Shown here: one piece after another, positions 1 to 64,000 of the stretch
How positions within the stretch are numbered: position 1 is the stretch's first letter
Layout: each line of letters begins with the position of its first letter
Assembly: GCA_024635455.1 (NCBI GenBank)
Contig: JAGXIU010000003.1
Span: 290,446 to 354,445, forward strand
Source: Candidatus Saccharimonadota bacterium
GTDB taxonomy: Bacteria > Patescibacteriota > Saccharimonadia > Saccharimonadales > SLHW01
Direction: 5' to 3'
Length of the DNA stretch: 64,000 bases
The notes under the pieces: model-generated
What the model was told of the DNA's origin: nothing
Database searches by the model: none
Seen by the model: only the letters and a program-made list of their open reading frames with translations
Made by a program: the position numbers and the translations under genes

Positions 1-407
1 CCAACTCGAGGATGATAATAAAAACCTTCAAGGTTTGCGATACTGCTGAGCTTCATCAAATTTTTATAGCCAATATTGTTCATGGCCAATAAAATTAGAT
101 GGAACCGTTGTTTGTCTTTCTGCGGCTCTTTATCGGTATGTTTACGCATCGCAACATATGTTTCAATACCGATGATTGCCTTCACCTCACGAGCTTTTGC
201 TTCTTTATAAAACTGAATCGCGCCGGACAACGTACCATGATCGGTAATAGCAACTCCACTCATACCCTGAGCCTTAACAAAATCAAGTAATTCGTCAATA
301 TGTGTCAACCCATCTAATAAGCTGTACTCAGTGTGGTTGTGTAGGTGTACGAAATCCTCTCTCGTCAGATACGAGTGCGAACTCGTTTTCGTATCAGATT
401 GTTCCAC
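1..407 (-). CDS. dnaE: DNA polymerase III alpha subunit, N-terminal PHP-domain part (gene runs off the left edge)
   Basis: Absent from ORF track. Own minus-strand translation gives ...EDFVHLHNHTEYSLLDGLTHIDELLDFVKAQGMSGVAITDHGTLSGAIQFYKEAKAREVKAIIGIETYVAMRKHTD...RFHLILLAMNNIGYKNLMKLSS, a canonical DnaE N-terminus. Candidate GTG start at 407 preceded by GAAAGGGAAGG. Confidence 0.85.
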   Translation of the reverse strand, partial: MEQSDTKTSSHSYLTREDFVHLHNHTEYSLLDGLTHIDELLDFVKAQGMSGVAITDHGTLSGAIQFYKEAKAREVKAIIGIETYVAMRKHTDKEPQKDKQRFHLILLAMNNIGYKNLMKLSSIANLEGFYYHPRV

Positions 408-457
408 GGCCTTCCCTTTCGCTCGACATATACTTGTACTTGATCGTCGGTGTACTA

Positions 458-742
458 CTACTGTGTTTCAACAGCTTGTTGTATGTTTTCTGAAACTGGG
501 CCAACCAAGGGTAGTGCCTCAAATAACGACAACGTCCATAATGCTACAGCTACAACAATGGATGCACCAATAACACTACCAAGACCAGCGAAAATACCCT
601 TGAGAAAAGCCATACGGAAATAGCGAGCACGATTGGCGTAACCAGTCATGAACACTACTTCAATCATACGACCAAGTTTTTCGTAGTCTACCGGCTTCGG
701 TGACGCACCTTCTCCTGGATTATTTTTTCTTCCCAGTGTCAC
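458..742 (-). CDS. small membrane protein (DUF5665-like)
   Basis: 94-aa ORF with a C-terminal hydrophobic segment (FAGLGSVIGASIVVAVALWTL). Non-ATG start overlapping the upstream gene, so the start is uncertain. Confidence 0.5.
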   Translation of the reverse strand: MTLGRKNNPGEGASPKPVDYEKLGRMIEVVFMTGYANRARYFRMAFLKGIFAGLGSVIGASIVVAVALWTLSLFEALPLVGPVSENIQQAVETQ

Positions 743-1154
743 GAGATGCTTCAGGTTTGGTTATATATTCTTTAAGGTGAGCGAGTGCTTGGTCAGCTTC
801 TTCAATCGCTTTTTGTAGATCTTTATCGTCACTATCACCTTCGTGAATTGCGCTCAACATACTTTTTGCTTTATCCTTGGCGCTTTTTGCGTTCTCTATT
901 GCATCATTGAGACGTTGTTTTCCAGTAGCTGAAGCTGAGTCAACCTTTGTTTGTCCTTTTTTAATGACGTCTTGTAAGTCTGAGTGAAGAGATTTTAGTT
1001 TCTTTTCAGCTTCACTACGAGCCTTTATAGCACCATCGTGAATATCTTTGCGGGTTTCTTTCCCACTTTTTGGTGCGGTTAAAATACCGGTAACGTAACC
1101 TGCTGCTGCTGCGAATACTGCTCCGATTGCGAACTTTCCTGATTTATTTGCCAT
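720..1154 (-). CDS. YtxH domain-containing protein
   Basis: N-terminus GAVFAAAAGYVTGILTAPKSGKETRKD is the YtxH signature, followed by a charged coiled-coil-like region. Confidence 0.75.
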   Translation of the reverse strand: MANKSGKFAIGAVFAAAAGYVTGILTAPKSGKETRKDIHDGAIKARSEAEKKLKSLHSDLQDVIKKGQTKVDSASATGKQRLNDAIENAKSAKDKAKSMLSAIHEGDSDDKDLQKAIEEADQALAHLKEYITKPEASRDTGKKK

Positions 1155-1429
1155 TACTTATCTCCTTTATCTTTAGTTTGCTTATGGCTGAGGTGGTCGA
1201 CAATTTTCGTAACGAGTTTCCCGACCGCAAGAGAGCCAGATGTCTTCTGGAGGAATCCCGCAAAGTCCTCAACTTTGTGGAGGATGCTGTCGCTCGTTTC
1301 AGCCATGTGCTGGACTTTATTAGCAATCTGAATAGATTTAACTAATAAAATTATCCCGAGCAACAAGAATAGTGCAAGAAACGTACTTAATACAATTGTT
1401 AGAAATACTAGTGTGCTCTCCATATGCAT
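1154..1429 (-). CDS. small membrane protein (DUF948-like, usual YtxH neighbour)
   Basis: 91 aa with an N-terminal TM helix then a helical region. Start/stop overlaps the YtxH gene. Confidence 0.55.
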   Translation of the reverse strand: MHMESTLVFLTIVLSTFLALFLLLGIILLVKSIQIANKVQHMAETSDSILHKVEDFAGFLQKTSGSLAVGKLVTKIVDHLSHKQTKDKGDK

Positions 1430-1451
1430 TTAGTATAACAGCAATGTCGAA

Positions 1452-2351
1452 TCACTGCACTTGCAATTGCTTCAAATATGCTGCGAATTCGTCTTTTATG
1501 TCTTCATGTTTTAAAGCAAAGTCGACTAATGTCTTAACATAGTCCAGCTTATTGCCTGTGTCATAATAGTGCCCATTCTTTATTTCTAGCGCGAGCATCT
1601 GGTGGTTATCGTTTATCATCTTTTGCATCGCAGCCTGAATCATGAATTCTTTACCGGCTGCAAGCTCATCTTTTGCCTCACGGAGGTAAGGGAATATATC
1701 TGGTGTCAGCAAATAGCCAGTAACGCTCGCAAGGTCACTTGGAGCATCTTTTTTTCCTGGCTTCTCAATGATTGTCTTCATATCTATAACGCCTGGTTTT
1801 ATCTGGCTCCCTGCCACAACACCGTATTTTTTATAGTTAGCATCGTCATGAATTCGCATACATGGCAATACGCTCGATCCAGTCTCTTGGTATTTTGATA
1901 TCATCTGCTGGAATCGCGATGGGCTTGCGACAAAAAAGTCATCAGCGAACGTATATATAAACGGCTCGTCACTAACAAGATGCTCAGCATTTAATACAGG
2001 AGTCGCGTTACCATAAGGACCTTTTTGACGTATGTATATGAAATTGGCGAGGTCAGAAATCATATTCGTTTGCTCTAGCAGCTCTTCTTTACCGGGCTTA
2101 TTGAGGTTATTACGCAAATCTGTACTCATCCCATCAAAGTGGTCTTCAATGGAACGCTTATGGTAACCGGTCACAATAATTATGTCCTCAATACCAGCAC
2201 CTACTAATTCCTCGACAATGTATTGGACGATCGGCTTATCAACCAGTGGGAGCATTTCTTTTGGCATAGCTTTTGTTTGCGGCAAAAAACGTGTACCGAA
2301 CCCTGCCGCAGCTATAACCGCTTTTCGAACTGGCTTTACTGATTTGCTCAT
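1452..2351 (-). CDS. galU: UTP--glucose-1-phosphate uridylyltransferase
   Basis: KAVIAAAGFGTRFLPQTKAMPKEMLPLVDKPIVQYIVEE motif; 299 aa. Confidence 0.9.
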   Translation of the reverse strand: MSKSVKPVRKAVIAAAGFGTRFLPQTKAMPKEMLPLVDKPIVQYIVEELVGAGIEDIIIVTGYHKRSIEDHFDGMSTDLRNNLNKPGKEELLEQTNMISDLANFIYIRQKGPYGNATPVLNAEHLVSDEPFIYTFADDFFVASPSRFQQMISKYQETGSSVLPCMRIHDDANYKKYGVVAGSQIKPGVIDMKTIIEKPGKKDAPSDLASVTGYLLTPDIFPYLREAKDELAAGKEFMIQAAMQKMINDNHQMLALEIKNGHYYDTGNKLDYVKTLVDFALKHEDIKDEFAAYLKQLQVQ

Positions 2352-2370
2352 AGTGTCCTCCTGTATGCTA

Positions 2371-3861
2371 TTAACTACTCAGCTTTTTTTGCAGCAATTC
2401 TTTAATAAGAGCTGGGTTTGCCTGACCATGGCTTTTCTTCATAGCACAGCCAACCAAAAATCCGATCGCTTTCATTTCACCTGATCGCACGTCCTCAGCC
2501 GCCTGTGTGTTTTCTGTGATTATTTCATCAACGATTTGCTCGAGTTCACTGGTATCAGACAGCTGAATATAACCTTGTTGCTGCGCATAAGCTTCAATGT
2601 TTTTTGGTTGAGCTCCAGAAAACAACAAATCCTGTAATAAAGCTTTTGCGTTGGTTGAGCTAATGCTTCCAGCTCGAGCAAGCTTTGTTACTTCAGTATA
2701 GATAACTGTTCGCTGCGCGGTATCAAGCACCGGTGCATTGAGTAGCTCCTCGCTACGGCGTTTCGGTATTTCAGTCTGCACCATCATGTTTGCGATTGCC
2801 GTTACTGAATCTGCGTCTAGTGCATTATCTAGCAGTGTTTCCAGATAGCCTACTGTTACACTATCAAGCTCTGCCTCGAGGAGAATTTCAATATGTTCTT
2901 CTGTTAGACCACGATTGCTTAGCGCTTGACGTATCTCTGCGGGCATTTGTGGTATATTCTGCCTGACTTCCTCTAAAAATGACTCGTCTAATCTGATTGG
3001 TGGCACATCTGGTTCAGGGAAGTATCGGTAATCATGTGCCTCTTCTTTACTTCGTTGGGATATTGTCTTTTGTTTTGCGTCATTCCAGCCTCGTGTCTCT
3101 TGGATAACTTTATCTCCAGACTCTAGGACAGCAATCTGCCGCGACACTTCATATTCTACTGCCTTTTCAACACTCCTGAAGCTATTCAAGTTCTTTGTCT
3201 CAGTCCGCGTGCCAAGAGCCTCAGATTTGCTTATCGAGACGTTGACATCAAACCGCATATTGCCGTGGTATAAATCTGCGTCAGAAACACCAGCATAACG
3301 CATCAATAGATACAGTTCGTGCGCATAATCTCTTGCCTCTTGGGCGGATTTAAGCTCAGGTTTTGAGACAATTTCAAGTAACGGCGTTCCTGCTCGGTTC
3401 AAATCAACGAGAGAATAATCACCGACTTCAGGGTGCGTATTCTTACCGGCGTCTTCTTCTAGGTGTGCTCGCTCAAGATTTATCTTTTTGGTGTTACCAT
3501 CGTCTCCAATGATTGAAACTGAGCCACCTACTATGATTGGGTGAGCTTGCTGAGTAATCTGGTAGCCCTTTGGTAGATCCGGATAGAAATAGTGCTTTCT
3601 ATCAAATGCACTTAATGTCTGAGCCTCAGTATTTAGTGCTATAGCCGCCTTACTGGCAAGTCTTACTGCCTCCTTGTTAAGAACCGGTAAAGCACCCGGC
3701 ATACCCAAACAAATATGACTGATGTGTGTGTTTGGATCTGATTCACGGGCGTCATTATCGACTGCCGCAAAGAGCTTTGTCTTGGTCTTGAGCTGTACAT
3801 GGCACTCAATGCCAATTGTTGGCGTGTAATCACTGGCTGTCTGAGGTTTATTTGTTGCCAT
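2371..3861 (-). CDS. gatB: Asp/Glu-tRNA amidotransferase subunit B
   Basis: TIGIECHVQLKTKTKLF and the C-terminal GatB/YqeY-like part; 496 aa; sits in an operon with gatC and gatA. Confidence 0.95.
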   Translation of the reverse strand: MATNKPQTASDYTPTIGIECHVQLKTKTKLFAAVDNDARESDPNTHISHICLGMPGALPVLNKEAVRLASKAAIALNTEAQTLSAFDRKHYFYPDLPKGYQITQQAHPIIVGGSVSIIGDDGNTKKINLERAHLEEDAGKNTHPEVGDYSLVDLNRAGTPLLEIVSKPELKSAQEARDYAHELYLLMRYAGVSDADLYHGNMRFDVNVSISKSEALGTRTETKNLNSFRSVEKAVEYEVSRQIAVLESGDKVIQETRGWNDAKQKTISQRSKEEAHDYRYFPEPDVPPIRLDESFLEEVRQNIPQMPAEIRQALSNRGLTEEHIEILLEAELDSVTVGYLETLLDNALDADSVTAIANMMVQTEIPKRRSEELLNAPVLDTAQRTVIYTEVTKLARAGSISSTNAKALLQDLLFSGAQPKNIEAYAQQQGYIQLSDTSELEQIVDEIITENTQAAEDVRSGEMKAIGFLVGCAMKKSHGQANPALIKELLQKKLSS

Positions 3862-4285
3862 GTTGTAGTGCTCCTAGGTCACGTAACGCTTGTCGAAAAC
3901 CAAGCAGCGCCTTCTTGACATCACCTTCCTTAAGCTGCGGCGCATCGTCTTCCTTGGTTTTCTTGGCTAGATTATGTGCAAACCATACTGCGTCGTTGTC
4001 GCTCAACGTACGTTGCGCCGAGACGATTCTCTCACCCATTGATTTCCCTTTGAACCGCCTTCGTTTCAGAATATCATCGAGTAATTTATCTGCTGCTATA
4101 ACTGCATCTGGCCAGGTTTCAGGTTTTTTACAGAACTTCTGTAGCTCACTCCACTTTTGTTGGTTCCGTAACTGCTTCATACGCTTTGGTAGACGTCGAT
4201 AGACTGATCGAGATAGAAATATCAATACAGCGAAAACGACGACGCCGAAGCCGATAGCTACTTGTGCTTCAAGTGATAAATTCAT
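3848..4285 (-). CDS. hypothetical membrane-anchored protein inside the gatCAB operon
   Basis: 145 aa with one N-terminal TM (VAIGFGVVVFAVLIFL). Overlaps gatA by 4 nt and gatB by 14 nt. Confidence 0.6.
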   Translation of the reverse strand: MNLSLEAQVAIGFGVVVFAVLIFLSRSVYRRLPKRMKQLRNQQKWSELQKFCKKPETWPDAVIAADKLLDDILKRRRFKGKSMGERIVSAQRTLSDNDAVWFAHNLAKKTKEDDAPQLKEGDVKKALLGFRQALRDLGALQHGNK

Positions 4286-5718
4286 GATAGAAGCTCCTCG
4301 ACAGAGTTTGCAAGCCGAAGTAAATCAATATCAGCGTGTTGTTTCGCCATCAGCTGTAAGCCAATAGGTAGCCCGTTATCAGAGCCAGATGGCAAGCTGA
4401 TTGCGGGGATGCCAGTCAAATTTGCAGCCACTGTCATTACATCCGTTAAGTACATTTCTAGTGGATCTTGCGTATGCTCACCTATCTTAAAAGCAGTCGA
4501 TGGTGCTGTTGGGCTAAGAATGGCATCGTATTTTTTAAATATATCTGCAAATTCACTTATAAGCTTCGTGCGGACTTGCTGTGCCTGACGATAATAAGCG
4601 TCATAATACCCGCTCGTCAACACATAAGTTCCTATCATTATTCGTCGTTTAGCTTCTTTACCAAGTCCTTTCGAACGGGACATTTTGTAACTATCCAGCA
4701 ACGATGTAGCGGAAGAATCACTATAACCGTATCGTTGCCCATCATAACGTGACAGGTTGCTGCTAATTTCAGCTGGCACAATAATGTAGTAACAAGCTAA
4801 CGCAAGTGACAATGAAGACACCGATACTTCCTCGACGATTGCACCTTTTTTCTTCAACTTCTCAACAACACTGTTTATGTTATCTCTGATACTGTCTGGT
4901 AGGGAGCTCGGCATAAGTTCTTTTATTATGGCTATTTTTTTGCCGGTTAGGTCAACGGCGTCCACCTCAGCATAGTCATGTTCGACTGGCTCTAACGTGG
5001 TGCTATCTCGACTATCTACACCGGCCATACAATCAAGTACTAGACCTGCGTCAGCAACTGATTGTGTGATTGGCCCAATCACATCTGTGCTACTAGCCAT
5101 AGCAATTACACCGCTCCGAGATACAAGTCCATAAGTTGGCTTATAACCGACCACTCCGCAGAATGCCGCCGGTAGTCGGATTGAGCCACCCGTATCAGTA
5201 CCAAGTGCAAAGGGTACGAGTGATAAAGCGACAGCTGCAGCTGACCCACCCGATGATCCACCAGGGACTCGCGTTGGGTCATGCGGATTTTTTGTGGTAA
5301 AAAAATCGCTGTTCTCAGTGCTTGATCCATGCGCGAACGCATCAAGATTCGCTTTTGCTACACATATAGCACCCTCTGCTTCTAGGCGCTCGATAGCGGT
5401 AGCTTGATATGGCGCCTTAAATCCTCGCAAAATATTGCTTGCAGCTGTTGTCTCGCTCCCAAGCGTTAAAAAATTATCTTTGGCTATAAACGGTACACCG
5501 GCTAACCTACCTGGGTTTTCGCCGCGCTTGACTGCTTCGTCGATTTGCTCTGCTCGTGCCAGCGCTCGCTCATCACATGACTGAATAACTATATTGTAAT
5601 CTGCCTGGTCTTCAATTCGTGCCAATGAGTCCTTGACTAAGGTAACCGCTGAGTCATCACCCGCTACTACGGCACGAGCAATCTCCGAAATCGGCTTCCA
5701 CTCTTTGTTTTGGCTCAT
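4282..5718 (-). CDS. gatA: Asp/Glu-tRNA amidotransferase subunit A
   Basis: Amidase signature GGSSGGSAAAVA; 478 aa. Confidence 0.95.
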   Translation of the reverse strand: MSQNKEWKPISEIARAVVAGDDSAVTLVKDSLARIEDQADYNIVIQSCDERALARAEQIDEAVKRGENPGRLAGVPFIAKDNFLTLGSETTAASNILRGFKAPYQATAIERLEAEGAICVAKANLDAFAHGSSTENSDFFTTKNPHDPTRVPGGSSGGSAAAVALSLVPFALGTDTGGSIRLPAAFCGVVGYKPTYGLVSRSGVIAMASSTDVIGPITQSVADAGLVLDCMAGVDSRDSTTLEPVEHDYAEVDAVDLTGKKIAIIKELMPSSLPDSIRDNINSVVEKLKKKGAIVEEVSVSSLSLALACYYIIVPAEISSNLSRYDGQRYGYSDSSATSLLDSYKMSRSKGLGKEAKRRIMIGTYVLTSGYYDAYYRQAQQVRTKLISEFADIFKKYDAILSPTAPSTAFKIGEHTQDPLEMYLTDVMTVAANLTGIPAISLPSGSDNGLPIGLQLMAKQHADIDLLRLANSVEELLS

Positions 5719-6011
5719 GATAATACTCGTTTTACCTTAATGTAGCCTGCCTTGGTTAGCTCTGGTGTATTCGAAAGCACATCATCACGTGAATAACCAT
5801 AATCTTTAATAACATCTTCTCTCATAACGTTTTCAAGGCCAGTCACCTGTGAAGTTGGTGCTTGCTGGGAAAGGTCTACCCCCTGGAGTTGTTCTACGTA
5901 ACTAAGGACCTCGCTAATTTCTTCCTGGAATGAAGCTAACTCTTGCTCGTCTAAGGTTATACGAGCAAGCTCAGCCAATTTTAATACATCTTCTTTTGAT
6001 AACTTCGCCAT
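5715..6011 (-). CDS. gatC: Asp/Glu-tRNA amidotransferase subunit C
   Basis: 98 aa with a GatC-like N-terminus (VLKLAELARITLDEQE). 4-nt overlap with gatA. Confidence 0.9.
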   Translation of the reverse strand: MAKLSKEDVLKLAELARITLDEQELASFQEEISEVLSYVEQLQGVDLSQQAPTSQVTGLENVMREDVIKDYGYSRDDVLSNTPELTKAGYIKVKRVLS

Positions 6012-6038
6012 TCACTCCAGTATAACAAATATCTACAA

Positions 6039-8003
6039 TTATTGTTTCTGACTAATTTGCTTAATGCTGTCGCGTAATTCCGCTGCTTTTTCAAACTCTA
6101 AATTAGCAGCTGCCAGCTCCATCTGGGCTTGCAGTTCCTTTATGAGGTGCGGTATCTCGTCTTTTGGAATTTTCTTTACGTTTATTTTTTCTGAGTCATC
6201 GACTTTACCTACTGACGTGCGCATAGTAGCCTCGACTGCACGCTTAATACCTGCTGGAGTAATTCCATGTTTTTCGTTATAGGTGGCCTGAATTTCCCGT
6301 CGCCGGTTCGTCTCATCTATGGCACGGTTCATGCTTTTTGTCTTGTGGTCGGCATACATAATGACACGACCATTTTGATGCCGCGCTGCACGACCAATTG
6401 TTTGTACAAGGGCTTGTTCGCTCCGCAGGAAACCCTCCTTGTCGGCGTCTAAAATTGCAACTAAGCTCACCTCTGGTAAATCGAGACCTTCCCGTAATAG
6501 GTTGATGCCAACAACCACGTCGTAAACGCCGATACGCAAATCTCTCAAAATGTCAGTACGTTCTAAAGTCTCTACATCACTATGGAGGTACGTAACCTTT
6601 ATGCCTATCTCCTGCATGTATTCCGTCAAGTCCTCCGACATGCGCTTGGTTAATGTGGTCACCAATACACGTTCACCCTTCTCAATAGTTCGCTTTACCT
6701 CCTCAAGCAAGTCATCAACCTGGTCACCTACCGGCCGGACCTCTATCTCTGGGTCAAGTAAACCAGTCGGACGAATGATTTGCTCGACTGGCTTGCCACT
6801 TATCTGTAATTCATAGTCAGCCGGGGTTGCGCTAACGTACACTACTTGGTTAACGTGCTGTTCGAACTCACGAAAAGTTAGTGGTCGATTATCAAGCGCG
6901 CTCGGCAAACGAAAACCATGGTCAACCAGCACCTCTTTGCGGGCCCGGTCGCCGTTATACATACCTCGTAGTTGCGGAATTGTCATGTGAGATTCATCTA
7001 TAAAAAGTAGGTAGTCGTCTGGAAAATAGTCTAGGAGCGTTGCTGGTTGTTCACCCGGCTCTCTGTTCGTCAGGTATCTGCTGTAGTTCTCAATACCTTT
7101 TACAAACCCGGTCTCTTCAAGCATTTCTATGTCGAAACGTGTACGTTGTTCAAGACGCTGTGCCTCGAGCAGTTGATTGTTTTTTTTGAAGTTTGCGAGG
7201 CGAGTGGCCAGTTCTTGTTCGATTTGTTCAATAGCTTTTTTTAATTTTTGTTGAGGGGTAACATAGTGGCTACTTGGAAAAATCGTAATGCTGTCCTCTT
7301 TAGAAAGTACTTCACCAGTAAGCGGACTTATCGATGTGATGCGTTCAATTTCGTCACCAAAAAAATCAACCCGATACGCTATCTCTTCTCCGGCTGGATA
7401 TATATCAACTACATCACCACGAACTCGAAAAATTCCGCGCTGAAATTCCATATCATTTCGTGTGTACTGAATATCGGTCAACTGGCGTAATAATTTATCG
7501 CGTACTCGTCGCTCACCTGTGGTAATTTTTAATGCCATACCACCGTAATCTTCGACCGAGCCAATACCATAAATACAGCTAACACTGGCTACTATAATGA
7601 CGTCTTGCCTACTTAATAAAGCATCAGTAGCAGCATGACGAAGCCGATCTATCTCCTCATTAATCTGGCTGTCTTTCTCGATATAAGTATCTGAGCGAGG
7701 CACGTATGCCTCTGGTTGATAATAATCAAAGTAGCTTACAAAATAGTGAACTGCGTTATCTGGAAAGTACTGCTTGAACTCATTGTACAGTTGCGCAGCA
7801 AGCGTTTTATTGTGACTCAGTACTAGCGTGGGGCGCTGCTGATGGTTTATGACGTTAGCCATAGTATAGGTCTTACCAGAGCCAGTAACACCAAGTAGTG
7901 TCTGATACTTTTCTTGATTTTCGATCGCATTATTCAGGGTAGCTATAGCTGCCGGCTGGTCTCCAGCCGGTTCATACTCTGAACTAAGTCTAAACTTCTG
8001 CAT
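6039..8003 (-). CDS. uvrB: excinuclease ABC subunit B
   Basis: [20 protein letters not shown] start, GVTGSGKT Walker A, helicase motifs and the C-terminal UVR motif. Internal ATG at 8003 chosen because the track start at 8063 would overlap the upstream gene. Confidence 0.95.
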
Positions 8004-8023
8004 AGCAAGCTCAAGTATGACAG

Positions 8024-8230
8024 CTACTGGCTGTTGATGAAAACTTTTCCTTGAGCAATACATTGCTCAGGGAATGACTCCATAATTGGATAACCGGCAT
8101 CTTTACACTCTTGAAATGAAGCTATGCTATGAGATGAATATGTTCGCATAAGTAAAATTGTGCCAGCTGCTAACGCAAATACTAGGATACAGATGACGAT
8201 ATAAGCAGCGATACGGCTCTCTTTAAACAT
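8024..8230 (-). CDS. small membrane/secreted protein, hypothetical
   Basis: 68 aa with an N-terminal TM helix and two Cys in the tail. Confidence 0.45.
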
Positions 8231-8234
8231 AGCT

Positions 8235-9503
8235 TTATGTTAGCGCAAACGCCTCATTATCCATAGCGCTTTGCATTGATAATTGGTTATCATGGCCGAG
8301 TTGAGACAAAACGCGTGAGCGCACATAATTACTCTCCATATAGCGGAGTAGGATTTCATCCCAAAGCGCCGCTTGCATACTGTGGACTAAACGCTTCTCA
8401 AATGGAATTTGATTTACAAGATTAAGTACTGCATCCATTAAGCAAAATGACACTGGAGCAGCTGATCCTTTGAAGAATGCTCCAACATATTCGTTGCCCT
8501 TCCAAAAATCAAAGGCAGGCTCGATTGAAAGCAGTATCTCTTCTGTTCGCCTCCAAGCCAAGTCCTCAACCGTTACATGCGGCTTGAATAATTCAGGATG
8601 CTCGGTATCATCTAACGCCCCAAAATATGCATGTACAATTTTCCAGTCAACTCGCCGATCGATTACCTTGTGTTGTAACTTGGATTTATTGCGTAAAACC
8701 ATCGACATGTTTCTTCCGAAATCATCCTTCATTTGGTGTAGCTTAAATAGTGATGAATACATCCGTAGTTCTTCGATATGCGCGAGCAATAAGGTAACTA
8801 AGGCCAGACTCATGCCTGGTGAATCTTTTTTCGGTAATGGTAGGAGCAGTATTGCGCCAACCTCCTTGACATCAATCACATTGGTTTGTAGACGAGAAGC
8901 AATAGCTATGCCCGTATCCCGCCAATGTCGCGAATTAGGAAGTTGTATTTCTATGCGCCGCTGCTCGAAGTCGTGTTGAGATATTCCCTCATACTGCTCT
9001 CGAAACTTCAATACCCAAGCTTCACTCTCCAGCTGTAGTGCCGCACCGAGAATATGAGGCAACGGTTCACGCTTGAGCATAGAGTCTAGCGAACGATACC
9101 CAAGTGCTTTTTTAGTACGCTTCGGTGGAAGCTTCTTGAGCATCTTCTTCGCCACGCTATGCTTCATAACCCAAACAGATCGAGGAATGTGTAGCTTATT
9201 AATGAACGCGTGTACGCTAGCTAAGATTTCTTCTGTGCTGGCCTCTGGTTGAAGCCCTAACTGCTCGCGCATGAACAAGTCATGCTTGTGAGCTAGACCA
9301 GTTACTGCGGCATACACTTCGCGAGCATCACTATCGTGCGGGTCAAGCCCCAACGATCTTGTAGCTATATGAGATTTACCAACCACCTCTGCAGTTAAGC
9401 GAACATCTCGCCCCGTATTCCCACTCGCGTCTTCAAGCCGTGAGATACTATCATCAAGTATATGATGATTTGCTTGTAGTAAATCCTTTAGTAATTGAGC
9501 CAC
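8235..9503 (-). CDS. hypothetical protein
   Basis: 422-aa uninterrupted ORF with no motif I recognise. Confidence 0.6.
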   Translation of the reverse strand: MAQLLKDLLQANHHILDDSISRLEDASGNTGRDVRLTAEVVGKSHIATRSLGLDPHDSDAREVYAAVTGLAHKHDLFMREQLGLQPEASTEEILASVHAFINKLHIPRSVWVMKHSVAKKMLKKLPPKRTKKALGYRSLDSMLKREPLPHILGAALQLESEAWVLKFREQYEGISQHDFEQRRIEIQLPNSRHWRDTGIAIASRLQTNVIDVKEVGAILLLPLPKKDSPGMSLALVTLLLAHIEELRMYSSLFKLHQMKDDFGRNMSMVLRNKSKLQHKVIDRRVDWKIVHAYFGALDDTEHPELFKPHVTVEDLAWRRTEEILLSIEPAFDFWKGNEYVGAFFKGSAAPVSFCLMDAVLNLVNQIPFEKRLVHSMQAALWDEILLRYMESNYVRSRVLSQLGHDNQLSMQSAMDNEAFALT

Positions 9504-9547
9504 ACGAAGGGTCTCCTTGGCTTAATACATTGTTAAAAAAAACTGCG

Positions 9548-10552
9548 CTAGAATGGCTCAGGTCGGTACCAGTCAGGCGAATTTTGTAAATATTCTTCTA
9601 TTTTTTCCTGCGAAAGAAGTCCGTCTTGCGCGCCGACGTGTTGCACTACATTCATTGAGTTTATCGGCGCCCACTGAAGAGCTCCTTCTAAATTGTTACC
9701 TTTTATTAGTGCGCCGACAAAAGTTGAAGCAAACGCGTCTCCTGCGCCAGTCCGTTCTTTCGGCGGTTCTGGATCTGGGTATAGGGGCATCTTTAACCGT
9801 GTCTCACCGTCACTTGCGTATGCACCATCTGGCCCATCTGTGATTACAACGATTTTACAGCCGTACGAGTGAAACCGATCCATCAAGTCATGTATATCGT
9901 CATGATTGCCACCTGAGACATCTACCGCTTCTTCGCGGTTCAGTATCAAGACATTGGTGTGCTGATAGATTCGCTTAAGTCGCTCAACGCCGGCCTTCAT
10001 CTGGAATGTGCCAGGCTGAAAAGCGAGTTTTACTTCTGGATTTTCATCAAGCCAGTCAGCCAATTCATCATGAAAATCAATAGCATTTTCACTGATAGAG
10101 CTAAAATATATCCATTCTGGCATTTCTTTAGGTTTAAGTTTTGGCCAATGGTAATCATAATCTTCGTGCTTAATCAGGATTGTACGCTCTTCTTTGTACC
10201 AAAGCACATAATGATAGTTACTAGCATTATCTGGATTTATACGAACAAGTCGCGTATCAACGCTTTCCTTGTCCAGCTTCTCGATGATATCTCGGCCGGC
10301 CTTATCACCACCAACATTTGCCTCGAGGCCACTTGGTATGCCGAGTCTTGCAAAACTAACTGATGCGTTTGGCGCATTTCCAACGGCTATTTTCTCGTCG
10401 ACGTAATTAAAAGGTATCTTGCTGCCATATTGCATGGCTATCCAAGACCCATGTTCATTTTCATACGTGTGCGCTTGATCATCGAATAATTTGATGAATG
10501 CATCGGTTACGACATCACCGACACAAAGTACTTGTAACTGTTTCATTTCCAC
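9548..10552 (-). CDS. PfkB-family carbohydrate kinase
   Basis: C-terminal TGAGDAFASTFVGALI (PfkB signature 2); 334 aa. Confidence 0.8.
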   Translation of the reverse strand: MEMKQLQVLCVGDVVTDAFIKLFDDQAHTYENEHGSWIAMQYGSKIPFNYVDEKIAVGNAPNASVSFARLGIPSGLEANVGGDKAGRDIIEKLDKESVDTRLVRINPDNASNYHYVLWYKEERTILIKHEDYDYHWPKLKPKEMPEWIYFSSISENAIDFHDELADWLDENPEVKLAFQPGTFQMKAGVERLKRIYQHTNVLILNREEAVDVSGGNHDDIHDLMDRFHSYGCKIVVITDGPDGAYASDGETRLKMPLYPDPEPPKERTGAGDAFASTFVGALIKGNNLEGALQWAPINSMNVVQHVGAQDGLLSQEKIEEYLQNSPDWYRPEPF

Positions 10553-10585
10553 CCCTGCTTATATGTTAGTGTCTATGGTTATAGT

Positions 10586-11503
10586 TTAGCATGACTCTAG
10601 TGCTTTTCCAGAGCTGTTGAATAATTCAATCTTTGACTCAACAACTTCTTGAACGGCGGCAACGACATTATCCATCAATTTTATAACTGCATATTCTGTT
10701 GGGTTTTCATCGAGCATGCGCTCTAAAGTCTTGCGGTAAGCTACTCGCATATCCGAGTTGATGTTCACCTTACTCACGCCAATCTTCACTGCGTCAAGGA
10801 AGTAGTGACCTGGTGTGCCGCTACCGCCGTGAAGACTTATATTACAACCAATGGCATCACGAATTTGCTGAAGCAAATCAAGATCTAGCTTTTTTGGTAC
10901 CGGGTACTTACCGTGGAGATTACCCACAGCTGCGGCAAACGTATCAATACCAGTTTCTGTAACAAAGGCGGCAGCGCCTTCTGGTGTGCTAAACGTTTCT
11001 TTAATCTTATCGTAATCAATTTTCTCTTCATGAAGATTTGAGGAACCGCCAAAGTAGTGTGGCTCGCTCTCTATGATTGCACCAGTTAGCTGTGCGTACT
11101 TAACGACTCGTTTCGTACCAGCAATAATCTCCTCATCGCTAGCATTCTTTTTTGCTTGAGATATATCAATGTGCACAAATTCAAAACCAGCTTCAATTCC
11201 TGCTATAGCGTCTTCTACAGTTGGGCTGTGGTCAAGATTTATATACATTTCAAGACCAAACTCTTGCTTATAGTTGTCGACCATATCTCTGACGTTATGT
11301 AAGCCCATCGCCTGAACTTCGCTATTGCTTACCTCAACCATAACTGGTGATTTTTTATTTTGAGCTGCTCGCGCGATTGCAACCAGTGTTTCTTGATTAT
11401 CAATATTGAAGGCGCCGATGGCAAAATTCTCTGTTCGGGCGCGCTCCATGGCATCTCGTGCTTGCGCACAGTTCTGCCTCATTTGTTGTATTGTTTGTGG
11501 CAT
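10586..11503 (-). CDS. fba: class II fructose-bisphosphate aldolase
   Basis: NLDHSPT and SLHGGSG motifs; 305 aa. Confidence 0.9.
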   Translation of the reverse strand: MPQTIQQMRQNCAQARDAMERARTENFAIGAFNIDNQETLVAIARAAQNKKSPVMVEVSNSEVQAMGLHNVRDMVDNYKQEFGLEMYINLDHSPTVEDAIAGIEAGFEFVHIDISQAKKNASDEEIIAGTKRVVKYAQLTGAIIESEPHYFGGSSNLHEEKIDYDKIKETFSTPEGAAAFVTETGIDTFAAAVGNLHGKYPVPKKLDLDLLQQIRDAIGCNISLHGGSGTPGHYFLDAVKIGVSKVNINSDMRVAYRKTLERMLDENPTEYAVIKLMDNVVAAVQEVVESKIELFNSSGKALESC

Positions 11504-11566
11504 ATCTATGAGTATAGCAAAACAATGCTTATGCTTGAACCTTTTTAGTGAAAAACTATGTACAAC

Positions 11567-12559
11567 TTAGGATTTCATCATGTGATGAGCGGCCATGGCA
11601 ATATGCTTAGCGGTCAATCCGAAGGCTTCCAGTAGCTCATCTGGGCTACCAGACTCACCGAACCGGTCTCGCATACCAATACGCTTGATTGGTACCGGGT
11701 GCTCTTCTGATAATAATTCAGCGACGGCGCTACCGAGTCCGCCAGCTATCTGCCCCTCCTCAGCTGTGATAACCTTATTAGTCTTACTAACACTTGTGAG
11801 AATTGTGGTGGCATCAAGAGGCTTGATCGTTGGTACATGCACAACCTCGGCATCGATACCTTGTTTAAATAAATTCTCCGCTGCCAACAGTGCTTGGTAT
11901 GTCATTGTACCTGTGGCAATTATTGTTATGTCGCTGCCTGGCGCATAGACGTAAGCCTTACCAATCGCAAACGGAGTTTTATCAGTTGTAAATACTGGAG
12001 TTTTTTCACGGGCTAAACGTAGATACCCAGGGTTTTTCGTATCTTCAGCCAGCGCAAGTGTTGCTTTTTTTGCCTCTACGCTATCCGCTGGCGATACTAC
12101 GACCATATTGGGTAAGACACGCATGATGGCAATATCTTCGAGCATCTGGTGCGTTGCTCCATCGGGACCAACCGACACGCCAGCGTGTGAACCAACAATC
12201 TTTACCGGTTGCTGGTTTAAGCAGATAGTCGTCCGGATTTGTTCCCAGTTTCTACCTGGGCTAAAGGCAGCGTAGCTACTGACAAACGGTATTTTACCCA
12301 TAGCGGCCAGACCAGAGCCAACTGTTACAAGATTTTGCTCGGCGATACCGATTTCTATATACCTATCCGGATACGCGTCTCTGAACAAATGCATCTTAGT
12401 CGATTCAGTTAGGTCTGCGCAAGCAGCTACGACTTGATCGTTTTGCTTGCCAGCTTCGACCAGCCCTGCGCCAAAACCAGAGCGGATTGGTTCTTGTTCT
12501 AACTCTGATGTTACGTCAAGTAAGTGATATGTACTCACGTCAATGTGTTCTTTATTCAT
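11567..12559 (-). CDS. transketolase, C-terminal (pyrimidine-binding) subunit
   Basis: IEIGIAEQNLVTVGSGLA motif; 330 aa; overlaps the N-terminal subunit gene. Confidence 0.9.
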   Translation of the reverse strand: MNKEHIDVSTYHLLDVTSELEQEPIRSGFGAGLVEAGKQNDQVVAACADLTESTKMHLFRDAYPDRYIEIGIAEQNLVTVGSGLAAMGKIPFVSSYAAFSPGRNWEQIRTTICLNQQPVKIVGSHAGVSVGPDGATHQMLEDIAIMRVLPNMVVVSPADSVEAKKATLALAEDTKNPGYLRLAREKTPVFTTDKTPFAIGKAYVYAPGSDITIIATGTMTYQALLAAENLFKQGIDAEVVHVPTIKPLDATTILTSVSKTNKVITAEEGQIAGGLGSAVAELLSEEHPVPIKRIGMRDRFGESGSPDELLEAFGLTAKHIAMAAHHMMKS

Positions 12560-13409
12560 GTTCGCCCCGTATTTTTCCCTGTAGCGTCCTCAACTCATGC
12601 AAAGCTTCTTTGGCTTGCTTCTTATTCGGTGGTGCGCCGTGCCAATGAAAATCATACTCCATAAAATCTACACCCTTTCCTGGTATCGTATGCGCGATAA
12701 CCATGACTGGCTTCTCGACAATTGCACGGCTCATCGTCAAGGTGTCAATGACAGATTCTATATTATTCCCGTCAATATCAATGACATGCCAGCCAAATGC
12801 TTCCCACTTATGGCGTAAGTCTTCCAGTGGCATAACGTCCTCAGTCTGGCCGTCAATCTGAATATTATTACGGTCTATGATTGCTGTTATGTTATTAAGT
12901 TTGTATTTATTGGCAAGCATAGCAGCTTCCCATACATTTCCTTCATTAATCTCGCCGTCACCCATTACTACATAAATCCAGCGGTGTAAATCTTGGTTCA
13001 TTCGCATAGCTAGCGCCATACCGCAGGCCTGACTCAGCCCACAACCGAGCGGGCCACTCGTATTCTCAAGACCGGGTAACTTTGTCCGCTCAGGGTGACC
13101 TTGTAGGCGCGAGCCAAACTTTCGTAATGTCATAAGCTCTTTTTTATCAAAATAACCAGCGTGAGCCATGGTTGCGTACTGCACAGGTACACAATGCCCA
13201 TTACTCAAAAGGACAATGTCGCGCTGGTTCCAATCTGGTTTTTTCGGGTCATATTTTAATACGTCAAAATATAGTGCCGTGAATATATCGGTAAGGCCAA
13301 GTGGTCCAGCGCTATGACCGCTACCAGCGTGCTCGAGCATACGAATAATATCCTGGCGGATCTGCACAGCGATAGTTTCTAGTTCTGGAATTGTGTGTTT
13401 TTGCTTCAC
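12552..13409 (-). CDS. transketolase, N-terminal (TPP-binding) subunit
   Basis: GHSAGPLGLTDIFTALYF and GDGEINEGNVWEA motifs; 285 aa. Confidence 0.9.
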   Translation of the reverse strand: MKQKHTIPELETIAVQIRQDIIRMLEHAGSGHSAGPLGLTDIFTALYFDVLKYDPKKPDWNQRDIVLLSNGHCVPVQYATMAHAGYFDKKELMTLRKFGSRLQGHPERTKLPGLENTSGPLGCGLSQACGMALAMRMNQDLHRWIYVVMGDGEINEGNVWEAAMLANKYKLNNITAIIDRNNIQIDGQTEDVMPLEDLRHKWEAFGWHVIDIDGNNIESVIDTLTMSRAIVEKPVMVIAHTIPGKGVDFMEYDFHWHGAPPNKKQAKEALHELRTLQGKIRGEHE

Positions 13410-14053
13410 GTTTTCTTGTTCTCCGCTTTCTCTACTAGTCTATCATAAGCACCTTGCGGGTTTGAATCGTTATGTATGCCGCCACCAACATTCAGTATAG
13501 ATACACCGCCCGCCGACAGCTCACTGACATTTTCCTCAGTAATACCACCATCCCAAGCGATCTCAACTTCTGGGTGTTTTTTGGCGATATAAGCAACCTT
13601 ATGCAATAAGCCAAGATCAGCATCACCGCCATGATATCCAAGTTTCCCGCTAAAAATTAATACTTGATCAAAGCTATGCATAATCTGCTCAGTCCACTCT
13701 ATTGGTGTATCGTGGAGCACCGCTAAACCGACTTTAATGTCTTCTTTGTGTAGCTCTGCCGCAAAGTGCATATGGTGGACATCGGCCTCATTATGAATGA
13801 TAACCATGTGCGGATTCAGTTTAACTAATTCAGCTAGATGGTCCATTGGTTTTTGATACATTAGGTGGATATCTGCGACTACTCGTTTTGGCCACCATAT
13901 TTCACCTAATCCCGGGGAGTTGGTTGGCGCAAATATACCGTCCATTAGGTCGATATGAATACGTGAAGTAATTGAGGATACTAGGCGCATTTGCTGATTA
14001 TACGTCTCTATATCGTATGCTGTGACAGTAGGACAGATTGTTGCCATAAGCAT
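13406..14053 (-). CDS. ribulose-phosphate 3-epimerase-like protein
   Basis: IHIDLMDGIFAP motif and TIM-barrel size (215 aa); sits in the pentose-phosphate gene block. Confidence 0.65.
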   Translation of the reverse strand: MLMATICPTVTAYDIETYNQQMRLVSSITSRIHIDLMDGIFAPTNSPGLGEIWWPKRVVADIHLMYQKPMDHLAELVKLNPHMVIIHNEADVHHMHFAAELHKEDIKVGLAVLHDTPIEWTEQIMHSFDQVLIFSGKLGYHGGDADLGLLHKVAYIAKKHPEVEIAWDGGITEENVSELSAGGVSILNVGGGIHNDSNPQGAYDRLVEKAENKKT

Positions 14054-14108
14054 ATTGTAACGTTTAATTGTCTGCTACACTAGAGTATAAGAACACAACG
14101 TATCTATA

Positions 14109-15344
14109 ATGCGCTACAGCCAAAAATCACGTACACAATATGCCAACAGAAAAACACTGTTATTAATTGTAGCGTTTGTGCTTACGGCTACCTCGATTGC
14201 TCTATTTCAATTTTTGAATCAATCAGATGATAGTGCAACAAACGATAGCCCAAGCAGTGTCACCAATCAACCATCTACGGTAGAAACACAAAATCAACCT
14301 TCCTCATTGCAGGGCAAATATCTGCTGACAGGGACTATCGTTCCAGCACGAGGGGTCGAGCAATATGCCCGCGACGCCACTGGAGCGATTGACTATCAAC
14401 AGCCATTTAGCCAGTTGCACACATTTGCACCAGAGTCATATGATGCCTGGGTCACTGACCTGGAGTGCCCAATTACAGATGCGAACCTAACCTTTCGGCA
14501 ACAAGTCGACACGCTTGTATTTAATTGTCGGCCCGGATTTATTGATCCCATCACAGAGTATTTTGAAATAATTAATCTTGCCAATAATCACTCGAGTGAT
14601 CAAGGTAGAGAAGCGTTTATCGAAACACAGGAGCGCCTTGATGAAGCTGGTGCGCAGATTTTCGGTCACTACGATCCAGCAGAAAAAAACGACGCTTGTG
14701 AGGTTATCGCCCTGCCGGTTCGGCTGCAGCTTCCTGACGGCTCAGAACAGTCAGCTCGACTCCCGACTGCTTTTTGTGCGTGGCATTACTTTACTCGTGG
14801 CCCAGCCCCAGGAGAATTAGCTGTTATGGACGAGTATGCTGATGTTATGCCGGTATTTGCATTTACTCACGCCGGTGCTGAATACGCATCAGAGGCTCAA
14901 CCACCTGAAGTCGCATTGACGCACACAATAATTGATAGAGGGGCTGAGTTTGTGATAAATAATAATCCGCACTGGGTACAAAACACAGAGGTCTATAAAG
15001 ATAAATTAATCGTGTACTCAACTGGTAACTTTATATTCGATCAGCTAGATAAAGAAACGAACCGTGCAGCAAATCTAGACGTGGAAATATCAGTTGACTA
15101 TAACGACAATGTTGCAAAATGGCTCGAGCTAGGTGCATCTTGCCTGAATAGAAATGATAACTGTTTAGCGCAAGCAAAAGACGCTGGTTTAACAAAAATT
15201 GAACTGAATTATCAGTTTGATGTTGTGGCAAGTTTAAATGGATACCAAGAAATTACCCGAAAGGCAGACGATGCCACCCAGCAAGCGATTGAATCACGCA
15301 TGAACTGGCAACAAACCCTAAAAGAACTTGGCCAAGTTAATTAG
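14109..15344 (+). CDS. CapA-family (PGA_cap metallophosphatase-like) protein, membrane anchored
   Basis: NLANNHSSDQG motif typical of CapA; N-terminal TM. Confidence 0.7.
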   Translation: MRYSQKSRTQYANRKTLLLIVAFVLTATSIALFQFLNQSDDSATNDSPSSVTNQPSTVETQNQPSSLQGKYLLTGTIVPARGVEQYARDATGAIDYQQPFSQLHTFAPESYDAWVTDLECPITDANLTFRQQVDTLVFNCRPGFIDPITEYFEIINLANNHSSDQGREAFIETQERLDEAGAQIFGHYDPAEKNDACEVIALPVRLQLPDGSEQSARLPTAFCAWHYFTRGPAPGELAVMDEYADVMPVFAFTHAGAEYASEAQPPEVALTHTIIDRGAEFVINNNPHWVQNTEVYKDKLIVYSTGNFIFDQLDKETNRAANLDVEISVDYNDNVAKWLELGASCLNRNDNCLAQAKDAGLTKIELNYQFDVVASLNGYQEITRKADDATQQAIESRMNWQQTLKELGQVN

Positions 15345-15349
15345 CTAGT

Positions 15350-16276
15350 CTACTCAGCGAGTAGCGGCGTCATGATTGCCTCTGTTAGTGAGGCAATCTG
15401 CCGTGAGCCGGCTCCGTCAACATAAACGCTCAGTATGACCTCCCGCCCACTTGGCAACTCTATGATTGCTGTATCAAGCCAGCCAGTTTCGTAAAACCCG
15501 ACTTTGTTGTAGACTGTTGCGTCCGGTACGCCAGCTGGTATAGCCTGACGATACATCTGATTTTCAAGCACTTGGCGCAATAATTGCGTACTGTCAGTGG
15601 ATAAATCATCGCCACGCTGTAACCGAGACATTATCGTAGTTGCGTCTCTTGCAGTGGTAGTTATCGCTTCCATTGACGTTCCTGACAAGCCAAATAAGTC
15701 ACGTAGCCGTGCAGTAGACTCTGCCTTCCCCTGCTCAGCCCACATCTGCTCAGCACACGGACTATCTGAAGCCCGAATCATCTCTCGAATACATTGCTCT
15801 CGCGTTCGGCCTTGGTTATATTGCTCACTCGGATTTTCCAAGCCTGCATCAATATCCATCAAGCCAAGATAAGCTACATATAACTTATAGATACTCGCTG
15901 CAAAAAATGGCTCGTCAGCACTATGTTCCGCAAGCACGCTTTGGGTTAATGGGTCCTTCAACAAAACACTATAGGTTGTTGACGCCGTAGTAGCAGAATC
16001 TAACCAAGCATCTAGCTCAGACTGAACATTGTTTAGAAGCACAATCTCCGGCTCGGGCTCACTCTGCGCTGGCGCTTCCTGGACAGCCTCTTGCTCAACT
16101 TGCTCTGTAATTATCGGCGTGTCGTTACTTTGCTGATAGAGCCAGTAGCCAAATGCTAAAGAGAGGAAGAGTACTAACAAAAAAAACGGCACCAGCAGAT
16201 GCCGATGTCGTCGCAAGCCTGTCGGCTTATTATTTGATTGGTATTTTGTACGCATTTCTTTTACGTATTCTAGCAC
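15350..16276 (-). CDS. serine hydrolase, class A beta-lactamase-like, membrane anchored
   Basis: S-x-x-K motif (ASIYK); N-terminal TM; 308 aa. Confidence 0.55.
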   Translation of the reverse strand: MLEYVKEMRTKYQSNNKPTGLRRHRHLLVPFFLLVLFLSLAFGYWLYQQSNDTPIITEQVEQEAVQEAPAQSEPEPEIVLLNNVQSELDAWLDSATTASTTYSVLLKDPLTQSVLAEHSADEPFFAASIYKLYVAYLGLMDIDAGLENPSEQYNQGRTREQCIREMIRASDSPCAEQMWAEQGKAESTARLRDLFGLSGTSMEAITTTARDATTIMSRLQRGDDLSTDSTQLLRQVLENQMYRQAIPAGVPDATVYNKVGFYETGWLDTAIIELPSGREVILSVYVDGAGSRQIASLTEAIMTPLLAE

Positions 16277-16298
16277 GTACGATTATTTAGCTAAGCTA

Positions 16299-16751
16299 TC
16301 AAGCGTGTGGAAGCTCATCTAATTGTGCTAAGCGACGACGAAAACGAGGCGCATCAGCAAACGGTGCATTAAGGAAAGTCTCTGCGATAATGTTTAGGCT
16401 TTCCTTAGGCAAGGAATTCGCAGGCAAACATAGCACATTGGCATCGTCGTCGTTTCGAGCCAAGCGAACCGACTCTCGATCGTAACCAAGCGCCGCTCGA
16501 ATACCCTTAAAGCGATTAGCCGCCATACACATACCTTGACCGCTGCCGCACAGTAAAATACCTCGAGAATTTTTATCGGCTTCCGCAAGGATCTCTGTTA
16601 CCACTTTATGCGCAAACACTGGAAAATCATCTTCAGGATCAGGTTTTTCATCGCCGACGTCAACAACCTCATAACCGGCTCGCTGCAGATATATCGCCAG
16701 CTCGCTTTTCAAATGATATCCGTTGTGATCAGAACCGAGAAAAACTTTCAT
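16299..16751 (-). CDS. rpiB: ribose-5-phosphate isomerase B
   Basis: GSDHNGYHLK and LLCGSGQGMCMAANRFKGIRAAL motifs. Confidence 0.9.
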   Translation of the reverse strand: MKVFLGSDHNGYHLKSELAIYLQRAGYEVVDVGDEKPDPEDDFPVFAHKVVTEILAEADKNSRGILLCGSGQGMCMAANRFKGIRAALGYDRESVRLARNDDDANVLCLPANSLPKESLNIIAETFLNAPFADAPRFRRRLAQLDELPHA

Positions 16752-16764
16752 GAGTTGGGCCCAA

Positions 16765-17787
16765 TCACGCCTTGGCTTTAGCTAGCAAGCGACCAGTATC
16801 GGCAACTTGTTCGACAAGGCGATTACTGTAACCCCATTCGTTATCGTACCAAACGACAACTTTAGCTAGATTACCACCTACAACGTTAGTAAGGAGTAAA
16901 TCCACTGTACCTGAGTGACTATTGCCAATGTAATCGTGGCTAACTAGTGGCTCTTCACTGACTGCGAGTATTCCTTGGTAGTAGGGCTCTTTGGCGGCTT
17001 TTCGGAATACTTCATTTATCTGTTCTTTTGTCGTATCTCGCTTCAAGACCATTGTTACATCACTTAGCGATACAACAGAAGTAGGCACACGTACACTTAG
17101 ACCATCAAACTTATTCTTCAGCTCCGGCACAGTTAATGCGGTAGCAATTGCTGCACCAGTAGTTGTAGGTACGATATTTTGGGCGGCAGCTCGTGCTTCA
17201 CGTAAATCTTTATGTGGACCATCTTGTAAATTCTGACTGGCAGTATAGCTGTGGATCGTCGTGAGCATCGCTTTTTCTACACCAAAATTGTGCTCCATTA
17301 TATCCATCATAGAAGCAGCGCTGTTGGTAGTACAGCTGGCATTGCTAATAATATCTCCGCTTTGTTCAAGGGTATCTTCGTTAGCGCCGATAACGACCGT
17401 CTGAATATCTCCACCCTTTGCTGGTGCAGATAGGACTACCTTTTTTGCACCTGCTGTTATATGAGCTCGAGCAAGTTCTTCGGTCGTAAACCGACCAGTC
17501 GCCTCTATGACAACGTCTGCATTGTGTTCAGCCCACGGCAGTTGGGCAGGATCCTTCTCGGCTAACACTGGTATTTCAGTGCTATCGATGATGATCGAGT
17601 TGTCGGTGTGGCTTACCTCGTGGTGATACTCACCATAGTTTGTGTCGTACTTTAGCAAGTGAGCTAAAGTTTTTGTATCGGTTAAATCATTTATCGCAAC
17701 TATATCAATATCGGTTCTCTCAAACGCTATTCGAAACGATAACCGGCCAATTCGACCAAATCCATTAATTGCCACCCGTGTCTTCAT
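16765..17787 (-). CDS. gap: type I glyceraldehyde-3-phosphate dehydrogenase
   Basis: INGFGRIGR and SNASCTTN motifs; 340 aa; AAGGAG SD upstream. Confidence 0.95.
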   Translation of the reverse strand: MKTRVAINGFGRIGRLSFRIAFERTDIDIVAINDLTDTKTLAHLLKYDTNYGEYHHEVSHTDNSIIIDSTEIPVLAEKDPAQLPWAEHNADVVIEATGRFTTEELARAHITAGAKKVVLSAPAKGGDIQTVVIGANEDTLEQSGDIISNASCTTNSAASMMDIMEHNFGVEKAMLTTIHSYTASQNLQDGPHKDLREARAAAQNIVPTTTGAAIATALTVPELKNKFDGLSVRVPTSVVSLSDVTMVLKRDTTKEQINEVFRKAAKEPYYQGILAVSEEPLVSHDYIGNSHSGTVDLLLTNVVGGNLAKVVVWYDNEWGYSNRLVEQVADTGRLLAKAKA

Positions 17788-17885
17788 CTGTGCACTCCTT
17801 TATATACTTTTTAGCATTAGCATTACTATGACCCCATTCTACTTGTGGTATGGGGCTATATGCAAGTTTCGTCCGGTAAAACTAT

Positions 17886-18422
17886 CTATCCTTCCGTGGA
17901 GTTGTAACGCTCGATACAAGAGGTAATGATACCCTTTGCATCAGCTATGTTTCCCCAGCCTAAGACTTTGGTCGTGCCAGGCTTTTTCAAATCTTTATAG
18001 TGGTTGAAGTGATACTCAACTTGCTTTTTCCACTGATCAGACAGGTCATCAATCGTTTGAAGTACGTCACCTTCGTTTCTGTCATCTGCCGGCACAATAA
18101 TGATCTTGTGATCCATTTCGCCATCATCCTCAAAGTTCAGTACGCCAAGTATCCGGCCTTCAAGCCATATACCAGTCGGCAATGGTTCTTTGGTGATAAC
18201 GAGGGTGTCCAGCTCATCGCCATCTTCATCTAATGTCTGTGGGATAAAGCCGTAGTTGCACGGCTTAGCGAAAATCGCTGGCTCTACTCTATCAAGCATA
18301 AACACAGCCCTCTTTCGGTCCCATTCAACCTTTAAGGACGAGCCCTCTGGTATCTCTATTACTGTATTGACTAAACCTTGCTTGATATCACCAGGTGTTA
18401 ACACTTTATTAAAATCAGCCAT
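17886..18422 (-). CDS. ppa: inorganic pyrophosphatase
   Basis: VIEIPEGSSLKVEWD and DEDGDELD motifs. ATG at 18422 chosen because AAGGAGG lies 5 nt upstream. Confidence 0.9.
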   Translation of the reverse strand: MADFNKVLTPGDIKQGLVNTVIEIPEGSSLKVEWDRKRAVFMLDRVEPAIFAKPCNYGFIPQTLDEDGDELDTLVITKEPLPTGIWLEGRILGVLNFEDDGEMDHKIIIVPADDRNEGDVLQTIDDLSDQWKKQVEYHFNHYKDLKKPGTTKVLGWGNIADAKGIITSCIERYNSTEG

Positions 18423-18510
18423 CGTTCCTCCTTGTGTTGTCACGTGCTTGTCTATTCTATTGTAGGTACTATATTAATGTCTCCGCGAAGTATTGTACAC
18501 TACTACGTAT

Positions 18511-19191
18511 ATGAATATCATTGGCCACCGCGGTGTTGCTGGCTCAGAGCTGGAGAACACACGTTCAAGTTTTATGCGTGCTCGAAATATGGGGTTACAA
18601 TCTGTGGAGCTCGACGTACGCAAAACCAAAGACAACCAGCTGGTTGTCTGCCATGATGCTGACTTGCAGCGAGTCGCCCACCGGCCAGAAAAGATACGCG
18701 ACTTGCTTTTGAGCGAACTGAAAAAGATTAAACTAATCGACGGCTCATCAGTTATAACGCTCCATGATGCGCTAGAAACACTCGATGGCATTCATGTCTT
18801 CATCGAAGTCAAAGATGAAGGCTGTGGACGGGCCCTCATGAAGGTGCTCGAAAGCTTCCAGAGGCAATCCGTTACTATTGTTTCCTTTCGGCTGCGTGAA
18901 TTAGCAATATATAGAGATCTTGACGCTCGATATGATCTCTATGGCGCAGAACGCACTCGACCATTTGACATTATTCACCTTGCAAAAATTCTACGACTCG
19001 ATGGCATCGCGCTAAATTTCTGGCTGCTAAATCCTTTGACCTATTATCTTTGTAAGCGAGCAAACTTAAAGTTGTACGTCTATACTGTTAACAGCATGTT
19101 TATAGCTACGTTACTAGCCGCACTTTACCCAGACGTTGGAATCTGCACTGATTATCCAGATAAATTTTTACGAATAAAAAAAGCCCTCTGA
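18511..19191 (+). CDS. glycerophosphodiester phosphodiesterase family protein
   Basis: MNIIGHRGVAGSELENT (GDPD N-terminal motif). ATG at 18511 preferred over the TTG at 18493. Confidence 0.8.
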   Translation: MNIIGHRGVAGSELENTRSSFMRARNMGLQSVELDVRKTKDNQLVVCHDADLQRVAHRPEKIRDLLLSELKKIKLIDGSSVITLHDALETLDGIHVFIEVKDEGCGRALMKVLESFQRQSVTIVSFRLRELAIYRDLDARYDLYGAERTRPFDIIHLAKILRLDGIALNFWLLNPLTYYLCKRANLKLYVYTVNSMFIATLLAALYPDVGICTDYPDKFLRIKKAL

Positions 19192-19892
19192 TGCAACAAG
19201 CCACATTAGTTCGCACAGAACAATTGAACAAAAACACAACGTCATTCTGGCTTAAGCCGGATGAGCCAATTAATTACTTAGCCGGCCAATTCATAACCAT
19301 TCATATACCACATAGCTCCATGGATGACCGTGGCGATAAACGCTGGTTTACTCTATCGTCTTCGCCAACTGAATCACTACTGTGCTTCACGACGAAGCTA
19401 AGTAACCAAAGTAGTAGCTTTAAACGACAGCTGCAATCACTGCAGCCTGGTGACACGCTACAAGTTGGTCAACCCATGGGAGATTTTGTCTTGCCGAAGT
19501 CAACACAGACGCCACTAATATACATCGCTGCTGGTATTGGTATTGCTCCGGTTAGAAGTATTTTGACTTACTTAAAAGACCGAGGCGAGCAACGAGATAT
19601 CTGCCTGCACTACGGCGTAAGGCATGAAGTGGACATATGCTACCAGGATATACTCTCAAATTGGGCTGACACTACTACTATCTGGGTCTCTCAACCAGGT
19701 GCAGACTGGACTGGTAAAAAAGGCAAAATATCAATCGATGTAATACTGCAGAACTTAAGCAAAGCACAACGAGACAATGGTTGGTTTTTTGTTGCCGGAC
19801 CCGAGCAATTTACTGAGGCAAGTTACCGACAACTTGAAGAGTCGGGCATCCCCGATCACCACATTATTGGCGACTATTACCACGGCTACTAA
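19191..19892 (+). CDS. FNR-like FAD/NAD(P)-binding oxidoreductase
   Basis: RWFTLSS (RxYS-type FAD motif) and AAGIGIAP (NAD motif). TGATG overlap with the upstream gene. Confidence 0.7.
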   Translation: MQQATLVRTEQLNKNTTSFWLKPDEPINYLAGQFITIHIPHSSMDDRGDKRWFTLSSSPTESLLCFTTKLSNQSSSFKRQLQSLQPGDTLQVGQPMGDFVLPKSTQTPLIYIAAGIGIAPVRSILTYLKDRGEQRDICLHYGVRHEVDICYQDILSNWADTTTIWVSQPGADWTGKKGKISIDVILQNLSKAQRDNGWFFVAGPEQFTEASYRQLEESGIPDHHIIGDYYHGY

Positions 19893-19910
19893 TTAGCTAG
19901 AAAACGTCTA

Positions 19911-21149
19911 CTACCTGGGGGCAGCTACCTCAGCGTGAGCTCGTTCGTGCTCTTCAAGGTACTTACGCATCATCAACGCAGCGGTAGCACCTTCGCCAGT
20001 CGCACTGGCAATCTGCATAGTTGCACCACTTCGTACGTCTCCAGCGCAGAAAACACCTTTCATCGATGTCTCCAGTCCCGTAAATGTCTTTACCATGCCA
20101 ATTTCATCGAGCTCAATATTACTTGTCTTTAAGAAATCAGTATTGGGCTCAAGTCCGATAAACACAAATACACCGTCAGTTTTGAAAGTTACTTTTTTGT
20201 CACTCGTCTTATCTGTACCGACAACTTCAGTGACACCATTATCAGCACCAATAATTTCGTCAGTTGTTGTATTGTAGTGAATAGTTATTTTGTCTTTATG
20301 CTTCTCGAGGTCTTGTTGCAGTATTTCACTAGCGCGCATCTTGTCTGATCGCACCAGCACATCAATTTTGGTTGCGAAGCGTGTCAAAAACACCGCTTCT
20401 TGTGCAGCAGAGTTTCCCCCACCAACAACTACCAAATTCTTATCGCGATAAAAGGCGCCGTCACAGGTTGCACAATAATGCACGCCTCGACCGTAGAAAG
20501 TGTCTTCGCCAGGAATCCCGAGTTTTTTGTAGTCACTACCCGTGGCAATTAATACTGCGCGAGCATACACGTCACCGTCGGTTGTCTCCAGTTTTTTGAG
20601 TTCACCTTCATCAGTAATCGACATCACTTCACCAAGCCGAATGTCTGCGCCAAAGCGCTCTGCTTGTTTCCGTAAATCCTCAGCCAGGTCAAGCCCCGCC
20701 AAGCCTTTTGGAAATCCAGGATAATTGTCGACCCAGTCAGTAATCGCCGCCAATCCACCGATGACTCCCTTCTCGTAAAGTACGGTGTCTATATCCTCTC
20801 TGGTTGTATAAATTGCCGCTGAGAGTGCCGCAGGACCAGCTCCTACCATGATCACATCGTGAATTTCCTTATCTTCTGATGATTGAGCTGTTGTGTCTGT
20901 TGATTGGCTCATGCCGAGTAACTCCTTGACTTTATCATTGTTGGGGTTTTGGACAACAGTATCACCTGCTACGAAAGTTGGTATAAGATACGTTCCATTT
21001 GTCTTTTCGAGCATTTCTTTTTCAATCGCTTTGTCATCGACGTCTCGGTATTCATACGTAACCCCGATTGAGTCGAGATAAGATTTCAAAGCTTGGCAAT
21101 ACCCGCACCAGGCAGCACCGTATACAATTGGAGTAGCAATATCTGACAT
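19911..21149 (-). CDS. trxB: thioredoxin-disulfide reductase with N-terminal glutaredoxin-like domain
   Basis: The N-terminal ~85 aa have a Grx fold with WCGYC. They are followed by VGAGPAALSAAIY, the CATCDG redox centre and GGGNSA. Confidence 0.85.
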   Translation of the reverse strand: MSDIATPIVYGAAWCGYCQALKSYLDSIGVTYEYRDVDDKAIEKEMLEKTNGTYLIPTFVAGDTVVQNPNNDKVKELLGMSQSTDTTAQSSEDKEIHDVIMVGAGPAALSAAIYTTREDIDTVLYEKGVIGGLAAITDWVDNYPGFPKGLAGLDLAEDLRKQAERFGADIRLGEVMSITDEGELKKLETTDGDVYARAVLIATGSDYKKLGIPGEDTFYGRGVHYCATCDGAFYRDKNLVVVGGGNSAAQEAVFLTRFATKIDVLVRSDKMRASEILQQDLEKHKDKITIHYNTTTDEIIGADNGVTEVVGTDKTSDKKVTFKTDGVFVFIGLEPNTDFLKTSNIELDEIGMVKTFTGLETSMKGVFCAGDVRSGATMQIASATGEGATAALMMRKYLEEHERAHAEVAAPR

Positions 21150-21153
21150 AGAC

Positions 21154-21402
21154 CTAAGAAACAGCTGGTGCTAGTTTAGCAAGGTTATAGCCGACAACTA
21201 CTTCTCGTGAGTCATCTTGTTTTGTTACGACGGTTACTGGTACTGTCAGTGCTCCAGAAAGTTCTAGCGCTTCTTTTTGTCGGTCCGGTGAGCTGTCCAA
21301 GTTGACTTCCTCATATTCATAGCCCTTCGCGCCCAACCATTTTTTTACCATTCCGCAGTACGCGCAGGTGTTAGTGGTGAATATTGTTATGTTTTTTGGC
21401 AT
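21154..21402 (-). CDS. glutaredoxin-like protein (NrdH-like)
   Basis: 82 aa with a CAYC active site and a TVP motif. Confidence 0.75.
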   Translation of the reverse strand: MPKNITIFTTNTCAYCGMVKKWLGAKGYEYEEVNLDSSPDRQKEALELSGALTVPVTVVTKQDDSREVVVGYNLAKLAPAVS

Positions 21403-21446
21403 GTGTTTTACCCTCTACTTTTATTATTATTGCTGTCGATTCTATT

Positions 21447-21485
21447 ATATATAGCGCTTTTGAATAAATCAATAGCGCTATATAT
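21447..21485. promoter_or_regulatory. perfect 12-bp inverted repeat ATATATAGCGCT-N15-AGCGCTATATAT
   Basis: Read directly. Lies 4 nt after the FKBP stop and ~45 nt upstream of the NrdH-like start. Could be a terminator stem or an operator. Confidence 0.35.
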
Positions 21486-21489
21486 TGTG

Positions 21490-22056
21490 TTAGTCAATTG
21501 AAATTAACTCAATATCAAACACTAATGTGCCCAACGGACGTCCACCTTCGCCTGGCGTGTAATCAGCAGGTGCCTCGCCGTACGCAAGTTCGCCTGGGAT
21601 GATGAGTCGACGAGTACCGCCCTCTTTCATTCCGGGAATACCCTCTTGCCAGCCCTCAATCAAACCACTAAGTGGGGAGCTAAATGGCTGACCACTATCT
21701 TTAGAGCTTTCGAAAATCTCACCGTTTACTGCGTAAGCACCGGTGTAATGTGCAGTTATAGTTGCGCCTGCCTCCACCTCGGTTCCATCACCTTCAGCTA
21801 TATCAATCACTTCGATTTCAGCGACTGGCTCAGTAATCGGGTCAAAATTTTGTAACGTTGTGCCTTGTAGGCTATCTTCTGGCTGCACTGGGTTCTCCTC
21901 TAATTCTTGCGGTTGTGATTCATCTAGCTGAGCTGTGTCATCCTGAGTATTATCTCCTATGATTGAGAAGATAATTACACCGGTAAAAGCCAGCGTCGAC
22001 AAAAGAAACACAATAACAATTACAATAATAAACATTCTCTGCGGATCTTTCGCCAT
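21490..22056 (-). CDS. FKBP-type peptidyl-prolyl isomerase, membrane anchored
   Basis: HYTGAYAVNGEIFESS...GLIEGWQEGIPGMKEGGTRRLIIPGELAYG; N-terminal TM. Confidence 0.85.
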   Translation of the reverse strand: MAKDPQRMFIIVIVIVFLLSTLAFTGVIIFSIIGDNTQDDTAQLDESQPQELEENPVQPEDSLQGTTLQNFDPITEPVAEIEVIDIAEGDGTEVEAGATITAHYTGAYAVNGEIFESSKDSGQPFSSPLSGLIEGWQEGIPGMKEGGTRRLIIPGELAYGEAPADYTPGEGGRPLGTLVFDIELISID

Positions 22057-22101
22057 GTGGGCCTCCTTTTAGTCCTTGCAATGCGTTTAAGTATAACGCA
22101 T

Positions 22102-22557
22102 CTAGGCTGAATATTCAGTTGTAAAAGTTTCTGCAGTTTGCGGGAAACCGTTTTGTACTGCTTGGAGAAGTTTATCGCGTAATGTCTTCGACAAAAATGG
22201 TTTTTGGTGCAATGTTGCTACGTTAATCCACATTGGACGATATAGGTTTTTGCCAAGCTTGTTGATAGCCGCTTCTTCACTATCAGGGGAAAGTTTTGGT
22301 TCGCCGCCGACGTATTCACACAGGTAAATGTATTGGGTTCCGTACGGCTGGCCAGCTTCCTCGATAAATACCAATTCTGCGCTGCCGAGGTCCATACCGG
22401 TTTCTTCCTTTACCTCTCGCCGTACAGCCGATTCTGTTGTTTCGCCAATCTCGACGTTTCCACCAGGCAGGGTTTCGTATTCCTTGCCAAACTTATTTCG
22501 GTGCATGATGAGTAGTTTCCCCTCATGTAACACAATAGCTCGCGCTGCTTTTCTCAT
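22102..22557 (-). CDS. NUDIX hydrolase
   Basis: Nudix box GGNVEIGETTESAVRREVKEETG. ATG at 22557 preferred over the TTG at 22617, which overlaps the ABC gene. Confidence 0.8.
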   Translation of the reverse strand: MRKAARAIVLHEGKLLIMHRNKFGKEYETLPGGNVEIGETTESAVRREVKEETGMDLGSAELVFIEEAGQPYGTQYIYLCEYVGGEPKLSPDSEEAAINKLGKNLYRPMWINVATLHQKPFLSKTLRDKLLQAVQNGFPQTAETFTTEYSA

Positions 22558-22585
22558 GCTTATTAGTATACCAGCTTCGTTTAGG

Positions 22586-24376
22586 CTATGTGTTGTTTGT
22601 TGTTGAGACGACGCCAAAACGCTTCAGAGCATCTGCTACTTCCTCTGGGTTTGTGCCTTGTTGCAGTTCTAAGAGGCGCTGATAGAGCCCGCCACTTTTT
22701 GCGAGTTTCCTCGGTGTACCGATTTCATCGACTTTGCCACCGCGTAGCGTAATGATTGTGTCTACGTGCTGAATGGTACTTAAGCGGTGAGCAATAATTA
22801 TTGTGGTCCGACCATGCATAAGTCGTTCTAATGCCTCCTTGACCATGGCCTCGCTACGGCTGTCCAGGCTACTGGTAGCTTCATCAAGAATCAAGATTGG
22901 TGCGTTTTTTAAGAGAGCTCGAGCGATAGCAATACGCTGTTTTTGTCCGCCGGATAACTTCAGACCACGTTCACCAATTTCAGTCTCATACCCCTTCTTA
23001 AACGAGTCAACGAACTCGTGCGCATTAGCCTGCTTAGCGGCTTGGACTACTTCTGCTTTTTTGGCATCAGGTTTGGCGTAGGCGATATTCTCCCATATAG
23101 TCCCGCTAAACAACGCTGGTTCTTGAAAAACAGTCGCAATTGAACGATGCAAGCTGGCACGATTTACCGTCGCAATGTCCTGACCATCTATATATATGGC
23201 GCCATCATCTGGCGAATATAACCGCATTAGCAGATTAGAGATCGTGGTTTTACCCTCACCACTTTCCCCGACCAAAGCCACCTTCTTACCCTTTTTAATC
23301 TGGAAAGAAACGTCTCGTATAACCGTTTCAGTTTGGTTGTAGCCAAAAGAGACATCGTCAAACTTAACTGAACCGTCACTTAGCTGGAGATTAGGCGAAC
23401 CAGGCGCATCGACCTCAGCAATCTTTTCATCCATAATTTCGAAGTAATCCCTACTGTCACTAATCGCTCGTTGCGTATTCTCCACTAAGAAACTAATGGT
23501 AAAGATTGGGATACGTATTTGCATTGCGTAGAGGATAAGTGCAACCGCTTGTCCTGGGGATATGTCACCTTGAGCACCTTGCACAAAGATCAACATAAAC
23601 ACACCAAAGAAGATGATATTTAGCGCGATACGACGCTGAAAGTCCTTCACGTGCCAATATCGTGACTGTGGCTGTACCAGCCCGATTACTTTGCTAAAGT
23701 GCCGACGAAACGAGGCTAACTCCCGCTGTTCTTGGAGGTAATTCTTCACTACCTTTATTTGGGTAATGACTTCAGCAAAACGACCACTTGCTATATCGAG
23801 ATGTCGGTTTTTCTTCTCCTGATAACGCTGCCATTTGGGACTGCTGCGAAAGGTCATAAATATATATATCGGATACAACGTGAACAATAGGAGCGCGACC
23901 TGCCAGCTATATATAGCAACAGCTATTAGCGAGAATATAGTGGTGAAGATAAACTGCAAAAAGTTGTTGCTAAACATTTGCATGAACCGAGTAATTTGCT
24001 CAATAGATCGATTCAGACGATTTATTATTTTACCCGATTGCTCAGTATCAAAATATGACTGCGGTAAGTTCAATAAATGTTGGTAGTAGTTGGTGCTTAA
24101 TGTCTTGTGCACACGTGCAGATGCAACATCTCCTAGATAACCGCTGTAGTTACTCAAAATATTCTGCAGAAAATCTAGTACAAATATTGCGAATGCTAAC
24201 CAGGCAACGTAACTAATACGTGCGTCTGCCCCAGCGCGCATTTCGTCAATTGCCCAACCAGATATCAGCGGTGTTAGGAGCGTTAATAGACTCAGCACTA
24301 CAGTAGCCAGTCCGATGAGCCCGTACGTCCTCCAGAGTCCTCTGGTTGTCCTGATAATTCGCCAAATGTGTTTCAT
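22586..24376 (-). CDS. ABC transporter, fused permease/ATPase (exporter type)
   Basis: Six-TM N-terminal half, Walker A GESGEGKTT, LSGGQKQR, Walker B ILILDEATS. Confidence 0.9.
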   Translation of the reverse strand: MKHIWRIIRTTRGLWRTYGLIGLATVVLSLLTLLTPLISGWAIDEMRAGADARISYVAWLAFAIFVLDFLQNILSNYSGYLGDVASARVHKTLSTNYYQHLLNLPQSYFDTEQSGKIINRLNRSIEQITRFMQMFSNNFLQFIFTTIFSLIAVAIYSWQVALLLFTLYPIYIFMTFRSSPKWQRYQEKKNRHLDIASGRFAEVITQIKVVKNYLQEQRELASFRRHFSKVIGLVQPQSRYWHVKDFQRRIALNIIFFGVFMLIFVQGAQGDISPGQAVALILYAMQIRIPIFTISFLVENTQRAISDSRDYFEIMDEKIAEVDAPGSPNLQLSDGSVKFDDVSFGYNQTETVIRDVSFQIKKGKKVALVGESGEGKTTISNLLMRLYSPDDGAIYIDGQDIATVNRASLHRSIATVFQEPALFSGTIWENIAYAKPDAKKAEVVQAAKQANAHEFVDSFKKGYETEIGERGLKLSGGQKQRIAIARALLKNAPILILDEATSSLDSRSEAMVKEALERLMHGRTTIIIAHRLSTIQHVDTIITLRGGKVDEIGTPRKLAKSGGLYQRLLELQQGTNPEEVADALKRFGVVSTTNNT

Positions 24377-24504
24377 GCCAGATTATAGCGTAACGAATAT
24401 GCCTCGATAACACCAGTTTAAACGTTATTAACGTGTAGTGATTAGATGACTTTTAAAACACTATCCGTAATGGTCTCACCGAACAGACAGAAAGAACACT
24501 GTCT

Positions 24505-26253
24505 CTACCAGCCGCCACCACCTCCACCGCCGCCTCCGCCGCCGGCAGAGCCACCACCGGAAAACCCTGACCCACTTGAGCTCGCTGGTGGAGTAAAACT
24601 ATTGTTTATAGACGAATTTGTTTTTGACAGGCTACTAGCCAATCCGGCAGTCGAGAAGGAGCTCCAGCTACCCTGGTACCACTCTGGTGGCTCGCTATAT
24701 ATGTCCTGAAACGCTTTTGCCCATGTCGTCTCAATGCCTGAGGCGACAGCAAATGGCAACAACGACTCAAATAACTTAACCGTCCGTTCTGGCTCTTGTG
24801 CATTTTGTGCCAGCGGAGCCGCCGCCGCTTGAAGTGCCTTTATACGGTCTTTTTCTGCTACGCGAATGTATTTCTCAATCCCTTCAACATGCTCCAGCAG
24901 TAACTCACCCTGTTTACTTCGTTTCGTCATCAACGACCCAAAGACAAGCACAGCGATGAGCGTCAAACAGCTACTTATAACCAGTAACGAAGTCAACCAA
25001 TACGCTGTTACTAAGCCAATGAATACAACAGCAATCCCAAAGCCATATTCTTTCTTAAAGGCATTTGCCGAACGTAATGGGCTAATCTCAAACATGCCGT
25101 TATCTTGAGCTTTTTTATCGATTGTTTTCTTTAGTTTACGGAGCGTACTGTGCAGTTTATTCGCTTTGTCCTCGATAGCAACGCTAGCGCCGGCTTTGTT
25201 TGGCTCAAACAACGCATGCAATACCATAACTTCTTCTTCTGTTAAGGCAGTCTGGCTTTTTTCACGCAAGACAAGTTCGTGCTTTAACTTCCGACCTGAG
25301 CCGGTTTCTTTAATGGTTATGAACCCACGCACAGCCAAATCGATGATAGCTGCGCTTACATGACTCGGTGTAAGCTTGTGAGTTGCGACATAGTACGCCT
25401 GCAAAACGCTCATATCTTTTGGCCGCGTAAAGTACGGTACACGGATACCCCTATCTTTATAGTCCTTACCTTCTCTATACCACCGTTTGTACGCACGCAC
25501 TATTACATACGCCTGCAGGGCAACTACAAGTCCGGCAACAAGGTAACGCCAGTTGCGTTGCAACCATGGTTTTGGTGTGAAGTATCCTTTTTCAAAACCA
25601 ACTACAAACGATAGCGTTTGTCCTGGTTGCAGGCTGCTTTCTGACGTTATCATGGCTGAGTTTTGTCCAGCCTCAACCTGACAATCCTGATCAGTACTAC
25701 CCTCATCGCCAGTGAAGCAAATCGGTGGATTATCTTCATCTAATTCAGCGCCGGTCCTCACTTGTGCATCCACGGCCAAGAACGGTTGCCCCCAGTCAGT
25801 TCCGTTTGCGTCCCAAAACAGCTCATCATGCGTATCATAAAAACGTATAACATCCTCAACCTGATAGATTATCTGGTAGCTGTGTTGTCCAGTTATATAA
25901 ACGTCCGGGTCACCAATGCGCACAACCAAGTTGTCATTCTCGCTGTGGGTCGTGTATGGCTCAGCTTCACCGTCTCGCTCGACATCTATGACCTGAGTGT
26001 TTAGGTCTTGCCTGCCATAAACGTTTGGTATAGACCGCAGAATACCTCGGTTTTGACCACGGAAGTCCAGGTCAATGGCCTCAGTAATCAATAAACTCCC
26101 CTGCGGATGATCATTGCTCAAATCATAGTCTGCCGAAAAAGACGTAACAGTAAAATCATCCACCCCTTGCGCAAATATATTCGTCGGCAGGGCAATGCTC
26201 GATAGCAGTAACAAGACCAACAACACGCTAGATCGTGCTGTTATCCACCTCAT
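24505..26253 (-). CDS. DUF2207 domain-containing membrane protein
   Basis: Signal peptide, a large exported N-domain, several TM helices and the typical Gly-rich tail SGGGSAGGGGGGGGGGGW. Confidence 0.75.
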   Translation of the reverse strand: MRWITARSSVLLVLLLLSSIALPTNIFAQGVDDFTVTSFSADYDLSNDHPQGSLLITEAIDLDFRGQNRGILRSIPNVYGRQDLNTQVIDVERDGEAEPYTTHSENDNLVVRIGDPDVYITGQHSYQIIYQVEDVIRFYDTHDELFWDANGTDWGQPFLAVDAQVRTGAELDEDNPPICFTGDEGSTDQDCQVEAGQNSAMITSESSLQPGQTLSFVVGFEKGYFTPKPWLQRNWRYLVAGLVVALQAYVIVRAYKRWYREGKDYKDRGIRVPYFTRPKDMSVLQAYYVATHKLTPSHVSAAIIDLAVRGFITIKETGSGRKLKHELVLREKSQTALTEEEVMVLHALFEPNKAGASVAIEDKANKLHSTLRKLKKTIDKKAQDNGMFEISPLRSANAFKKEYGFGIAVVFIGLVTAYWLTSLLVISSCLTLIAVLVFGSLMTKRSKQGELLLEHVEGIEKYIRVAEKDRIKALQAAAAPLAQNAQEPERTVKLFESLLPFAVASGIETTWAKAFQDIYSEPPEWYQGSWSSFSTAGLASSLSKTNSSINNSFTPPASSSGSGFSGGGSAGGGGGGGGGGGW

Positions 26254-28772
26254 AAACGTTCTGCGCTCAGCTCAGTATCAGCTTGCGTAGCAACTGTATC
26301 TAAAACATCGCTCAGTTCAGTATCTTTCATTGTTTTCCTGTCGGATACAGCAGTAATCCGGAACGCCATGTGCTTGGATGAAGCGTCTTTTTCTGGTTGA
26401 TAGATATCAATCGGCTCCACCTGATAACGAATATGTTGGCTGGAAGGGATGGATGCGCGTATACACTGGTGTACTTCGGCGTAAGTGCGATCCGCTGGTA
26501 GCTTTAGGGATATATCCTGAGAAATACTTGGGTATTTCGACAACTGTTGATACTGCTTGCTGGTTGCATATTTTTCAAGCAATTTGATGTCTAGCTCAAG
26601 CGAAGCAGTAGCTCGTGGTAACTTGAGTCGACGAGCAACTTGTTGACGTGGTTCACCGATGACACCAATGACCTCATCAGCAATCTTAATTAAACCAGTT
26701 CGACTGGCATCATATGGCGCCCGCGATACATCCGTTGCTGTATCGTCAGAGTCGGCGTGATTGTTCATAGTCTGAACCGAATAGCTTACGCCGAGTTCGC
26801 TACATAGCCTGTCTAAGTACTTTCGTGCTTGATAATAGGCCGCGCCGGCGTAATGAGCCGACCATGTTTTATCGTCGCTTGCAAAAACCAGCGACAGTCG
26901 TTCACGTTCAGCTGGTACGGCTGGCTCGGTCTCGTCCATAACGAATTTTTGATGAGTTTTGCCAATCTCAAACAGTACAAATGCACCATACCCCGCCTTG
27001 ATGTTGGCGTGCACTTTTTCGAGCAGACTTGGCGTAAGGCTCAAGCGATAATACTGCAAATCTGGACTAATCGCATTGGTTAAGCGATGCGCCGTTTCTG
27101 GATCTTGACCAGCGGCCTCAAGTAGTCTGCCGTGCACAAAGTTGTAGGTTAGCACCTCATTAGCTCCAGCAGATGCTAGTATCTCTCGAATATGGTATTT
27201 CAAATCAAGCAGTTGATTACGGTCGGTTGGTGCGACAGATCTTCGCGGTAACGTCAGTGGCACTTTATCAAAGCCGATTAAACGACCAATCTCCTCGACG
27301 ATGTCCTCTGCTATAGCAATGTCAGTTCGCCAGAATGGCGCTTGGACCTGCAGACCGTCGGCGTCCTTATGCACGTTGAACTCAACATTTGTTAACACTG
27401 TTTGTATCTGATCTGCACCGACGAACATACCCAAACGCTTCTCAATAAACGCCGGCGTTATCCAGATTACGTTATTCTCAGGATACTCGGTTACCTCATC
27501 TTCAACTGCACTCGCAACCTCGGCTCCAGAAACGTATTCGATTGTTGCGATTGCCTCATGTAGTACGCGATCAGTCTGATGTGGTGATTGCCCTTTATTA
27601 AATCGTGTAACAGCATCGGTGAATAATCCGTGGCGCATGCTTGCCCGACGAATCGCATACATATCAAAGTTAGCGCATTCCAGCACTATTTGCGTTGTCT
27701 GCTCATCGACTTCAGTTTCTAATCCGCCCATAACACCACCAATACCGACTGGCTTGTCATGACTGGTAATCAATATGGTCTCCTCGTCATCAAACGTCAC
27801 ACTTTTACCATCTAGCAACTTCAGTGTTTCACCACGGCGAGATAAGCGAGTCTCGAGTTGCAACGTTTGGTCAGTTTTTGGTGCGAGCGCTAGAAGCTTA
27901 CCGGCATCATAGGCGTGAAGCGGTTGGCCGGTCAGCACCATCAAATAATTAGTTGCGTCGACAATATTGTTAATCGGTCGAATACCTACTCTTGCCAGAT
28001 AACTACGCATAATGAACGGGCTCTGCTTTATGGAGATACCGCTCATCACCACAGCTGTGAACCGCGGTACTTTATCTGGTATCTGGTTGTCAATTCGTAA
28101 ACCTACTGCGCCTTGCTTGGACTGTAGCTCCTCGAGTAGTTGGCTATACCACTTCGGTGATACAAACTGCTTACCGGTAATGCCGGCAATCTCGCGAGCA
28201 ACACCTAAGATACCAAAGCAATCTGGTCGATGCGTAAACATCTTGTTCTCAATATCAAGCACGATATCATCCAGCTCATACACTTCAGCGAAGTCTTCTC
28301 CTGGTTGAGCACTGACATCTACTTCAACAATTCCCGTATGGTCGTCGCCAATCGCCAGCTCATTGGCACTCGCCAACATGCCATTACTTACTACACCGCG
28401 CAGTTCTCGGGCTTCAAGTACAAATGGGTCTTTATCAAAGCTCGCTGGTACGGTTGCACCAGGCGGAAGCCAGACTGCTGACATGCCAGCACGGACATTT
28501 GGCGCACCACAGACTACCTCTATAAGGTTATCTTTGTTGCGCGCAACGTCCTTCATCGCACCGCCATCATCAACCAGGCAAACACTGAGCTTATCGGCGT
28601 TTGGATGTTTTTCAGCAGAAACAACTTTCACAATATGCAGCCCGCGATACTTCGCGCCGATGTCAATCACTTCCTCGACCGCGCCAAGCTGCTCGCCAAT
28701 TTTTTGCACCAATTCATCAGCTGGCAAATCGACTTCAGTAAACTGTTTTATCCAATTAATACTTACTTTCAT
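26250..28772 (-). CDS. pheT: phenylalanine--tRNA ligase beta subunit
   Basis: 840 aa with an N-terminal tRNA-binding domain (MKVSINWIK...) plus B3/4 and B5 regions. Overlaps DUF2207 by 4 nt and lies next to pheS. Confidence 0.95.
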   Translation of the reverse strand: MKVSINWIKQFTEVDLPADELVQKIGEQLGAVEEVIDIGAKYRGLHIVKVVSAEKHPNADKLSVCLVDDGGAMKDVARNKDNLIEVVCGAPNVRAGMSAVWLPPGATVPASFDKDPFVLEARELRGVVSNGMLASANELAIGDDHTGIVEVDVSAQPGEDFAEVYELDDIVLDIENKMFTHRPDCFGILGVAREIAGITGKQFVSPKWYSQLLEELQSKQGAVGLRIDNQIPDKVPRFTAVVMSGISIKQSPFIMRSYLARVGIRPINNIVDATNYLMVLTGQPLHAYDAGKLLALAPKTDQTLQLETRLSRRGETLKLLDGKSVTFDDEETILITSHDKPVGIGGVMGGLETEVDEQTTQIVLECANFDMYAIRRASMRHGLFTDAVTRFNKGQSPHQTDRVLHEAIATIEYVSGAEVASAVEDEVTEYPENNVIWITPAFIEKRLGMFVGADQIQTVLTNVEFNVHKDADGLQVQAPFWRTDIAIAEDIVEEIGRLIGFDKVPLTLPRRSVAPTDRNQLLDLKYHIREILASAGANEVLTYNFVHGRLLEAAGQDPETAHRLTNAISPDLQYYRLSLTPSLLEKVHANIKAGYGAFVLFEIGKTHQKFVMDETEPAVPAERERLSLVFASDDKTWSAHYAGAAYYQARKYLDRLCSELGVSYSVQTMNNHADSDDTATDVSRAPYDASRTGLIKIADEVIGVIGEPRQQVARRLKLPRATASLELDIKLLEKYATSKQYQQLSKYPSISQDISLKLPADRTYAEVHQCIRASIPSSQHIRYQVEPIDIYQPEKDASSKHMAFRITAVSDRKTMKDTELSDVLDTVATQADTELSAERL

Positions 28773-28774
28773 AT

Positions 28775-29800
28775 CTAAAACTGCCTCAAAAAGTCTAGTT
28801 TTGCCGACTCAAAGTGCCGAACATCTTCAATACCATATCTCATCATCACCATCCGCTCGATGCCAAAACCCCAGGCAAACCCGGTATAGATATTTGGGTC
28901 TATATCTGCATGAGAGAGCACGTTCGGATGAATCATCCCGCAACCACCAAGCTCTAGCCACTTCTGTTCTTCTGAATCATCCTTGCGCAAAAAATCTGGA
29001 CGCTCAACGGCAAATTCAAAGCTTGGCTCCGTGAACGGGAAATAAAACGGTTGAATCTTGGTGTTTAGCTCTTGGCGGAAGTACTGGCTCATATATGTTT
29101 GCAGTGTCGCCACCAAATTACCGGTGTTAATATCCTTGCCGACTACCACGCCCTCAAGCTGATAAAACGTATGCTCGTGCGTCGCATCCAGGTCTTCATT
29201 ACGAAACACTCTATCAGGAATGACGACACGAATATCCTCACCGTCAGCCAGCACATGCTTATACTCTTTTAGAACTCGATTTTGCATGGTGCTGGTGTGA
29301 GCTGGCGCGATGAAGCCCTCCTCACTCATAAACGTATCGTAATGATCGCGGGCAGGATGATCATCGGGAAAGTTCAAGCTCTCGAACATGTGATAATCAT
29401 CGTCAATCTGTCGCGACTCTGACACGTTAAAGCCCATTCGATAAAAAATATCAATCATATCACCTATTTCAGCTGGTATCGGGTGTTGACTGCCTTTGTC
29501 GCTCGTCAATAGGCGCGGTCGTTTCTGGTCGCTGACGTTAACATCGAATGGCGCCGTGACATCTATTGGTCGCCTATCATCTGACTCAGTTTGCTCAGCG
29601 CCAAGCTCTTCTAGCTCGGTTTTTAACTGATTAACCTGCTTTCCAAATGCCGCTCGCTCATCAGCTGGAAGTGTTGGGATTTCTGCGTATAGCGCACGTA
29701 ACTCATCAGAACGGAGCACCTGTGACACGGGATCTCCTGCGGCAATACGTCTCCGTAGGCTCTCAGCGACATGCTTTAGCGTTTCTTGTGAATTGCTCAT
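28775..29800 (-). CDS. pheS: phenylalanine--tRNA ligase alpha subunit
   Basis: Class II motifs (FRNEDLDATHEHTFYQLEG, GFAWGFGIERM). ATG at 29800 (MSNSQE...) preferred over the 33-aa upstream extension. Confidence 0.95.
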   Translation of the reverse strand: MSNSQETLKHVAESLRRRIAAGDPVSQVLRSDELRALYAEIPTLPADERAAFGKQVNQLKTELEELGAEQTESDDRRPIDVTAPFDVNVSDQKRPRLLTSDKGSQHPIPAEIGDMIDIFYRMGFNVSESRQIDDDYHMFESLNFPDDHPARDHYDTFMSEEGFIAPAHTSTMQNRVLKEYKHVLADGEDIRVVIPDRVFRNEDLDATHEHTFYQLEGVVVGKDINTGNLVATLQTYMSQYFRQELNTKIQPFYFPFTEPSFEFAVERPDFLRKDDSEEQKWLELGGCGMIHPNVLSHADIDPNIYTGFAWGFGIERMVMMRYGIEDVRHFESAKLDFLRQF

Positions 29801-29845
29801 ATTAAGCTCAAGTATAACAGATTGATTTGTTATACTAGCCACGAT

Positions 29846-30469
29846 ATGCGCATTACCAAATACCCCCATAGTTGCTTCAAGGTCGAAAAAGATGGCCAAG
29901 CATTACTCATCGACATTGGTAATTTTTCGACCGCCAAAGTAACGTTGCAAGATGTTGGTGATTTTTCCGCCATTCTTATTACGCACCAACACGCTGATCA
30001 TATTGACCCAAAGCTCGAGCAATGGCTTCAAGGCAAAACTGTAGCAATCTATGCCAACCAAGACGTCGCCAATACGTTCCCTCAGCTGGACATCACAGTT
30101 GTTGAGGATAACCAGTCACTCGATATAGCTGGCTTCACTATTACAGCGCGTTATCTCGCACATTGTAAGATGCCTGACGGAAGCGACGGCCCGCCTAACA
30201 CTGGTTACGTCATTGATGGTACATTTTTCCACCCAGGTGATGGTGTGGCCATAGACAATCTTCAGGTTGACACTCTGGCCGCACCAATTGCTGGGCCGAG
30301 CGTCTCTATTCTTGATGCTGTCACGCTTGCTCGTTCTGTCCATGCAAAAACACTTATCCCAATGCACTATGACAACCCAGTATTTTTTAATGACCCTGCC
30401 GTACTGGCTGAGCGTTTTCATGATGCTCGTGTTGTCATATTACATAACAAGCAATCAGTGGAGGTATAA
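29846..30469 (+). CDS. MBL-fold metallo-hydrolase
   Basis: ITHQHADH motif. ATG at 29846 preferred over the TTG at 29822. Confidence 0.75.
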   Translation: MRITKYPHSCFKVEKDGQALLIDIGNFSTAKVTLQDVGDFSAILITHQHADHIDPKLEQWLQGKTVAIYANQDVANTFPQLDITVVEDNQSLDIAGFTITARYLAHCKMPDGSDGPPNTGYVIDGTFFHPGDGVAIDNLQVDTLAAPIAGPSVSILDAVTLARSVHAKTLIPMHYDNPVFFNDPAVLAERFHDARVVILHNKQSVEV

Positions 30470-30472
30470 CCA

Positions 30473-30970
30473 ATGGCTAATTTTTCATTCGACATCGTAT
30501 CCGAGTTCGACAAATCAGAAATGAACAATGCATTCGATCAATCACAACGAGAAATCGTCAACCGCTACGACTTCAAAGGTACCCCAGCAGCAATAGAATG
30601 GCTCGGCGATGATAAATCAGGTATCAAGGTTACCGGCAACGGTGATTGGCAGATTGATGCACTGATTGATATATTCCGTAAAAAACTCGGCAGTCGCAAC
30701 ATCAGCCAGAAAGTACTCGACACCAGCAAGCCAGCCACAACCACCAACATGAAAACCAGCAAAGAAGTACCCTTCGTACAAGGGCTCGATCAGGACAAGG
30801 CCAAGAAGCTCACCAAGCAGATTCGAGATAAGTACCCAAAGGCAAAGACACAGATTCAAGGCGACAGCGTACGCGTCACCAGTGCCAAAAAAGATGAGCT
30901 ACAAGCTGTCATGCAACTTATCCGCACCCTTGAGCTGGAATTTCCAGTCCATTTTACCAATTACCGTTAG
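30473..30970 (+). CDS. yajQ: YajQ-family nucleotide-binding protein
   Basis: MANFSFDIVSEFDKSEMNNAFDQSQREIVNRYDFKG is the characteristic UPF0234/YajQ N-terminus; 165 aa. Confidence 0.85.
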   Translation: MANFSFDIVSEFDKSEMNNAFDQSQREIVNRYDFKGTPAAIEWLGDDKSGIKVTGNGDWQIDALIDIFRKKLGSRNISQKVLDTSKPATTTNMKTSKEVPFVQGLDQDKAKKLTKQIRDKYPKAKTQIQGDSVRVTSAKKDELQAVMQLIRTLELEFPVHFTNYR

Positions 30971-30988
30971 CAGATTATACTGGGGGTT

Positions 30989-32305
30989 ATGATGGACGAT
31001 TCAGAGCTACAACAACAAGCAGAACAAGTCCTTCACCTGAATGCTCGTAACTCCTACACGATTCCTGCTGATCCGCTCTACCCGCATCAATGGCTTTGGG
31101 ACAGTGCTTTTATTAGTATCGGTCTACGCCATGTTGATACCGAGCGAGCCAAAAACGAACTATTAAGTTTATTTGAAGCCCAGTGGTCAAACGGCATGAT
31201 TCCTCACGTCATTCATCACGGCAAGAACAAAGGGCGTGACGGCAACATTTGGCGCAGCTGGATGAACCCGCATGCACCAGAAGCTATATCCACTAGTGGG
31301 ATAACGCAACCACCTATTCTTGCAGAGGCAGTTTTGCGTGTCGCGGACGGCCTAAAGAAACATGAACGCAAAAGCTGGCTCAAGCTGGTCTACCCAAACC
31401 TCGTTCGATACCATCAATGGCTATACACAGATAGAGATCCGCACAACGAAGGCCTCGTGTTGCAAGTACACCCATGGGAAACTGGGCTAGACAATACACC
31501 GCCTTGGATGCGTGAGTTGCACGACCATCAGCTCCCGCTTTGGATTCAAGCAGTAAAGTCTATGCGCCTGAGTCCACTATTCAACCTGTTTCGGAACGAT
31601 ACCAAGATTATCCCTGCCCACCAGCGCATGACAAGTATTGACGCTTTGGCACTGTACAGCGTTCAGCGACGCCTCCGACGCAAAAACTACGACATCAAGC
31701 GTATCCTGGCCCACTCATTGTTTGCCATAGAGGACGTAAGCTTCAACGCCATACTTCTGCGCAACAACCAGCTACTGCGCGATATTGCTGAGGAAATAAA
31801 ACAACCCCTCAGCCAGCATCTGGCCGATGACATGACGCGCACAGAATCAGCCTTCGAACAACTATGGGATCCATACTCCAGCCAGTACTACTCACGAGAA
31901 TTTGTCAGCCATCGCTTGCTTAAAGAGCCCTCAATTGGCGCCCTAATAGCTCTCTATAGCGGCACTATCCCACAAAAAAATGCAGATCAACTGGTAAAAA
32001 TGCTCGAGGACGAGCAAATGTTCGGCTCAGCGTTTCCTGTGCCCTCAGTACCAGTTGGTAGCGACTGGTTTCAAGAACACACTTATTGGCAAGGTCCGAC
32101 TTGGATTAACGCAAACTGGCTTATCATCGATGGACTCGAGCGTTACGGTTATAAAGACCACGCTGCAGCGCTCAAGCAATCAACTCTGGAGATGCTCAAA
32201 CGTCATGGCTTTTCGGAATACTTTAGTCCGCTAGATGGCTCACCGGCTGGCGCACAAAACTTCAGCTGGACCGCCGCCCTCACCCTCGACCTCCTCAACC
32301 AATAG
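30989..32305 (+). CDS. GH63-like (alpha/alpha)6 glycoside hydrolase (MGH1-like)
   Basis: YPHQWLWDSAFISIGL and WQGPTWINANW motifs. Family assignment by recall only. Confidence 0.55.
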   Translation: MMDDSELQQQAEQVLHLNARNSYTIPADPLYPHQWLWDSAFISIGLRHVDTERAKNELLSLFEAQWSNGMIPHVIHHGKNKGRDGNIWRSWMNPHAPEAISTSGITQPPILAEAVLRVADGLKKHERKSWLKLVYPNLVRYHQWLYTDRDPHNEGLVLQVHPWETGLDNTPPWMRELHDHQLPLWIQAVKSMRLSPLFNLFRNDTKIIPAHQRMTSIDALALYSVQRRLRRKNYDIKRILAHSLFAIEDVSFNAILLRNNQLLRDIAEEIKQPLSQHLADDMTRTESAFEQLWDPYSSQYYSREFVSHRLLKEPSIGALIALYSGTIPQKNADQLVKMLEDEQMFGSAFPVPSVPVGSDWFQEHTYWQGPTWINANWLIIDGLERYGYKDHAAALKQSTLEMLKRHGFSEYFSPLDGSPAGAQNFSWTAALTLDLLNQ

Positions 32306-32426
32306 CCTAATCCTATAGATTTTCTAAGGGAATTCCTGTTTTTTCTGATACTTTTTTAGCCCAGGAAACCAGCCGTTCGAATTGCGCATCACGTATCCGC
32401 TGTTCGGACTCTACTTGATCCAGACG

Positions 32427-32615
32427 CTATATAAATCCGTCAATAGTTGTTGTCAAATTATGTATCGATTGTTTAATATCTTGTATATCAGCCTCAGCTT
32501 TGGTGAACCGATCGTCCACTCGCTGCATAAAAGTCTCAAGTATTGATGATATTTCATCCGTCTGCTCGCGCAGGGCATGATTCATCTCTGCTTTCGTCAT
32601 ACTATTATTGCTCAT
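32427..32615 (-). CDS. small coiled-coil protein, hypothetical
   Basis: 62-aa ORF. TACAAT lies 6 nt before the ATG (possibly leaderless) and there is no SD. Confidence 0.4.
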   Translation of the reverse strand: MSNNSMTKAEMNHALREQTDEISSILETFMQRVDDRFTKAEADIQDIKQSIHNLTTTIDGFI

Positions 32616-32820
32616 GCAACAATTGTAGCATGTCAGTTAATCAGTTTCCCAACCACTCATGGTCAAAATTTCACTCGGTATCGAGGTTCTGCACATAGTG
32701 CTAGATTCAAATATTAGTTCAGCACAAAGTCCGTCAGTATATCCGTATATACGTAATACTTAACACGTTAACTATCCTCAATTGACTCGCTCCCTTCAAC
32801 CAAATTTTCTGATTTCTAAC

Positions 32821-32896
32821 CCCTAATTTCCAATTCCCAGCCCCTAGTTCCTAATCTTCCCTAATTCCTAATTCCCAGCCCCTAGTTCCTAGTACC
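32821..32896. repeat. 2 x 38-nt tandem repeat (ccctaatt[tc]cc[at]aattcccagcccctagttccta...)
   Basis: Read directly: 32821-32858 and 32859-32896. The 22-nt core aattcccagcccctagttccta is identical at 32832-32853 and 32870-32891. Confidence 0.85.
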
Positions 32897-32940
32897 AGGC
32901 TCAGCAAAACAGATGCCGCTCATCAGCTGTCTGGCGAATC

Positions 32941-32968
32941 AAGACGAAACCTTTCGTCTTTTTTTTAA
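32941..32968 (+). terminator. rho-independent terminator-like hairpin AAGACGAAA-cc-TTTCGTCTT + T8
   Basis: Perfect 9-bp stem followed by TTTTTTTT on the plus strand only. No annotated plus-strand gene ends nearby. Confidence 0.55.
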
Positions 32969-33139
32969 TACTTAGAAAACATGAAAAAAGACCGACCAGA
33001 GAAAGTTGTTTCGGCGCGACAGACTGGTGGCATGAGGGGCAGTCACTGTTTTTTCTGCCGCCTGCGGGACTTTTGTTACTTTTGTTCCTGCAGACAAAAG
33101 TAAGATAAAAGAATAAAGACAGAGTTCTTAGTCTATGGT

Positions 33140-33170
33140 TTCCAATCCCTAGTTCCTAGTTCCTAACCCC
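33140..33170. repeat. third, related copy of the cctagttccta motif directly after the giant-gene stop codon
   Basis: ttccaatccctagttcctagttcctaacccc abuts the stop at 33171-33173. Confidence 0.6.
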
Positions 33171-36100
33171 TTACCAATAAAACGGCCTACCTTGCTCTGC
33201 CGTATCAAACCAACGGCCATGACGTAGGAATTGCTGTGGACGTGGTGGACTGCCTAGCTCAGCAATATGCGTGTAGTTATCAAGTAGTGAGCCGCTAGAA
33301 TGCACAATGCGGAAGCAGTAGTTGCCGCCAAGAGATGTGTTGTCTTCAACAACAAAGTCCCACATTGTGGTTTGGCCGGAAAGCACAGAGTTGTTAAGAC
33401 TGAACGTATTGTCCTCAACATAGGTTTGTAGTACTGTAGTCCGTCCGTTAGTTGGGTCATCGACACTTGCATCAAACTCCATGCCGTCTTCAGTATTGGT
33501 ATTGTCAAAGTAGGTAATGTCGCCAGAGCCGGTAGACGGTGGTACGTCCTGGTAGGTGTAGCCGCTGAAGTCACTCGTGCACGTATCAGTTATCCTTGGG
33601 GCGTACTGCAGCTTGAAGTCACCTGCCATAGCGTTTTTGTCATCGACATCCATCAACATACGCAAGCGGACCGCTTGGTTGGGCTCGTCTAGATTAGCGG
33701 GAGTATTTTGATCAGTAAGTGGTAGCCCGAGTCCATCGTTTAATCGGCTATCTACAAATGTGATGTGCTTGCCATTTTCATGCCCTAAAACTAATACGTC
33801 TTCGTCGCTAGTGAAGGTGGCGGCGCGGCCGGAGCCATCAAGGACGACATTGCTGTTAGTGATGGTCGTCCAGTTGGCGGGGTCGGGGTCGGAGGAGTCG
33901 ACGAAGGTGACGTAATCGCCGCCATCGTGCCCAACCACCAGAACATTGTCATCTGATGTAAACCTGACCGTTCGTGCGTCACCAGCTAATGATATATTGT
34001 TTGTTGTCTCTATCCAATTGGCGGGGTCGGGGTCGGAGGAGTCAATCGTAACCACCCCTGCGCTAAAAGCTGCTATCGCTATAGTGTTTTCATCACCAGA
34101 GATTGCTAATAGCGTGCCAGTAGTTGCGCCTGTAATATCAATATTTCCATTCGTAATCTCTGTCCAGTTGGCAGGATTAGGGTCGGAGGAGTCGATAATC
34201 GTAAACCGTGGGGAAGTAAAGTGATGCATAACCAGTACATCATCATTGTTTAAAAAGTCGGCTGTAATTCCTCTTCCAGGCAAAGTTATGTTGCTGTTGG
34301 TGATTTCGGTCCAGTTGGCGGGGTCGGGGTCGGAGGAGTCGACGAGAGTGACGTAATCGCCGCCATCGTGCGCCAGCACCAGGGTGTTGTCGTCGCTGGT
34401 GAAGGTGGCGGCGTAGCCGGTGCCGGGGAGGCTAATATTGCTGTTGGTGATTTTGGTCCAGTTGGCGGGGTCGGGGTCGGAGGAGTCGACGAGAGTGACG
34501 CCATTACCACTGGCATGAGCAAACACCAGAGTGTTTTCGTCGCTGGTGAAGGTGGCGTCGTAGCCGGTGCCGGGGAGAAAAGCTCCGGTGCCAGGATATC
34601 TGTCCCAATCTTCGACAGTTCGTATATCTCCTCCTGACTCAAACCATCGATAATCTGCTTGCGAATAAGTTGGTGGGGGAATAGATAGCTCAGGTATAAC
34701 GCTGTAGCTATTTAGTTCGCTCCCACCAGAATCGACGATACGGAAGCAATAGGTTGCATCCCCCGGCGCGCCGTTGTCGACCAAGGAAAAATCCCAGATG
34801 CCGTAATCACCGTTGGGGATGGCGTTGGGGTTGGTAAAGTTGTTGCTCTCAACATAAGCTTGCATGACAGCGTTGCCGGAGCCGGGGTTAGGATCATCTA
34901 GACTAGGGGCGATAGGGGATCCATCCTGGATCGACTCATTTCTCGCAAACATTATATCACCGGGTGGTAGATGTTCTAAAAACCATACATCACTTACATC
35001 AGTTGTAGTAGTGCCTCCGGAAAGCCATAGCCTGCTCCCCACAGAAAGAGTATCATGCCCTATCCTTGGGTCCCATGGTGCAGAAGCTGTCTCTTCTGTC
35101 CAGTTGACACCATCCGGTGATGACCATACGTCATTTTTTTTACTATTACTATCGAATCCATCGAATCCTCCCGTCAGCCAAAGTCTGTCATTCAGTACGC
35201 TAACCTCATGGTCCTCCCGAGCGCTCCATGGTGCAGAAGCTGTCTCTTCTGTCCAGTTGACACCATCCGGTGATGACCATACGTCATTCGTCACCTGGTT
35301 ACTACCCTCCTGCCCACCTATAACAAATATTTTATTGTTGAAAACAACGGCCTGATGATTATCCCGAGTACCCCATGGTGCAGAAGCTGTCTCTTCTGTC
35401 CAGTTGACACCATTCGGTGATGACCATACGTCATTAAGGAGACTACTACCAAATCCACCTATAACAAATATCTTATCGTTGAAAACAATAACTTGGTGAT
35501 TATACCGGGCACTCCAGGGACTTGAAGTTGCCTCAGTATTCCATACAACACCGTCAGTTGAAGATGCAACATTAGAGCTCCTAGCCCCGTTATTCGCGCT
35601 TAGCGCACCTCCCACCATCCATATGCGCCCATCAAATACAACTGTGCCCGCTGATGCCCTCCCTGGAGCAGAATCAGTTTCCTGTGTCCAGTTAACGCCA
35701 TCAGATGATGACCACACATCATCAAAGTAGGTACTCCCCGACCTTCCTCCCATTACATAAAGTTTTTCATTAAAATACACCGTGCCATGACCCAGCCTGC
35801 CGCTCCAAGGAGCTGATGCAGTGGCCTCATTCCAGTCAGTATACTCACCATCGATGTCATAGACGTCCTGATAATTCTCGCCACTGAAACCGGTATCGCA
35901 GACGGTGTCAGGGCCGAGTTCAGAGTATTGCAACTTGAGGCTGGTTGAATCAGCTGGTAAGTCGCCAAGGCCGGCCGACACACTCGCCCGCAAGCGAAAC
36001 GGTGTCCCCTCCACTGGCGCCTCCACCGGCGTGTCTTGCGCCCCTAATGGAGCGCCTGCGTACACAGGGAATGGGATTACAGTTTCGATCGTAGGCGTTG

Positions 36101-38534
36101 GGCTAGTTTCTACACCGGTTGGAGACGACATACTTATGCTGGGGGTCGACTCATTGACTGTTGGAGTATTGCTGGTTGCTGTTGGAGTAGTTGTACTTCC
36201 AGTTGGACTGGAGCATTCTGTCGAACAATTCAAGATTTGGCCGAGGTTGTCAAACCTCGCAATCATAAGGTTGTAGTTTGAACCTGGGCCGTAGCTGAGA
36301 GTTCGTCCGGCCATAACAAAACCACCGTCGGAAGTCTGATCCACGCCATTACCAAAATCATTCGAGCCACCACCAAATGTTGACTCCCATAAAACATTGC
36401 CGCCTGAATCATACTTTATTAACAAGAAGTCTTCCCCGCCAGAACCGTAACTAGTCGTGCGCCCAGCAACCACGAAATCATCATTGCCCGCTTCGGTTAT
36501 TGCTAATCCTGAATCGATGCCAGAACCACCCCAAGTGCGAGCCCACACCTCGTTTCCAGAAGAGTCAAACCTCGTTACGAACAGGGCTTCAGTGCCAGGT
36601 CCAAAGCTCGATGTACGACCAGTCACCACAATATCTCCAGTGGATAGTTCAATAAGATCATAGGCGGAATCTATTCCGGCATCTCCCCATGTTTGAGACC
36701 ATAACAAATTGCCTGTACTGTCATACCTGACAAGGAACATAGCGACGGTTCCTGGTGCAAAACTTTCCGTCTGACCGGTAATAACTACATCACCGTTATT
36801 CGCCTCTATGACAGCAAGGCCGTACTCCAGGTCCGCGCCGCCCCAAGTACGAGACCACACCTCGTTTCCTGAAGAGTCAAAGCGAACAACAACCACTTCC
36901 GCACCGCCAGAGCCTAAGCTATCGCTCCACCCAGTCGCAATAAATCCTCCGTCAGATGTCTCAGTGATGGCTTCTGCCAGCTCAGCACCTGAGCCACCTG
37001 CTTCTGCCCAAGTTTTTGCCCACTGGAGAGTCCCAGCAGAATTATATTTCACAAGCAAAAGAGCGTCGCTGCCGGCGCCGTAACTCGTTGTCTCACCAGC
37101 AACTAACAATCCGTTATCACTGGTTTCAATAACATCGAAGCCGATCTCCTCGCCTGTTCCACCCCAGGTTCGAGTCCAACTTATCGTGCCATTACCGGCG
37201 TATTTGGTTAGTATCATGTCAGCGAATCCAGATGTAGGGTTAGCAAGACTATCCGTATAACCAGTTACCGCATACCCACCGTCAGAGGTAGCTACTACCC
37301 CTTGTGCTCTGTCTTCTCCTGTGCCGCCGAATGCTTCAGCGAACGTACCTGTCGTACTGCCGGGGTCATTCTCATACCACCGGTAGCTGCTCTGCTCCAG
37401 TGTGATAGCGGAGGTGTAGGTCAGATCGACAGCAACGGTGGCGATGCGGATTTCGTCGCCGCGGCCGGGGGGTGAACCGCCACCGACAACATTGCGGATC
37501 ATGCTGACTTGTAGTGAGTCAATGTCAGCCTGGGTCCAGGAGCCAGTCCAGAATACTTCGCGCCAAGCCCAGCTGCCTTGGCTTGGTGTGATCGTTTGGC
37601 TACCAAGTAGAGTGCCGTTGATGCGGGCGTCAAGAGTAACGGTGTCAACGTCAGCGCCTTGGATTGTTGTGTTGGCGTAAATGCGTAGAGTAATGTCTGT
37701 CGCCGAGTCAATATTTGCTTGGTTGGTAACGCTAAATTCGTTGGTGTAGGAGGTATTGTCCGTATTGTCACTAGCAAAGTAGGTGCCAGTGTCTGGTGCT
37801 GTAGAACCTTCGTTAACTTCCGTGTAGTGGGACGTGCCGGTGGTGGTTGGCCAGCCGGTGGTAACGTCGCTGTCAGGTACCAGCTCAGCGTTGGCAGCCT
37901 GCACGCTGAGCGCCAGGAATGGCAGAATCGCAATAGTCAAAAGAAAGCCACCAAGCGCTGGGAAGAAGTGTTGACGGTACCAGGCTTTAAGCGTAGCTGG
38001 GAGTGTGCGTAGGAATGAACGGAGTGTTGCGGGAAACGCACGCAATCTTGCTGGAGCTTGGGTTATTGCTGTACGGATAGTTCGTGGAGTGTGTTTGATG
38101 GTGAGACGAGTTGACGCGATGATACGTGTGAATGACTGCGTTAGGCTTTGACGATTGGGTATAGTACCAAGGCGTTGTTGGATTGATGAGAATATACTGC
38201 GCCAGGTTCGCTGTGAGTTTGGCGCCGATGTGTGCCGGCTGGGTTGCGAGGGAAGCTCGACTGGAGTTGAGCTATGGTTAAGTTCGTTTGCGGTGGATGA
38301 GTTGGTAGTGTCATTATCCTGAATCTCAAGATTAGGTGTAGTGTCTGCTGAGTTGTTTGGTGTGATCGGTTGTGCTGGACGAGTTGTTGGCGTGCGAGGC
38401 TCGACGCGTTGTGGTTGTTGGCGAGCGCGGGTTGGCTCGGAGCGAGGAGGCTGTATGGCATTTCTTTCTACGACTCGCACATGAATACGGGTTTGTTCTG
38501 CTGATTGGGCTGTTGAATCTTGTTTTTTTGTCAT
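33171..38534 (-). CDS. giant secreted/surface protein 1 (1787 aa) carrying SBBP-like, Kelch-like and DSSDPDPANW-type beta-propellers
   Basis: Uninterrupted 5.4-kb ORF. The ~190-aa N-terminal region is rich in P/T/Q/R and is followed by a hydrophobic anchor FFPALGGFLLTIAILPFLALSVQAANA. Repeats: 7 x (W.RTWGG) blades, 6 x Kelch-like blades (DVWSSPDGVNWTEETASAPW...IFVIGG) and 6-7 x (VTLVDSSDPDPANWT.ITN) blades. Paralog of 38767-44160. Confidence 0.9.
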   Translation of the reverse strand: MTKKQDSTAQSAEQTRIHVRVVERNAIQPPRSEPTRARQQPQRVEPRTPTTRPAQPITPNNSADTTPNLEIQDNDTTNSSTANELNHSSTPVELPSQPSRHTSAPNSQRTWRSIFSSIQQRLGTIPNRQSLTQSFTRIIASTRLTIKHTPRTIRTAITQAPARLRAFPATLRSFLRTLPATLKAWYRQHFFPALGGFLLTIAILPFLALSVQAANAELVPDSDVTTGWPTTTGTSHYTEVNEGSTAPDTGTYFASDNTDNTSYTNEFSVTNQANIDSATDITLRIYANTTIQGADVDTVTLDARINGTLLGSQTITPSQGSWAWREVFWTGSWTQADIDSLQVSMIRNVVGGGSPPGRGDEIRIATVAVDLTYTSAITLEQSSYRWYENDPGSTTGTFAEAFGGTGEDRAQGVVATSDGGYAVTGYTDSLANPTSGFADMILTKYAGNGTISWTRTWGGTGEEIGFDVIETSDNGLLVAGETTSYGAGSDALLLVKYNSAGTLQWAKTWAEAGGSGAELAEAITETSDGGFIATGWSDSLGSGGAEVVVVRFDSSGNEVWSRTWGGADLEYGLAVIEANNGDVVITGQTESFAPGTVAMFLVRYDSTGNLLWSQTWGDAGIDSAYDLIELSTGDIVVTGRTSSFGPGTEALFVTRFDSSGNEVWARTWGGSGIDSGLAITEAGNDDFVVAGRTTSYGSGGEDFLLIKYDSGGNVLWESTFGGGSNDFGNGVDQTSDGGFVMAGRTLSYGPGSNYNLMIARFDNLGQILNCSTECSSPTGSTTTPTATSNTPTVNESTPSISMSSPTGVETSPTPTIETVIPFPVYAGAPLGAQDTPVEAPVEGTPFRLRASVSAGLGDLPADSTSLKLQYSELGPDTVCDTGFSGENYQDVYDIDGEYTDWNEATASAPWSGRLGHGTVYFNEKLYVMGGRSGSTYFDDVWSSSDGVNWTQETDSAPGRASAGTVVFDGRIWMVGGALSANNGARSSNVASSTDGVVWNTEATSSPWSARYNHQVIVFNDKIFVIGGFGSSLLNDVWSSPNGVNWTEETASAPWGTRDNHQAVVFNNKIFVIGGQEGSNQVTNDVWSSPDGVNWTEETASAPWSAREDHEVSVLNDRLWLTGGFDGFDSNSKKNDVWSSPDGVNWTEETASAPWDPRIGHDTLSVGSRLWLSGGTTTTDVSDVWFLEHLPPGDIMFARNESIQDGSPIAPSLDDPNPGSGNAVMQAYVESNNFTNPNAIPNGDYGIWDFSLVDNGAPGDATYCFRIVDSGGSELNSYSVIPELSIPPPTYSQADYRWFESGGDIRTVEDWDRYPGTGAFLPGTGYDATFTSDENTLVFAHASGNGVTLVDSSDPDPANWTKITNSNISLPGTGYAATFTSDDNTLVLAHDGGDYVTLVDSSDPDPANWTEITNSNITLPGRGITADFLNNDDVLVMHHFTSPRFTIIDSSDPNPANWTEITNGNIDITGATTGTLLAISGDENTIAIAAFSAGVVTIDSSDPDPANWIETTNNISLAGDARTVRFTSDDNVLVVGHDGGDYVTFVDSSDPDPANWTTITNSNVVLDGSGRAATFTSDEDVLVLGHENGKHITFVDSRLNDGLGLPLTDQNTPANLDEPNQAVRLRMLMDVDDKNAMAGDFKLQYAPRITDTCTSDFSGYTYQDVPPSTGSGDITYFDNTNTEDGMEFDASVDDPTNGRTTVLQTYVEDNTFSLNNSVLSGQTTMWDFVVEDNTSLGGNYCFRIVHSSGSLLDNYTHIAELGSPPRPQQFLRHGRWFDTAEQGRPFYW
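35073..35436. repeat. intragenic near-perfect 64-nt repeats (Kelch-like blades), period ~150 nt
   Basis: ccatggtgcagaagctgtctcttctgtccagttgacaccatccggtgatgaccatacgtcatt at 35073 and 35226 (identical) and at 35373 (1 mismatch). Confidence 0.9.
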
Positions 38535-38675
38535 AAGAAACGAAACGCCACTACCCTCACGTAAGATTGTCCTTACGGTTACCTACTTAGTATGCCAAAT
38601 GACCTCTGAAAAAACAAGCAAAATAAGCAATATTTGTGAATGTGGACTAAGCTGCCACTACAAGTAGCTTTGGCT

Positions 38676-38705
38676 AAACCCGACACACTGTAGTATGTCG
38701 GGTTT
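38676..38705 (-). terminator. hairpin AAACCCGACA-N10-TGTCGGGTTT downstream of giant gene 2 and upstream of giant gene 1
   Basis: Perfect 10-bp stem. An identical copy lies at 44314-44343. No long U-tract, so terminator function is only inferred. Confidence 0.45.
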
Positions 38706-38766
38706 AGCGGAGGTGTTAGATGTGTTAGTTAAGTTAGTTCAAGTCCCTGACCCTTAGTTTTGGAGC

Positions 38767-41700
38767 CTACCAGTAAAACGGCCTGCCCTGCTCGCCAGTG
38801 TCAAACCAGCGACCGTGGCGCAAAAACTGCTGTGGGCGAGGTGGCGTCGATATTTCAGGAATATATTGATAGCCATCGAGTAGAGAGCCGTCGCTTTTTA
38901 CAATACGAAAACAGTAGTTACCCCCAAGAGATGCGTCCTCTGTTAGCGAAAAGTCCCACATCGCAGACGACTCTCTCGGTACAAGGCTAAGAGTGCTAAA
39001 ATTATTACTTTCTACGTATGATTGCCTGCTTAGCACGAGACCGCCATCTGGGTCGTTAGCGCTAGGCTTAAACGACTCGCCCGTAGCAATAAGTTGACTA
39101 TCATAAAAGCTAATAAAATCGCTGGCTGGGGCTATATCGAGATATGCATAGCCAGAAAAATCGGTACTGCACGAGTCGCCAATGCGCGGAGCGTATTGAA
39201 TTTTGAAATCGCTGACTCCTAGGTCTTTAACGCTCACATTAACAAGTGCACGCAATCGTGCATTTTGGTTTTCGTCAATACTAGCTGGTTGGTTTTGTGT
39301 GGCCAAGGTAGCCCCTACCGTAGCTCCTTCCGCATTCGCACTATCCACCAAATTGCCACTGGTAAGTTTACGTTTTTGTATATTCCACTGGTAGTTTCCT
39401 GGTGCGTAGTCATAGCCAACTACCCACATGTGCGTATTATCGATGACCATACCGCGCGGATCTTCTTGGGTAGCGGACTGGGAGTACGTAACTACACCGT
39501 TTGAGCCAAACGCAGTATCAGGGGTAGCGTCGCTCTTGAGGCGTTTTTCAATCTGCCAATTGCTCGTATCGGTGTTGGTGCCAACCATATACATATAACT
39601 GCCGTCGAAGCTCAGCCCGGTCACCGTGCCGCCCCCGCTAGCAATATCCACAAGTAAAATGCCATCGCTATCAAAAACACCCTCGGGACAATCTGTCGTA
39701 TTGTCACAAAGCGCGCCATTGGTTTTGTTTTGTTTCATAATATGCCAGCTCGAGGTAGCCACATCCCCAGCCTGGCCTGCAAAGTAGACATAATCCCCAT
39801 CGACAACCAAGGTGTTGTACATAAGTGAATCGGTTCCCGATGGCGTAAAGTTGTTGCGGTAGACGCCATTGTTGGCGTATCCGGTTATGAGGTCTCCGGT
39901 TGTGGTGTCGCGTTTCTCAACACGAATAACGGCATCAAGAGCGCCATCAGCCTCGTCATACCCGCCCAAGTATAGATCACTACCGTCTACCGCAACCGCC
40001 CACATTATATCTTCTCCGCTGGAGTGGTTATCTTGTATAACCCCGTTGGTACCGAAACCTGTGACCAAGTCGCCGGTCGTTTTGTCGCGCTTCTCTGTTC
40101 GCCACTGATCGTCGCCACTGGCATTATAAAATCCCCCAATATACAAGTACTGGTCATCCATCGCCATAGATCTTGCTTCGTCATCTGCAGGACCTGGGTT
40201 GGATGTCACGAAACCACTCGCACCAAAGCCGGTCACAAGTTCGCCAGTGATTTTATCGCGTTTTTCGACTCGCCACTCAGAATCTGTAGACGGAGAAATC
40301 GAGGTAGTTTGATAGCCGGCGACATATATGTAGTTCTCGTCTACGAGTACACGATGCGGCCTATCGTTATTGGCCGTTGCGTTTGAGGTGACTCCACCAC
40401 CTGTGCCGAACTCCGTACCACAGGCTGCAGCAGTACACAGCGCTCCGTCAGTGAGTCGACGCTTTTCGATACGCCAGTCAATACCGTTAACACCCTCATA
40501 GCCAATCACGTACATATGCTGATCATCCTTTGCGATGTCGTAGGCAGCATCGTGGTTGGCAGTAAAGTTGCTTTGGATGACGCCAGCCGTACCAAACTCG
40601 ACATCACTCGGGCCATTCTCGAACCACCGGTAGTCGTCTTGGACAAGAGTTGGCGGTTCAATATTTAGCTCAGGCATAACGCTGTAGGTTGACAATTCTC
40701 CACCAGTGTCATCTACAGTTCGGAAACAAAATTTCGCTTCACCCGGAGCCCGGTTGTCGACGAGGGAGAAATCCCAGATGCCATAGTCGCCGTTGGGTAT
40801 GATAGACGAATTCGTGAAAGGGTTGCTTTCTACGTAATCCTGTAAGACGGCGGTGCCACTGCCGGGATTTGGGTCGTCTGCGGTCGCAGCTACCCCCTGG
40901 CCGTCTGTCATGTCTGGATTGTCATAAAACGCAACTGGATCTGTATTAACGCTGGTACTATCTATAAAAGATATATTGCCTCCATCTGCATGGCCAAACA
41001 CAAGGACATTATCATTCTTGGCGAACGCAACAGCAGCAATAAGCTCATTGTCAACAGCAATATTGCTATTGGGTATAAGCTTCCATTTTGTTGGATCAGG
41101 GTCAGAGCTATCAACAAGAGTTATACCATCTCCGAAACTATGTCCAATCGCCAAGATAGTTTCATCACTATTAAAAGCAACGTCATAGGCATCACCAGTA
41201 GCATAAACATTATCATTATTAATGATACTCCATTGTGAAGGATCGGGGTCAGAGCTATCAATGATTGTCACCTTATCATTATTACGATGAGCAGCTATTA
41301 GTAAACTTTCGTCATTGTTGAATATAGCCTTATAACTGGTATTCGGCAGAGATACGTTATTGTTAGTGATCTCACTCCAGTTGGCAGGATTTGGATCAGA
41401 CGAATCGACAAAAGTGATAGCATCTCCTCCGCCATGAACAAGAACAAGTGTATCGCCGTCGCTACTAAATACGGCGTCGAGACCATCAGAAGAAAAGACA
41501 ATATTATTATTTGTAATTGTTGACCAGTTGGCAGGATTTGGATCAGACGAATCGACAAAAGTTATATTGTTCCCACCGGCATGCAGTAAAACCAATACAT
41601 TGTCGTCATTGCTGAAACGAGCTCCCCACCCCACGCCAGGCAAAGAGATTCCGTTTGTGATGTTGTCCCACTGTCCAGGATCAGAACTGGAACTATCGAC

Positions 41701-44160
41701 AAATCTTACGAAGCCGCCACTGTTACCGTGCATCAAGACGAGTACACTGTCGTCGCTATTGAAAGTGCTACCGAGCACTGTTCCAGGAATCGTAATATTG
41801 CCGTTGGAAATGTTGGTCCAGTTGGCAGGATCGGGGTCGGAGGAGTTGACAAAAACGACAGAGTTCGTAACAGGAGAATGTCCAACTACAAGAGTGTTTT
41901 CATCATTCGTAAAAAGCAAGCTTGCAGTATCGCCGGGTATGTTGATGTTGCTGTTGCTAATAGTATCCCAATCAGAAGGACTGACTGACTGCGGATTAAC
42001 ATCACTGTAGACTTCACCGCCACTGAAGTCGAGTGTACAGACGGCACCAGGGCCAAGCTCGGCGTACTGAAGCTTGTAGTTACCCTCTCCGACTGGCAGG
42101 TCACCAAGGTCTGTAGACATGCTGGCTCGCAAACGGAATGGCGTGTCCTCAGCCGGCGCAGTCACGGGAGTGTCTTGGGTGGCTAAGGGGCTACCAACCA
42201 AAGCCTCACTCGAGTACATAATCTGGTCATCAATAACAGTCGCAGTTGTGATGTCATCACTGTCATAGGTGTGTACCCGTACAAAAAACGGGTCGTTAGT
42301 TTTTGTAATGTCATCAAAGGTGAAGCCAACTGTTTCGTCCACGGCAAAGGCTTGAGCAGGGTTTTTGTTAATAACTATTTCATTAGTACTCGTATTAGTC
42401 GCGTCTTTGCTAAACCCAGTTGCTCCCCCTTGAGAATCAATCGTAAAGCCTGACACGTCTAAACCAGCGGGCGGTGTACAGGTTCCGCCATCTGCTATAG
42501 GATTGTTCTCGCAGTACTCAAAACGGAAAGCTCCTACGCTACTGGCTGTAGGCATATCAAAGCTAAACTCCTGTTGGCTCTCTAAGGTAAACGATCTAAC
42601 AGGGCGGTAGTTCGCAGAGTTATCTCTTGTAGTATTGCTCGCCTGGTTGCCACTTCCAAAAAATTGAAACCAAGCGGTGGTGGCAGTTACCTGAGAGGAG
42701 CTGAAATGAGGTAACGCTACATCAAAGCTACCAAGACCTTGCAAATGTAGGTTCACGTACATCTTATTCAGCTCAGCCTTGCTTGGCAAAAACCAATCAT
42801 TAAAACTGTTTAACGTATAGTTATCACTCTCACGAGCTGCGATTCCAGCAGTAGCACATCCTGCCAATATATCCTGAGTATTCTGCCTACCTGTACCTAT
42901 GTTAACGCCATTGGCCCCGCCTATTAAAGTACCAGAACACCCCCATGGTGCGGTGCCAGTAGATGTGGGAGCAGACTCGTAATAGGTACCGTCGTCTATG
43001 TGGAAAATAAGACCGCCTGCAGGACCGGTATCACCGAGGCTGTACGCCGGTACGGCAAAAGGATTGCTATCTACGACAACCGTGTGACTGGGCTCATTGT
43101 CAAACCAGCGGTAACTACTCTGCTCTAGGTCGACAGCTGGAGTGTAGGTCAGATCGACGTAGACGCTGGCGACGCGGATTTCATCAGCGCGGTTGCTTGG
43201 GTTACCACCACCAACAACGTTCCGCGTGAGTTGAACTTGTAGGCTGTCGATGTCAGCTTGGGTCCAGGAGCCGGTGTAGGAGATGGAGAACCAAGCGTAG
43301 CTGCCTATTGGGTATATGGTGGAGGCAGTTTGTAGTGTTCCATTGATACGGGCGTTAAGGCTAAGAGTGTCGATTTCCACCGAACTTGGATTTGCGGTGA
43401 CTGAGGTGGCGAAAACCCTGATTGTTATGCTGGTAGCCTCATCGATATTGCTAGCGGTGGACATAGTAAATTCATCAGTGTAGCTTGAGTTGGCAGTATC
43501 GGTGGCGATATAGCTAGCCATGTCTGGCGTGCTCCCGTCGTCTATCTCAGTGTAGTGGGACGTGCCGGTGGTGGTTGGCCAGCCGGTGGTAACGTCGCTG
43601 TCAGGAACTAAATCAGCGTTGGCGGCCTGCACGCTGAGCGCAAAGAATGGCAGAATCGCAATAGTCAAAAGAAAGCCGCCAAGCGCTGGGAAGAAGTGTT
43701 GACGGTACCAGGCTTTAAGCGTAGCTGGGAGTGTGCGTAGGAATGAACGGAGTGTTGCGGGGAACGCACGCAATCTTGCTGGAGCTTGGGTTATTGCTGT
43801 ACGGATAGTTTGCGGAGTGTTTTTGATGGTGAGACGAGCTGACGAGAATATACTGCGCCAGGTTCGCTGTGAGTTTGGAGCCGATGTTTGCTGACTGGGT
43901 TGCGTAGGAGGCTCGAGCGGAGTTGGGCTATGGCTCAGTTCGTTCGGGGTGGTTGAGTTGGCGGTGTCATTGTCCTGAATCTCAAGATTGGGCGTAGTGT
44001 CTGCTGAGTTGTTTGGTGTGGGAGGCTCGACGCGTTGTGGTTGCTGGCGAGCGTGGGTTGGCCCCGAGCGAGGAGGCTGTATGGCATTGCGTTCTACGAC
44101 TCGCACATGAATACGGGTTTGTTCTGCTGATTGAGTTGTTGAATCTTGTTTTTTTGTCAT
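38767..44160 (-). CDS. giant secreted/surface protein 2 (1797 aa) carrying a DUF1566-like module plus DSSDPDPANW-type and delta-60-like beta-propellers
   Basis: Uninterrupted 5.4-kb ORF with the same N-terminus, anchor and C-terminal tail as gene 1. Core contains FNDWFLPSKAELNKMY (DUF1566/Lcl-C-like), 7 x (ITFVDSSDPNPANW) blades and 7 x (W.(I/V)EKR...TG.L...FG..G) blades. Confidence 0.9.
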   Translation of the reverse strand: MTKKQDSTTQSAEQTRIHVRVVERNAIQPPRSGPTHARQQPQRVEPPTPNNSADTTPNLEIQDNDTANSTTPNELSHSPTPLEPPTQPSQQTSAPNSQRTWRSIFSSARLTIKNTPQTIRTAITQAPARLRAFPATLRSFLRTLPATLKAWYRQHFFPALGGFLLTIAILPFFALSVQAANADLVPDSDVTTGWPTTTGTSHYTEIDDGSTPDMASYIATDTANSSYTDEFTMSTASNIDEATSITIRVFATSVTANPSSVEIDTLSLNARINGTLQTASTIYPIGSYAWFSISYTGSWTQADIDSLQVQLTRNVVGGGNPSNRADEIRVASVYVDLTYTPAVDLEQSSYRWFDNEPSHTVVVDSNPFAVPAYSLGDTGPAGGLIFHIDDGTYYESAPTSTGTAPWGCSGTLIGGANGVNIGTGRQNTQDILAGCATAGIAARESDNYTLNSFNDWFLPSKAELNKMYVNLHLQGLGSFDVALPHFSSSQVTATTAWFQFFGSGNQASNTTRDNSANYRPVRSFTLESQQEFSFDMPTASSVGAFRFEYCENNPIADGGTCTPPAGLDVSGFTIDSQGGATGFSKDATNTSTNEIVINKNPAQAFAVDETVGFTFDDITKTNDPFFVRVHTYDSDDITTATVIDDQIMYSSEALVGSPLATQDTPVTAPAEDTPFRLRASMSTDLGDLPVGEGNYKLQYAELGPGAVCTLDFSGGEVYSDVNPQSVSPSDWDTISNSNINIPGDTASLLFTNDENTLVVGHSPVTNSVVFVNSSDPDPANWTNISNGNITIPGTVLGSTFNSDDSVLVLMHGNSGGFVRFVDSSSSDPGQWDNITNGISLPGVGWGARFSNDDNVLVLLHAGGNNITFVDSSDPNPANWSTITNNNIVFSSDGLDAVFSSDGDTLVLVHGGGDAITFVDSSDPNPANWSEITNNNVSLPNTSYKAIFNNDESLLIAAHRNNDKVTIIDSSDPDPSQWSIINNDNVYATGDAYDVAFNSDETILAIGHSFGDGITLVDSSDPDPTKWKLIPNSNIAVDNELIAAVAFAKNDNVLVFGHADGGNISFIDSTSVNTDPVAFYDNPDMTDGQGVAATADDPNPGSGTAVLQDYVESNPFTNSSIIPNGDYGIWDFSLVDNRAPGEAKFCFRTVDDTGGELSTYSVMPELNIEPPTLVQDDYRWFENGPSDVEFGTAGVIQSNFTANHDAAYDIAKDDQHMYVIGYEGVNGIDWRIEKRRLTDGALCTAAACGTEFGTGGGVTSNATANNDRPHRVLVDENYIYVAGYQTTSISPSTDSEWRVEKRDKITGELVTGFGASGFVTSNPGPADDEARSMAMDDQYLYIGGFYNASGDDQWRTEKRDKTTGDLVTGFGTNGVIQDNHSSGEDIMWAVAVDGSDLYLGGYDEADGALDAVIRVEKRDTTTGDLITGYANNGVYRNNFTPSGTDSLMYNTLVVDGDYVYFAGQAGDVATSSWHIMKQNKTNGALCDNTTDCPEGVFDSDGILLVDIASGGGTVTGLSFDGSYMYMVGTNTDTSNWQIEKRLKSDATPDTAFGSNGVVTYSQSATQEDPRGMVIDNTHMWVVGYDYAPGNYQWNIQKRKLTSGNLVDSANAEGATVGATLATQNQPASIDENQNARLRALVNVSVKDLGVSDFKIQYAPRIGDSCSTDFSGYAYLDIAPASDFISFYDSQLIATGESFKPSANDPDGGLVLSRQSYVESNNFSTLSLVPRESSAMWDFSLTEDASLGGNYCFRIVKSDGSLLDGYQYIPEISTPPRPQQFLRHGRWFDTGEQGRPFYW

Positions 44161-44313
44161 AAGAAATGAAACACCACTACCCTCGCGTAGGATTTTTCGT
44201 AAGATTATCCTTACGGTTATACACTTAGTATGCCAAATGACCCCTTAAAAGACAAGCATACTAAGCAGGGTCTGTGTATATACACTAAGCTGCCACTACA
44301 AGTAGCTCTCGCT

Positions 44314-44343
44314 AAACCCGACACACTGTAGTATGTCGGGTTT
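44314..44343 (-). terminator. hairpin AAACCCGACA-N10-TGTCGGGTTT, 20 nt after the rmuC stop
   Basis: Identical to 38676-38705. Part of the duplicated upstream block of the giant genes. Confidence 0.45.
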
Positions 44344-44362
44344 AGTAGAGGTGTTAGTTGTG

Positions 44363-45421
44363 TTAATCAATCTGTTTTTGGCTAGATTGCTTGTCCGATG
44401 ATACGTCCGAGTGGCTGCTAATCTGATCAATCACCTTTGTCAGTTGCCTGCTACGTGTTCCTTCTACTTCGTGATAGGTTTTTTGCACTGTAGATAGCTG
44501 GTTGCCGAGCTTTTCAAGCGTGCCACCGAACTTCTCGTACTCCTCTTGGAATTTCGATACCAAGCCAAATATTTCTTGTAGGTTTTTCTCATAGCCAAAG
44601 TTTTTGTAGGCTTGCATGACCAAGCGCAGTACTGCGGTGAAGCCAAACGGGCCTGCCATGATGACCTTTTTCTGCGCACAGTATTCATTAATGTCCGGCA
44701 GCTTCTCGTAGATGAAGCTAAATATCATCTCGTTTGGAATAAACATGACGACAAAGTCGAGTGTTTGATCCTCGGGATTTATATAGTCTTTGGAGGTTAT
44801 TTCTTTGACTTTCTGCTTGATAGATTGGCTAAACTTGCTCAGGGCTTGTTTTTTTGCTGCCTCGCTCTCCGCCGATTGATAGGTCATCAAATCATCAAAG
44901 GGAAACTTTGCATCAATATTCAGCTTGGAGCCATCGGGTAGCTTGATAGTGAAATCCGGTCGCCCCTCGTTGGTTTGGGCTTGCTTTAAGTACGTTACAT
45001 TCTCTACAAAGCCAGCCGCGAGCAGTAAGTCTTCTGCCACTTGCTCGCCCCACTCACCACGGAGCCGATTGTTCGACAAAAGGTTTTTCAGACCTTCAGT
45101 TGATACCTGTAGCTCACCAGTAATTTTTGCGGTGTTTAGGAGCTGTTCTTTGATGGCGGAGTTTTGGTTTTTTAGCGTATCGACTTCTTTTTGGCTGTGT
45201 TCGAGCTTTTTCTCCAAGCCTTCAATGATTTCCTTCAGAAGCGTGCGGTTACTCTCCAGTATGCCCTTAACACCACCCTCAATCTCGTCTTTGCTACCTT
45301 TTCGATGGGCTTCGTTGCTCTGGCTAAGCTGCAGCGTAAACTTCTGCCCAAAAACATACAGAAACACGCCCAAGATGACTGATACAATGACTGCGATTAG
45401 TACGATTTCCCCAATATTCAT
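44363..45421 (-). CDS. rmuC: DNA recombination protein RmuC
   Basis: N-terminal TM, coiled coil, the LRGEWGEQVAEDLL motif and a C-terminal nuclease-like domain; 352 aa. Confidence 0.9.
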   Translation of the reverse strand: MNIGEIVLIAVIVSVILGVFLYVFGQKFTLQLSQSNEAHRKGSKDEIEGGVKGILESNRTLLKEIIEGLEKKLEHSQKEVDTLKNQNSAIKEQLLNTAKITGELQVSTEGLKNLLSNNRLRGEWGEQVAEDLLLAAGFVENVTYLKQAQTNEGRPDFTIKLPDGSKLNIDAKFPFDDLMTYQSAESEAAKKQALSKFSQSIKQKVKEITSKDYINPEDQTLDFVVMFIPNEMIFSFIYEKLPDINEYCAQKKVIMAGPFGFTAVLRLVMQAYKNFGYEKNLQEIFGLVSKFQEEYEKFGGTLEKLGNQLSTVQKTYHEVEGTRSRQLTKVIDQISSHSDVSSDKQSSQKQID

Positions 45422-45488
45422 ATGCTTATTCTAGCATGAGAGCATATATCACTTATGCACCGATTTTCCAATAGTATGCCCGACTTTA

Positions 45489-46301
45489 CTACTCTGTATG
45501 AATCTCCTCAACCGTCTCAACGCCATGATCATCATGCGGCACAAGATCATGTGCAAGTGTTATCGCTCCAGCCACAACAATGACGCCGGCGAATAAAAGT
45601 AGAGCGCTCAGATCAAATATTTTCTGTTTGGTCTTATGTGGTAGTAGGGTCGGGATAATGTCACTCATAGCAATGTAGAGTAGAAAGCCAGCGCTAACAC
45701 CCAGCAGTATACCGAGTGGTAGCTGCTCACTTGAACCCACCAGATAGGTCGTGACCGCCGTCACAACAGTTGCGAGTGCGGTCAGCATATTGACCCATAC
45801 TACTTTTATGCGTGACATACCCTTTGACAATAAAAGACCAAAGTCACCAATCTCTTGTGGTATCTCATGTGATACAACTGCCAATGTCGTGGCGATGCCT
45901 GTCGGGACACTGACTAAAAAGCCAGCAGCAATAACGACACCGTCTACCGCGTTGTGCAATGTGTCACCGGCAATAACTAAGAACCGTTTCGGGTCTTTGT
46001 CTGCTTGAGGGTTGTGACCATGACGATGATGGTGAAAAAAGTGCAAACTACGCTCCATGACAAAAAATACCAGTATACCCAACACTGCTGACGTAAAAAC
46101 GGTATCTGCTGGTGCTACTTCTATACCTTCTGGTAGTAGGTCAAAAAACACAGCTGCCAGCAAAGCACCAGCTGCAAAAGGCGTTGCATAAACTCCAAAC
46201 TTTTGTGCCCAAGTACCCTTACTCAGCAATAATAAACCGCCGACGAGAGATAAAAGACCGCCGCCAACCGAAAAAACTATCAAATACTGTAAGGTCGACA
46301 T
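45489..46301 (-). CDS. ZIP-family metal transporter
   Basis: HEIPQEIGDF motif, a His-rich loop (HHHRHGH) and multiple TM helices. Confidence 0.85.
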   Translation of the reverse strand: MSTLQYLIVFSVGGGLLSLVGGLLLLSKGTWAQKFGVYATPFAAGALLAAVFFDLLPEGIEVAPADTVFTSAVLGILVFFVMERSLHFFHHHRHGHNPQADKDPKRFLVIAGDTLHNAVDGVVIAAGFLVSVPTGIATTLAVVSHEIPQEIGDFGLLLSKGMSRIKVVWVNMLTALATVVTAVTTYLVGSSEQLPLGILLGVSAGFLLYIAMSDIIPTLLPHKTKQKIFDLSALLLFAGVIVVAGAITLAHDLVPHDDHGVETVEEIHTE

Positions 46302-46424
46302 AAATACATTTCGCTTTCTGTTTAGTGCACCTTGCGTTACCTACAGTTTATTTCACTCGGCCGACAATAGCAATTTGGCGTAATTCTTGATAAATTCTAG
46401 ACGCTAATTCGTAGAAAACCGCTG

Positions 46425-46811
46425 TTATAACCTAACTGCAAGTATCCCGCGCCTTAGCTCCATGGTTGCATCAAAGTCTAGCTCTTCAAGTTTGCGCTCA
46501 GTCGTGCCGAGCAACGCTAAGGCTCCAATAAGTTCTTCTGGAGGTGATGACCCGTCCGCCTCGAGTGCGGCGTCGTCACGCACAAGTACAGCATCTTCAA
46601 TATAATCATCTGCTTGCATACCGGCAGAAGCAATCAACTTGCGAGCTGAGCCACGCATATCAGCAGCGGCTTGTTCTACCTCATTAGATATGTTCCCGCC
46701 TAAACTGCGTTGCAGCTGATCAACTCCCTGCTCAGAAATGCCGACCATTTGCAATACACGAAATACGTCTTTGGTTCGTTCGCGTTGTTTTTCTGTCTCT
46801 CGTGATTCCAT
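46425..46811 (-). CDS. hypothetical protein
   Basis: 128-aa acidic ORF with no recognisable motif. Confidence 0.5.
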   Translation of the reverse strand: MESRETEKQRERTKDVFRVLQMVGISEQGVDQLQRSLGGNISNEVEQAAADMRGSARKLIASAGMQADDYIEDAVLVRDDAALEADGSSPPEELIGALALLGTTERKLEELDFDATMELRRGILAVRL

Positions 46812-46929
46812 AAAGTACCATTTGCCGTATAGATTATTTCTTCTGACAAATTACTGTATCGATTGCTCGAAAGCAAGTTGTATATTGATATAAACACATA
46901 AAACGCTCCTACAGACAGCCCCTATACGT

Positions 46930-46966
46930 AAAAACTAAAAAGACCCCAGGTGAAAGACCCAGGGTC
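46930..46966 (-). terminator. rho-independent terminator of the PAP2 gene
   Basis: Minus-strand RNA reads GACCCUGGG-UCUUUCA-CCUGGGGUC followed by UUUUUAGUUUUU. The 9-bp stem has 2 G.U pairs that only work in the minus-strand sense. Confidence 0.75.
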
Positions 46967-47054
46967 GACGGAAGCCTCACACTTCCGCTTATATACTGGC
47001 ACGAATGGGACTATACGGCTATGATTTTTATCACATGTTTGACGTGACGTAATA

Positions 47055-47696
47055 CTATCGGCGGTCAGTAACGCTAACGTGACGAAACAGCATTGCCGCC
47101 ATATAACCAATTGCAACGCCACCAACTATATCTAACGGGGTGTGTACGCCAAGCACCATACGAGAAATAGCAGCTAGAAATATCAGGATAATTAGCGGCC
47201 AACGCCATGATCGTGGCGTATGATGAAGCAGTACGACGCCAAGTGCTACCGCCAAGGCAGTGTGGCCTGACGGGAAGCCTGGACCACGCACCATAACATC
47301 ACGAAACACAATATTATCGAACAGCTCATCGGGACGACCGCGGCCAAACAAATCTTTACCGACACCAGCCAATAAGTACGCCATAGTCCCCGCCATGAGA
47401 AGTCTTATCACGATGACATATCGCTTTATGAACAGATAAAGTACTGCCAATACGCCGAGCATGTAGACGCTGCCTAGCTGTGTAATCACAAAGAAGACGG
47501 GAATCAACGGATCTGGAACGCTATAGAAAAAGGCAAAGATAGCTTCCTCGATCGCAGAAACCTCTTCTGCTCTGGTTAATAAAGCGGCTACGATGAAAAC
47601 CAGTAGACCGCCAAGAACGTACCAATCACTTCGCTGAATTAATCGTCGGCGAGGGGTGCGTTGTTTGGATTTTGATTTTTTTGCCGTTTTTACCAT
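47055..47696 (-). CDS. PAP2-family phosphatase (membrane)
   Basis: PSGHTA and SRMVLGVHTPLDIVGG motifs. Confidence 0.8.
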   Translation of the reverse strand: MVKTAKKSKSKQRTPRRRLIQRSDWYVLGGLLVFIVAALLTRAEEVSAIEEAIFAFFYSVPDPLIPVFFVITQLGSVYMLGVLAVLYLFIKRYVIVIRLLMAGTMAYLLAGVGKDLFGRGRPDELFDNIVFRDVMVRGPGFPSGHTALAVALGVVLLHHTPRSWRWPLIILIFLAAISRMVLGVHTPLDIVGGVAIGYMAAMLFRHVSVTDRR

Positions 47697-47792
47697 AAGA
47701 ATATGTTGCCATTCTACCCGCTAATGCTTTTTACCGCAATTTTACAACAGTTTGCTCTAAAGTAGAGAGCGGCTATAATCTGGTGTAACGCT

Positions 47793-48539
47793 ATGAAAAA
47801 TATTTTGATTGATAATCACCTAGTGAGCTACCATGATCAGGGAAAGGGCCCAGCGCTTGTCTGTATACACGGCTGGCAGAGTGATGCTGCAAGTTTTGCT
47901 ACTCTGGCTGAGGCATTACCACACTACCGAGTTATTGCCCTTGATTTGCCAAACTTCGGCCGAAGTGATGACGCCCCAGCAATCGTCAGCCTAGACGATT
48001 ATAGTCACCTTATAGGCGCGTTTGTAACAAAACTGGGCCTGAAGCAGTACGCCCTAGCTGGGCACTCACTCGGCGGACAAATCTCTATCTACGCCGTGGC
48101 GCGCGGTATACTCATACCGAAGAAACTCGTCCTGATTGCCGCCTCCGGTGTTCGCGACCAAAAGAAAGGCCGGCGCAATCTTCTGCGACTTTTATCTAAG
48201 CCAATGAAAAAACTTGTGCCCTCGACCCTAAAGGATATATTTTATTCCCGCATCGGCTCCGATTACCGCAGCAAGTTGTCGCCAATCCACAAAGACATTA
48301 TCGCCCAAGCCCTGAACACCGATGTTCAGGCCGATGCACAGTCAGTCTCGACACCGACACTCCTCCTATACGGGTCAGCTGACGGCTCAACCCCGGCAGA
48401 GTTTGGCCAGACGCTCCATGAGGCGATCAAAGACTCCCGTCTTGAAATTATTGAAGACGGAGATCACTGGCTGCAGACCACGTCAACCGAGGCCGTCGCT
48501 ACGCATATAGATGAGTTCCTGGGCGGTTCGCGTGCTTAG
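47793..48539 (+). CDS. alpha/beta-fold hydrolase
   Basis: GHSLGG nucleophile elbow, HGW oxyanion region and a C-terminal DH. Confidence 0.8.
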   Translation: MKNILIDNHLVSYHDQGKGPALVCIHGWQSDAASFATLAEALPHYRVIALDLPNFGRSDDAPAIVSLDDYSHLIGAFVTKLGLKQYALAGHSLGGQISIYAVARGILIPKKLVLIAASGVRDQKKGRRNLLRLLSKPMKKLVPSTLKDIFYSRIGSDYRSKLSPIHKDIIAQALNTDVQADAQSVSTPTLLLYGSADGSTPAEFGQTLHEAIKDSRLEIIEDGDHWLQTTSTEAVATHIDEFLGGSRA

Positions 48540-49932
48540 TCATCTTTTCTCACCAAGATATCCGCTACGGCTGGCTTACGTATTGCAACAGAGTGAGTAC
48601 AGCACACAAAGTTTCTTGCGCTGGCTGAGACGTAATCCAAGTCTAGGTACAGCGCAACGCCGCGGCACCTTTGATTACACGAAACGCGGCAAACTGACCG
48701 TCATGGTGAGCTATATAGGCTGGCTGGTGGCGCCAGTTCTCGCGGTATGGCTAACCTATATGAACAGTGGCCTGATATGGCTAGTGCTCCTGCTATTCGC
48801 CCCCCTCACAGCCAGCCTGGCGGTGATAGTACTGAACTCCATCATTCAACCACTGATAGCGCATCGCTTTCAACGCGAGATAAATGCCGCACACAACCGG
48901 TTGACGGATATGCCGGCAACTCGGATTGCTATCTTAGGTAGCTACGGCAAAACTACCATGAAAGAGCTATTAGCAACCGTGTTTTCTGCGGATAAGCGCA
49001 TCAGTGCTACGCCGGCAAATAAAAATGTTTTGATTAGTCATGCTCGCTGGGTACAGACATTGCGTGGTGACGAAGAAGTCCTGTTGTTTGAGTTCGGTGA
49101 GGCCAATCCTGGAGATATCGAGAAAATGGCCAAACTGAGTCAGCCCGATATCGCCATCATAACTGGTTTGGCGCCAGCCCACATGGAAGGTTACGAATCA
49201 CTACAGGCAATTGCTGATGACTTTGCCTGCGTGGCTGACTTTAGTACGCACCCACCGTTTATTAATGGGGATTCGACTGAGCTACGTCAACGATTACCTC
49301 AGGAAAACCTCTACGATATGAACGAAGTCGATGGCTGGAAAGTCCAGGACGTGCAAACTGATATTTCGGGTACATCGTTTCGCCTGCACAAAGACGAACA
49401 GACATTTACGCTGCAGAGCAAACTTATCGGCGAGCATTTAGTCGGGCCACTGGCACTGAGCGCGGTTATAGCGGCACGACTCGGATTGACACAGAAACAG
49501 ATCGAAACCGGCATATCCAAAACCCAACCGTTTGCACACCGCATGCAACCGTATAAGTTAAACGGTGCTTGGATTATTGATGATACCTACAACGGCACCA
49601 TTGAAGGCATGCGGGCTGGGCTGCACTTGCTCGGACAGCTCGAGGCTACGAGGAAAACTTACGTCACACCAGGTCTGGTCGAGCAAGGTGACGCGACAAT
49701 ATCAGTCCACCGCGAACTCGGTCGGCTCATCGCAGAAGCCGCGCCTGATCGCGTGGTTCTGATGGATAATAGTGTGCGTCCACACATCCAAGTCGGTATG
49801 GAGGAGCATGGTTTTTCGGGAAACCTTACTGTCGAAAAAGACCCCCTAGCCTATTATAAAAACTTAGAACACCACGTCTCTGCCGGCGACGTGGTACTCA
49901 TGCAAAATGATTGGCCAGATGGCTACACCTAA
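48511..49932 (+). CDS. Mur ligase family protein (MurF-like) with hydrophobic N-terminal extension
   Basis: ILGSYGKTTMKELL P-loop and Mur ligase middle and C-terminal domains. Directly upstream of ddl. Start uncertain (ATG 48511 or GTG 48532). Confidence 0.75.
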   Translation: MSSWAVRVLSHLFSPRYPLRLAYVLQQSEYSTQSFLRWLRRNPSLGTAQRRGTFDYTKRGKLTVMVSYIGWLVAPVLAVWLTYMNSGLIWLVLLLFAPLTASLAVIVLNSIIQPLIAHRFQREINAAHNRLTDMPATRIAILGSYGKTTMKELLATVFSADKRISATPANKNVLISHARWVQTLRGDEEVLLFEFGEANPGDIEKMAKLSQPDIAIITGLAPAHMEGYESLQAIADDFACVADFSTHPPFINGDSTELRQRLPQENLYDMNEVDGWKVQDVQTDISGTSFRLHKDEQTFTLQSKLIGEHLVGPLALSAVIAARLGLTQKQIETGISKTQPFAHRMQPYKLNGAWIIDDTYNGTIEGMRAGLHLLGQLEATRKTYVTPGLVEQGDATISVHRELGRLIAEAAPDRVVLMDNSVRPHIQVGMEEHGFSGNLTVEKDPLAYYKNLEHHVSAGDVVLMQNDWPDGYT

Positions 49933-49962
49933 AATCCGCCAGCAAACTGCTATAGTAGTGTC

Positions 49963-51138
49963 ATGAAACACATCGGCGTATTTTTTGGCGGACGCTCAGC
50001 AGAGCATGATATTTCTATCGTTACCGCCCTCTCATCTGTCATAAAACCACTCGAGGCAACCAACTCCTACAACGTTGTCCCGATATATATTGCTAAGGAT
50101 GGCAGGTGGTACTCCGATGAAAAGCTCAAGGACATACAGTTATACCAATCTGGCAAGATAGAAAAGTTTATCAGCAGCGAAACACCAATTAGTTTTCGGT
50201 TTGATGATGGACTAGTCATTGAGCGTGGAGGAAAAAAGCTAAAACGAAAAAAGCAATCAACACGCATCGATATCGCCTTTCCAGCTATGCACGGCACACA
50301 TGGTGAAGATGGCGAACTCATGGGATTGCTAGAACTTGCCAATATACCCTATGTTGGTTGTGGTGTGCTCTCTAGCGCTATCGCTATGGACAAAGTGGTC
50401 TGCAAGACACTGATTGCGACGCACGATATCGCCACGCCACAGATGATTGCCACTACGGCAGAAAATTACAGCCACGACACCAGCTCCGTGCTCGACTCAA
50501 TTAATAAAGCGTTGAAATTCCCCGTCTTTGTAAAGCCAGCTCGGCTGGGCTCAAGTATCGGTATCAGTAAAGTCGAGAGTAGCGACGAGCTACAAAATGC
50601 CATCGAGGTGGCCCTGCACTACGACAATAAGGTGCTCGTTGAGGAGGCAGTAGATAATCTCATTGAGGTCACCGTCCCCGTCATCGGCAATCACAGTCCC
50701 GAACCTGGGCTGGTTGAGCAACCAATTGTCGACCCAGACGCCAGCTTTGACTTTGATACCAAGTACCTCAACCAAGCTGGTAAAGGTGGTAAAAAAATGT
50801 CCGATACGCAACAAGGTGCGCAAGGTTATAGCAAGCTGCCGGCTGACATTTCAAAAAAACTGTATGATGCATCTGTTGCTACTGCGCTAGCCAGTTATAA
50901 AGCTTTGGAGTGCAGCGGCATTGCCCGTATTGACCTGCTGATTAACAACAAATCTAATACCGTTTACTTTAACGAGATTAATCCGCTGCCTGGTAGCCTA
51001 TATCGGCACAACTGGCACGCCAATGGCATATCAGCGGTTGAGCTAGTCACGAAACTCGTAAGCCTCGCAGAAGAAAAGCACCAGGAAAAGTCGCGACTCA
51101 GCACGACGTTTAAGACCAATTTCCTGAAACAGTTTTAA
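49963..51138 (+). CDS. ddl: D-alanine--D-alanine ligase
   Basis: GGRSAEHDISIVTA, HGTHGEDGELMGLLE and ATP-grasp motifs. Confidence 0.9.
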   Translation: MKHIGVFFGGRSAEHDISIVTALSSVIKPLEATNSYNVVPIYIAKDGRWYSDEKLKDIQLYQSGKIEKFISSETPISFRFDDGLVIERGGKKLKRKKQSTRIDIAFPAMHGTHGEDGELMGLLELANIPYVGCGVLSSAIAMDKVVCKTLIATHDIATPQMIATTAENYSHDTSSVLDSINKALKFPVFVKPARLGSSIGISKVESSDELQNAIEVALHYDNKVLVEEAVDNLIEVTVPVIGNHSPEPGLVEQPIVDPDASFDFDTKYLNQAGKGGKKMSDTQQGAQGYSKLPADISKKLYDASVATALASYKALECSGIARIDLLINNKSNTVYFNEINPLPGSLYRHNWHANGISAVELVTKLVSLAEEKHQEKSRLSTTFKTNFLKQF

Positions 51139-51147
51139 AGAAACCGT

Positions 51148-52254
51148 CTAGACCAATTGTTCCCACGGTAAGTCTAGCTTGCCAAAGTGGCCGTAGGCAG
51201 AGGTTGGCTGGTAAATTGGTCGACGCAAATCGAGCGTCTCGACAATCCCCTTCACCGATGTGTCGATGAGCTTGGCCGCAAAGGTATCAAGCTTAGACTG
51301 AGATACGGTTTCGGTGCCGAATGTTTCGATGGTTTGCATCAGCGGCTTTGGCTGGCCAATAACGTAGGCCAAGCCGACCTCACAACGCGAGGCTAGTTTT
51401 TGCGACACGATGTTTTTGGCAATATAGCGCGCTGCGTAAGCGCCGCTACGGTCGACCTTGCTCGGATCTTTACCGCTAAACGCTCCGCCGCCAACGCGAG
51501 CGTAGCCGCCGTAGGTATCGACCACAATCTTGCGGCCAGTCAATCCGGCATCAGAGTCTGGCCCTGGGATGTGCCAAACACCGGTACCGTTTATGATGAT
51601 GTTGTTTTTCTTTGGCACGGCTAGTCCAAAGCTTTCCAGCACCGGTGCAACGATGTGCTTGATGGCGTCAGCTCGAACTTCATCTGGCTCTGTCTCTTCG
51701 TGGTGGGCTACTGCCAATACCAGTTTTTCTACCGCTACCGGCTTATCGTCTTCGTAACGCACAGTCACCTGGGCCTTGCCGTCTGGCCGCAGCCACGCTA
51801 ACTTGTGCTCTTCCTGCTGCTGGTCAATGCGCCTGGTTAAGGCGTGCGCCAGACTGATTGGAAGTGGCATCAAGGCTTCAGTCTCGTCAACCGCGAAACC
51901 AAACATCATCCCCTGGTCACCTGCTCCGTCTTGATCAACGCCGACAGCGATTTCTGGCGACTGTTGGTGAACAAAGTTATGGAAGTTGGACTGGTCCGAA
52001 AAGCCCCAAGCTGGCTCGTCATAGCCGAGCGTTCGCACGGTGTCGCGTGCGATCGTCTCAAAATCCACAGTTGCGCGTGACTTGATTTCACCGAACAGGC
52101 TAATCTGATTGGCCCCAACCACCGCTTCGATACCGGTTCGGCTATAAGGGTCTTGAGCAATTGCGGCGTCAAGTAATGCATCGCTAATACGGTCGCAAAT
52201 TTTATCTGGGTGACCGCTACAAACGGATTCGCTGGTAAATAATCGTGTGGACAT
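51148..52254 (-). CDS. metK: S-adenosylmethionine synthetase
   Basis: GHPDKICD, GAGDQGMMFG and GGGAFSGKDPSKVDRS motifs. Confidence 0.95.
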   Translation of the reverse strand: MSTRLFTSESVCSGHPDKICDRISDALLDAAIAQDPYSRTGIEAVVGANQISLFGEIKSRATVDFETIARDTVRTLGYDEPAWGFSDQSNFHNFVHQQSPEIAVGVDQDGAGDQGMMFGFAVDETEALMPLPISLAHALTRRIDQQQEEHKLAWLRPDGKAQVTVRYEDDKPVAVEKLVLAVAHHEETEPDEVRADAIKHIVAPVLESFGLAVPKKNNIIINGTGVWHIPGPDSDAGLTGRKIVVDTYGGYARVGGGAFSGKDPSKVDRSGAYAARYIAKNIVSQKLASRCEVGLAYVIGQPKPLMQTIETFGTETVSQSKLDTFAAKLIDTSVKGIVETLDLRRPIYQPTSAYGHFGKLDLPWEQLV

Positions 52255-52255
52255 G

Positions 52256-52465
52256 TTATTTCTCCTCGTGTTTTATTGGTTCAATCTCAACATCTAAAGT
52301 CGCTACCGTGCTGGGTAGCCTGAATACTACTTGCTCTGGCTGGTGCCGCTGACGATTCACCTCGACTCCAGCTCGCGCGATATCCGCAATGCTAGCCACC
52401 AACTGCTCAGGGCTAAGCTGCGACTCACAGCCACGCTCAGCTTTTCTGGTTGCTAAAGTCTCCAT
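52256..52465 (-). CDS. hypothetical 69-aa ORF between riboswitch candidate and metK
   Basis: ORF only. Its stop lies inside the metK SD region (GAGGAGAAATAACATG), which suggests coupling. Could instead be untranslated leader. Confidence 0.35.
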   Translation of the reverse strand: METLATRKAERGCESQLSPEQLVASIADIARAGVEVNRQRHQPEQVVFRLPSTVATLDVEIEPIKHEEK

Positions 52466-52473
52466 AAATGTAA

Positions 52474-52630
52474 ATATCCTTTCTTGGCTTCTCAGCTTCA
52501 GAAAGGATATATCTCACGAGAAAATATCAATCCTGGGCTGTTTGTGCCAGGTCTAGTTGGAGCACCTTATCTTGATGATAGGTTGCTGGCGGATTAACGA
52601 GCTAGATCTCTCCCCGCGCTCTTTATATTC
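52474..52630 (-). promoter_or_regulatory. candidate SAM-I-clan riboswitch (aptamer ~52522-52630) plus SD-sequestering hairpin (52474-52510)
   Basis: The minus-strand RNA has several SAM-I-like elements. P1 is GAAUAU/AUAUUU. AUAAAGAG corresponds to the AUCAAGAG consensus. P2 is GCGG...CCGC with loop AGAUCUAG. P3 is GCAACC-hairpin-GGUGCU. J3/4 CUAGA is complementary to the P2 loop UCUAG (pseudoknot). P4 is CCUGG-N9-CCAGG. An 11-bp hairpin, AUAUCCUUUCU...AGAAAGGAUAU, covers the AAGGA SD 11 nt before the ATG. Confidence 0.5.
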
Positions 52631-52669
52631 TTAAATTGTTAACGTTTATACTGTAGCACGAACGCTGCG

Positions 52670-53113
52670 TTACGCCATAGACCTTACATGGCAAGCCCGA
52701 ATATCATCAAGGATTGTCTTCGTTTCCTCTTCATCAAGTCTGAGTACAGTAGGCTGGCCTTCCCTGTCCTCTAGCATTGCATATAGGTATCCGTCATTGG
52801 CTGCAATATAGTCGGTTGTATAAGGGTTCTCATTATTTGGGTTCTGCCGTTCTACTTGTAATGCTATTTCGGTTCGTGCCTCATTTGCGTATGTAGCCCT
52901 ATACGTGAAGTGGTATGTGTCGTATTGATCGAGCTTGCCTGCAACACAGTTCAAGTCATCGACTGGTTCAACAAAAAGTGGATTAAATGAAGCTAGCGGG
53001 TATTCCGCGCTTGTAATTAATGCGACTTCATTTACAGCTTGCAGTGTAATATTCAGCTCTTCATAAACTGTACTTGGAGCATGCCTTTCGGCATTTGTCG
53101 GTTCTCTTTCCAT
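52670..53113 (-). CDS. hypothetical protein
   Basis: ATG at 53113 preceded by GAGAGGAG; 147 aa; no recognisable motif. Confidence 0.6.
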   Translation of the reverse strand: MEREPTNAERHAPSTVYEELNITLQAVNEVALITSAEYPLASFNPLFVEPVDDLNCVAGKLDQYDTYHFTYRATYANEARTEIALQVERQNPNNENPYTTDYIAANDGYLYAMLEDREGQPTVLRLDEEETKTILDDIRACHVRSMA

Positions 53114-53243
53114 AATAACTCCTCTCAAAGTTCGTATAATTAGTACTATACTACCATGATTATGCCATTCTGTCGTGAGCTTTTTTATCAGAATGCCTAG
53201 ATAATATAACGCAGATTATGTATAATTCCCCCTGTCCAAACAT

Positions 53244-53317
53244 TGGGGATTAGCCAAGCGGTAAGGCAGCGGATTCTGGTTCCGCGATCGGGGGTTCGAA
53301 TCCCTCATCCCCAGCCA
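53244..53317 (+). tRNA. tRNA-Gln (anticodon CUG), CCA encoded
   Basis: Hand-folded: acceptor TGGGGAT/ATCCCCA, D arm GCC-AAGCGGTAA-GGC, anticodon arm GCGGA-TTCTGGT-TCCGC, T arm GGGGG-TTCGAAT-CCCTC, discriminator G, CCA. 74 nt. Confidence 0.9.
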
Positions 53318-53834
53318 TGAATGTGTTGATGAGCTTTTGCTCGTCGATACATTCATTGACACGGAGTGTTGGGTTTCGAACCCCCGTAGAATGAGCGCAA
53401 GCGAATGTGGGGTTCAGGGATTGAGCTTCACGCGCAGATGCTCGCATCGAGCATGAAGTGAAAAGCCACGATGTCATCCCTCATCCCCAGCCATGAAATG
53501 ACACCACCTTTGTGTGGTGTTTTTTCATGGCTCAAGTGGTTCGAACCCCCGTAGAATGAGCCGTAGCGAATGTGGGGTTCGGTGGAGCGAAGTCACGCGC
53601 AGAAGCTCGCTTCGAGTAAGCTTGAGCGGAAGAGACGAAGGCGATATCCCTCATCCCCAGCCATGAAAGAGAGTCACCTTGCGTGGCTCTTTTTCATGGC
53701 TATGAGTTGGGTTCGGTTCTCCGATCAGCGAACGAATGTGAGCAAGATCGGGGATTCGGGCATCAAGCTCGCGCGCAAGAGTTTACTCTGAGCACGAGTG
53801 CAGCATGCACTATGTCATCCCTCATCACCAGCGA
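53317..53834 (+). repeat. tRNA-proximal hairpin plus three tandem ~170-nt units (U1 53361-53530, U2 53531-53702, U3 53703-53834), each ending in a copy of the tRNA 3' end
   Basis: ATCCCTCATCCCCAGCCATGAA is identical at 53302 (the tRNA itself), 53476 and 53646; a degenerate form (ATCCCTCATCACCAGCGA) lies at 53817. In the tRNA, U1 and U2 the CCA is embedded in a long hairpin (CCATGAA...TTCATGG), followed by a T-run only in U1 and U2; U3's degenerate end has no hairpin. Confidence 0.85.
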
Positions 53835-54302
53835 GTGAATATGTACGTAGATTTTTTAATATGATTCTTGGATGTCAAGAAATGAAGACAGTCCCCTACT
53901 CTCAGCATCCCTTGAAACTTTTCCAAAGTAAGATTCGGTTGAGGCAGCTCAAGACACAAGTGACTCTACTGCTTATTAAAGAGCAGAAATTAGCTCTCTT
54001 GCTGAAGCTCCTGGCATCACACCACCTAGCGATGATTTGCTCGAAGATCACTTAGGACGAGTTGGTGCCAGAAAACTTCTAAACGAAAACCCGATTAGAG
54101 GCGGCAGATACTATTGGTTGCTGTAAGCCTTGGATTGTTATACTTCATTCCTTGATTTCCTTAAATAAACTTTTGTTATTTTTTACTTAAATAAAAGTTT
54201 TATTCTCGAATACTAGCTCCACCGTTGACTGACTAGAAATATTTTTATGCTCATGCTAAAGTAAATTTATGGATACTAAATCATATGTGAGGTGCACTTT
54301 AT

Positions 54303-56132
54303 ATGGTAAATATACGTCAACACTTGGCACAGACACTCCGTGCCGGATCTAGTTATGTCAAAAAACATCAAACCGTCGCTTTCTCAGAGTTATTCGCGCT
54401 AGCTGCCCTCCTCGTCCTTGGTTTGTCTTTTGCTTCATCTTCCACCAAGACGCTGACCTACCAAGGCAGTTTACATCACAAGGCTCCAGTTGAGACCTAT
54501 AACATCCGCTCAGCTGAAGGCGCATTTACTGCAGAACTCACATTTGCCGAGGACAAAAAAAATAATGCCGTCAATACTATGACTTTGGCCTTGCATGACG
54601 ATCAGGGTACACAGCTTGCCTTCAGTGAAAGTGGCAGTCCGGTTGCTATTTTTAACGAAGTTAACAAAGGTGAATACCGGATTACCGTTTCTACCAACGA
54701 CAGCTTTAAGGGCAATTCAGATTACACTCTCAAGGTTACTGTGCCAGCTTCAGACACAGTAGCCCCTTCAGTCAGTATAGATTCTCCCGGCAATGACGCT
54801 ACTGTCAGCGACACCATCTCAATCATCGTCACCGCCAGTGACGATGTAGCTGTAGACAGGGTAATTATACAAATAGATAACGGGGCAATACATACCTTGG
54901 ATAATACGGAGTCTTGGGAGTATAGCCTCGACACCACTACCCTCAACGACGGTGCTCACACAGCACTTGTCACCGCCTATGATACTTCTGAAAACGTAAC
55001 AAGTACTTCAGTTAGTTTTACGGTGGAAAACAGTACTCATAATGATGGTGTAAACACAGATGATAGCGAGAACACAACAGTTAGCGACTATTTATGGATT
55101 TCCCCGAGCACAATTGCTGATTTGCCAACAAGCGGTGATGCGTGGCAGGAAATTGTTGATGACGCAAATCGTCTGCCAGCAGACGGAGGCGGTGCTAGTG
55201 TTGGTGATCAGAACTCTAGGCACGACCAATATACGCTAGCTGCTGCACTTGCTTGTGTCCGTACCAACGAGACAAGCTATTGTGATAAAGCAACTGGTGG
55301 TTTACTCGATGCTATTGGCACAGAAACTGACGACAGAGGCCGTTGGCTGGCTGTTGGTCGCAATGTTGGTGCATATACGATTGCTGCAGATATCATGGAT
55401 CTTCGTGCTGACGGGGATCCCAACTCAGACGGGTCACAAATTGAAGCATGGTTATCTAATCTTCTAGAGCGAACTCTCGCAGATAACAACGACCCTGATG
55501 TACAGGAAAAACTTATACCGTTTGAGTCTGGCTCAAATGCGTCCGCACAAGAAGGGTTTGTTTACATAGCTATTGCAGCATATCTAGATGATCAGACTAA
55601 ACTTGATATAGGCTGGGATGCTTTCCGTACTTACGCTTGCGACCCTACTGCACCCGACAACGAGGATATCGATTTAGCCAAGGGTGTCGAGTATGGCTGG
55701 GCTCATGATGGCAGTAGCCCGTGTGCAATAAATCCACTGAATACTACCAAGGAAAGCGTGAGAATTGACGGTGCTATTATCAACGACATGCGTCGAGGCG
55801 GATACTTCACGGATCCCCCAGGCTATACCCAATACCCTTGGGTTGGTTTGGAGGGATTTGTACCAGCAGCTGTCGTACTTCAACGATCTGGATACCCAGC
55901 CTTTGACGTGGCGGATCAGGCAGTGCTAAGAACATTCCAGTATCTCGATTACCTTAAAGACAGAACTGGCGATACCAGGTGGTTCGATGGTAATCGAGCT
56001 GCAGAGACAATTCAGATTGTTAATACGGCATACGGTGAAAATTTCCTAATTTCCGTATCGGGTATTGGCGACGGAAGAACATTCGGATATACAGACTGGA
56101 CTCATACAGCCCAGTCAACGATTTACCCCTAA
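54303..56132 (+). CDS. secreted/membrane-anchored protein with bacterial Ig-like domain and uncharacterised C-terminal domain
   Basis: GAGGTG SD and an N-terminal TM. Ig-like segment: VAPSVSIDSPGNDATVSDTISIIVTASDDVAVDRVIIQIDNG...VSFTVEN. The ~340-aa C-terminal region has no motif I can name. Confidence 0.75.
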   Translation: MVNIRQHLAQTLRAGSSYVKKHQTVAFSELFALAALLVLGLSFASSSTKTLTYQGSLHHKAPVETYNIRSAEGAFTAELTFAEDKKNNAVNTMTLALHDDQGTQLAFSESGSPVAIFNEVNKGEYRITVSTNDSFKGNSDYTLKVTVPASDTVAPSVSIDSPGNDATVSDTISIIVTASDDVAVDRVIIQIDNGAIHTLDNTESWEYSLDTTTLNDGAHTALVTAYDTSENVTSTSVSFTVENSTHNDGVNTDDSENTTVSDYLWISPSTIADLPTSGDAWQEIVDDANRLPADGGGASVGDQNSRHDQYTLAAALACVRTNETSYCDKATGGLLDAIGTETDDRGRWLAVGRNVGAYTIAADIMDLRADGDPNSDGSQIEAWLSNLLERTLADNNDPDVQEKLIPFESGSNASAQEGFVYIAIAAYLDDQTKLDIGWDAFRTYACDPTAPDNEDIDLAKGVEYGWAHDGSSPCAINPLNTTKESVRIDGAIINDMRRGGYFTDPPGYTQYPWVGLEGFVPAAVVLQRSGYPAFDVADQAVLRTFQYLDYLKDRTGDTRWFDGNRAAETIQIVNTAYGENFLISVSGIGDGRTFGYTDWTHTAQSTIYP

Positions 56133-56520
56133 TCGTATAGTCCTAGGCCACTACGATCGATAACCGAAATCAACGGCGGATGACATGTTGCGTTTATCTG
56201 ACGAAGGGGTATGGTTTTTAGCACCGGGAGCTTAAAGCAGCACTTAAATCACAAGCCGACGTATATTGAAACCTTTATTAACTAATGCTTGTCACTTCCG
56301 ATTAGATGCATGTAATACTAGCGATACTAATTTTCCGTAATCGATCGCGTAAAGATTTTATCCCGCTTGCCCCGTAGCCAGTCTCGTCATCAAATCCGAC
56401 CAAAGCTTTACCCACGAGTTCAACAAGAACGGCACCTACTCCTGCCGAGACTTATTCAATCTCTAAACCAGCGATTCAGTTGTAGTAGCTGAGCAGGAGC
56501 AGAACACCCCTCCTACAGCG

Positions 56521-57117
56521 TTAGGGTAATCTTCCGAGGAAAAGAGCCCGAAGGCTAATGCTGATCCATATGAATGATATGAAAGTGAAGCAGAGAAAGG
56601 TCAGCGCCGAAAGAAGAATGCGTACCATGTCGGTACTATAGATAATTCCTGTTATTGATATTTCTGTCAACGGTACGGCTAAGTAGGCTAGCCCGGCAAT
56701 TACACCTAGGATTATGCTCGCAGCTAGAAGGTGAAAAATGGCGTGAAGCGCAATACTACCCCAAAATGACAGCTGATTAAAATTTTTAGGGTGCTGGTAC
56801 CGAAATGCTATGTTGAAGTCTCTCACTACCTCATCCGATCCTCGCTTTATGTAAAGCGCGACAGAAAATACAACTACTCCTAATAGATACCATAAAATGT
56901 ATTGGACAACATTTTCAATTGCAGGCAGCTGGCTTAGTCCAGATAGCCAAGAGTTGATTGTCTCACCAACAAATACTCGTGTTTCATATGTTATTGACGG
57001 ATCCGTAGTTTTGAGGTGGGTATAGATTAAGCTGCCCCCAAGTATAAGAATGGAAAGAAACCCGTATAGTAGTGATTCTAACTTAGATGGCAGTATCCAC
57101 GCTAGGTGTTTCTTCAT
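56521..57117 (-). CDS. polytopic membrane protein, hypothetical
   Basis: 198 aa with about 5 hydrophobic helices. Confidence 0.6.
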   Translation of the reverse strand: MKKHLAWILPSKLESLLYGFLSILILGGSLIYTHLKTTDPSITYETRVFVGETINSWLSGLSQLPAIENVVQYILWYLLGVVVFSVALYIKRGSDEVVRDFNIAFRYQHPKNFNQLSFWGSIALHAIFHLLAASIILGVIAGLAYLAVPLTEISITGIIYSTDMVRILLSALTFLCFTFISFIWISISLRALFLGRLP

Positions 57118-57436
57118 TAAGTTTATTTTAACGTAAAAATTGCAAACATCGTAGTTCTTGTGCTTTTAGCTAGTTGTGTTAAGCGATTAAAACTTATCAT
57201 CGAAGATGGTCTGGCAGGCAGACGCAGACTTTACATAGGTCATTCTGAAAATTAGGCCTCAGGATGAAGGAGTTTGCCGCTGTATGACATATACCAGCAC
57301 AATCATATAGAACTTTAATCTGGTCTTTGCTCGCAAAACCCCTCTTTTTTCTCTAAGCAATAATCGATAGCCTTTGTGCATTTGTGCGCCATCCCTAACA
57401 CCTTTTATCTGAATCTGTTTGCGACTTGATCCAAAC

Positions 57437-57721
57437 TTAGTCGATTTGCTTAACGTAAACACGTAGGCCTCCTTTCTTAGTTCTTTCAAAATGAATATCT
57501 GTCTTGGGGTCGGTAAGCATAGACTCATAATGGACAAGTGCGTTAACACCTATGTCAGCAAACATAGGGCTTGCACTGGCTACATCTGCCTCAGGTTCTT
57601 CAACTTGCTGATTTTCACTGTCATCAAAATCAGCTCGTAGGTACATATCATTCTTCTGATAAACGGTATATCGAGGACGTCGGTTGTAGCGAACACCAAC
57701 AACAATCCACTCGATAATCAA
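57437..57721 (-). CDS. hypothetical protein (possibly disrupted)
   Basis: 94-aa ORF. A second ORF in another frame (57259-57549) overlaps its 3' end, which is compatible with a frameshifted gene. Confidence 0.35.
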   Translation of the reverse strand: MIIEWIVVGVRYNRRPRYTVYQKNDMYLRADFDDSENQQVEEPEADVASASPMFADIGVNALVHYESMLTDPKTDIHFERTKKGGLRVYVKQID

Positions 57722-57785
57722 CCGACCCTTGATACGAATTGCCAGGGTTAAAAATATAGCTGATATTACGCCAACAATGATTACC

Positions 57786-57971
57786 TTTTCATGGCTATGA
57801 GTTGGGTTCGGTTCTCCGATCAGCGAACGAATGTGAGCAAGATCGGGGGGGGTTCGGGCATCAAGCTCGAGCGCAAGAGTTTACTCTGAGCACGAGCGCA
57901 GCATGCACTATGTCATCCCTCATCCCCAGCCATGAAAGAGAGTCACGCAAAGGTGACTCTCTTTCATGGCT
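57786..57971 (+). repeat. unit U4 of the tRNA-3'-end repeat family, with a perfect 19-bp terminal hairpin
   Basis: Well over 90% identical to U3 by eye (a few substitutions and one small indel) from TTTTCATGGCTATGAG onward. ATCCCTCATCCCCAGCCA at 57915-57932. Hairpin AGCCATGAAAGAGAGTCAC-gcaaag-GTGACTCTCTTTCATGGCT at 57928-57971. Confidence 0.85.
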
Positions 57972-58018
57972 GCATGTATTTCGAATCTCTTACATCCATG
58001 CGCGAACGGCTAGACTCC

Positions 58019-59788
58019 CTAGTTCCCTATCCGGGTGCCGCCTTGTATGTTAGCCCCGCCGTCTATGTACGTGTTGCCGCTCGCCGGTGCTGCCGCTGTG
58101 GTGAAGCTGAAGATACTTGAAACAGTGCTTTCGGTGTTGCTTCCACCTGGATCAATGGCGTAGGCACGCCACCAGTACTGGGTAGAGTATTCGAGTAATG
58201 GCTCTTGGTACTGGTGTGAGGCAAGCGTAGAGCCGCCCAGTGTGGTACTAGTGACATATGCACTCCCGGTTAAGGCATCCTGACCGCTCCACCCAGTTTG
58301 ACTGAGTGTTTGGTCGATAGTACGAAGAACGCTTAAACAAGAGTTGTCTTCACAAAGCTCAATACGATAGCGGACAGCATTCGACTCCGAGTCAGTTGTA
58401 CGGAGCTGCAGAGTTGGCTGCAGGCTCACGTCAATTGCTGTGTCTGCAGGGGTACTGAGAGTTGGTGCGGCTGGTGGCTGGTTAACCGGCGGTGGGTCTA
58501 CAGTAGTAAAGCTATAGATACTAGAAATGCTACCTTCGGTGTTGCTGCCGCCTGGGTCAATAGCATACGCACGCCACCAATATTGGGTACTTTCACTAAG
58601 TGCTGGGTCTTGGTAAGTATGGCTAGCTAGGGTTGAGTTAGCCAGAGTGCCACTACCAACGTATGCCGTACCAGACTCGGCATCTTGCCCGCTCCAGCCC
58701 ACCTGGCTCGTAGATTGGTCGATAGTGCGCACTATAACCGAACAGTCGCTAACCGAACACACCTCAATACGGTAGCGCAAGTAGTCATTTTCAGCGTCGG
58801 AGGAGCGCAACTGGAAAGTGGGCGTCACAATCACGTCAGTTGCTGTGTCTGCAGGGGTACTGAGAGTTGGGGCAGACGGCGGCTGGTTGGCTACTGGGAC
58901 TGGATTAATTGCAAGTATTTGCCCAGCATTAGTCGTGTTGGTGCCAGTTGCCGTCCGTGTGCCGGTACCCCCAGCAGTAGGCCAAGGCTCTTGAGCAATA
59001 CGGACAGCATTACGTGCACTGTCTTGGCCAGCGCCAGAAGCTATAAAGCCCACGCTAATCATGCTGGCTGGCTCAGCAATATTATTGCCGCTATCATGTC
59101 CAAAAAATCCAACTAGCATTGTATTATCCCGATTTGGAGAAATTGAAGGGGCGACAATATTTATCCCAGTGTTCTTCTGTTTACCAAAAACATTTATAGG
59201 ACTCGCTGTATCTATACCACTGTAGGTCGCGGCAACAGCAATTGCCTTTCGGCTATCAACCTCAAAACCAGTCTGAGTAAAATAATTAAAATCAAATGTA
59301 TAACTAGTCGGATCTCCTGACTGAATGACACGACTATATATTATCTGTTCACTGCAAGGGGCCGAAGTTAAGCCTGCCGAGTTACCACACGACAATTCAG
59401 TACTCATTACTTCAGTCAACAAGTTGCTACTAACAGTACCTGTACTCGTACCCTCTTTTGAGCTTACAACTATCAATAATAGATCACCTGCTACTGCCTC
59501 GGTGGGCACATTTATTATGATAGAACTGGCGTTGTTCACAGAAGCAGTCGTGGCCGTACCGCGCTGCTGAATTTGCGCGCTGATATTAGTCGGTGAAATA
59601 ATAAATACAGTAGCCAGGCTAAATATTACTACAATCAAAAGCAAGATAATTTTCGCTGCATATTTACTCAAGTCCGGCCACACGCCAGAAAGCCTACTCT
59701 GAGCGAATTCGCCTAATGAATCTGAACACGCAGCTACATCTATATCGTATGTATAATTTTTACTACTGTAACGAGATAGTGAGCGCAT
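58019..59788 (-). CDS. secreted/membrane-anchored protein with two tandem ~135-aa FN3/Ig-like repeats
   Basis: N-terminal TM (IILLLIVVIFSLATVFII). Internal duplication (NQPP[SA]APTLSTPADTA.DV...YWWRAYAIDPGGSNTE...FSFTT) at ~58085-58485 and ~58497-58890. Confidence 0.75.
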   Translation of the reverse strand: MRSLSRYSSKNYTYDIDVAACSDSLGEFAQSRLSGVWPDLSKYAAKIILLLIVVIFSLATVFIISPTNISAQIQQRGTATTASVNNASSIIINVPTEAVAGDLLLIVVSSKEGTSTGTVSSNLLTEVMSTELSCGNSAGLTSAPCSEQIIYSRVIQSGDPTSYTFDFNYFTQTGFEVDSRKAIAVAATYSGIDTASPINVFGKQKNTGINIVAPSISPNRDNTMLVGFFGHDSGNNIAEPASMISVGFIASGAGQDSARNAVRIAQEPWPTAGGTGTRTATGTNTTNAGQILAINPVPVANQPPSAPTLSTPADTATDVIVTPTFQLRSSDAENDYLRYRIEVCSVSDCSVIVRTIDQSTSQVGWSGQDAESGTAYVGSGTLANSTLASHTYQDPALSESTQYWWRAYAIDPGGSNTEGSISSIYSFTTVDPPPVNQPPAAPTLSTPADTAIDVSLQPTLQLRTTDSESNAVRYRIELCEDNSCLSVLRTIDQTLSQTGWSGQDALTGSAYVTSTTLGGSTLASHQYQEPLLEYSTQYWWRAYAIDPGGSNTESTVSSIFSFTTAAAPASGNTYIDGGANIQGGTRIGN

Positions 59789-60371
59789 GCTTTTTTTGGT
59801 GGATCCGTTATGTGACTAATGCTTTATATTGTACCCTAGCACAACCGTACAATAAACTTTTTTACGTACAGGCACTGCCCAGGGTGCGCAAGCACTCCCA
59901 CCAAAGTGGAATTACTAATCTATATAAGTCAGTTAACGGTGTAGATTCGAAATATATGCTTATGTAGCTACACTTATCAACCAGATGTGTATTCATGTAT
60001 ACTCATCCCGCCCACTCCGACGTAACGCCACCCAATTAAAAATGCTTGATATTTCAAGTGTAGTGTAGAAACTGTCTATTTAGTGCGCTCATGAACTTGT
60101 ACATCTAGGAATACTCGTAGTCTCATTGTACGATTTTCTTGTTGCTACCCTTCGGCAGCTCGAGCTCCTAGCCCTGAACTAGACACAGTTAGCATATTGT
60201 GTATGATCCGATTATGGCGTGCCGTATATGTGATGTGATAGTGACACCTCATGAGGCTATTAGAGAAAATTTAGCAAGACCTACCTATCAGGAGGCCTGT
60301 TAATACTCCTAATCTAATAACCGTGGCCTCTTTTGTAGTATCAAGACCAAGAAATCTTCATGAAACTGACC

Positions 60372-60562
60372 CACTAGCCACAGACAAAGAAAGTCCAGGC
60401 ATCAAAGCCGGGTTTTTCTTTGGCTCGAGTGCCTCGAACCCCCGATGCGTCCGTCATATATGACGGACAAGCATTCGGCGGGTTCGGGCATCAAGCTCGC
60501 GCGCAAGAGTTTACTCTGAGCACGAGTGCAGCATGCACTATGTCATCCCTCACCCCCAGCCA
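60372..60562 (+). repeat. unit U5 of the tRNA-3'-end repeat family, preceded by a degenerate junction and hairpin
   Basis: CCCACTAGCCA, then hairpin CAAAGAAAGTCCAGGC-atcaaa-GCCGGGTTTTTCTTTG. The following 60-nt core GGGCATCAAGCTCGCGCGCAAGAGTTTACTCTGAGCACGAGTGCAGCATGCACTATGTC is identical to U3. Ends in ATCCCTCACCCCCAGCCA (60545-60562). Confidence 0.8.
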
Positions 60563-60907
60563 AGACGGACATTTAAATAGACCTATCTAGGTCTATATTT
60601 ATATAATCATGCCGTGAAATATGCATTGAACGAAAGTAATACAATCTGTTAAAAATCTTGACGTATTACACTTTTTGAAGCCATCGCTTTATCAACCAGT
60701 ACTAATATGTTTAATAAACATCTTGGTTCGTTTTACTCTCAAACTCTTGCATAAGTTATCTTGTGTCGTAGCGCACTGACAGCACACAGTAGTTTGCCCT
60801 ATTGTTGTATTAGCAAGCAACTTATGGCTCGCTAGGCACGGGAGTGGCAATGTTGAGGAAGTAAGTTAGGTATTGCTCTACTATATTAATTAATAGAAAG
60901 GTTTCTT

Positions 60908-61057
60908 ATGTTGATAAAAATTGCAATCGGATTGTTTATATTATGGGCGCTTGGTTTTTTCGCGACGAATATAGGCGGAGGTTTAATTCACATCCTGTTA
61001 GTGGTAGCACTTGTTCTATTTATATATAACATGCTGACCAGCAAACGAAGCGCATAG
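60908..61057 (+). CDS. lmo0937-family small membrane protein (49 aa)
   Basis: Below the track's size cutoff. Own translation: MLIKIAIGLFILWALGFFATNIGGGLIHILLVVALVLFIYNMLTSKRSA. GAAAGG SD upstream. Confidence 0.6.
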   Translation: MLIKIAIGLFILWALGFFATNIGGGLIHILLVVALVLFIYNMLTSKRSA

Positions 61058-61198
61058 CATAAAGCGATAATTATATTTGGCAAGTTCAATGCACCTCAAG
61101 TTAGAACAAGGGGCATGAGTAGTGGCGACCCAAAGTATGTATGAATTCGTTTATATAACGAGTTATATTAAGATTTTTAGACGGAAGGGAGGTTTTAA

Positions 61199-61714
61199 AT
61201 GTTGAAAAAAGTAAGTGTTCTACTGTTCACTGTCGGTTTGCTGGGAATTAGTTTTTACGGTATGTCTAACAACTCGTACTACGTACAGATACTCATGAAT
61301 CTAAGTACGCTTTTTATATATATCCGCATCGCGATTGTTGCGATCCTATTAACCTACGTTTTCGTACCGAGCATACGACTCTACACAACAAGAACCCTGC
61401 TTAGTATTAGTGGTATTTTGCTAGTATCACTCGGAGTGATTAGCTTAGCCTCCCCTTCCTTGTTGGGGTACACCAGTCCATATATATTACTTGGAGACAC
61501 GTTAACTCTAATTGAAGCAGGTATATTTGCAATCATACTCAGCGCTGAACTTTCTGCTCAAAGATCCAGGTTTATTGCTAGAAGTTATCATTACGTACGG
61601 TTACTAATTGGTTTTCGACCTAGAGCTGTATCATACCAGCCAGCAATGTATATAATCATGGCTCAGAAGAATCAACTAAAGCTAAAACCAGTAAAAACTT
61701 ACTCAATCTTATAG
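61199..61714 (+). CDS. polytopic membrane protein, hypothetical
   Basis: GGGAGG SD; 171 aa; 4-5 TM helices. Confidence 0.6.
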   Translation: MLKKVSVLLFTVGLLGISFYGMSNNSYYVQILMNLSTLFIYIRIAIVAILLTYVFVPSIRLYTTRTLLSISGILLVSLGVISLASPSLLGYTSPYILLGDTLTLIEAGIFAIILSAELSAQRSRFIARSYHYVRLLIGFRPRAVSYQPAMYIIMAQKNQLKLKPVKTYSIL

Positions 61715-61821
61715 TCTCTGTAAATTGATAAATCACTGAACCCAAGCTACAAATTTAATTAAAACTTTTCTTTGATTGTATACCAACCCTCATACCTGTG
61801 TGTCGTGTGCTAGCTCAAACT

Positions 61822-61852
61822 AAAAAGACCTCCATTCACTGGAGGTCTTTTT
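61822..61852. terminator. bidirectional rho-independent terminator AAAAA-GACCTCCA-ttcac-TGGAGGTC-TTTTT
   Basis: Perfect 8-bp GC-rich stem flanked by A5 and T5, between convergent genes 61199-61714 (+) and 61862-62071 (-). Confidence 0.8.
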
Positions 61853-61861
61853 ATCATGGTT

Positions 61862-62071
61862 TTAGGCGTACCTGTCCCTCATTCTTCTGGCAATGTGTCG
61901 GAATTCTTGCCTCATTGAAGCGCTATTTTCCAATAACTCGGCCTCGAGTTCTGGTGATGTGCCGTCAGATGTATAATCCAGTGGCTCGTTTGCATTATAG
62001 AGATACGCTTGGTAATGAACTTTTGAATGCTTTTGATGTTTGTTCTTTATTGCAGAATATGATCTTGACAT
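61862..62071 (-). CDS. small basic/acidic hypothetical protein (69 aa)
   Basis: ATG at 62071 preceded by AGGAGGAGTAAT. The track's longer version (to 62137) has no SD. Confidence 0.55.
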   Translation of the reverse strand: MSRSYSAIKNKHQKHSKVHYQAYLYNANEPLDYTSDGTSPELEAELLENSASMRQEFRHIARRMRDRYA

Positions 62072-62244
62072 ATTACTCCTCCTATTAATAGGTTGCAGAA
62101 CAAAGCCTAGCAATTTTCGTAACACTCCCCCCTTCAATGATGTGCCAAAAAAGATAGCTACTGAATCTATAATAGTACTAATGCTATACGCTGTATGTGC
62201 GCTCTATCACGGAATTAAGCTGCACAAAGGTATATACTATCACT

Positions 62245-62922
62245 ATGTCAACAAATCAAATGGCTGGTATGCCCAATTTAGGAACTACAGATGAAAGCAT
62301 CATCGCTCATTTCAGCGACGGGTTACTTATGCAGTTCACTGATAGAGAAACTATCATTAATGGTCTGGATGAACCTGAGGGTATATATCTAATCAAAAAA
62401 GGCTTCGTGAAAGCATACTCTACATCAAAAGCAGGCAATGGAAATCTATTATTAATACACACTGTTGGTGAGTTTATACCTCTGCCCTGGGCACTGGACG
62501 GAGCACATACAACTGGACTATTTTATGAAGCAATGTCAGATGTGACTGTACTCCGTGCTTCTAAAGATGAATTGCGTACGGCAATGGGTAAAAATGCTTG
62601 GTTATCTCAAGAGATATTAAAGCAAGCTGTGGCCATTATTACTGCCTACACTCAGAGAATACAAACTTTAGAATTTAGATCTGCTAGAGGAAGAATAATT
62701 GCCGAAATACTGGCTCTATCTGAAAGGTTTGGAGAAAGACGTGGTAAAGAAGTACTAATTAATGCTCCGCTAACACATCAGGATATTGCAGATTCAATTA
62801 ATATGAACCGCGAAACAGCAAGCAGAGCATTAGAGCAGCTTTTTCAAGAAGGTTTATTGGGCCAAAAAGATCATCTTATTTCAATACTAGATCTTCCTGA
62901 GCTACAAGAAGCACTTAGTTGA
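62245..62922 (+). CDS. Crp/Fnr-family transcriptional regulator
   Basis: cNMP-binding beta-barrel (GIYLIKKGFVKAY...) and a C-terminal HTH (THQDIADSINMNRETASRALEQL). Start ambiguous (62197 GTG or 62245 ATG). Confidence 0.8.
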   Translation: MSTNQMAGMPNLGTTDESIIAHFSDGLLMQFTDRETIINGLDEPEGIYLIKKGFVKAYSTSKAGNGNLLLIHTVGEFIPLPWALDGAHTTGLFYEAMSDVTVLRASKDELRTAMGKNAWLSQEILKQAVAIITAYTQRIQTLEFRSARGRIIAEILALSERFGERRGKEVLINAPLTHQDIADSINMNRETASRALEQLFQEGLLGQKDHLISILDLPELQEALS

Positions 62923-63156
62923 TATTATCTGCTAGAAAGTAAAGAATGATTAGTGCTACTTATTGGTGTGTTAGAGGAATTGGCACCTCACGAAAGGTAG
63001 CAAATCCTACTCGTGGCAATATTGAAGTGACAGGAAGTATCATGCGAGAAAAATTCAAAAAACTGCTTAATAATTATAAAGATTGGCAGAAACAATAGTA
63101 GCCTTTTTTAATGTCTGTTTTATCTTGTTTTAGCCTATTGCGATGCATCAGACCGA

Positions 63157-63218
63157 CACCCCCAGCCAAGCAAGTAACCTTATTCTTCAATAGTGTTACT
63201 TGCTTTGGCTGCTTTTTT
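63157..63218 (+). repeat. distal partial copy of the tRNA-3'-end motif (CACCCCCAGCCAAG) embedded in a terminator hairpin
   Basis: 14-nt identity with the U5 end (60551-64). Hairpin AGCCAAGCAAGTAAC-N16-GTTACTTGCTTTGGCT then GCTTTTTT, which is the same 'CCA inside a hairpin' architecture as the other units. Confidence 0.55.
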
Positions 63219-63276
63219 ACTTATCATTTCTGCGTCGAACGTCTTGAAAATTTCCTAGTAAACCCTAGCAACTTTA

Positions 63277-63981
63277 CTAGTCGTCATCAGATGAATCATC
63301 GTCATCGTCTGAGCTAGACTCATGGTCATCTTCCTCGTCATCAGAGCTGTCATCAGAACTATCATCGTCAGAGCTCGAAATATCGTCATCGCTGTCACCA
63401 CTACGTACTCTCATGATATCGCCGTTGCCTGCATTGACATCAACCCGGCCATCGTCGCTAAATCGCACGCTATAGACGACAATGCCTTCTTCTGTTTCTA
63501 GCTCAATTTTGGTTATAGTTTTTCCTGGACGCTCATTCTGGGCAATTTGACGTGCTTCATTGATTGAAACTCCGGCAACAAAACCAGATGGCACCGATTC
63601 GTCCACTTCTACATCGCTCCTATTTCTCGTAACAAGTACGCCAGTTGATGCGTCGTAGTAGCGCACACTACCGTCGCTGTAAGAAACTTTATATAGCAAG
63701 CCCTCGTCTTCGTTATCTAGCTCTATACTTACGATTGTTAGCGAAGGCTCATCTATGAGCGCCTTAGCCTGAATGTCGTCGATTGTCATAAACCCTGCTA
63801 GATCTGATGGCAGCTCAATTTCCGCTTGCCTGGATTGTTCTGCTCGATTATTAGTTACTAATGCAGATGTGCCTCCGACAGCTACTAAAGCAATTATTAC
63901 TGCTGTTAGCGGAACTGTATTATTTTGTTTAAAAAATGCGGATAGTCGCGTTAGTGGATTTACTTTATTTGCTTTTGCCAT
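63277..63981 (-). CDS. PepSY domain-containing membrane-anchored protein with poly-Asp/Ser tail
   Basis: N-terminal TM, two PepSY-like segments (...LLYKVSYSDGSVRYYDASTG..., ...IVVYSVRFSDDGRVDVNAGNG...) and the C-terminal tail SGDSDDDISSSDDDSSDDSSDDEEDDHESSSDDDDDSSDDD. Confidence 0.75.
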   Translation of the reverse strand: MAKANKVNPLTRLSAFFKQNNTVPLTAVIIALVAVGGTSALVTNNRAEQSRQAEIELPSDLAGFMTIDDIQAKALIDEPSLTIVSIELDNEDEGLLYKVSYSDGSVRYYDASTGVLVTRNRSDVEVDESVPSGFVAGVSINEARQIAQNERPGKTITKIELETEEGIVVYSVRFSDDGRVDVNAGNGDIMRVRSGDSDDDISSSDDDSSDDSSDDEEDDHESSSDDDDDSSDDD

Positions 63982-64000
63982 GTGATTCTCCTTTAAGAAT

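Follow-up and report, generated by a model that had tools for sequence, protein, structure and literature searches.

Does the 3' end of a tRNA gene that is written several times over behind the gene itself record a series of integration events, or does it form part of RNAs that are transcribed in their own right? The question is raised by the tRNA-Gln locus in the window, i.e., the whole stretch of 64,000 nucleotides of Candidatus Saccharimonadota DNA that was analyzed here. An earlier note on this DNA had described three tandem units behind the tRNA gene, had interpreted the repeated tRNA fragments as the footprint of serial integration and had in addition suggested that the units may be transcribed and functional.

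Repeat copies, hairpins, bodies and islands in the window

The single tRNA gene detected in the window by ARAGORN, tRNA-Gln(CTG), is located at 53244-53317 on the plus strand (Rfam score 60.8 bits), has its CCA encoded and ends with 18 nt (53300-53317) that constitute the first repeat copy, R0. Its upstream neighbors are a 152-aa ORF, for which Pfam and PHROGs indicated no function, a SAM riboswitch and metK. The sigma-70-like promoter of the tRNA gene (TAGATA-17-TATAAT, 53198-53226, plus strand) is the sole plus-strand promoter-like site near the tRNA and the first three units, the other plus-strand match (53088-53116) being situated further upstream.

In agreement with the first description, the 3' end of tRNA-Gln is re-created on one strand at a spacing of about 170 nt. 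The 23-nt string ATCCCTCATCCCCAGCCATGAA(A/T) occurs at 53300, 53476 and 53646 and as a 78% copy at 53817, always on the plus strand, with spacings of 176, 170 and 171 nt between these first four copies. When the window was searched with the terminal 18-mer of tRNA-Gln (R), allowing three mismatches, two copies that the earlier note had missed came to light (starting at 57915 and 60545), such that six plus-strand copies stand against 0.02 expected (0/100 shuffles) and the array is larger than first described. Besides R0, these are the exact copies R1 (53476-53493), R2 (53646-53663) and R4 (57915-57932), the degenerate copy R3* (53817-53834, ATCCCTCATCACCAGCGA) and the last copy, R5 (60545-60562, ATCCCTCACCCCCAGCCA), with one mismatch. 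R is exact in four of the six copies, whereas the bodies preceding it diverge. Tandem Repeats Finder reported no tandem repeat at the array because the units are too diverged. Hairpins (H), bodies (U) and repeats succeed each other in the order tRNA, H0-U1-R, H1-U2-R, H2-U3-R*, island A, U4-R, hairpin, island B, hairpin-U5-R and terminal hairpin.

Long hairpins that begin in CCA had been noticed before, and both arms were located for each of those in front of U1, U2 and U3, i.e., H0 (53317-53356, arms 53317-53334 and 53339-53356), H1 (53489-53532, arms 53489-53507 and 53514-53532) and H2 (53659-53701, arms 53659-53677 and 53683-53701), all on the plus strand and with folding z-scores of -8.0, -5.8 and -8.2, respectively. 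Their stems contain G.U pairs, three in H0 and two in H2, and the pairs quoted earlier are present. A perfectly paired version of H2 follows R4 and ends near 57972, and a further hairpin (60577-60596) is found behind R5. The T-run said to follow the hairpins behind U1 and U2 does exist, but it sits within the 3' arm (TTTTTTCATGG) and not beyond the full stem; in H2 it lies partly within the stem, and H0 has neither a T-run nor a U-tract. In H1, inner stem and T-run together match an intrinsic terminator, and this is the only one among H0, H1 and H2 that passed a terminator scan. Among the hairpins located after R, the plus strand folds better in 23 of 31 cases (p = 6e-4). With a stem-loop plus U-tract in H1 and this preference for the plus strand, the behavior of the hairpins after CCA is on this evidence that of usual plus-strand terminators, supplied to the tRNA by each cassette, and strand-specific G.U pairing is what is expected of intrinsic terminators. 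The strand-specific pairing noticed earlier applies to these hairpins; in the bodies the plus strand folds better in 13 of 31 cases, i.e., without any strand bias.

All bodies lie on the plus strand, as does the tRNA. That of U1 (53357-53475) contains an antisense copy of the T-arm (53371-53386), a G-rich segment of 15 nt (53408-53422) with 87% complementarity to R, and a small hairpin (53438-53454). U2 (53533-53645) is related to U1, with blocks of 92-93% identity, and likewise has an antisense T-arm copy (53535-53551), while U3 (53702-53816) combines an antisense copy (53705-53726) with the sense piece GATCGGGGATTCG (53746-53758). U4 (57787-57914) consists of the right arm of an H2-like hairpin and a near-identical copy of the U3 body. 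In U5 (60387-60544), a hairpin is accompanied by a new 5' half, which includes an antisense T-arm copy and the hairpin GTCCGTCAT..ATGACGGAC, and by a 3' half, at about 60480-60544 before R5, whose sequence is the same as in U3. When units from the window and from relatives were compared, a significant antisense copy of the 3' third of the tRNA (consensus GGGATTCGAACCCCCGATC) was found behind the hairpin in 24 of 41 units, followed in the fragment map by a short sense piece (GATCGGGGGTTC), an insert and the sense tail R. The insert is placed after the TTC of the T loop in the window units and after the 5' strand of the T-stem in a class of units from relatives, termed type A. Units are mosaic, as H1 and the antisense segment recur in one relative (L062) before another body and U5 equals U3 in its 3' half only. 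By eye, triloop hairpins including GCGAAGC were seen to recur in the bodies. No core motifs of the attC type were seen in the units.

The copies of the U3 body, complete before R4 and reduced to the 3' half before R5, bracket cargo of 4.0 and 2.5 kb. Island A (53835-57786, about 4.0 kb) encodes a 609-aa Big_7 protein (54303-56132) together with ORFs of 198 and 96 aa; R3* is its left junction, and degenerate R copies are found exactly at island junctions. Island B (57973-60386, about 2.5 kb) carries a 589-aa ORF on the minus strand (58019-59788); its end, CACTAGCCACAGACA (60372-60386), is a degenerate variant of the CACTAG|CCCCAGCCA found where cargo islands terminate in two relatives (L037, L042). 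The ORFs of both islands are lineage-specific, and Pfam and PHROGs gave no function for those of 198 and 589 aa. A recombinase is not recognizable in islands A and B; for the rest of the window the Pfam view comprised the 25 top families, which leaves room for a tyrosine recombinase elsewhere in the window.

tRNA-Gln loci in related genomes

A genome collection was scanned for the repeat and yielded 104 loci, nearly all from Saccharibacteria and a few from Peribacteria and Gracilibacteria. At 35 of these, at least two R copies are present downstream of tRNA-Gln in the layout tRNA, hairpin, body, tRNA 3' end, with spacings that fall into classes of 65 nt (Nanosyncoccus), 120-210 nt and 0.8-5 kb. 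The other 69 loci feature a single R copy within the up to 8 kb viewed per locus and represent unoccupied sites. Long intervals contain diverse cargo across 10 other loci, in the form of single accessory genes for Fic (twice), a glyoxalase, a GT2 glycosyltransferase, an Imm5-like protein, a PLD-like protein and a P-type ATPase.

In one case (L089) the long interval encodes a large serine recombinase of 516 aa. Homologous recombinases are encoded on the opposite strand directly downstream of tRNA-Gln and end at CCA in three further loci (L050, L098, L048), and another homolog is situated about 1.1 kb downstream of tRNA-Gln in L011, so that large serine recombinases occur at this site in at least five loci. 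For 144 ORFs from behind the tRNA in relatives, the tyrosine integrase family (Phage_integrase) does not figure among the 25 Pfam families that head the list by frequency. Conserved motifs at island ends abut CCAGCCA. Where the right end of an island was visible, whether with a recombinase or with cargo, its overlap with the tRNA came to just 7-9 nt, CC(C)AGCCA, as opposed to 18-28 nt for the units, so that the recombinases observed are no more than candidates for the enzyme behind the long repeats. Scans of viral contigs with the repeat and with the serine recombinase from L050 revealed nothing, and a search of phage DNA matched tRNA-Gln genes only.

Close relatives of the array itself were sought in metagenomes. 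With the neighboring 152-aa ORF as query no relative was found, and an exact-protein look-up with MetK retrieved one 4.3-kb Logan contig, identical to the window, which is uninformative on the array because it stops inside the repeat at 53315. A scan with a 24-mer specific for U3 led to one contig, L106, with a tRNA identical to that in the window but an upstream flank of only about 71% identity (the BLAST match upstream, tRNA included, amounts to 77% over 326 nt). The cassettes proved far better conserved, with 93-95% identity for H2-U3 and 91% for a U1-type body, and they are arranged differently. In L106, the H2-U3 cassette comes first, behind a 55-nt island remnant ending in CAGCCA, and H0 and the U1-type body follow after its R, meaning that the counterpart of H0 stands behind a unit and not behind the tRNA. 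A worn R comes next, then a 5.2-kb island, a partial U1/U2-type body whose R is intact, and a unit resembling U5. Genes of this island code for an inositol monophosphatase, a GT1 glycosyltransferase, an S51 peptidase and an AdoMet synthetase of archaeal type; neither here nor elsewhere in L106 was a recombinase found. These identities and the changed order indicate that hairpin-body-R cassettes are discrete, are reordered and are more conserved than the surrounding chromosome. A comparison with related loci for differently filled sites had been proposed by the earlier note, and L106 with its permuted units and different cargo is such a site.

Accretion, transcription or duplication

On the basis of the directly observed repeats, islands, shuffling between relatives and recombinases in relatives, we consider it probable that the segment 53244-60562 was built up by accretion behind tRNA-Gln(CTG), whose 3' end would be a lineage-wide integration hot spot, and that it is made up of cis-mobilizable att-repeat cassettes and their relics. 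A mobile segment would carry its own tRNA end from T-stem to CCA, i.e., R, and then a hairpin. Upon recombination with the resident R, the incoming R and hairpin would become the new 3' end and terminator of the tRNA, while the displaced resident R would be left at the far end, and repetition would build a ladder of R copies. Deletion, duplication and reshuffling among R, hairpin and body could then give rise to gene-less cassettes of about 170 nt (hairpin, body and R). Recombination would perhaps be exerted in trans by a large serine recombinase or proceed as homologous exchange via R and body. U1, U2 and U3 would be gene-less cis-mobilizable cassettes or relics thereof, and U4 and U5, modules of the same type, would close off the two cargo islands on the right. 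Antisense and sense pieces of the 3' third of the tRNA make up the bodies, with an insert at the T-loop position, and we infer that the bodies are not RNA genes but the arm of the attachment region on the side of the element; that an antisense-plus-sense tRNA architecture is no standard feature of att arms counts against this latter assignment.

Accretion is favored by the number of same-strand R copies compared with that expected and by the U3 body copies that bracket cargo, by the repetition of R in a third of the loci surveyed with cargo genes and serine recombinases at the site, by the permuted units and other cargo of L106 together with the mosaic composition of units, by the parallel with the Dehalococcoides ssrA islands treated below, and by the finding that hairpins, not bodies, fold better on the plus strand. 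The interpretation of the repeated tRNA 3' fragments as a footprint of serial integration is thereby supported, with an array that reaches to 60562 and includes two islands, with recombinases in relatives and with the reordering seen in L106. Accretion is weakened by the finding of no recombinase in either the array of the window or L106, by the short overlap with the tRNA of those islands whose right ends are visible, and by one compensatory and two G.U-preserving changes between the window and L106, a hint at plus-strand structure. That R has stayed exact in four of six copies might likewise result from selection acting on the 3' end of an RNA.

This last point leads to the proposal that the units are expressed, functional tRNA-like or minihelix RNAs, which among the alternatives survives best but which we regard as unlikely. 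Read-through from the tRNA promoter would produce a tRNA-U1 precursor ending at the H1 terminator, and the processed RNA would end in the tRNA-Gln acceptor strand plus GCCA and could be a decoy or substrate for enzymes acting on tRNA 3' ends. Such a precursor is consistent with H0 not matching a terminator for want of a U-tract while H1 does, and with a hairpin behind every R that folds better on the plus strand; in addition to the invariance of R next to diverged bodies, the R-complementary segment of U1 (53408-53422) would leave a GCCA overhang on pairing. Pairing of R with an upstream complement is, however, weak in U2 and U3. The folding energies of the U1, U2 and U3 bodies lie within those of shuffled sequences (z = -1.3, +0.5 and -1.7), seven window-type bodies have no structure in common (consensus of only -4.4 kcal/mol and 9 pairs), and a predicted stem shows an uncompensated change between U3 and U4. 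On the other side, a comparison of the window with L106 revealed a compensatory change from CTTCA/TGAAG to CCTCA/TGAGG with a G.U intermediate and a C-to-U change giving G.U in the same small hairpin. Such hairpin-preserving substitutions, two to three in number, are suggestive of plus-strand structure, a thin hint. No plus-strand promoter-like site exists inside the units according to a promoter scan, Rfam at E <= 10 returned only the tRNA and the SAM riboswitch for 52500-54800, and tRNAs only for nine related loci. The degenerate R copies exactly at island junctions are as expected for att sites. With bodies that have neither significant folding nor a consensus, a strand bias, an inner promoter or an Rfam match, the earlier suggestion of transcribed and functional units did not find support for this window.

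A further argument for an RNA comes from relatives. L003, L025, L026, L062 and L074 were the first loci found to contain the type A body, which features three hairpins closed by a helix with R and covaries strongly. Paired cells make up 97.8% in this set of five sequences, as opposed to about 45% when partners are slid, and 16 of 37 pairs change on both sides, with many plus-strand G.U and few A.C combinations. A covariance model, R1 (not to be confused with the repeat copy of that name), collected 15 copies with 91% of cells paired and 26 of 37 pairs changing on both sides in an alignment that was fitted to the model and is thus biased towards structure; the 7-bp closing helix hardly varies. 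The module of about 95 nt is placed at the D-loop or T-loop position of tRNA-Gln fragments, always in tRNA orientation. Upstream copies are fused to the first 16-52 nt of tRNA-Gln (L059, L012, L030, L046, L082) and sit behind a tRNA-type promoter, and downstream copies end in the tRNA CCA tail and a terminator. Judged from these patterns, type A is a candidate, either as a new RNA or as a new structure for recombination, that merits separate investigation. The result is not transferable to the window, because the model leaves U1-U5 unmatched and in the array recognizes nothing but the tRNA itself (15.4 bits, 53211-53317). Should U1-U5 nevertheless be diverged members of type A, the array would consist of tRNA-scaffolded, horizontally exchanged RNA genes in an episymbiont with a reduced genome; that the cassettes are vehicles for small structured RNAs which use tRNA-Gln for expression and processing is an idea to which we attach rather little weight.

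Several other candidates were discarded. For a minus-strand tRNA-like or tmRNA-like gene in the units there is no minus-strand match with ARAGORN or Rfam, and this reading is rejected also because the plus-strand G.U pairs of type A would be A.C on the minus strand. ToxI-like antitoxin repeats and the guide RNAs of IS200/IS605 and TnpB were considered and dropped for lack of an associated protein, misfitting sizes or lack of an Rfam match, and the same grounds apply to IS110 bridge RNAs, group I introns and LTR-type primer-binding sites.

Accretion has also to be weighed against a purely local origin, namely tandem duplication of one tRNA-tail unit by slippage or unequal crossing-over with subsequent divergence, the islands being unrelated later insertions. 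U1 and U2 are clearly paralogous, the near-identical 65-nt tandem units in L071 and L060 look like recent slippage, and R plus hairpin arm (23-35 nt) as well as the bodies (more than 100 nt) would permit homologous exchange. Left unexplained, however, are the origin of the first tRNA-tail copy, the exact placement, in many genomes, of serine recombinases and cargo genes in the intervals that R copies delimit, the conserved motifs that abut CCAGCCA at island ends, and the 91-95% identity of units versus about 71% for flanks, combined with a permuted order, which makes this scenario quite improbable. Slightly less credible still are folded single-stranded-DNA attachment sites comparable to integron attC or CTX phage attP, in which antisense/sense pairing would rebuild the duplex 3' third of the tRNA with the insert bulged at the crossover point and a host recombinase would insert the cassettes: the antisense copy does precede the sense copy in the majority of units noted above, a complement only 5-10 nt from R forms a compact dyad in 65-nt units and those of a further class, type C, body structure is overall devoid of an RNA-like strand bias, recurrent triloop hairpins are seen by eye, and cassettes with one gene or none, mostly without integrases, are reordered between relatives, but neither an integron-type integrase nor another candidate enzyme adjoins the tRNA, a GTTRRRY-type core is lacking, the spacer between antisense and sense arms varies from 5 to about 100 nt across units, and every recombinase observed is of the large serine type, for which double-stranded DNA is the substrate.

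The probable accretion array and known integration systems

Saccharibacteria have tiny genomes, and little is known of how genes are gained and lost in this group. Our results suggest that the 3' end of tRNA-Gln is a docking site common to the group, where single accessory genes pile up together with mini-cassettes that contain no gene, and where both are reshuffled, in most cases with no recombinase residing at the site. Docked accessory genes include those for Fic, immunity-like, glycosyltransferase and surface proteins. The locus thereby offers a marker for strain-variable DNA. Its repeats cause assembly breaks, with a public contig stopping exactly in the repeat, and caution is advisable against annotating the tails as tRNA or RNA genes.

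Some features recall other systems in part. As in integron arrays, short cassettes with one gene or none are assembled at one primary site, possess an imperfectly palindromic end module and are shuffled in order. Unlike in integrons, intI is not found beside the site and attC core motifs are absent, the primary site is the 3' end of a tRNA and the repeats are sequence-identical copies. With intrinsic terminators the hairpins have in common GC-containing stems, better folding of the plus strand and the T-run in H1 and H2; here, however, the stems reach back into CCA (AGCCATGAA/TTCATGGCT) and H0 is devoid of a U-tract.

The known systems that come closest are the classic tRNA att fragments and the island arrays with serine recombinases at ssrA or orfX. 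tRNA fragments as footprints of integration are well documented (PMC9897764), and tRNA gene fragments left by integrative elements are described in work cited there (Reiter, 1989; Williams, 2002; both as cited in PMC9897764). In these cases as in ours, a partial 3' copy marks the far end of the element, and the element restores the 3' end of the tRNA. In many cases the stretch of identity begins in the T loop ((T)CGAATCCC...), as in the T-loop sublocation of Williams. Classic att fragments typically occur once per element of 10-50 kb with a tyrosine integrase beside the tRNA, whereas here as many as six fragments are crowded into 7 kb, with intervals down to 170 nt, and tyrosine integrases do not figure among the 25 leading Pfam families of the 144 downstream ORFs in relatives.

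The ssrA islands of Dehalococcoides are arranged in tandem, with direct repeats of 20 bp from the 3' end of the gene and, at attL, a serine integrase that is CcrB-like; some of them are without integration modules and have been interpreted as cis-mobilizable (McMurdie et al., 2011; PMC3146451). The tRNA-Gln arrays resemble these and the composite SCC islands of staphylococci in the use of the 3' end of a tRNA-like gene as attachment site, in same-orientation direct repeats of about 18-20 bp downstream, in tandem stacking, in islands without an integration module, and in a CcrB-like large serine recombinase on the reverse strand near attL, the latter in the relatives L050, L098, L048 and L089. 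They differ from them in that the target is tRNA-Gln of Saccharibacteria and no recombinase was found in the array of the window, in that islands with visible right ends have a much shorter overlap with the tRNA than the mini-cassettes, and in the many gene-less cassettes of 65-210 nt, each with a terminator hairpin and an antisense/sense tRNA body. New compared with the known systems are thus the target and the lineage, the abundance of such gene-less cassettes with their own terminators, the tRNA-derived bodies and the shuffling of cassettes without a resident recombinase.

Array extent and island boundaries

In the window, two copies of the tRNA-Gln tail, i.e., the last 18 nt of the tRNA ending in CCA, are present at 57915-57932 and 60545-60562 in addition to those of the first units, and each is preceded by a copy of the body of the third unit, U3 (57787-57914 and 60424-60544, respectively). 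As these additional tail and U3-body copies bracket two cargo islands, the array extends from 53244 to 60562. A public Logan contig (SRR13628066) that is identical to the window ends at window position 53315, within the tRNA-tail repeat; such an end would be expected if short-read assembly graphs are interrupted by the repeats.

In different genomes, cargo islands show at their right ends one of two conserved motifs that adjoin a CCAGCCA remnant of 6-9 nt. The first is found at 60372-60386 in the window and at the tRNA-Gln loci of two relatives, L037 and L042, where CACTAG is directly followed by CC(CC)AGCCA. The second, TGTATGCT abutting CAGCCA, occurs in relatives L035 and L046 as well as in the closely related metagenome contig L106 (425-443). 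The two motifs suggest at least two island families, which would cross over right at the tRNA's 3' terminus.

Structured units in relatives

The type A body of the relatives' loci is a strongly covarying module of ~95 nt with three hairpins; it contains plus-strand G.U pairs and has no match in Rfam. Within fragments of tRNA-Gln, it occupies the position of the D-loop or the T-loop, as in L025 (4223-4369), L074 (1352-1499) and L035 (751-900) and, on the minus strand, in L026 (3130-3274), L003 (3412-3556), L062 (4980-5127) and L094 (2299-2445). Copies flank intact tRNA-Gln not only downstream but also upstream, the latter in L059 (3187-3325), L012 (2169-2263), L030 (5881-6021) and, on the minus strand, L046 (7382-7610) and L082 (1747-1851). 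The orientation of the module is always that of the tRNA.

Nanosyncoccus loci (L071, 5348-5497; L060, L008, L024 and L078) carry two or three near-identical mini-units of 65 nt each, consisting of a tRNA tail and a short hairpin that starts in CCA, with GGGATTCG pairing with CGAATCCC. By eye, a heptamer, GCGAAGC, whose GAA triloop sits on a G-C/C-G stem, was seen to recur in unit bodies of several types (L005, L007, L033, L058, L014, L061, L042 and L106, ~578-586).

Genes and signals around tRNA-Gln

Large serine recombinases with Resolvase, Recombinase and Zn ribbon domains are encoded downstream of tRNA-Gln on the opposite strand in five relatives. The reading frame reaches or enters the CCA end of the tRNA in L050, L098, L048 and L089, and the gene lies ~1.1 kb downstream in L011.

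Just downstream of U3, a promoter-like site, TTGACA-16-AAAAAT (53878 to 53851, minus strand), is directed back through the units; it is known solely from its agreement with the consensus, for which 4 sites were found vs. 2.4 expected. The upstream housekeeping genes (ORFs 723-48536) include Pfam Amidase and GatB_N matches. Since GatA-like and GatB genes are thus present, transamidation is the probable route to Gln-tRNA(Gln), a point that matters only if the tail copies prove to be RNA decoys.

The cargo island of L106 contains an archaeal-type AdoMet synthetase (PF01941; 2686-3943, minus strand), split into two overlapping ORFs, whereas a bacterial metK adjoins the tRNA in the window. The latter gene (51148-52254) and a 69-aa ORF are located downstream of a SAM riboswitch (52521-52631, minus strand; 48.9 bits, above the gathering score), which is an ordinary arrangement.

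Follow-up and report, generated by a model that had tools for sequence, protein, structure and literature searches.

The five repeated units that follow the tRNA-Gln(CTG) gene in the window (the whole 64,000-nucleotide, or 64-kb, stretch of DNA that was analysed) belong to a large, uncatalogued family found at tRNA 3′ ends in Saccharibacteria and probably also in other Patescibacteria. Most likely, these units are end markers of small stretches of inserted DNA. Insertion elements that are moved in trans, and whose site acts in single-stranded form, are suggested by tandem arrays, by the cargo lying between units and by one polymorphism between strains. Our preferred reading, to which we assign a probability of about 0.45, is that the units are a family of miniature structured elements at tRNA 3′ ends, mobilised in trans and read as a folded strand. 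Mobility in trans, by a putative enzyme, is an assumption here. In window coordinates, the locus is laid out as follows.

53244–53317, + strand: tRNA-Gln(CTG) gene with encoded CCA (ARAGORN; Rfam tRNA model, 60.8 bits)
53318–53357, + strand: hairpin straight after the tRNA CCA, TGAATGTGTTGATGAGC-tttt-GCTCGTCGATACATTCA (sequence; lacks a T-run and is not called as a terminator)
53361–53493, + strand: unit U1 (sequence; match to covariance model R1 at 53408–53493, E 4e-9)
53378–53415, + strand: U1 H1 hairpin, GAACCCC...GGGGTTC (sequence)
53408–53412, + strand: U1 T-stem 5′ half (sequence)
53426–53430 (CTTCA) with 53454–53458 (TGAAG), + strand: U1 arm helix (sequence)
53431–53437, + strand: U1 box CGCGCAG (sequence)
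53438–53447, + strand: U1 H2 (sequence)
53448–53453, + strand: U1 box CGAGCA (sequence)
53476–53482, + strand: U1 AT and T-stem 3′ half CCCTC (sequence)
53483–53493, + strand: U1 acceptor 3′ strand and GCCA (sequence)
53494–53532, + strand: palindromic terminator 3′ of U1, CCATGAAA...TTTTCATGG, its stem reaching into CCA (sequence; terminator scan, stem 53500–53521 and T-run)
about 53530–53663, + strand: unit U2, a consensus "type A" member (model R1, 73 bits, E 3.7e-16)
53543–53580 and 53573–53663, + strand: U2 H1 and predicted three-way-junction core
53664–53701, + strand: palindromic terminator 3′ of U2, CCATGAAAGAGAGTCAC-cttgc-GTGGCTCTTTTTCATGG (sequence; repeat families D2, D9 and D17)
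about 53705–53834, + strand: unit U3, tail decayed with 2 mismatches (model R1, E 1.4e-7)
53719–53753 and 53750–53834, + strand: U3 H1 (CTCCGATC...GATCGGGG) and core
53835–57785: cargo 1, a 609-aa Big_7 (bacterial Ig) protein and ORFs of 198, 96 and 94 aa (ORF list, Pfam; no recombinase)
about 57800–57932, + strand: unit U4 (model R1, E 1.7e-9)
57814–57848 and 57848–57932, + strand: U4 H1 and core
57927–57972: 20-bp palindromic terminator 3′ of U4, taking in CAGCCA (terminator scan)
57973–60419: cargo 2, a 589-aa Ig-like repeat protein on the minus strand (ORF list, Pfam)
60420–60562, + strand: unit U5 (model R1, E 3.9e-9; fold z-score −6.2)
60436–60485 and 60478–60562, + strand: U5 long H1 with a perfect inner hairpin, and core
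60563–63156: cargo 3, a 171-aa ORF and a Crp-family regulator (ORF list, Pfam)
63157–63219, + strand: 12-nt tRNA-Gln tail remnant (63157–63168), hairpin CAGCCA/TGGCTG, then a T-run (repeat D6; sequence)

The 18-nt tail found in each of U1–U5 derives from the tRNA-Gln(CTG) gene, which is preceded by a promoter-like TAGATA-17-TATAAT at 53198–53226 (promoter scan). With up to three mismatches allowed, the 18-mer ATCCCTCATCCCCAGCCA occurs six times on the + strand, once as the tRNA 3′ end and once in each unit; 0.02 copies are expected from shuffled sequence, and six were reached in none of 100 shuffles. Model R1, built from metagenome homologues only, recovers exactly U1–U5 from the 64-kb window, all on the + strand (E 4e-16 to 1e-7), and the five units represent three subtypes. 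Single-sequence folding energies were informative for U5 only. Since the hairpin directly behind the tRNA lacks a T-run, read-through from tRNA-Gln into U1 is possible. The promoter scan gave no promoter-like sites ahead of U2–U5, which are bracketed by terminators, and independent expression of the units is unlikely. Two public contigs that match the window stop at the tRNA, the repeats coinciding with an assembly break.

Each unit runs from H1 through a T-stem 5′ half with TTCG and a conserved two-arm module of about 65 nt to a copy of the local tRNA that runs towards CCA. An earlier, sequence-only reading had recognised in the units the 3′ half of a tRNA T-arm and acceptor, interrupted after TTC by some 60 nt of structured insert. 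This is borne out for U1–U5, with the break after TTC(G): (G)GGGTTC and ATCCCTC are spaced by 60 nt in U1, 65 nt in U2 and 59 nt in both U4 and U5, and the T-loop of the five units is interrupted by 59–65 nt. All the helices it had listed are likewise present, namely GAACCCC/GGGGTTC in U1 and U2, the long U5 hairpin with its inner GTCCGTCATAT/ATATGACGGAC, AGAG-ttta-CTCT and GTGCA-gca-TGCAC in U3–U5, and CTCCGATC/GATCGGGG in U3 and U4. As small corrections, U4 reads AGCGCAAGA and not CGCGCAAGA, and U3 has GGGGATTC in place of GGGGTTC and a tail with two mismatches, CATCACCAGCGA; the U5 tail is the variant TCACCCCCAGCCA. The hairpin ATGCTCG-cat-CGAGCAT proposed for U1 is not a helix conserved in the family. 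The conserved helix is instead (G)ATG-CTCG-CAT(C), with the boxes CGCGCAG and CGAGCA on either side.

From position 59/60 on, the 3′ block reproduces the local tRNA. It agrees with that tRNA through CCA at 17 of 17 positions in 24 units; the remaining units mostly match over 3–15 nt and then mostly diverge abruptly, and in two no match was located. U1, U2, U4 and U5 end in NCCA, as do 24 of 47 family members, the others being truncated or replaced. The T-stem 5′ half is identical to that of the local tRNA in only 17 of 47 units and is still paired with the 3′ half, and the 5 nt preceding the 3′ block covary with it. The 3′ block is tRNA-derived; the T-stem 5′ half is borne by the element and kept complementary. 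Nine of 37 units carry an inverted copy of the tail at their 5′ edge (at least 7 of 9 positions), and a terminal inverted repeat, real in this subset, was rejected as a general feature.

On the tRNA-sense strand, the predicted fold of the core is a three-way junction, which the split T-stem closes. The MAFFT alignment A5 has 91.8% of its cells paired, compared with 31–42% when partners are slid, and changes on both sides of a pair number 146 cells against 47.9 ± 6.8 in shuffles (the observed value was reached in 0 of 500). The 70-hit alignment A6 gives 91.3% paired cells and 307 double-change cells against 99 ± 9.5, and RNAalifold independently recovered the same three helices. G-U exceeds A-C at 46:27 and 76:43, and one single column accounts for 15 and 18 of the A-C cells; this excess indicates that the tRNA-sense strand is the one that folds. 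Compensatory changes had been claimed from the window units, and covariation is strong with homologues aligned; the description generalises to a large family. The covarying helices, taken with the preference for G-U over A-C, indicate that one strand folds, which argues against an ordinary double-stranded integrase arm. A transcribed RNA would account just as well for the covariation and the surplus of G-U.

Model searches gave 12 matches in Saccharibacteria genome loci and about 85 in metagenome contigs. A pattern independent of the 3′ end retrieved at least 120 metagenome loci, about 60 of them true units; since this pattern prescribed the boxes GGTTCGGTG, GCGCAG and CGAGCA, their apparent invariance in the metagenome set is an ascertainment effect. 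Neither an empty site nor an excised circle was seen. All loci were chosen for having a unit, a sample in which presence/absence alleles of a bare unit are invisible. A same-strand tRNA lies upstream of 47 of 59 units, and in 43 of these 47 the tRNA ends 65–115 nt ahead of the GGTTCGG motif. At least 12 tRNA species carry units downstream, oriented with the tRNA strand. The hairpin between tRNA and unit begins at the first or second C of CCA in 38 of 43 loci, and in most units a terminator alone separates unit and tRNA. Arrays of two to three units occur at L014, L037, L047, L071, L084, L096, L110, L119, L135, L139, L140 and L143, and modules that are 93–94.5% identical are joined to different tRNA tails, once within a single contig. 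Rfam scans in gathering and E-value modes (window, array and eight related loci) returned only tRNAs and a SAM riboswitch, and we found no published description of the family in the literature searched; it is uncatalogued and has no matching Rfam family.

Foreign genes lie between or behind tandem units. In the window, U3 and U4 form a 147-nt direct repeat flanking cargo 1, and repeat D7 (53691–53753 = 57786–57848) comprises 63 identical nucleotides ahead of and into both. Cargo 3 is bounded by a 14-nt direct repeat, CACCCCCAGCCAAG, in the U5 tail and in the remnant; this remnant (63157–63219) is probably the native tRNA end with its terminator, displaced by about 9.8 kb of insertions. The strain polymorphism is seen at L125, which, compared with the 99%-identical L119, has an extra 1.25 kb of cargo after the unit's ...CCTGCCC and then a second partial unit. 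At L003, L155, L032, L116 and L136, units preceded by cargo keep a short ...CCA remnant and a palindrome directly 5′. On this evidence, at least some of the cargo arrived at the tail of the tRNA or unit by another route, and recombination need not involve the module.

A search for the mobilising enzyme gave no recombinase among the 46 window ORFs (Pfam). Clustering of 313 neighbouring ORFs revealed no protein family that recurs around 59 units, and the 25 Pfam families most often matched by 140 downstream ORFs include neither recombinases nor transposases. A Y1 HUH transposase or RAYT was likewise not seen, either in the window or close to units. Type IV secretion pilins, Fic, HTH and NUDIX proteins are the recurrent downstream families. 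A recombinase encoded in cis was rejected on these grounds (window ORFs, 59-unit neighbourhoods and most recurrent downstream families). Likewise, the window ORFs and unit neighbourhoods held no integrase whose arms would explain the conservation. The module pattern had no match in IMG/VR, nor did INPHARED phages match one consensus-type unit used as query. The 18-mer identified two viral contigs in IMG/VR (L068 and L069) with a classical 31-nt tRNA-Gln block, in which the T-loop is intact and the module absent. A phage origin was rejected, given the absence of the module from IMG/VR and, for one unit, INPHARED, and the viral tRNA-Gln copies that lack it. Also rejected was a 5′ leader of the downstream gene, the first downstream ORF being co-oriented in 31 loci and opposite in 18.

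We propose that a unit and its terminator together form a miniature non-autonomous insertion element, or else the conserved end of such an element. An enzyme encoded elsewhere would move the units and would read a folded single strand, as with integron attC sites or IS200/IS605-type ends. Pairing of the element's T-stem half with the T-stem half of a tRNA may help to choose or hold the target. Each insertion would regenerate a tRNA-like tail as a landing site for more units and cargo islands, and repeated landing on such tails could have built the window array.

A serious rival is that the units are genes of non-coding "tRNA-trailer" RNAs, made by read-through from the tRNA promoter and folding into a three-way junction with a single-stranded tail of the cognate tRNA. 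Such RNAs might serve as tRNA-specific decoys, processing substrates or regulators; arrays and cargo would then be incidental, because tRNA 3′ ends are hot spots of integration anyway. We regard this as plausible, though less likely than the preferred reading. It accounts for helices that all covary, with G-U favoured on the tRNA-sense strand, for an orientation that is always that of the tRNA, for tandem G-A pairs, and for the H2 loops, which are G(CUUG)C tetraloops typical of RNA. No T-run terminator lies between tRNA and U1, one following only after U1 itself, and some cargo clearly entered the tail independently of the module. However, the units have no promoter of their own, a strong palindromic terminator separates tRNA and unit in most loci, and several diverse units are stacked behind one tRNA. 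The full acceptor-CCA tail is missing in about half of the units. A consistent 5′ acceptor strand is absent, the best upstream 7-mer complement reaching 4–7 of 7 positions (mostly 5–6) at scattered distances in a comparison made without a shuffle control. In addition, most of the loops in H1 and H3 belong to the C(GAA)G, C(AAA)G and C(GCA)G triloops, which are unusual in RNA and form very stable mini-hairpins in DNA, and no Rfam family matches.

The sequence-only reading had offered two interpretations of its own. A tRNA-minihelix-like RNA fails on the inconsistent 5′ acceptor strand, the broken 7-nt T-loop and the roughly half of units without full acceptor-CCA; both ARAGORN and the Rfam tRNA model called only real tRNAs and no units. 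A recombination-site arm is the better fit to arrays, cargo and polymorphism, although not in the form of an ordinary double-stranded integrase arm.

Among known systems, integron attC sites bound cassettes, measure about 60–140 nt, conserve structure more than sequence and fold on one strand. Their stems contain mismatches and bulged bases, and CALIN arrays can occur without a local recombinase. The units share the size range, the conservation of structure over sequence, the folding of one strand, the mismatches or bulged bases within the stem and the lack of a local recombinase. In contrast to attC, they form a predicted three-way junction and not a single long hairpin, are anchored to a tRNA and not to attI/intI, and mostly delimit empty "cassettes", their cargo genes lying in both orientations. 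Alignments A1, A3 and A5 contain no GTTRRRY or RYYYAAC core boxes, the unit ends being GAACC... and ...ATCC with the T-stem. Nor is there an intI or an attI/Pc platform; the array starts at a tRNA gene, with no integrase in 64 kb.

The ends of IS200/IS605 elements and REP/RAYT sequences are short, non-coding, strand-specific hairpins on which a single-copy enzyme acts in trans on single-stranded DNA, and IS200/IS605 targets are read by base pairing with a short guide beside the hairpin. Strand-specific hairpins are common to both groups, with H1, the arm and H3 on the + strand and G-U above A-C. The target of a unit would be the tRNA T-loop and tail, whereas IS200/IS605 elements use a tetranucleotide, and an 18-nt target copy is retained. 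A fuller version of the preferred reading, which we consider doubtful, is a tRNA-anchored gene-capture or insertion system of Patescibacteria. It would use a single-stranded DNA three-way junction, targeting by T-stem pairing, an enzyme encoded by the host or genome, and the regenerated tail as the next landing site; such a system would be integron- or IS200-like, pairing-guided and retargetable to any tRNA.

Williams (2002) reportedly sorted tRNA-gene integration into sublocation classes, with direct repeats of the 3′ segment from the T-loop. The units could be taken for ordinary attR scars of repeated integrase-driven accretion of prophages or islands, in which the approximately 110 nt 5′ of the tail would be an attP arm and the cargo and integrase would have been deleted; we hold this to be improbable. 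In its favour, direct repeats of a tRNA 3′ segment starting in the T-loop are the textbook signature of tRNA-gene integration (PMC9897764), and such a repeat is found at the far end here (the 18-mer six times; 24 units at 17/17). The Dehalococcoides ssrA islands are a comparison case for tRNA-gene fragments and tandem accretion of integrative elements (PMC3146451). With attR fragments, the units also share multiple downstream copies, accessory genes between them and an intact tRNA. The 31-nt block of L068 and L069 indicates that classical elements exist for tRNA-Gln, and cargo 3 and the cargo of L003 and L155 resemble classical tail insertions. However, the units differ in that the T-loop of the repeat holds a conserved module, about 65 nt long, that covaries and is specific to a single strand, and double-stranded protein-binding arms need neither compensatory helices nor one-strand G-T over A-C. 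One and the same module is used with at least 12 different tRNAs, and in most copies a terminator is all that lies between unit and tRNA. No integrase was found nearby, the viral collections searched do not contain the module, and the classical viral copies have an intact T-loop without it.

The 178-bp tRNA-linked repeats of E. coli tyrT, compared here together with rtT RNA (Rfam RF00391), end in the last ~19 nt of the tRNA and are transcribed with the tRNA operon. Downstream repeated units that end in the last nucleotides of a tRNA are a shared feature. The tyrT repeats, however, are limited to one operon, whereas the units occur with many tRNA species in many genomes. Nothing in the tyrT repeats corresponds to the split T-stem or the module, and neither sequence nor model similarity was seen. 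The rtT model was not among the matches listed, whether the window was scanned in gathering mode or the array and eight related loci by E-value.

Archaeal non-canonical tRNA introns at 58/59 lie in the T-loop and, like the group I introns of Patescibacteria tRNAs, share with the units an insertion in a tRNA loop whose flanking stem is preserved. It is very improbable that the units are decayed tRNA pseudogenes or tRNA 3′ halves with a T-loop intron of the archaeal 58/59 or Patescibacteria group I kind: the module does sit exactly in the T-loop between TTCG and AT with the T-stem kept, and tRNA introns are abundant in Patescibacteria (PMC13011429), but the 5′ two-thirds of the tRNA are missing (D-arm, anticodon arm and 5′ acceptor strand), neither ARAGORN nor the Rfam tRNA model calls the units, Rfam scans gave no group I intron match, the Patescibacteria introns described are at 35/36 in the anticodon loop (PMC13011429), and the same tRNA is encoded intact immediately upstream.

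The unit family marks variable DNA behind many Saccharibacteria tRNA genes. The genomes of Saccharibacteria and their relatives are tiny, the cells live attached to other bacteria, and little is understood of how these organisms acquire and reshuffle accessory genes. If the units are the working ends of trans-mobilised elements, they would represent a new route of gene capture that recognises its target by pairing. Should they be RNAs, they would form a new and abundant class of tRNA-linked RNA, with the T-loop as insertion point. On either reading, the covariance model provides a practical marker of island boundaries.

According to ARAGORN and Rfam, the sole tRNA gene in the 64 kb encodes tRNA-Gln(CTG). 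Its final 18 bases, ATCCCTCATCCCCAGCCA, recur downstream in five further copies on the same strand with 0–2 mismatches, where shuffles predict 0.02 occurrences. Every copy is the end of one unit of ~130 nt (U1 to U5) comprising an upstream hairpin (H1), a T-stem 5' half with TTCG, a structured module interrupting the T-loop, and the tRNA tail. The helices and motif that the sequence-only reading had listed are all present in these units, small corrections aside. The locus is arranged as follows:

53244-53317, + strand: tRNA-Gln(CTG)
53361-53493, + strand: U1
about 53530-53663, + strand: U2
about 53705-53834, + strand: U3
between U3 and U4: cargo 1
about 57800-57932, + strand: U4
between U4 and U5: cargo 2
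60420-60562, + strand: U5
3' of U5: cargo 3
63157-63219: remnant of the tRNA-Gln tail (12 nt), plus a CCA-anchored terminator of its own

Palindromic terminators with stems that extend into CCA follow U1, U2 and U4. The cargo stretches look foreign; they contain genes for Ig-domain surface proteins and a Crp regulator, together with small ORFs. The remnant at 63157 probably marks where the tRNA locus natively ended; ~9.8 kb now separate the two. The remnant shares with the U5 tail a T-to-C variant, a change that would not pair with A6 of the present tRNA, and this sequence variant suggests a common history for the two, distinct from that of the tRNA now in place. A 589-aa Ig-like cargo protein (ORF 58019-59788, − strand) contains internal repeats of ~405 nt with 76–77% identity (58082-58888) and is thus a surface protein built of repeats. 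Two Logan contigs identical to the window at 44-53 kb and carrying this exact MetK (L001, L002) both stop within the tRNA-Gln gene; short-read assemblies break where the unit array lies.

Elsewhere in the window, the following features were recorded:

52521-52631, − strand: SAM (S-box) riboswitch, scoring 48.9 bits (gathering score 44.4)
33171-38534, − strand: giant ORF of 1787 aa with Kelch / beta-propeller repeats
38767-44160, − strand: adjacent giant ORF of 1797 aa, with zero Pfam matches

The metK gene (51148-52254) lies downstream of the riboswitch, and a 69-aa ORF separates the two. Short acidic-coding repeats, GTCATCAGA / ATCATCGTCA, occupy 63281-63391 at the end of a PepSY-domain protein (ORF 63277-63981, − strand). 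The window ORFs also include Pfam matches to GatB and a GatA-type amidase (2371-5718, − strand), placed by ORF size at 2371-3861 and 4282-5718. GatB/GatA is the tRNA-Gln-dependent amidotransferase and lies ~48 kb from the tRNA-Gln locus; the presence of both in one window is probably a coincidence.

The units are members of a large, real family. A scan of one genome per species, with a pattern spanning the insert and the tRNA-Gln tail, revealed homologues in about a dozen Candidatus Saccharibacteria assemblies and a divergent one in a single Peregrinibacteria assembly. At seven genome loci a tRNA was found, each time tRNA-Gln(CTG) on the same strand 5' of the unit; the remaining loci have just a ...CCA remnant. 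As in the window, MetK adjoins tRNA-Gln(CTG) at L014, L047 and L037/L043, so that a Saccharibacteria origin of the window is very probable. A metagenome scan, its pattern taken from the insert alone and blind to the 3' end, returned at least 120 loci, with ~60 true units among the matches listed. Here tRNA-type tails of many kinds stand behind the same insert. ARAGORN placed a same-strand tRNA upstream of 47 of 59 metagenome units, ending 65–115 nt ahead of the GGTTCGG motif in 43 of those 47. At least 12 tRNA species are represented (Gln, Met, Ser, His, Lys, Val, Arg, Ala, Pro, Asn, Asp and Tyr), and at 38 of 43 loci nothing but a long palindrome, starting from the first or second C of CCA, separates tRNA and unit. 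Moreover, modules of near-identical sequence carry tails from different tRNAs; in one case both lie on a single contig, at two of its tRNA loci, and the pair shows a compensatory difference in the arm.

The 3' block of the unit is a copy of the local tRNA, starting at T-loop position 59/60. In 24 units it is identical through CCA (17/17). Most others match over 3–15 nt and then mostly diverge abruptly, a pattern in the sequence more like a junction than like decay by point mutation; for two units, a tail match was not located. The 5 nt ahead of TTCG pair with the T-stem 3' half, yet they equal the local tRNA's own T-stem 5' half in just 17 of 47 cases. Thus, the tail is tRNA-derived, and the T-stem 5' half belongs to the element and is kept complementary. 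H1 is built on this same 5' half and its partner strand covaries with it (1.49 of 3 variable pairs with the unit's own sequence, versus 1.15 ± 0.08 in permuted units), making H1 and the split T-stem alternatives that compete for one set of bases. An inverted tail copy occurs at the 5' edge of a subset of units; a consistent 5' acceptor strand was looked for in the units and not found.

The core fold is a three-way junction of the split T-stem, a long arm and a short hairpin, H3. The long arm consists of a covarying helix with a tandem G-A step, an internal loop made of the boxes CGCGCAG and CGAGCA, and hairpin H2. In a MAFFT alignment of 37 metagenome units (A5), 91.8% of cells hold standard pairs, compared with 31–42% when partners are slid by 1–3 columns. 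Double-sided changes number 146 cells versus 47.9 ± 6.8 in shuffles, with 0 of 500 shuffles as high, and RNAalifold returned the same three helices unprompted. A covariance model built from A5 identifies exactly U1–U5 in the window, Saccharibacteria loci only among 67 genome and viral loci, and 70 hits in 100 metagenome loci; these 70 show 91.3% pairing and 307 double-change cells versus 99 ± 9.5. The boxes GGTTCGGTG, GCGCAG and CGAGCA were set by the search pattern, and their invariance in the metagenome set is no evidence; they do vary in the window units and in second units of arrays. G-U cells outnumber A-C cells 46:27 and 76:43 (a single column holding 15 and 18 of the A-C), with G-U in excess in 14 columns and A-C in five. 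It is therefore the tRNA-sense strand that folds. H3 loops are triloops in 36 of 48 cases, and C(GAA)G, C(AAA)G and C(GCA)G predominate in H1 and H3. Loops of the C(GAA)G type are known from very stable DNA mini-hairpins and hint at DNA folding, an argument that is not decisive because H2 has G(CUUG)C loops, which are classic for RNA.

We tentatively read the units as the site of an insertion element, with a probability of about 0.45. The palindrome and unit together would form a miniature insertion element that is non-autonomous, or else the conserved end of such an element. An enzyme acting in trans may recognise one strand in folded form, as happens at integron attC sites or IS200/IS605 ends; pairing between the two T-stem halves could help to choose the target, and each insertion event would regenerate the tail for the next.

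Units pile up behind single tRNAs: five, of three subtypes, in the window, and two or three at many other loci. U3 and U4 form a 147-nt direct repeat flanking cargo 1, with the initial 63 nt identical. Two 99% identical loci from one sample, L119 and L125, differ by an extra 1.25-kb cargo in L125, placed after the unit's ...CCTGCCC and followed by a second, partial unit, with the full tail restored. In L003, L155, L032, L116 and L136 a short ...CCA remnant and a palindrome stand between the cargo and the unit; part of the cargo is independent of the module. L143 has another kind of right end, directly adjoining the tRNA block at the same position. From these two observations, tRNA and unit tails are general landing sites. 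The additional ends are located as follows:

L143, about 5815-5880 and about 6480-6530: second-type element ends, GCATAATCTATCATYGAGTGTTC, abutting the tRNA block (ATCC...) at two different tRNA-Ser genes
L003, about 3820-3850, and L155, about 1130-1160 (oriented coordinates): cargo ends, AAAAGTTTGGAAT, a few bases 5' of the tRNA-tail remnant

GGAGTGTT, related to GCATAATCTATCATYGAGTGTTC, occurs at the 5' edge of U1 (53363-53370), of L155 and of the second L037 unit. AAAAGTTTGGAAT, found in two unrelated loci, may be the right end of one tail-inserting island family.

No recombinase or transposase gene is present among the 46 window ORFs, and the genes next to the units have no recurring protein family. 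Among 140 downstream ORFs, the 25 Pfam families seen most often, including T4SS pilins, TrbC, Fic, HTH and NUDIX, represent accessory genes. T4SS_pilin / TrbC is the commonest (12/140). In L072 (2185-6570) and L168 (3092-7593), units are followed by runs of small paralogous ORFs in tandem; we infer that T4SS_pilin / TrbC belongs to these runs.

The main rival, a tRNA-trailer RNA gene made by read-through, is somewhat less probable but a serious one. A T-run is missing between the tRNA and U1, as read-through would have it, but terminators stand at most other loci, U2–U5 lack promoters and the acceptor-CCA tail is often lost. A role as 5' leader was rejected, the first downstream ORF being co-oriented at 31 loci and opposite at 18.

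The tyrT repeats of E. coli are tRNA-tail repeats downstream of the gene. Such repeats are well known for integrative elements (PMC9897764). The units share this repeated tail with both; that they are plain attR scars is improbable. A conserved, covarying module lodged within the T-loop of the repeat is new. Usual phage attP sites were rejected as a match, as viral tRNA-Gln tail copies have an intact T-loop and no module. The only viral contigs found with such a tail, L068 (1112-1142) and L069 (9350-9380) from IMG/VR, carry a 31-nt tRNA-Gln 3' copy, ATCGGGGGTTCGAATCCCTCATCCCCAGCCA, without the full tRNA; these blocks are likely att sites of Saccharibacteria phages using the same tRNA. IMG/VR contains no match to the module pattern, and a search of INPHARED phages with one consensus-type unit gave no match. 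Intron or pseudogene readings are very improbable, group I introns of Patescibacteria tRNAs lying at position 35/36 and not in the T-loop (PMC13011429). The units have zero Rfam matches (tRNA-like, ribozyme, intron or rtT), and the family was not found in the literature searched. Also new are its mostly cargo-less units, without any recombinase, and the spread of the module over many tRNA species within one bacterial lineage.

Follow-up and report, generated by a model that had tools for sequence, protein, structure and literature searches.

Organisation of the tRNA-Gln locus

Towards its right end the window (the whole analysed stretch of 64,000 nucleotides from a Candidatus Saccharimonadota contig) contains an intact tRNA-Gln(CUG) gene, preceded by a promoter-like site (53198-53226, promoter scan) and followed by a series of repeated units and cargo genes. 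In this Saccharibacteria-like genome, a variable gene island adjoins tRNA-Gln. Its limits had first been set at 53835-63218, which proved too narrow, since the accessory region runs from 53318 (directly after the tRNA) to ~64790, i.e. beyond the window end, with a conserved right flank (a 532-aa gene and an ABC ATPase) from ~64797 in window coordinates. The anchor and the repeats are:

53244-53317, + strand: intact tRNA-Gln(CUG), anchor of the array (ARAGORN; Rfam tRNA, 60.8 bits)
53318-53357, + strand: hairpin H1, directly 3' of the tRNA CCA
53374-53533, + strand: unit U1; scaffold 53374-53476, tRNA-end copy 53477-53493, terminator hairpin to ~53533 (terminator scan); covariance model match 53374-53493, 113.7 bits
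53539-53702, + strand: unit U2; scaffold, tRNA-end copy 53647-53663, hairpin H2; covariance model match 53539-53663, 98.4 bits
53711-53834, + strand: unit U3; scaffold and decayed tRNA-end copy 53818-53834 (2 mismatches), without hairpin; covariance model, 113.1 bits
57786-57972, + strand: unit U4; 3' half of an H2-type hairpin, scaffold, exact tRNA-end copy 57916-57932, terminator 57927-57972; covariance model match 57806-57932, 112.3 bits
60357-60425, + strand: type B repeat copy TTCATGAAACTGACCCACTAGCCA plus hairpin, right boundary of cargo segment 2
60432-60596, + strand: unit U5; scaffold with long P1 hairpin, tRNA-end copy 60546-60562 (1 mismatch), hairpin 60577-60596; covariance model match 60432-60562, 99.3 bits
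63153-63219, + strand: truncated boundary copy U6; ..GACACCCCCAGCCA, then terminator hairpin and T-run

What every unit repeats is the tRNA-Gln 3' terminus, 17-22 nt long and running from position 59 in the T-loop to the CCA. All units have the orientation of the tRNA, and each closes with its 3' end, TCCCTCATCCCCAGCCA, and then a terminator hairpin; together with the intact tRNA-Gln(CUG), this means that the array is anchored on a tRNA. With up to 3 mismatches, TCCCTCATCCCCAGCCA occurs at six sites on the + strand (tRNA 53301, U1 53477, U2 53647, U3 53818, U4 57916 and U5 60546), compared to 0.08 in shuffled sequences. The module boundaries thus carry direct repeats of the tRNA 3' end, with five copies besides the tRNA's own, and truncated copies are also found at 60370-60380 and 63157-63168. 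Searched with a covariance model trained on the units, the window yields five full-length copies and no more, each on the + strand (98-114 bits), and the fold of U5 has a z of -5.6. The truncated U6 (core 63157-63168, CACCCCCAGCCA; hairpin to ~63211) has no match to the model. The tRNA-Gln 3'-end copy in each unit is the attachment sequence.

The first-pass annotation had already located U4, U5 and U6 (57786-57971, 60372-60562 and 63157-63218), and these are confirmed as real, except that what it took for the left part of U5 is a copy of type B, a second repeat type of ~30 nt distinct from the units (TTCATGAAACTGACCCACTAGCCA equals TTCCTGRAACAC..CCACTAWCCCCAGCCA minus 6 nt). The identity of U3 and U4 that it saw starting in the 3' half of the hairpin was also borne out, being 100% over 63 nt from TTTTCATGGCT (53691-53753 equals 57786-57848). 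Its placement of the crossover inside the hairpin loop was not: the comparative junctions described below lie at or within the tRNA-like end, directly behind ...CCCCAGCCA. This sequence forms the 5' foot of the CCATGAAA...TTTCATGG hairpin rather than the loop. The point at which the U3/U4 identity starts looks more like the endpoint of a secondary deletion or of homologous recombination. Its overall picture of a segmented mosaic devoid of recombinases stands; the tRNA-Gln 3' end was missed as the attachment sequence.

Conserved structure of the units

A unit consists of a structured module of ~105-120 nt (the scaffold), the tRNA-Gln 3'-end copy (17-22 nt) and a terminator hairpin, the 5' foot of which includes the CCA. 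The scaffold helices are kept through compensatory changes (17 of the 18 pairs), with 90.6% of the scaffold cells paired, versus 71% for shuffled controls and no more than 53% with the partners slid. The ends of the unit are conserved and inverse (CGAACCCC...GGGGTTCG); moreover, the left half of the tRNA T-arm has its complement in the 5' strand of P1, and its right half is identical to the unit tail. The scaffold is found downstream of tRNA-Gln in ~12 diverse metagenome contigs, and its conservation exceeds that of neighbouring coding sequence. In Rfam 15, only tRNA and the SAM riboswitch reached the gathering score in the window, and in 53200-54000 there was no credible match to any described RNA family at E up to 10. 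The scaffold upstream of each tRNA-end copy is thus a conserved, covarying structure that is absent from Rfam, and it is the unusual part of the region.

Cargo segments and their composition

The unit copies cut the accessory mosaic into three cargo segments with the gene content given by the first-pass annotation, followed by a fourth block:

53835-57785, both strands: cargo segment 1, between U3 and U4
54303-56132, + strand: 609-aa Big_7 protein (Pfam), segment 1
56521-57117, - strand: 198-aa membrane protein, segment 1
57259-57721, - strand: two overlapping ORF fragments, segment 1
57973-60356: cargo segment 2, a gene and its upstream region
58019-59788, - strand: 589-aa repeat-containing secreted protein, segment 2
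60563-63152, both strands: cargo segment 3, lowest GC in the window
60908-61057, + strand: DUF5670 peptide, segment 3
within segment 3: 171-aa membrane protein
within segment 3, - strand: 91/69-aa ORF
62245-62922, + strand: Crp/Fnr regulator, segment 3
63277-64000, - strand: start of the fourth accessory block; PepSY gene, followed beyond the window end by an ECF sigma factor

The window segments thus hold 1-4 genes each, on both strands. Segment 1 is also found as a short-read contig (L105, equal to window 53795-57815). Relative to 2.5-kb windows of the core (GC 0.460 +/- 0.018, minimum 0.421; tetranucleotide distance 0.193 +/- 0.021, maximum 0.249), segment 3 falls outside the core range in both respects (0.377 and 0.343) and segment 2 is atypical in tetranucleotide distance (0.286), which speaks for the capture of the segments proposed below. 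Segment 1 is core-like (GC 0.437, distance 0.185), which weighs against it. The intergenic stretches had been described as richer in AT than the core, and this holds for six of the seven pieces (GC 0.35-0.41), the seventh (56133-56520) being core-like at 0.456.

Alleles and junctions in related genomes

Three alleles of one site are found in a single closely related population (L227, L100 and L228), with flanks that are 100% identical. L227 is the empty allele (the tRNA, one unit and then the right flank), whereas L100 carries 5,590 nt of integrase-less cargo between 113-nt direct repeats of the unit, with flanks 100% and 99.985% identical to those of L227. In L228 the sequence is 100% identical as far as the tRNA's final base, where a recombinase-encoding element is joined exactly after the CCA. 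Similarly, L094 and L099 are 98% identical, yet have different cassettes after the same unit. The presence of segments therefore differs among relatives, and the identical arrangement in all of them that would have spoken against segment-wise acquisition is not seen.

Compared to L227 and L100, the window is syntenic in both flanks, and neither relative contains any of its cargo, including the fourth accessory block (PepSY and ECF sigma factor). The window and L100 have the modules [H1 + U1 scaffold] and [H2 + U3 scaffold] in common, which are 90-93% identical, versus a nucleotide identity of 75% in the left flank (flank proteins 53-76%). The order of these modules differs, with the breakpoints at the cores, and in L100 hairpin H1 is placed after a unit core rather than after the tRNA. 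The 113-nt repeat of L100 and the U3/U4 identity suit homologous recombination as well as site-specific exchange.

Recombinases at the site

Tyrosine and serine recombinases of related loci, used as queries in tblastn and hmmsearch, matched nothing in the window or in the adjoining 9 kb to its right (L106), and Pfam found no recombinase in the 10 ORFs of 53835-63218, nor among the best 25 of 65 families for the 32 further window ORFs. The absence of an integrase from the window, as first annotated, is thereby confirmed and extended to the 9 kb beyond, and there is consequently no sign that the window's own segments remain mobile. Around the tRNA, neither the window nor the unit loci showed a tyrosine recombinase, and among 16 distinct loci with arrays, 14 yielded no recombinase.

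Recombinases do occur at the same site in relatives (L228, L235, L237, L238, L099 and L102), those of the large serine type being ~500 aa in size. In L228, a protein with Resolvase and Recombinase domains has its stop ~77 nt from the tRNA CCA, and the element also encodes a Replic_Relax protein. The same recombinase (99% identical) and the same element end (TACAGAACGC) abut a different tRNA, tRNA-Gln(UUG), in L238, and only CCCCAGCCA (9 nt) is common to the two junctions. Homologues of 76-77% identity abut tRNA-Gln in L235 and L237, and in L099 and L102 serine-recombinase genes are located inside the arrays; the recombinase-bearing elements are known here without their far end, with no unit physically joined to one. 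In addition, two viral contigs from IMG/VR (L082 and L081) carry the last 32 nt of tRNA-Gln (GATCGGGGGTTCGAATCCCTCATCCCCAGCCA) without a tRNA, i.e. as an attP-like block, which a tyrosine integrase adjoins in L082 and lies ~1 kb away from in L081. The first-pass annotation had left the mobilising function as lost, encoded elsewhere or of an unrecognised kind; its absence here stands, and the serine recombinases of relatives and the viral tyrosine integrases now provide concrete candidates.

Origin of the array

Following these results, the region is probably, though by no means certainly, the integrase-less body of a tRNA-Gln-anchored gene-capture island that recurs in Saccharibacteria, with segments captured at tRNA-like ends and a recombinase acting in trans or lost. 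What argues for this is how the region is built, the match of its repeats to the tRNA, the conservation of the unit structure, the presence/absence alleles with junctions in units, and the recombinases at this site in relatives. Recombination at the tRNA-like ends (behind ...CCCCAGCCA) would bring cargo modules in or take them out, and each incoming module would contribute a fresh tRNA 3' end with a terminator and displace the older modules distally. The enzyme that moved the window's segments would have been supplied in trans, or lost since, the candidates being the ~500-aa large serine recombinases of close relatives and phage tyrosine integrases whose attP corresponds to tRNA-Gln. Serine recombinases normally leave no long direct repeats, and therefore do not by themselves explain the exact repeats of 17-22 nt and the conserved 105-nt scaffold, the role of which may be that of an integron-like folded site. 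Given the length (113-190 bp) and high conservation of the units, modules are probably also reshuffled by RecA-type recombination from unit to unit.

It is unlikely, in our view, that such general (RecA) recombination after DNA uptake is all there is, with the units serving as portable homology blocks for the exchange of cargo without a dedicated enzyme, and the scaffold being primarily a functional RNA or DNA element beside tRNA-Gln that is retained for its own sake. Minimal mobile elements, which sit between conserved flanks, would be a parallel. The 113 nt of identical unit sequence edging the L100 insertion, the arbitrary hairpin point at which the U3/U4 identity starts and the 90-94% identity of the units between genomes with flanks that are 75% identical (as predicted by frequent gene conversion) all fit this explanation, as do the single unit after tRNA-Gln even in the 'empty' loci (L227, L096, L091, L093 and L098) and the large share of array-bearing loci without a recombinase. 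However, some boundaries are scaffold-free and short (type B 30-mers, U6, and second cores at a distance of only 33 nt from the tRNA), being too small for efficient homologous recombination and typical of site-specific scars, and the recombinase-encoding elements join exactly at the CCA.

Rather improbable is that the units are inert scars, i.e. attR remnants from a tRNA hot spot whose prophages or islands decayed long ago, in an array that is now fixed and functionless. Scattered partial tRNA copies are a known by-product of successive integrations in tRNA-linked islands (bioRxiv 10.1101/2020.12.28.424599), the cores of U3, U5 and U6 are decayed, and there is no integrase; nevertheless, the compensatory changes in 17 of the 18 scaffold pairs, the spread of the scaffold over ~12 divergent contigs, its better conservation than adjacent coding sequence and the differences between near-identical genomes at the locus all speak against it.

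Finally, that the unit is a guide-type RNA for an RNA-guided nuclease or recombinase (like the omega-RNA of TnpB or the bridge RNA of IS110) is very improbable: its layout (scaffold, a 17-18-nt tail identical to the tRNA-Gln gene, terminator) and the match of P1 and tail to the two T-arm halves would suit one, but the tRNA gene, being intact, would always be exposed as a target, the ~10-25 nt between the preceding terminator and P1 leave no room for a promoter, and general Pfam results gave no TnpB, IscB or IS110-type family among the best 25 of 79 families of the array loci, nor such a partner in the 10 region ORFs, among the best 25 of 65 window families, or in L100 or L086.

Comparison with known systems

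The proposed gene-capture island resembles the tRNA- or tmRNA-anchored islands of Prochlorococcus (tycheposons) and Dehalococcoides (ssrA), which have an intact tRNA at one end, scattered partial copies of its 3' end and strain-variable cargo, with newer modules displacing older ones distally and many modules without an integrase (bioRxiv 10.1101/2020.12.28.424599; PMC3146451). Different from those islands, the partial tRNA copy is fused here to a covarying ~105-nt module and a terminator, some modules are only ~170 bp (hairpin and scaffold), and large serine recombinases occur at the site besides tyrosine integrases. Of the features of tRNA-targeting islands, the tRNA at the boundary, direct repeats of its 3' end and presence/absence polymorphism with conserved flanks are all found, whereas an integrase or recombinase encoded in the island is absent from the window and L106.

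Cis-mobilizable elements (CIMEs) are att-flanked cargo without integrase or transfer genes of their own, arranged in tandem where integrase-bearing elements integrate. The att-type sites on both sides and the lack of recombination or transfer genes are the same here; an origin of these arrays from an ICE or IME would be conjectural, the repeat is much longer and structured, and the Saccharibacteria arrays include very small cassettes. Elements of the phiC31 or Bxb1 type likewise have a ~500-aa Resolvase and Recombinase gene at the element end beside the attachment site, a precise junction and a short identity between sites (9 nt for L228 versus L238). Large serine recombinases are not, however, known to make arrays of long direct repeats or to use structured sites, and the window has no such gene.

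It is conceivable, though doubtful, that the units and the 30-nt type B repeats are the recombination sites of an undescribed integron-like gene-capture platform in Saccharibacteria (candidate phyla radiation), with a recombinase in trans moving the cassettes. The tRNA-Gln 3' end would then play the role of attI, and each cassette would have a folded, attC-like site ending in the tRNA-Gln 3' copy, which would also restore the tRNA end and terminator after insertion. The recombinase, possibly of the tRNA-Gln-specific large serine family, would shuttle integrase-less cassettes between strains. Unlike in integrons, there is no IntI-type tyrosine integrase and the anchor is a tRNA 3' end; the units lack the GTTRRRY / RYYYAAC of attC, having CGAACCCC / GGGGTTCG as ends and CCCCAGCCA at the junction; the window segments are multi-gene and on both strands instead of single co-oriented promoterless ORFs; and the recombinases observed at the site are of the serine type, acting on duplex DNA. 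As in integrons, the cargo array is split by repeated sites with inverse ends and a structure conserved more than the sequence, and no recombinase is found inside the cassettes. In L086 and L094 only, the likeness extends to single small ORFs that are co-oriented with the anchor and separated by 30-nt repeats, with several stop codons inside the repeat or a few nt ahead of it.

Units ending in a copy of the tRNA-Gln 3' end

Every unit of the island terminates in the 3' end of tRNA-Gln (TCCCTCATCCCCAGCCA), of which there are six copies, all on one strand, compared to 0.08 expected. The unit copies listed in the first-pass annotation are real, as a direct-repeat search of the window recovered both an 89-nt repeat family (at 53408, 53749, 57847 and 60477) and a 63-nt block, starting at TTTTCATGGCT, that is 100% identical between U3 and U4. 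The features concerned are:

53244-53317, intact tRNA-Gln(CUG)
53691-53753, 63-nt block in U3
53835-57785, segment 1 (cargo)
57786-57848, 63-nt block in U4
57973-60356, segment 2 (cargo)
60563-63152, segment 3 (cargo)

The block common to tRNA-Gln and the units, ATCCCTCATCCCCAGCCATGAA, runs from T-loop position 59 through CCA. Each tRNA-end copy is followed by a hairpin that has AGCCA within its 5' foot, and several of these hairpins are intrinsic terminators by score. On the 5' side of the tRNA-end copy ~105 nt are conserved, and this upstream part has kept GATCGGGGGTTCG (tRNA positions 45-57) in U3, U4 and two further units (L100a and L090). The left limit of GATCGGGGGTTCG is also that of a 32-nt tRNA-Gln 3' block, present without the tRNA on two viral contigs. 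Because of this retention with the same left limit, the unit can be described in three steps, i.e. as a phage-attP-like tRNA 3' block, a ~60-nt structured module that would split the T-loop between G57 and A58/59, and a pairing upstream strand. The latter (CGAACCCC...) pairs with GGGGTTCG to give a long hairpin, P1. In the relative L096, a C variant in the unit tail is also present in its own tRNA, which suggests exchange between tRNA and unit. Among the units of the window, U4 alone has a promoter-like site (57739-57767 (+); TTGCCA, 17 nt, GATATT), ~40 nt 5' of its first hairpin.

Comparison of natural alleles

The modules are bounded by tRNA-derived repeats, and the junctions between natural alleles lie at or within the tRNA-like end. 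Three contigs (L100, L227 and L228) represent one population, whose left-flank protein is 61% identical to that of the window. L227 is the empty allele, consisting of tRNA-Gln, 70 nt of debris that includes a remnant core and a hairpin, one U3-type unit and the conserved right flank with its 532-aa gene and ABC ATPase. L100, with flanks 100% and 99.985% identical within that population, carries 5,590 nt of extra, integrase-less cargo (peptidase S51, archaeal-type AdoMet synthetase, glycosyltransferase and inositol monophosphatase genes), with a 113-nt direct unit repeat at its bounds. The window flanks are syntenic with both alleles, which lack everything from 53318 to ~64790, including the PepSY and ECF-sigma genes. 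Two modules (hairpin H1 plus the U1 scaffold, and hairpin H2 plus the U3 scaffold) are common to the window and L100 at 90-93% identity, with the order changed and the breakpoints at the cores, while the left flank is just 75% identical. L094 and L099 are 98% identical, yet have different cassettes past the same unit.

A distant Saccharibacteria MAG with metK/tRNA-Gln synteny (L006, 1-9700) has two decayed tRNA-end copies, beyond which lie genes for a rifampin ADP-ribosyltransferase (Arr-ms), an MFS transporter, a MarR regulator and a short-chain dehydrogenase. This hot spot thus seems to hold resistance-type cargo there.

Recombinases and the proposed route of capture

The first-pass annotation had seen no integrase, and no recombinase is detectable in the window. 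With the enzymes of related loci as queries, neither tyrosine nor serine recombinases were found in the window or its 9-kb rightward extension L106 (tblastn, hmmsearch); Pfam gave none in the region's 10 ORFs, nor among the families listed for 32 further ORFs. An integrase remnant after U3, U4 or U5 was likewise rejected by tblastn and hmmsearch.

Relatives have recombinases specific for the tRNA-like end. L228 is identical (100%) through the final tRNA base, where an element begins that encodes a 500-aa Resolvase+Recombinase protein and a Replic_Relax protein; the recombinase reads towards the tRNA, its stop ~77 nt from CCA. In another genome (L238), a 99%-identical recombinase and an identical element end (TACAGAACGC...) adjoin a different tRNA-Gln(UUG), and the only sequence common to the two junctions is CCCCAGCCA. 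Homologues with 76-77% identity adjoin tRNA-Gln in L235 and L237, and a 71%-identical large serine recombinase homologue adjoins tRNA-Trp(CCA) in L236 (1-11600), where its element also holds defence-type genes, namely for an Eco57I/ResIII protein, an SduA_C (Shedu) protein and a DUF2726 protein. In L235 and L237, a search of 10 kb did not reveal the distal end (attR) of the serine-recombinase element. Serine-recombinase genes also lie within the arrays of L099 and L102, and on the viral contigs a tyrosine integrase adjoins the 32-nt tRNA-Gln block (L082) or lies ~1 kb away from it (L081).

It seems that the segments of the window were captured singly, through recombination at tRNA-like ends, by an enzyme that would have worked in trans or was lost later on. 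Homologous recombination between long, near-identical units probably contributes as well, since the L100 cargo is bounded by so long a repeat and the U3/U4 identity begins in the hairpin.

The structured scaffold and its candidate identities

With GGGTTCNG, 45-75 nt and ATCCCTCAYCCCCAGCCA as the search pattern, 20 metagenome contigs match, of which 8 are trivial (a second short tRNA-end copy ~33 nt past the tRNA) and ~12 have true units. Most true units lie ~100 nt 3' of a tRNA-Gln (CUG or UUG), beyond its terminator, and all have the orientation of the tRNA. In L084, L085, L088, L089, L095, L101 and L102 a second short copy of the tRNA-Gln 3' end, (T)TCGAATCCCTCATCCCCAGCCA, follows ~33 nt on, with nothing in between; such loci may represent empty sites, or elements may have been deleted from them completely.

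The common architecture consists, in order, of P1, an outer helix P2a, helix P2b, an internal loop (conserved as CGCGCA/GAGCA), P3 (a 4-bp helix with a tetraloop), a variable hairpin, an A and the tRNA-like tail. The scaffold is under structural constraint: in a hand-checked alignment of 14 sequences, standard pairs occupy 90.1% of cells (77% when shuffled, at most 47% when slid), with compensatory change in 11 of 18 pairs. The covariance-model alignment of all hits, which is biased to structure by construction, gives 90.6% (71% and at most 53%, respectively) and 17 of 18 pairs. RNAalifold returned no structure on plain MAFFT whole-unit alignments, the fold being seen only with sub-alignments and the covariance-model alignment. 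G:U pairs are frequent on the tRNA-sense strand, from which it follows that this is the folding strand, whether in RNA or in single-stranded DNA.

Our preferred guess is that the scaffold is a folded recombination or accessory site, the alternative being a co-transcribed RNA element. An independently promoted RNA gene is unlikely, since P1 starts only ~10-25 nt past the terminator before it. A known RNA family was rejected, as Rfam has no match to the unit family. A tRNA-like gene or tmRNA is countered both by ARAGORN and the Rfam tRNA/tmRNA models, which detect the true tRNA only, and by the missing conserved 5' acceptor strand. The 18-nt repeat beginning just past T-loop A58 had first suggested the primer-binding site of a retro-element, an idea dropped because the repeat is in the tRNA sense and short copies elsewhere begin anywhere from T54 to A58. 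A dif/Xer-like site is unconvincing (GCATAAGC and TTATGC motifs resemble Xer arms weakly, by eye), and reading the internal loop as a K-turn disagrees with the consensus. Units were found neither in IMG/VR (two pattern scans were empty; a third gave chance matches, with 0 covariance-model hits in 80 loci) nor, by blastn, in phage and plasmid collections.

A second type of boundary

A second boundary repeat of ~30 nt, TTCCTGRAACACRWCCACTAWCCCCAGCCA, also has a tRNA-like end. In L086 (2400-5600, - strand), 3' of tRNA-Gln, six copies ending in CCCCAGCCA are spaced 160-830 nt apart (290-550 nt in a run of five) and part single small ORFs (Ham1-like, HIT, cupin) of the same orientation as the tRNA, several stop codons lying inside the repeat or a few nt 5' of it. 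The array is integron-like in appearance, with one structured unit embedded. The repeat is also present in L090, L091, L094 and L099, as well as in the window (60357-60380, with a 6-nt deletion), where it forms the left part of what had been annotated as U5; the unit copy is real, but that left part belongs to the second repeat type. U6 may be of this type, as may a decayed copy just 5' of the right flank (~64736).

The end of contig L090 in tRNA orientation (original coordinates 1-40), CCCCAGCCAAGC TTAT GCTTGGCTGGGG, is a perfect palindrome with 12-bp arms that spans the tRNA-like end; it could stem from the assembly or be a genuine symmetric site. Related motifs (GCTTATGC / GCATAAGC) occur 3' of cores in several lineages.

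Relation to known systems and significance

The locus resembles in its design the tRNA-anchored islands that are built by successive integrations, with partial tRNAs scattered among them (bioRxiv 10.1101/2020.12.28.424599). With integrons it shares structured sites between integrase-less cassettes, but it falls outside their definition because it has no IntI and no GTTRRRY, and single-ORF cassettes are missing in the window. It fits the CIME concept, i.e. att-flanked cargo without an integrase.

Genomes are tiny in Saccharibacteria and in other candidate-phyla-radiation bacteria, whose gain of accessory genes is little understood. The locus is a recurrent gene-capture site that varies by strain, and modules at such sites encode surface or secreted proteins, small enzymes and regulators, including, in L006, the rifampin-modifying enzyme. 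Should the structured unit turn out to act as a guide-like RNA or as a folded site for recombination, site-specific recombination would have a substrate of a new type, and possibly an engineering handle would be at hand for organisms that are hard to manipulate. Short-read (Logan) contigs of the source samples SRR13628065/66, which match the window at 100% identity, have borders that coincide exactly with unit borders (L103 at 53315; L105, 53795-57815; start of L106 at 60523), and such islands may therefore be under-represented in MAGs, whose assemblies are fragmented by the repeats.

Cargo composition and surroundings

The gene content is as first described, with secreted and membrane proteins and a Crp/Fnr regulator. 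On computation, segments 2 and 3 fall outside the core range, whereas segment 1 is core-like.

Composition of the cargo segments and of core 2.5-kb windows
Region; GC; tetranucleotide distance
Core; 0.460 +/- 0.018 (min 0.421); 0.193 +/- 0.021 (max 0.249)
Segment 1; 0.437; 0.185
Segment 2; 0.470; 0.286
Segment 3; 0.377; 0.343

The window belongs to a Saccharibacteria/Patescibacteria-type genome. Directly left of the tRNA-Gln locus, a SAM-I riboswitch (48.9 bits; 52521-52631, -) lies 5' of both a 69-aa ORF and metK (51148-52254, -), the product of which has its best match (70% identical) in a Candidatus Saccharibacteria MAG. Further away, two adjacent giant paralogous ORFs of 1787 and 1797 aa (33171-38534 and 38767-44160, -) contain internal 147-nt (49-aa) tandem repeats and are up to 94% identical to each other in stretches; their region has the highest GC of the window (~0.50).
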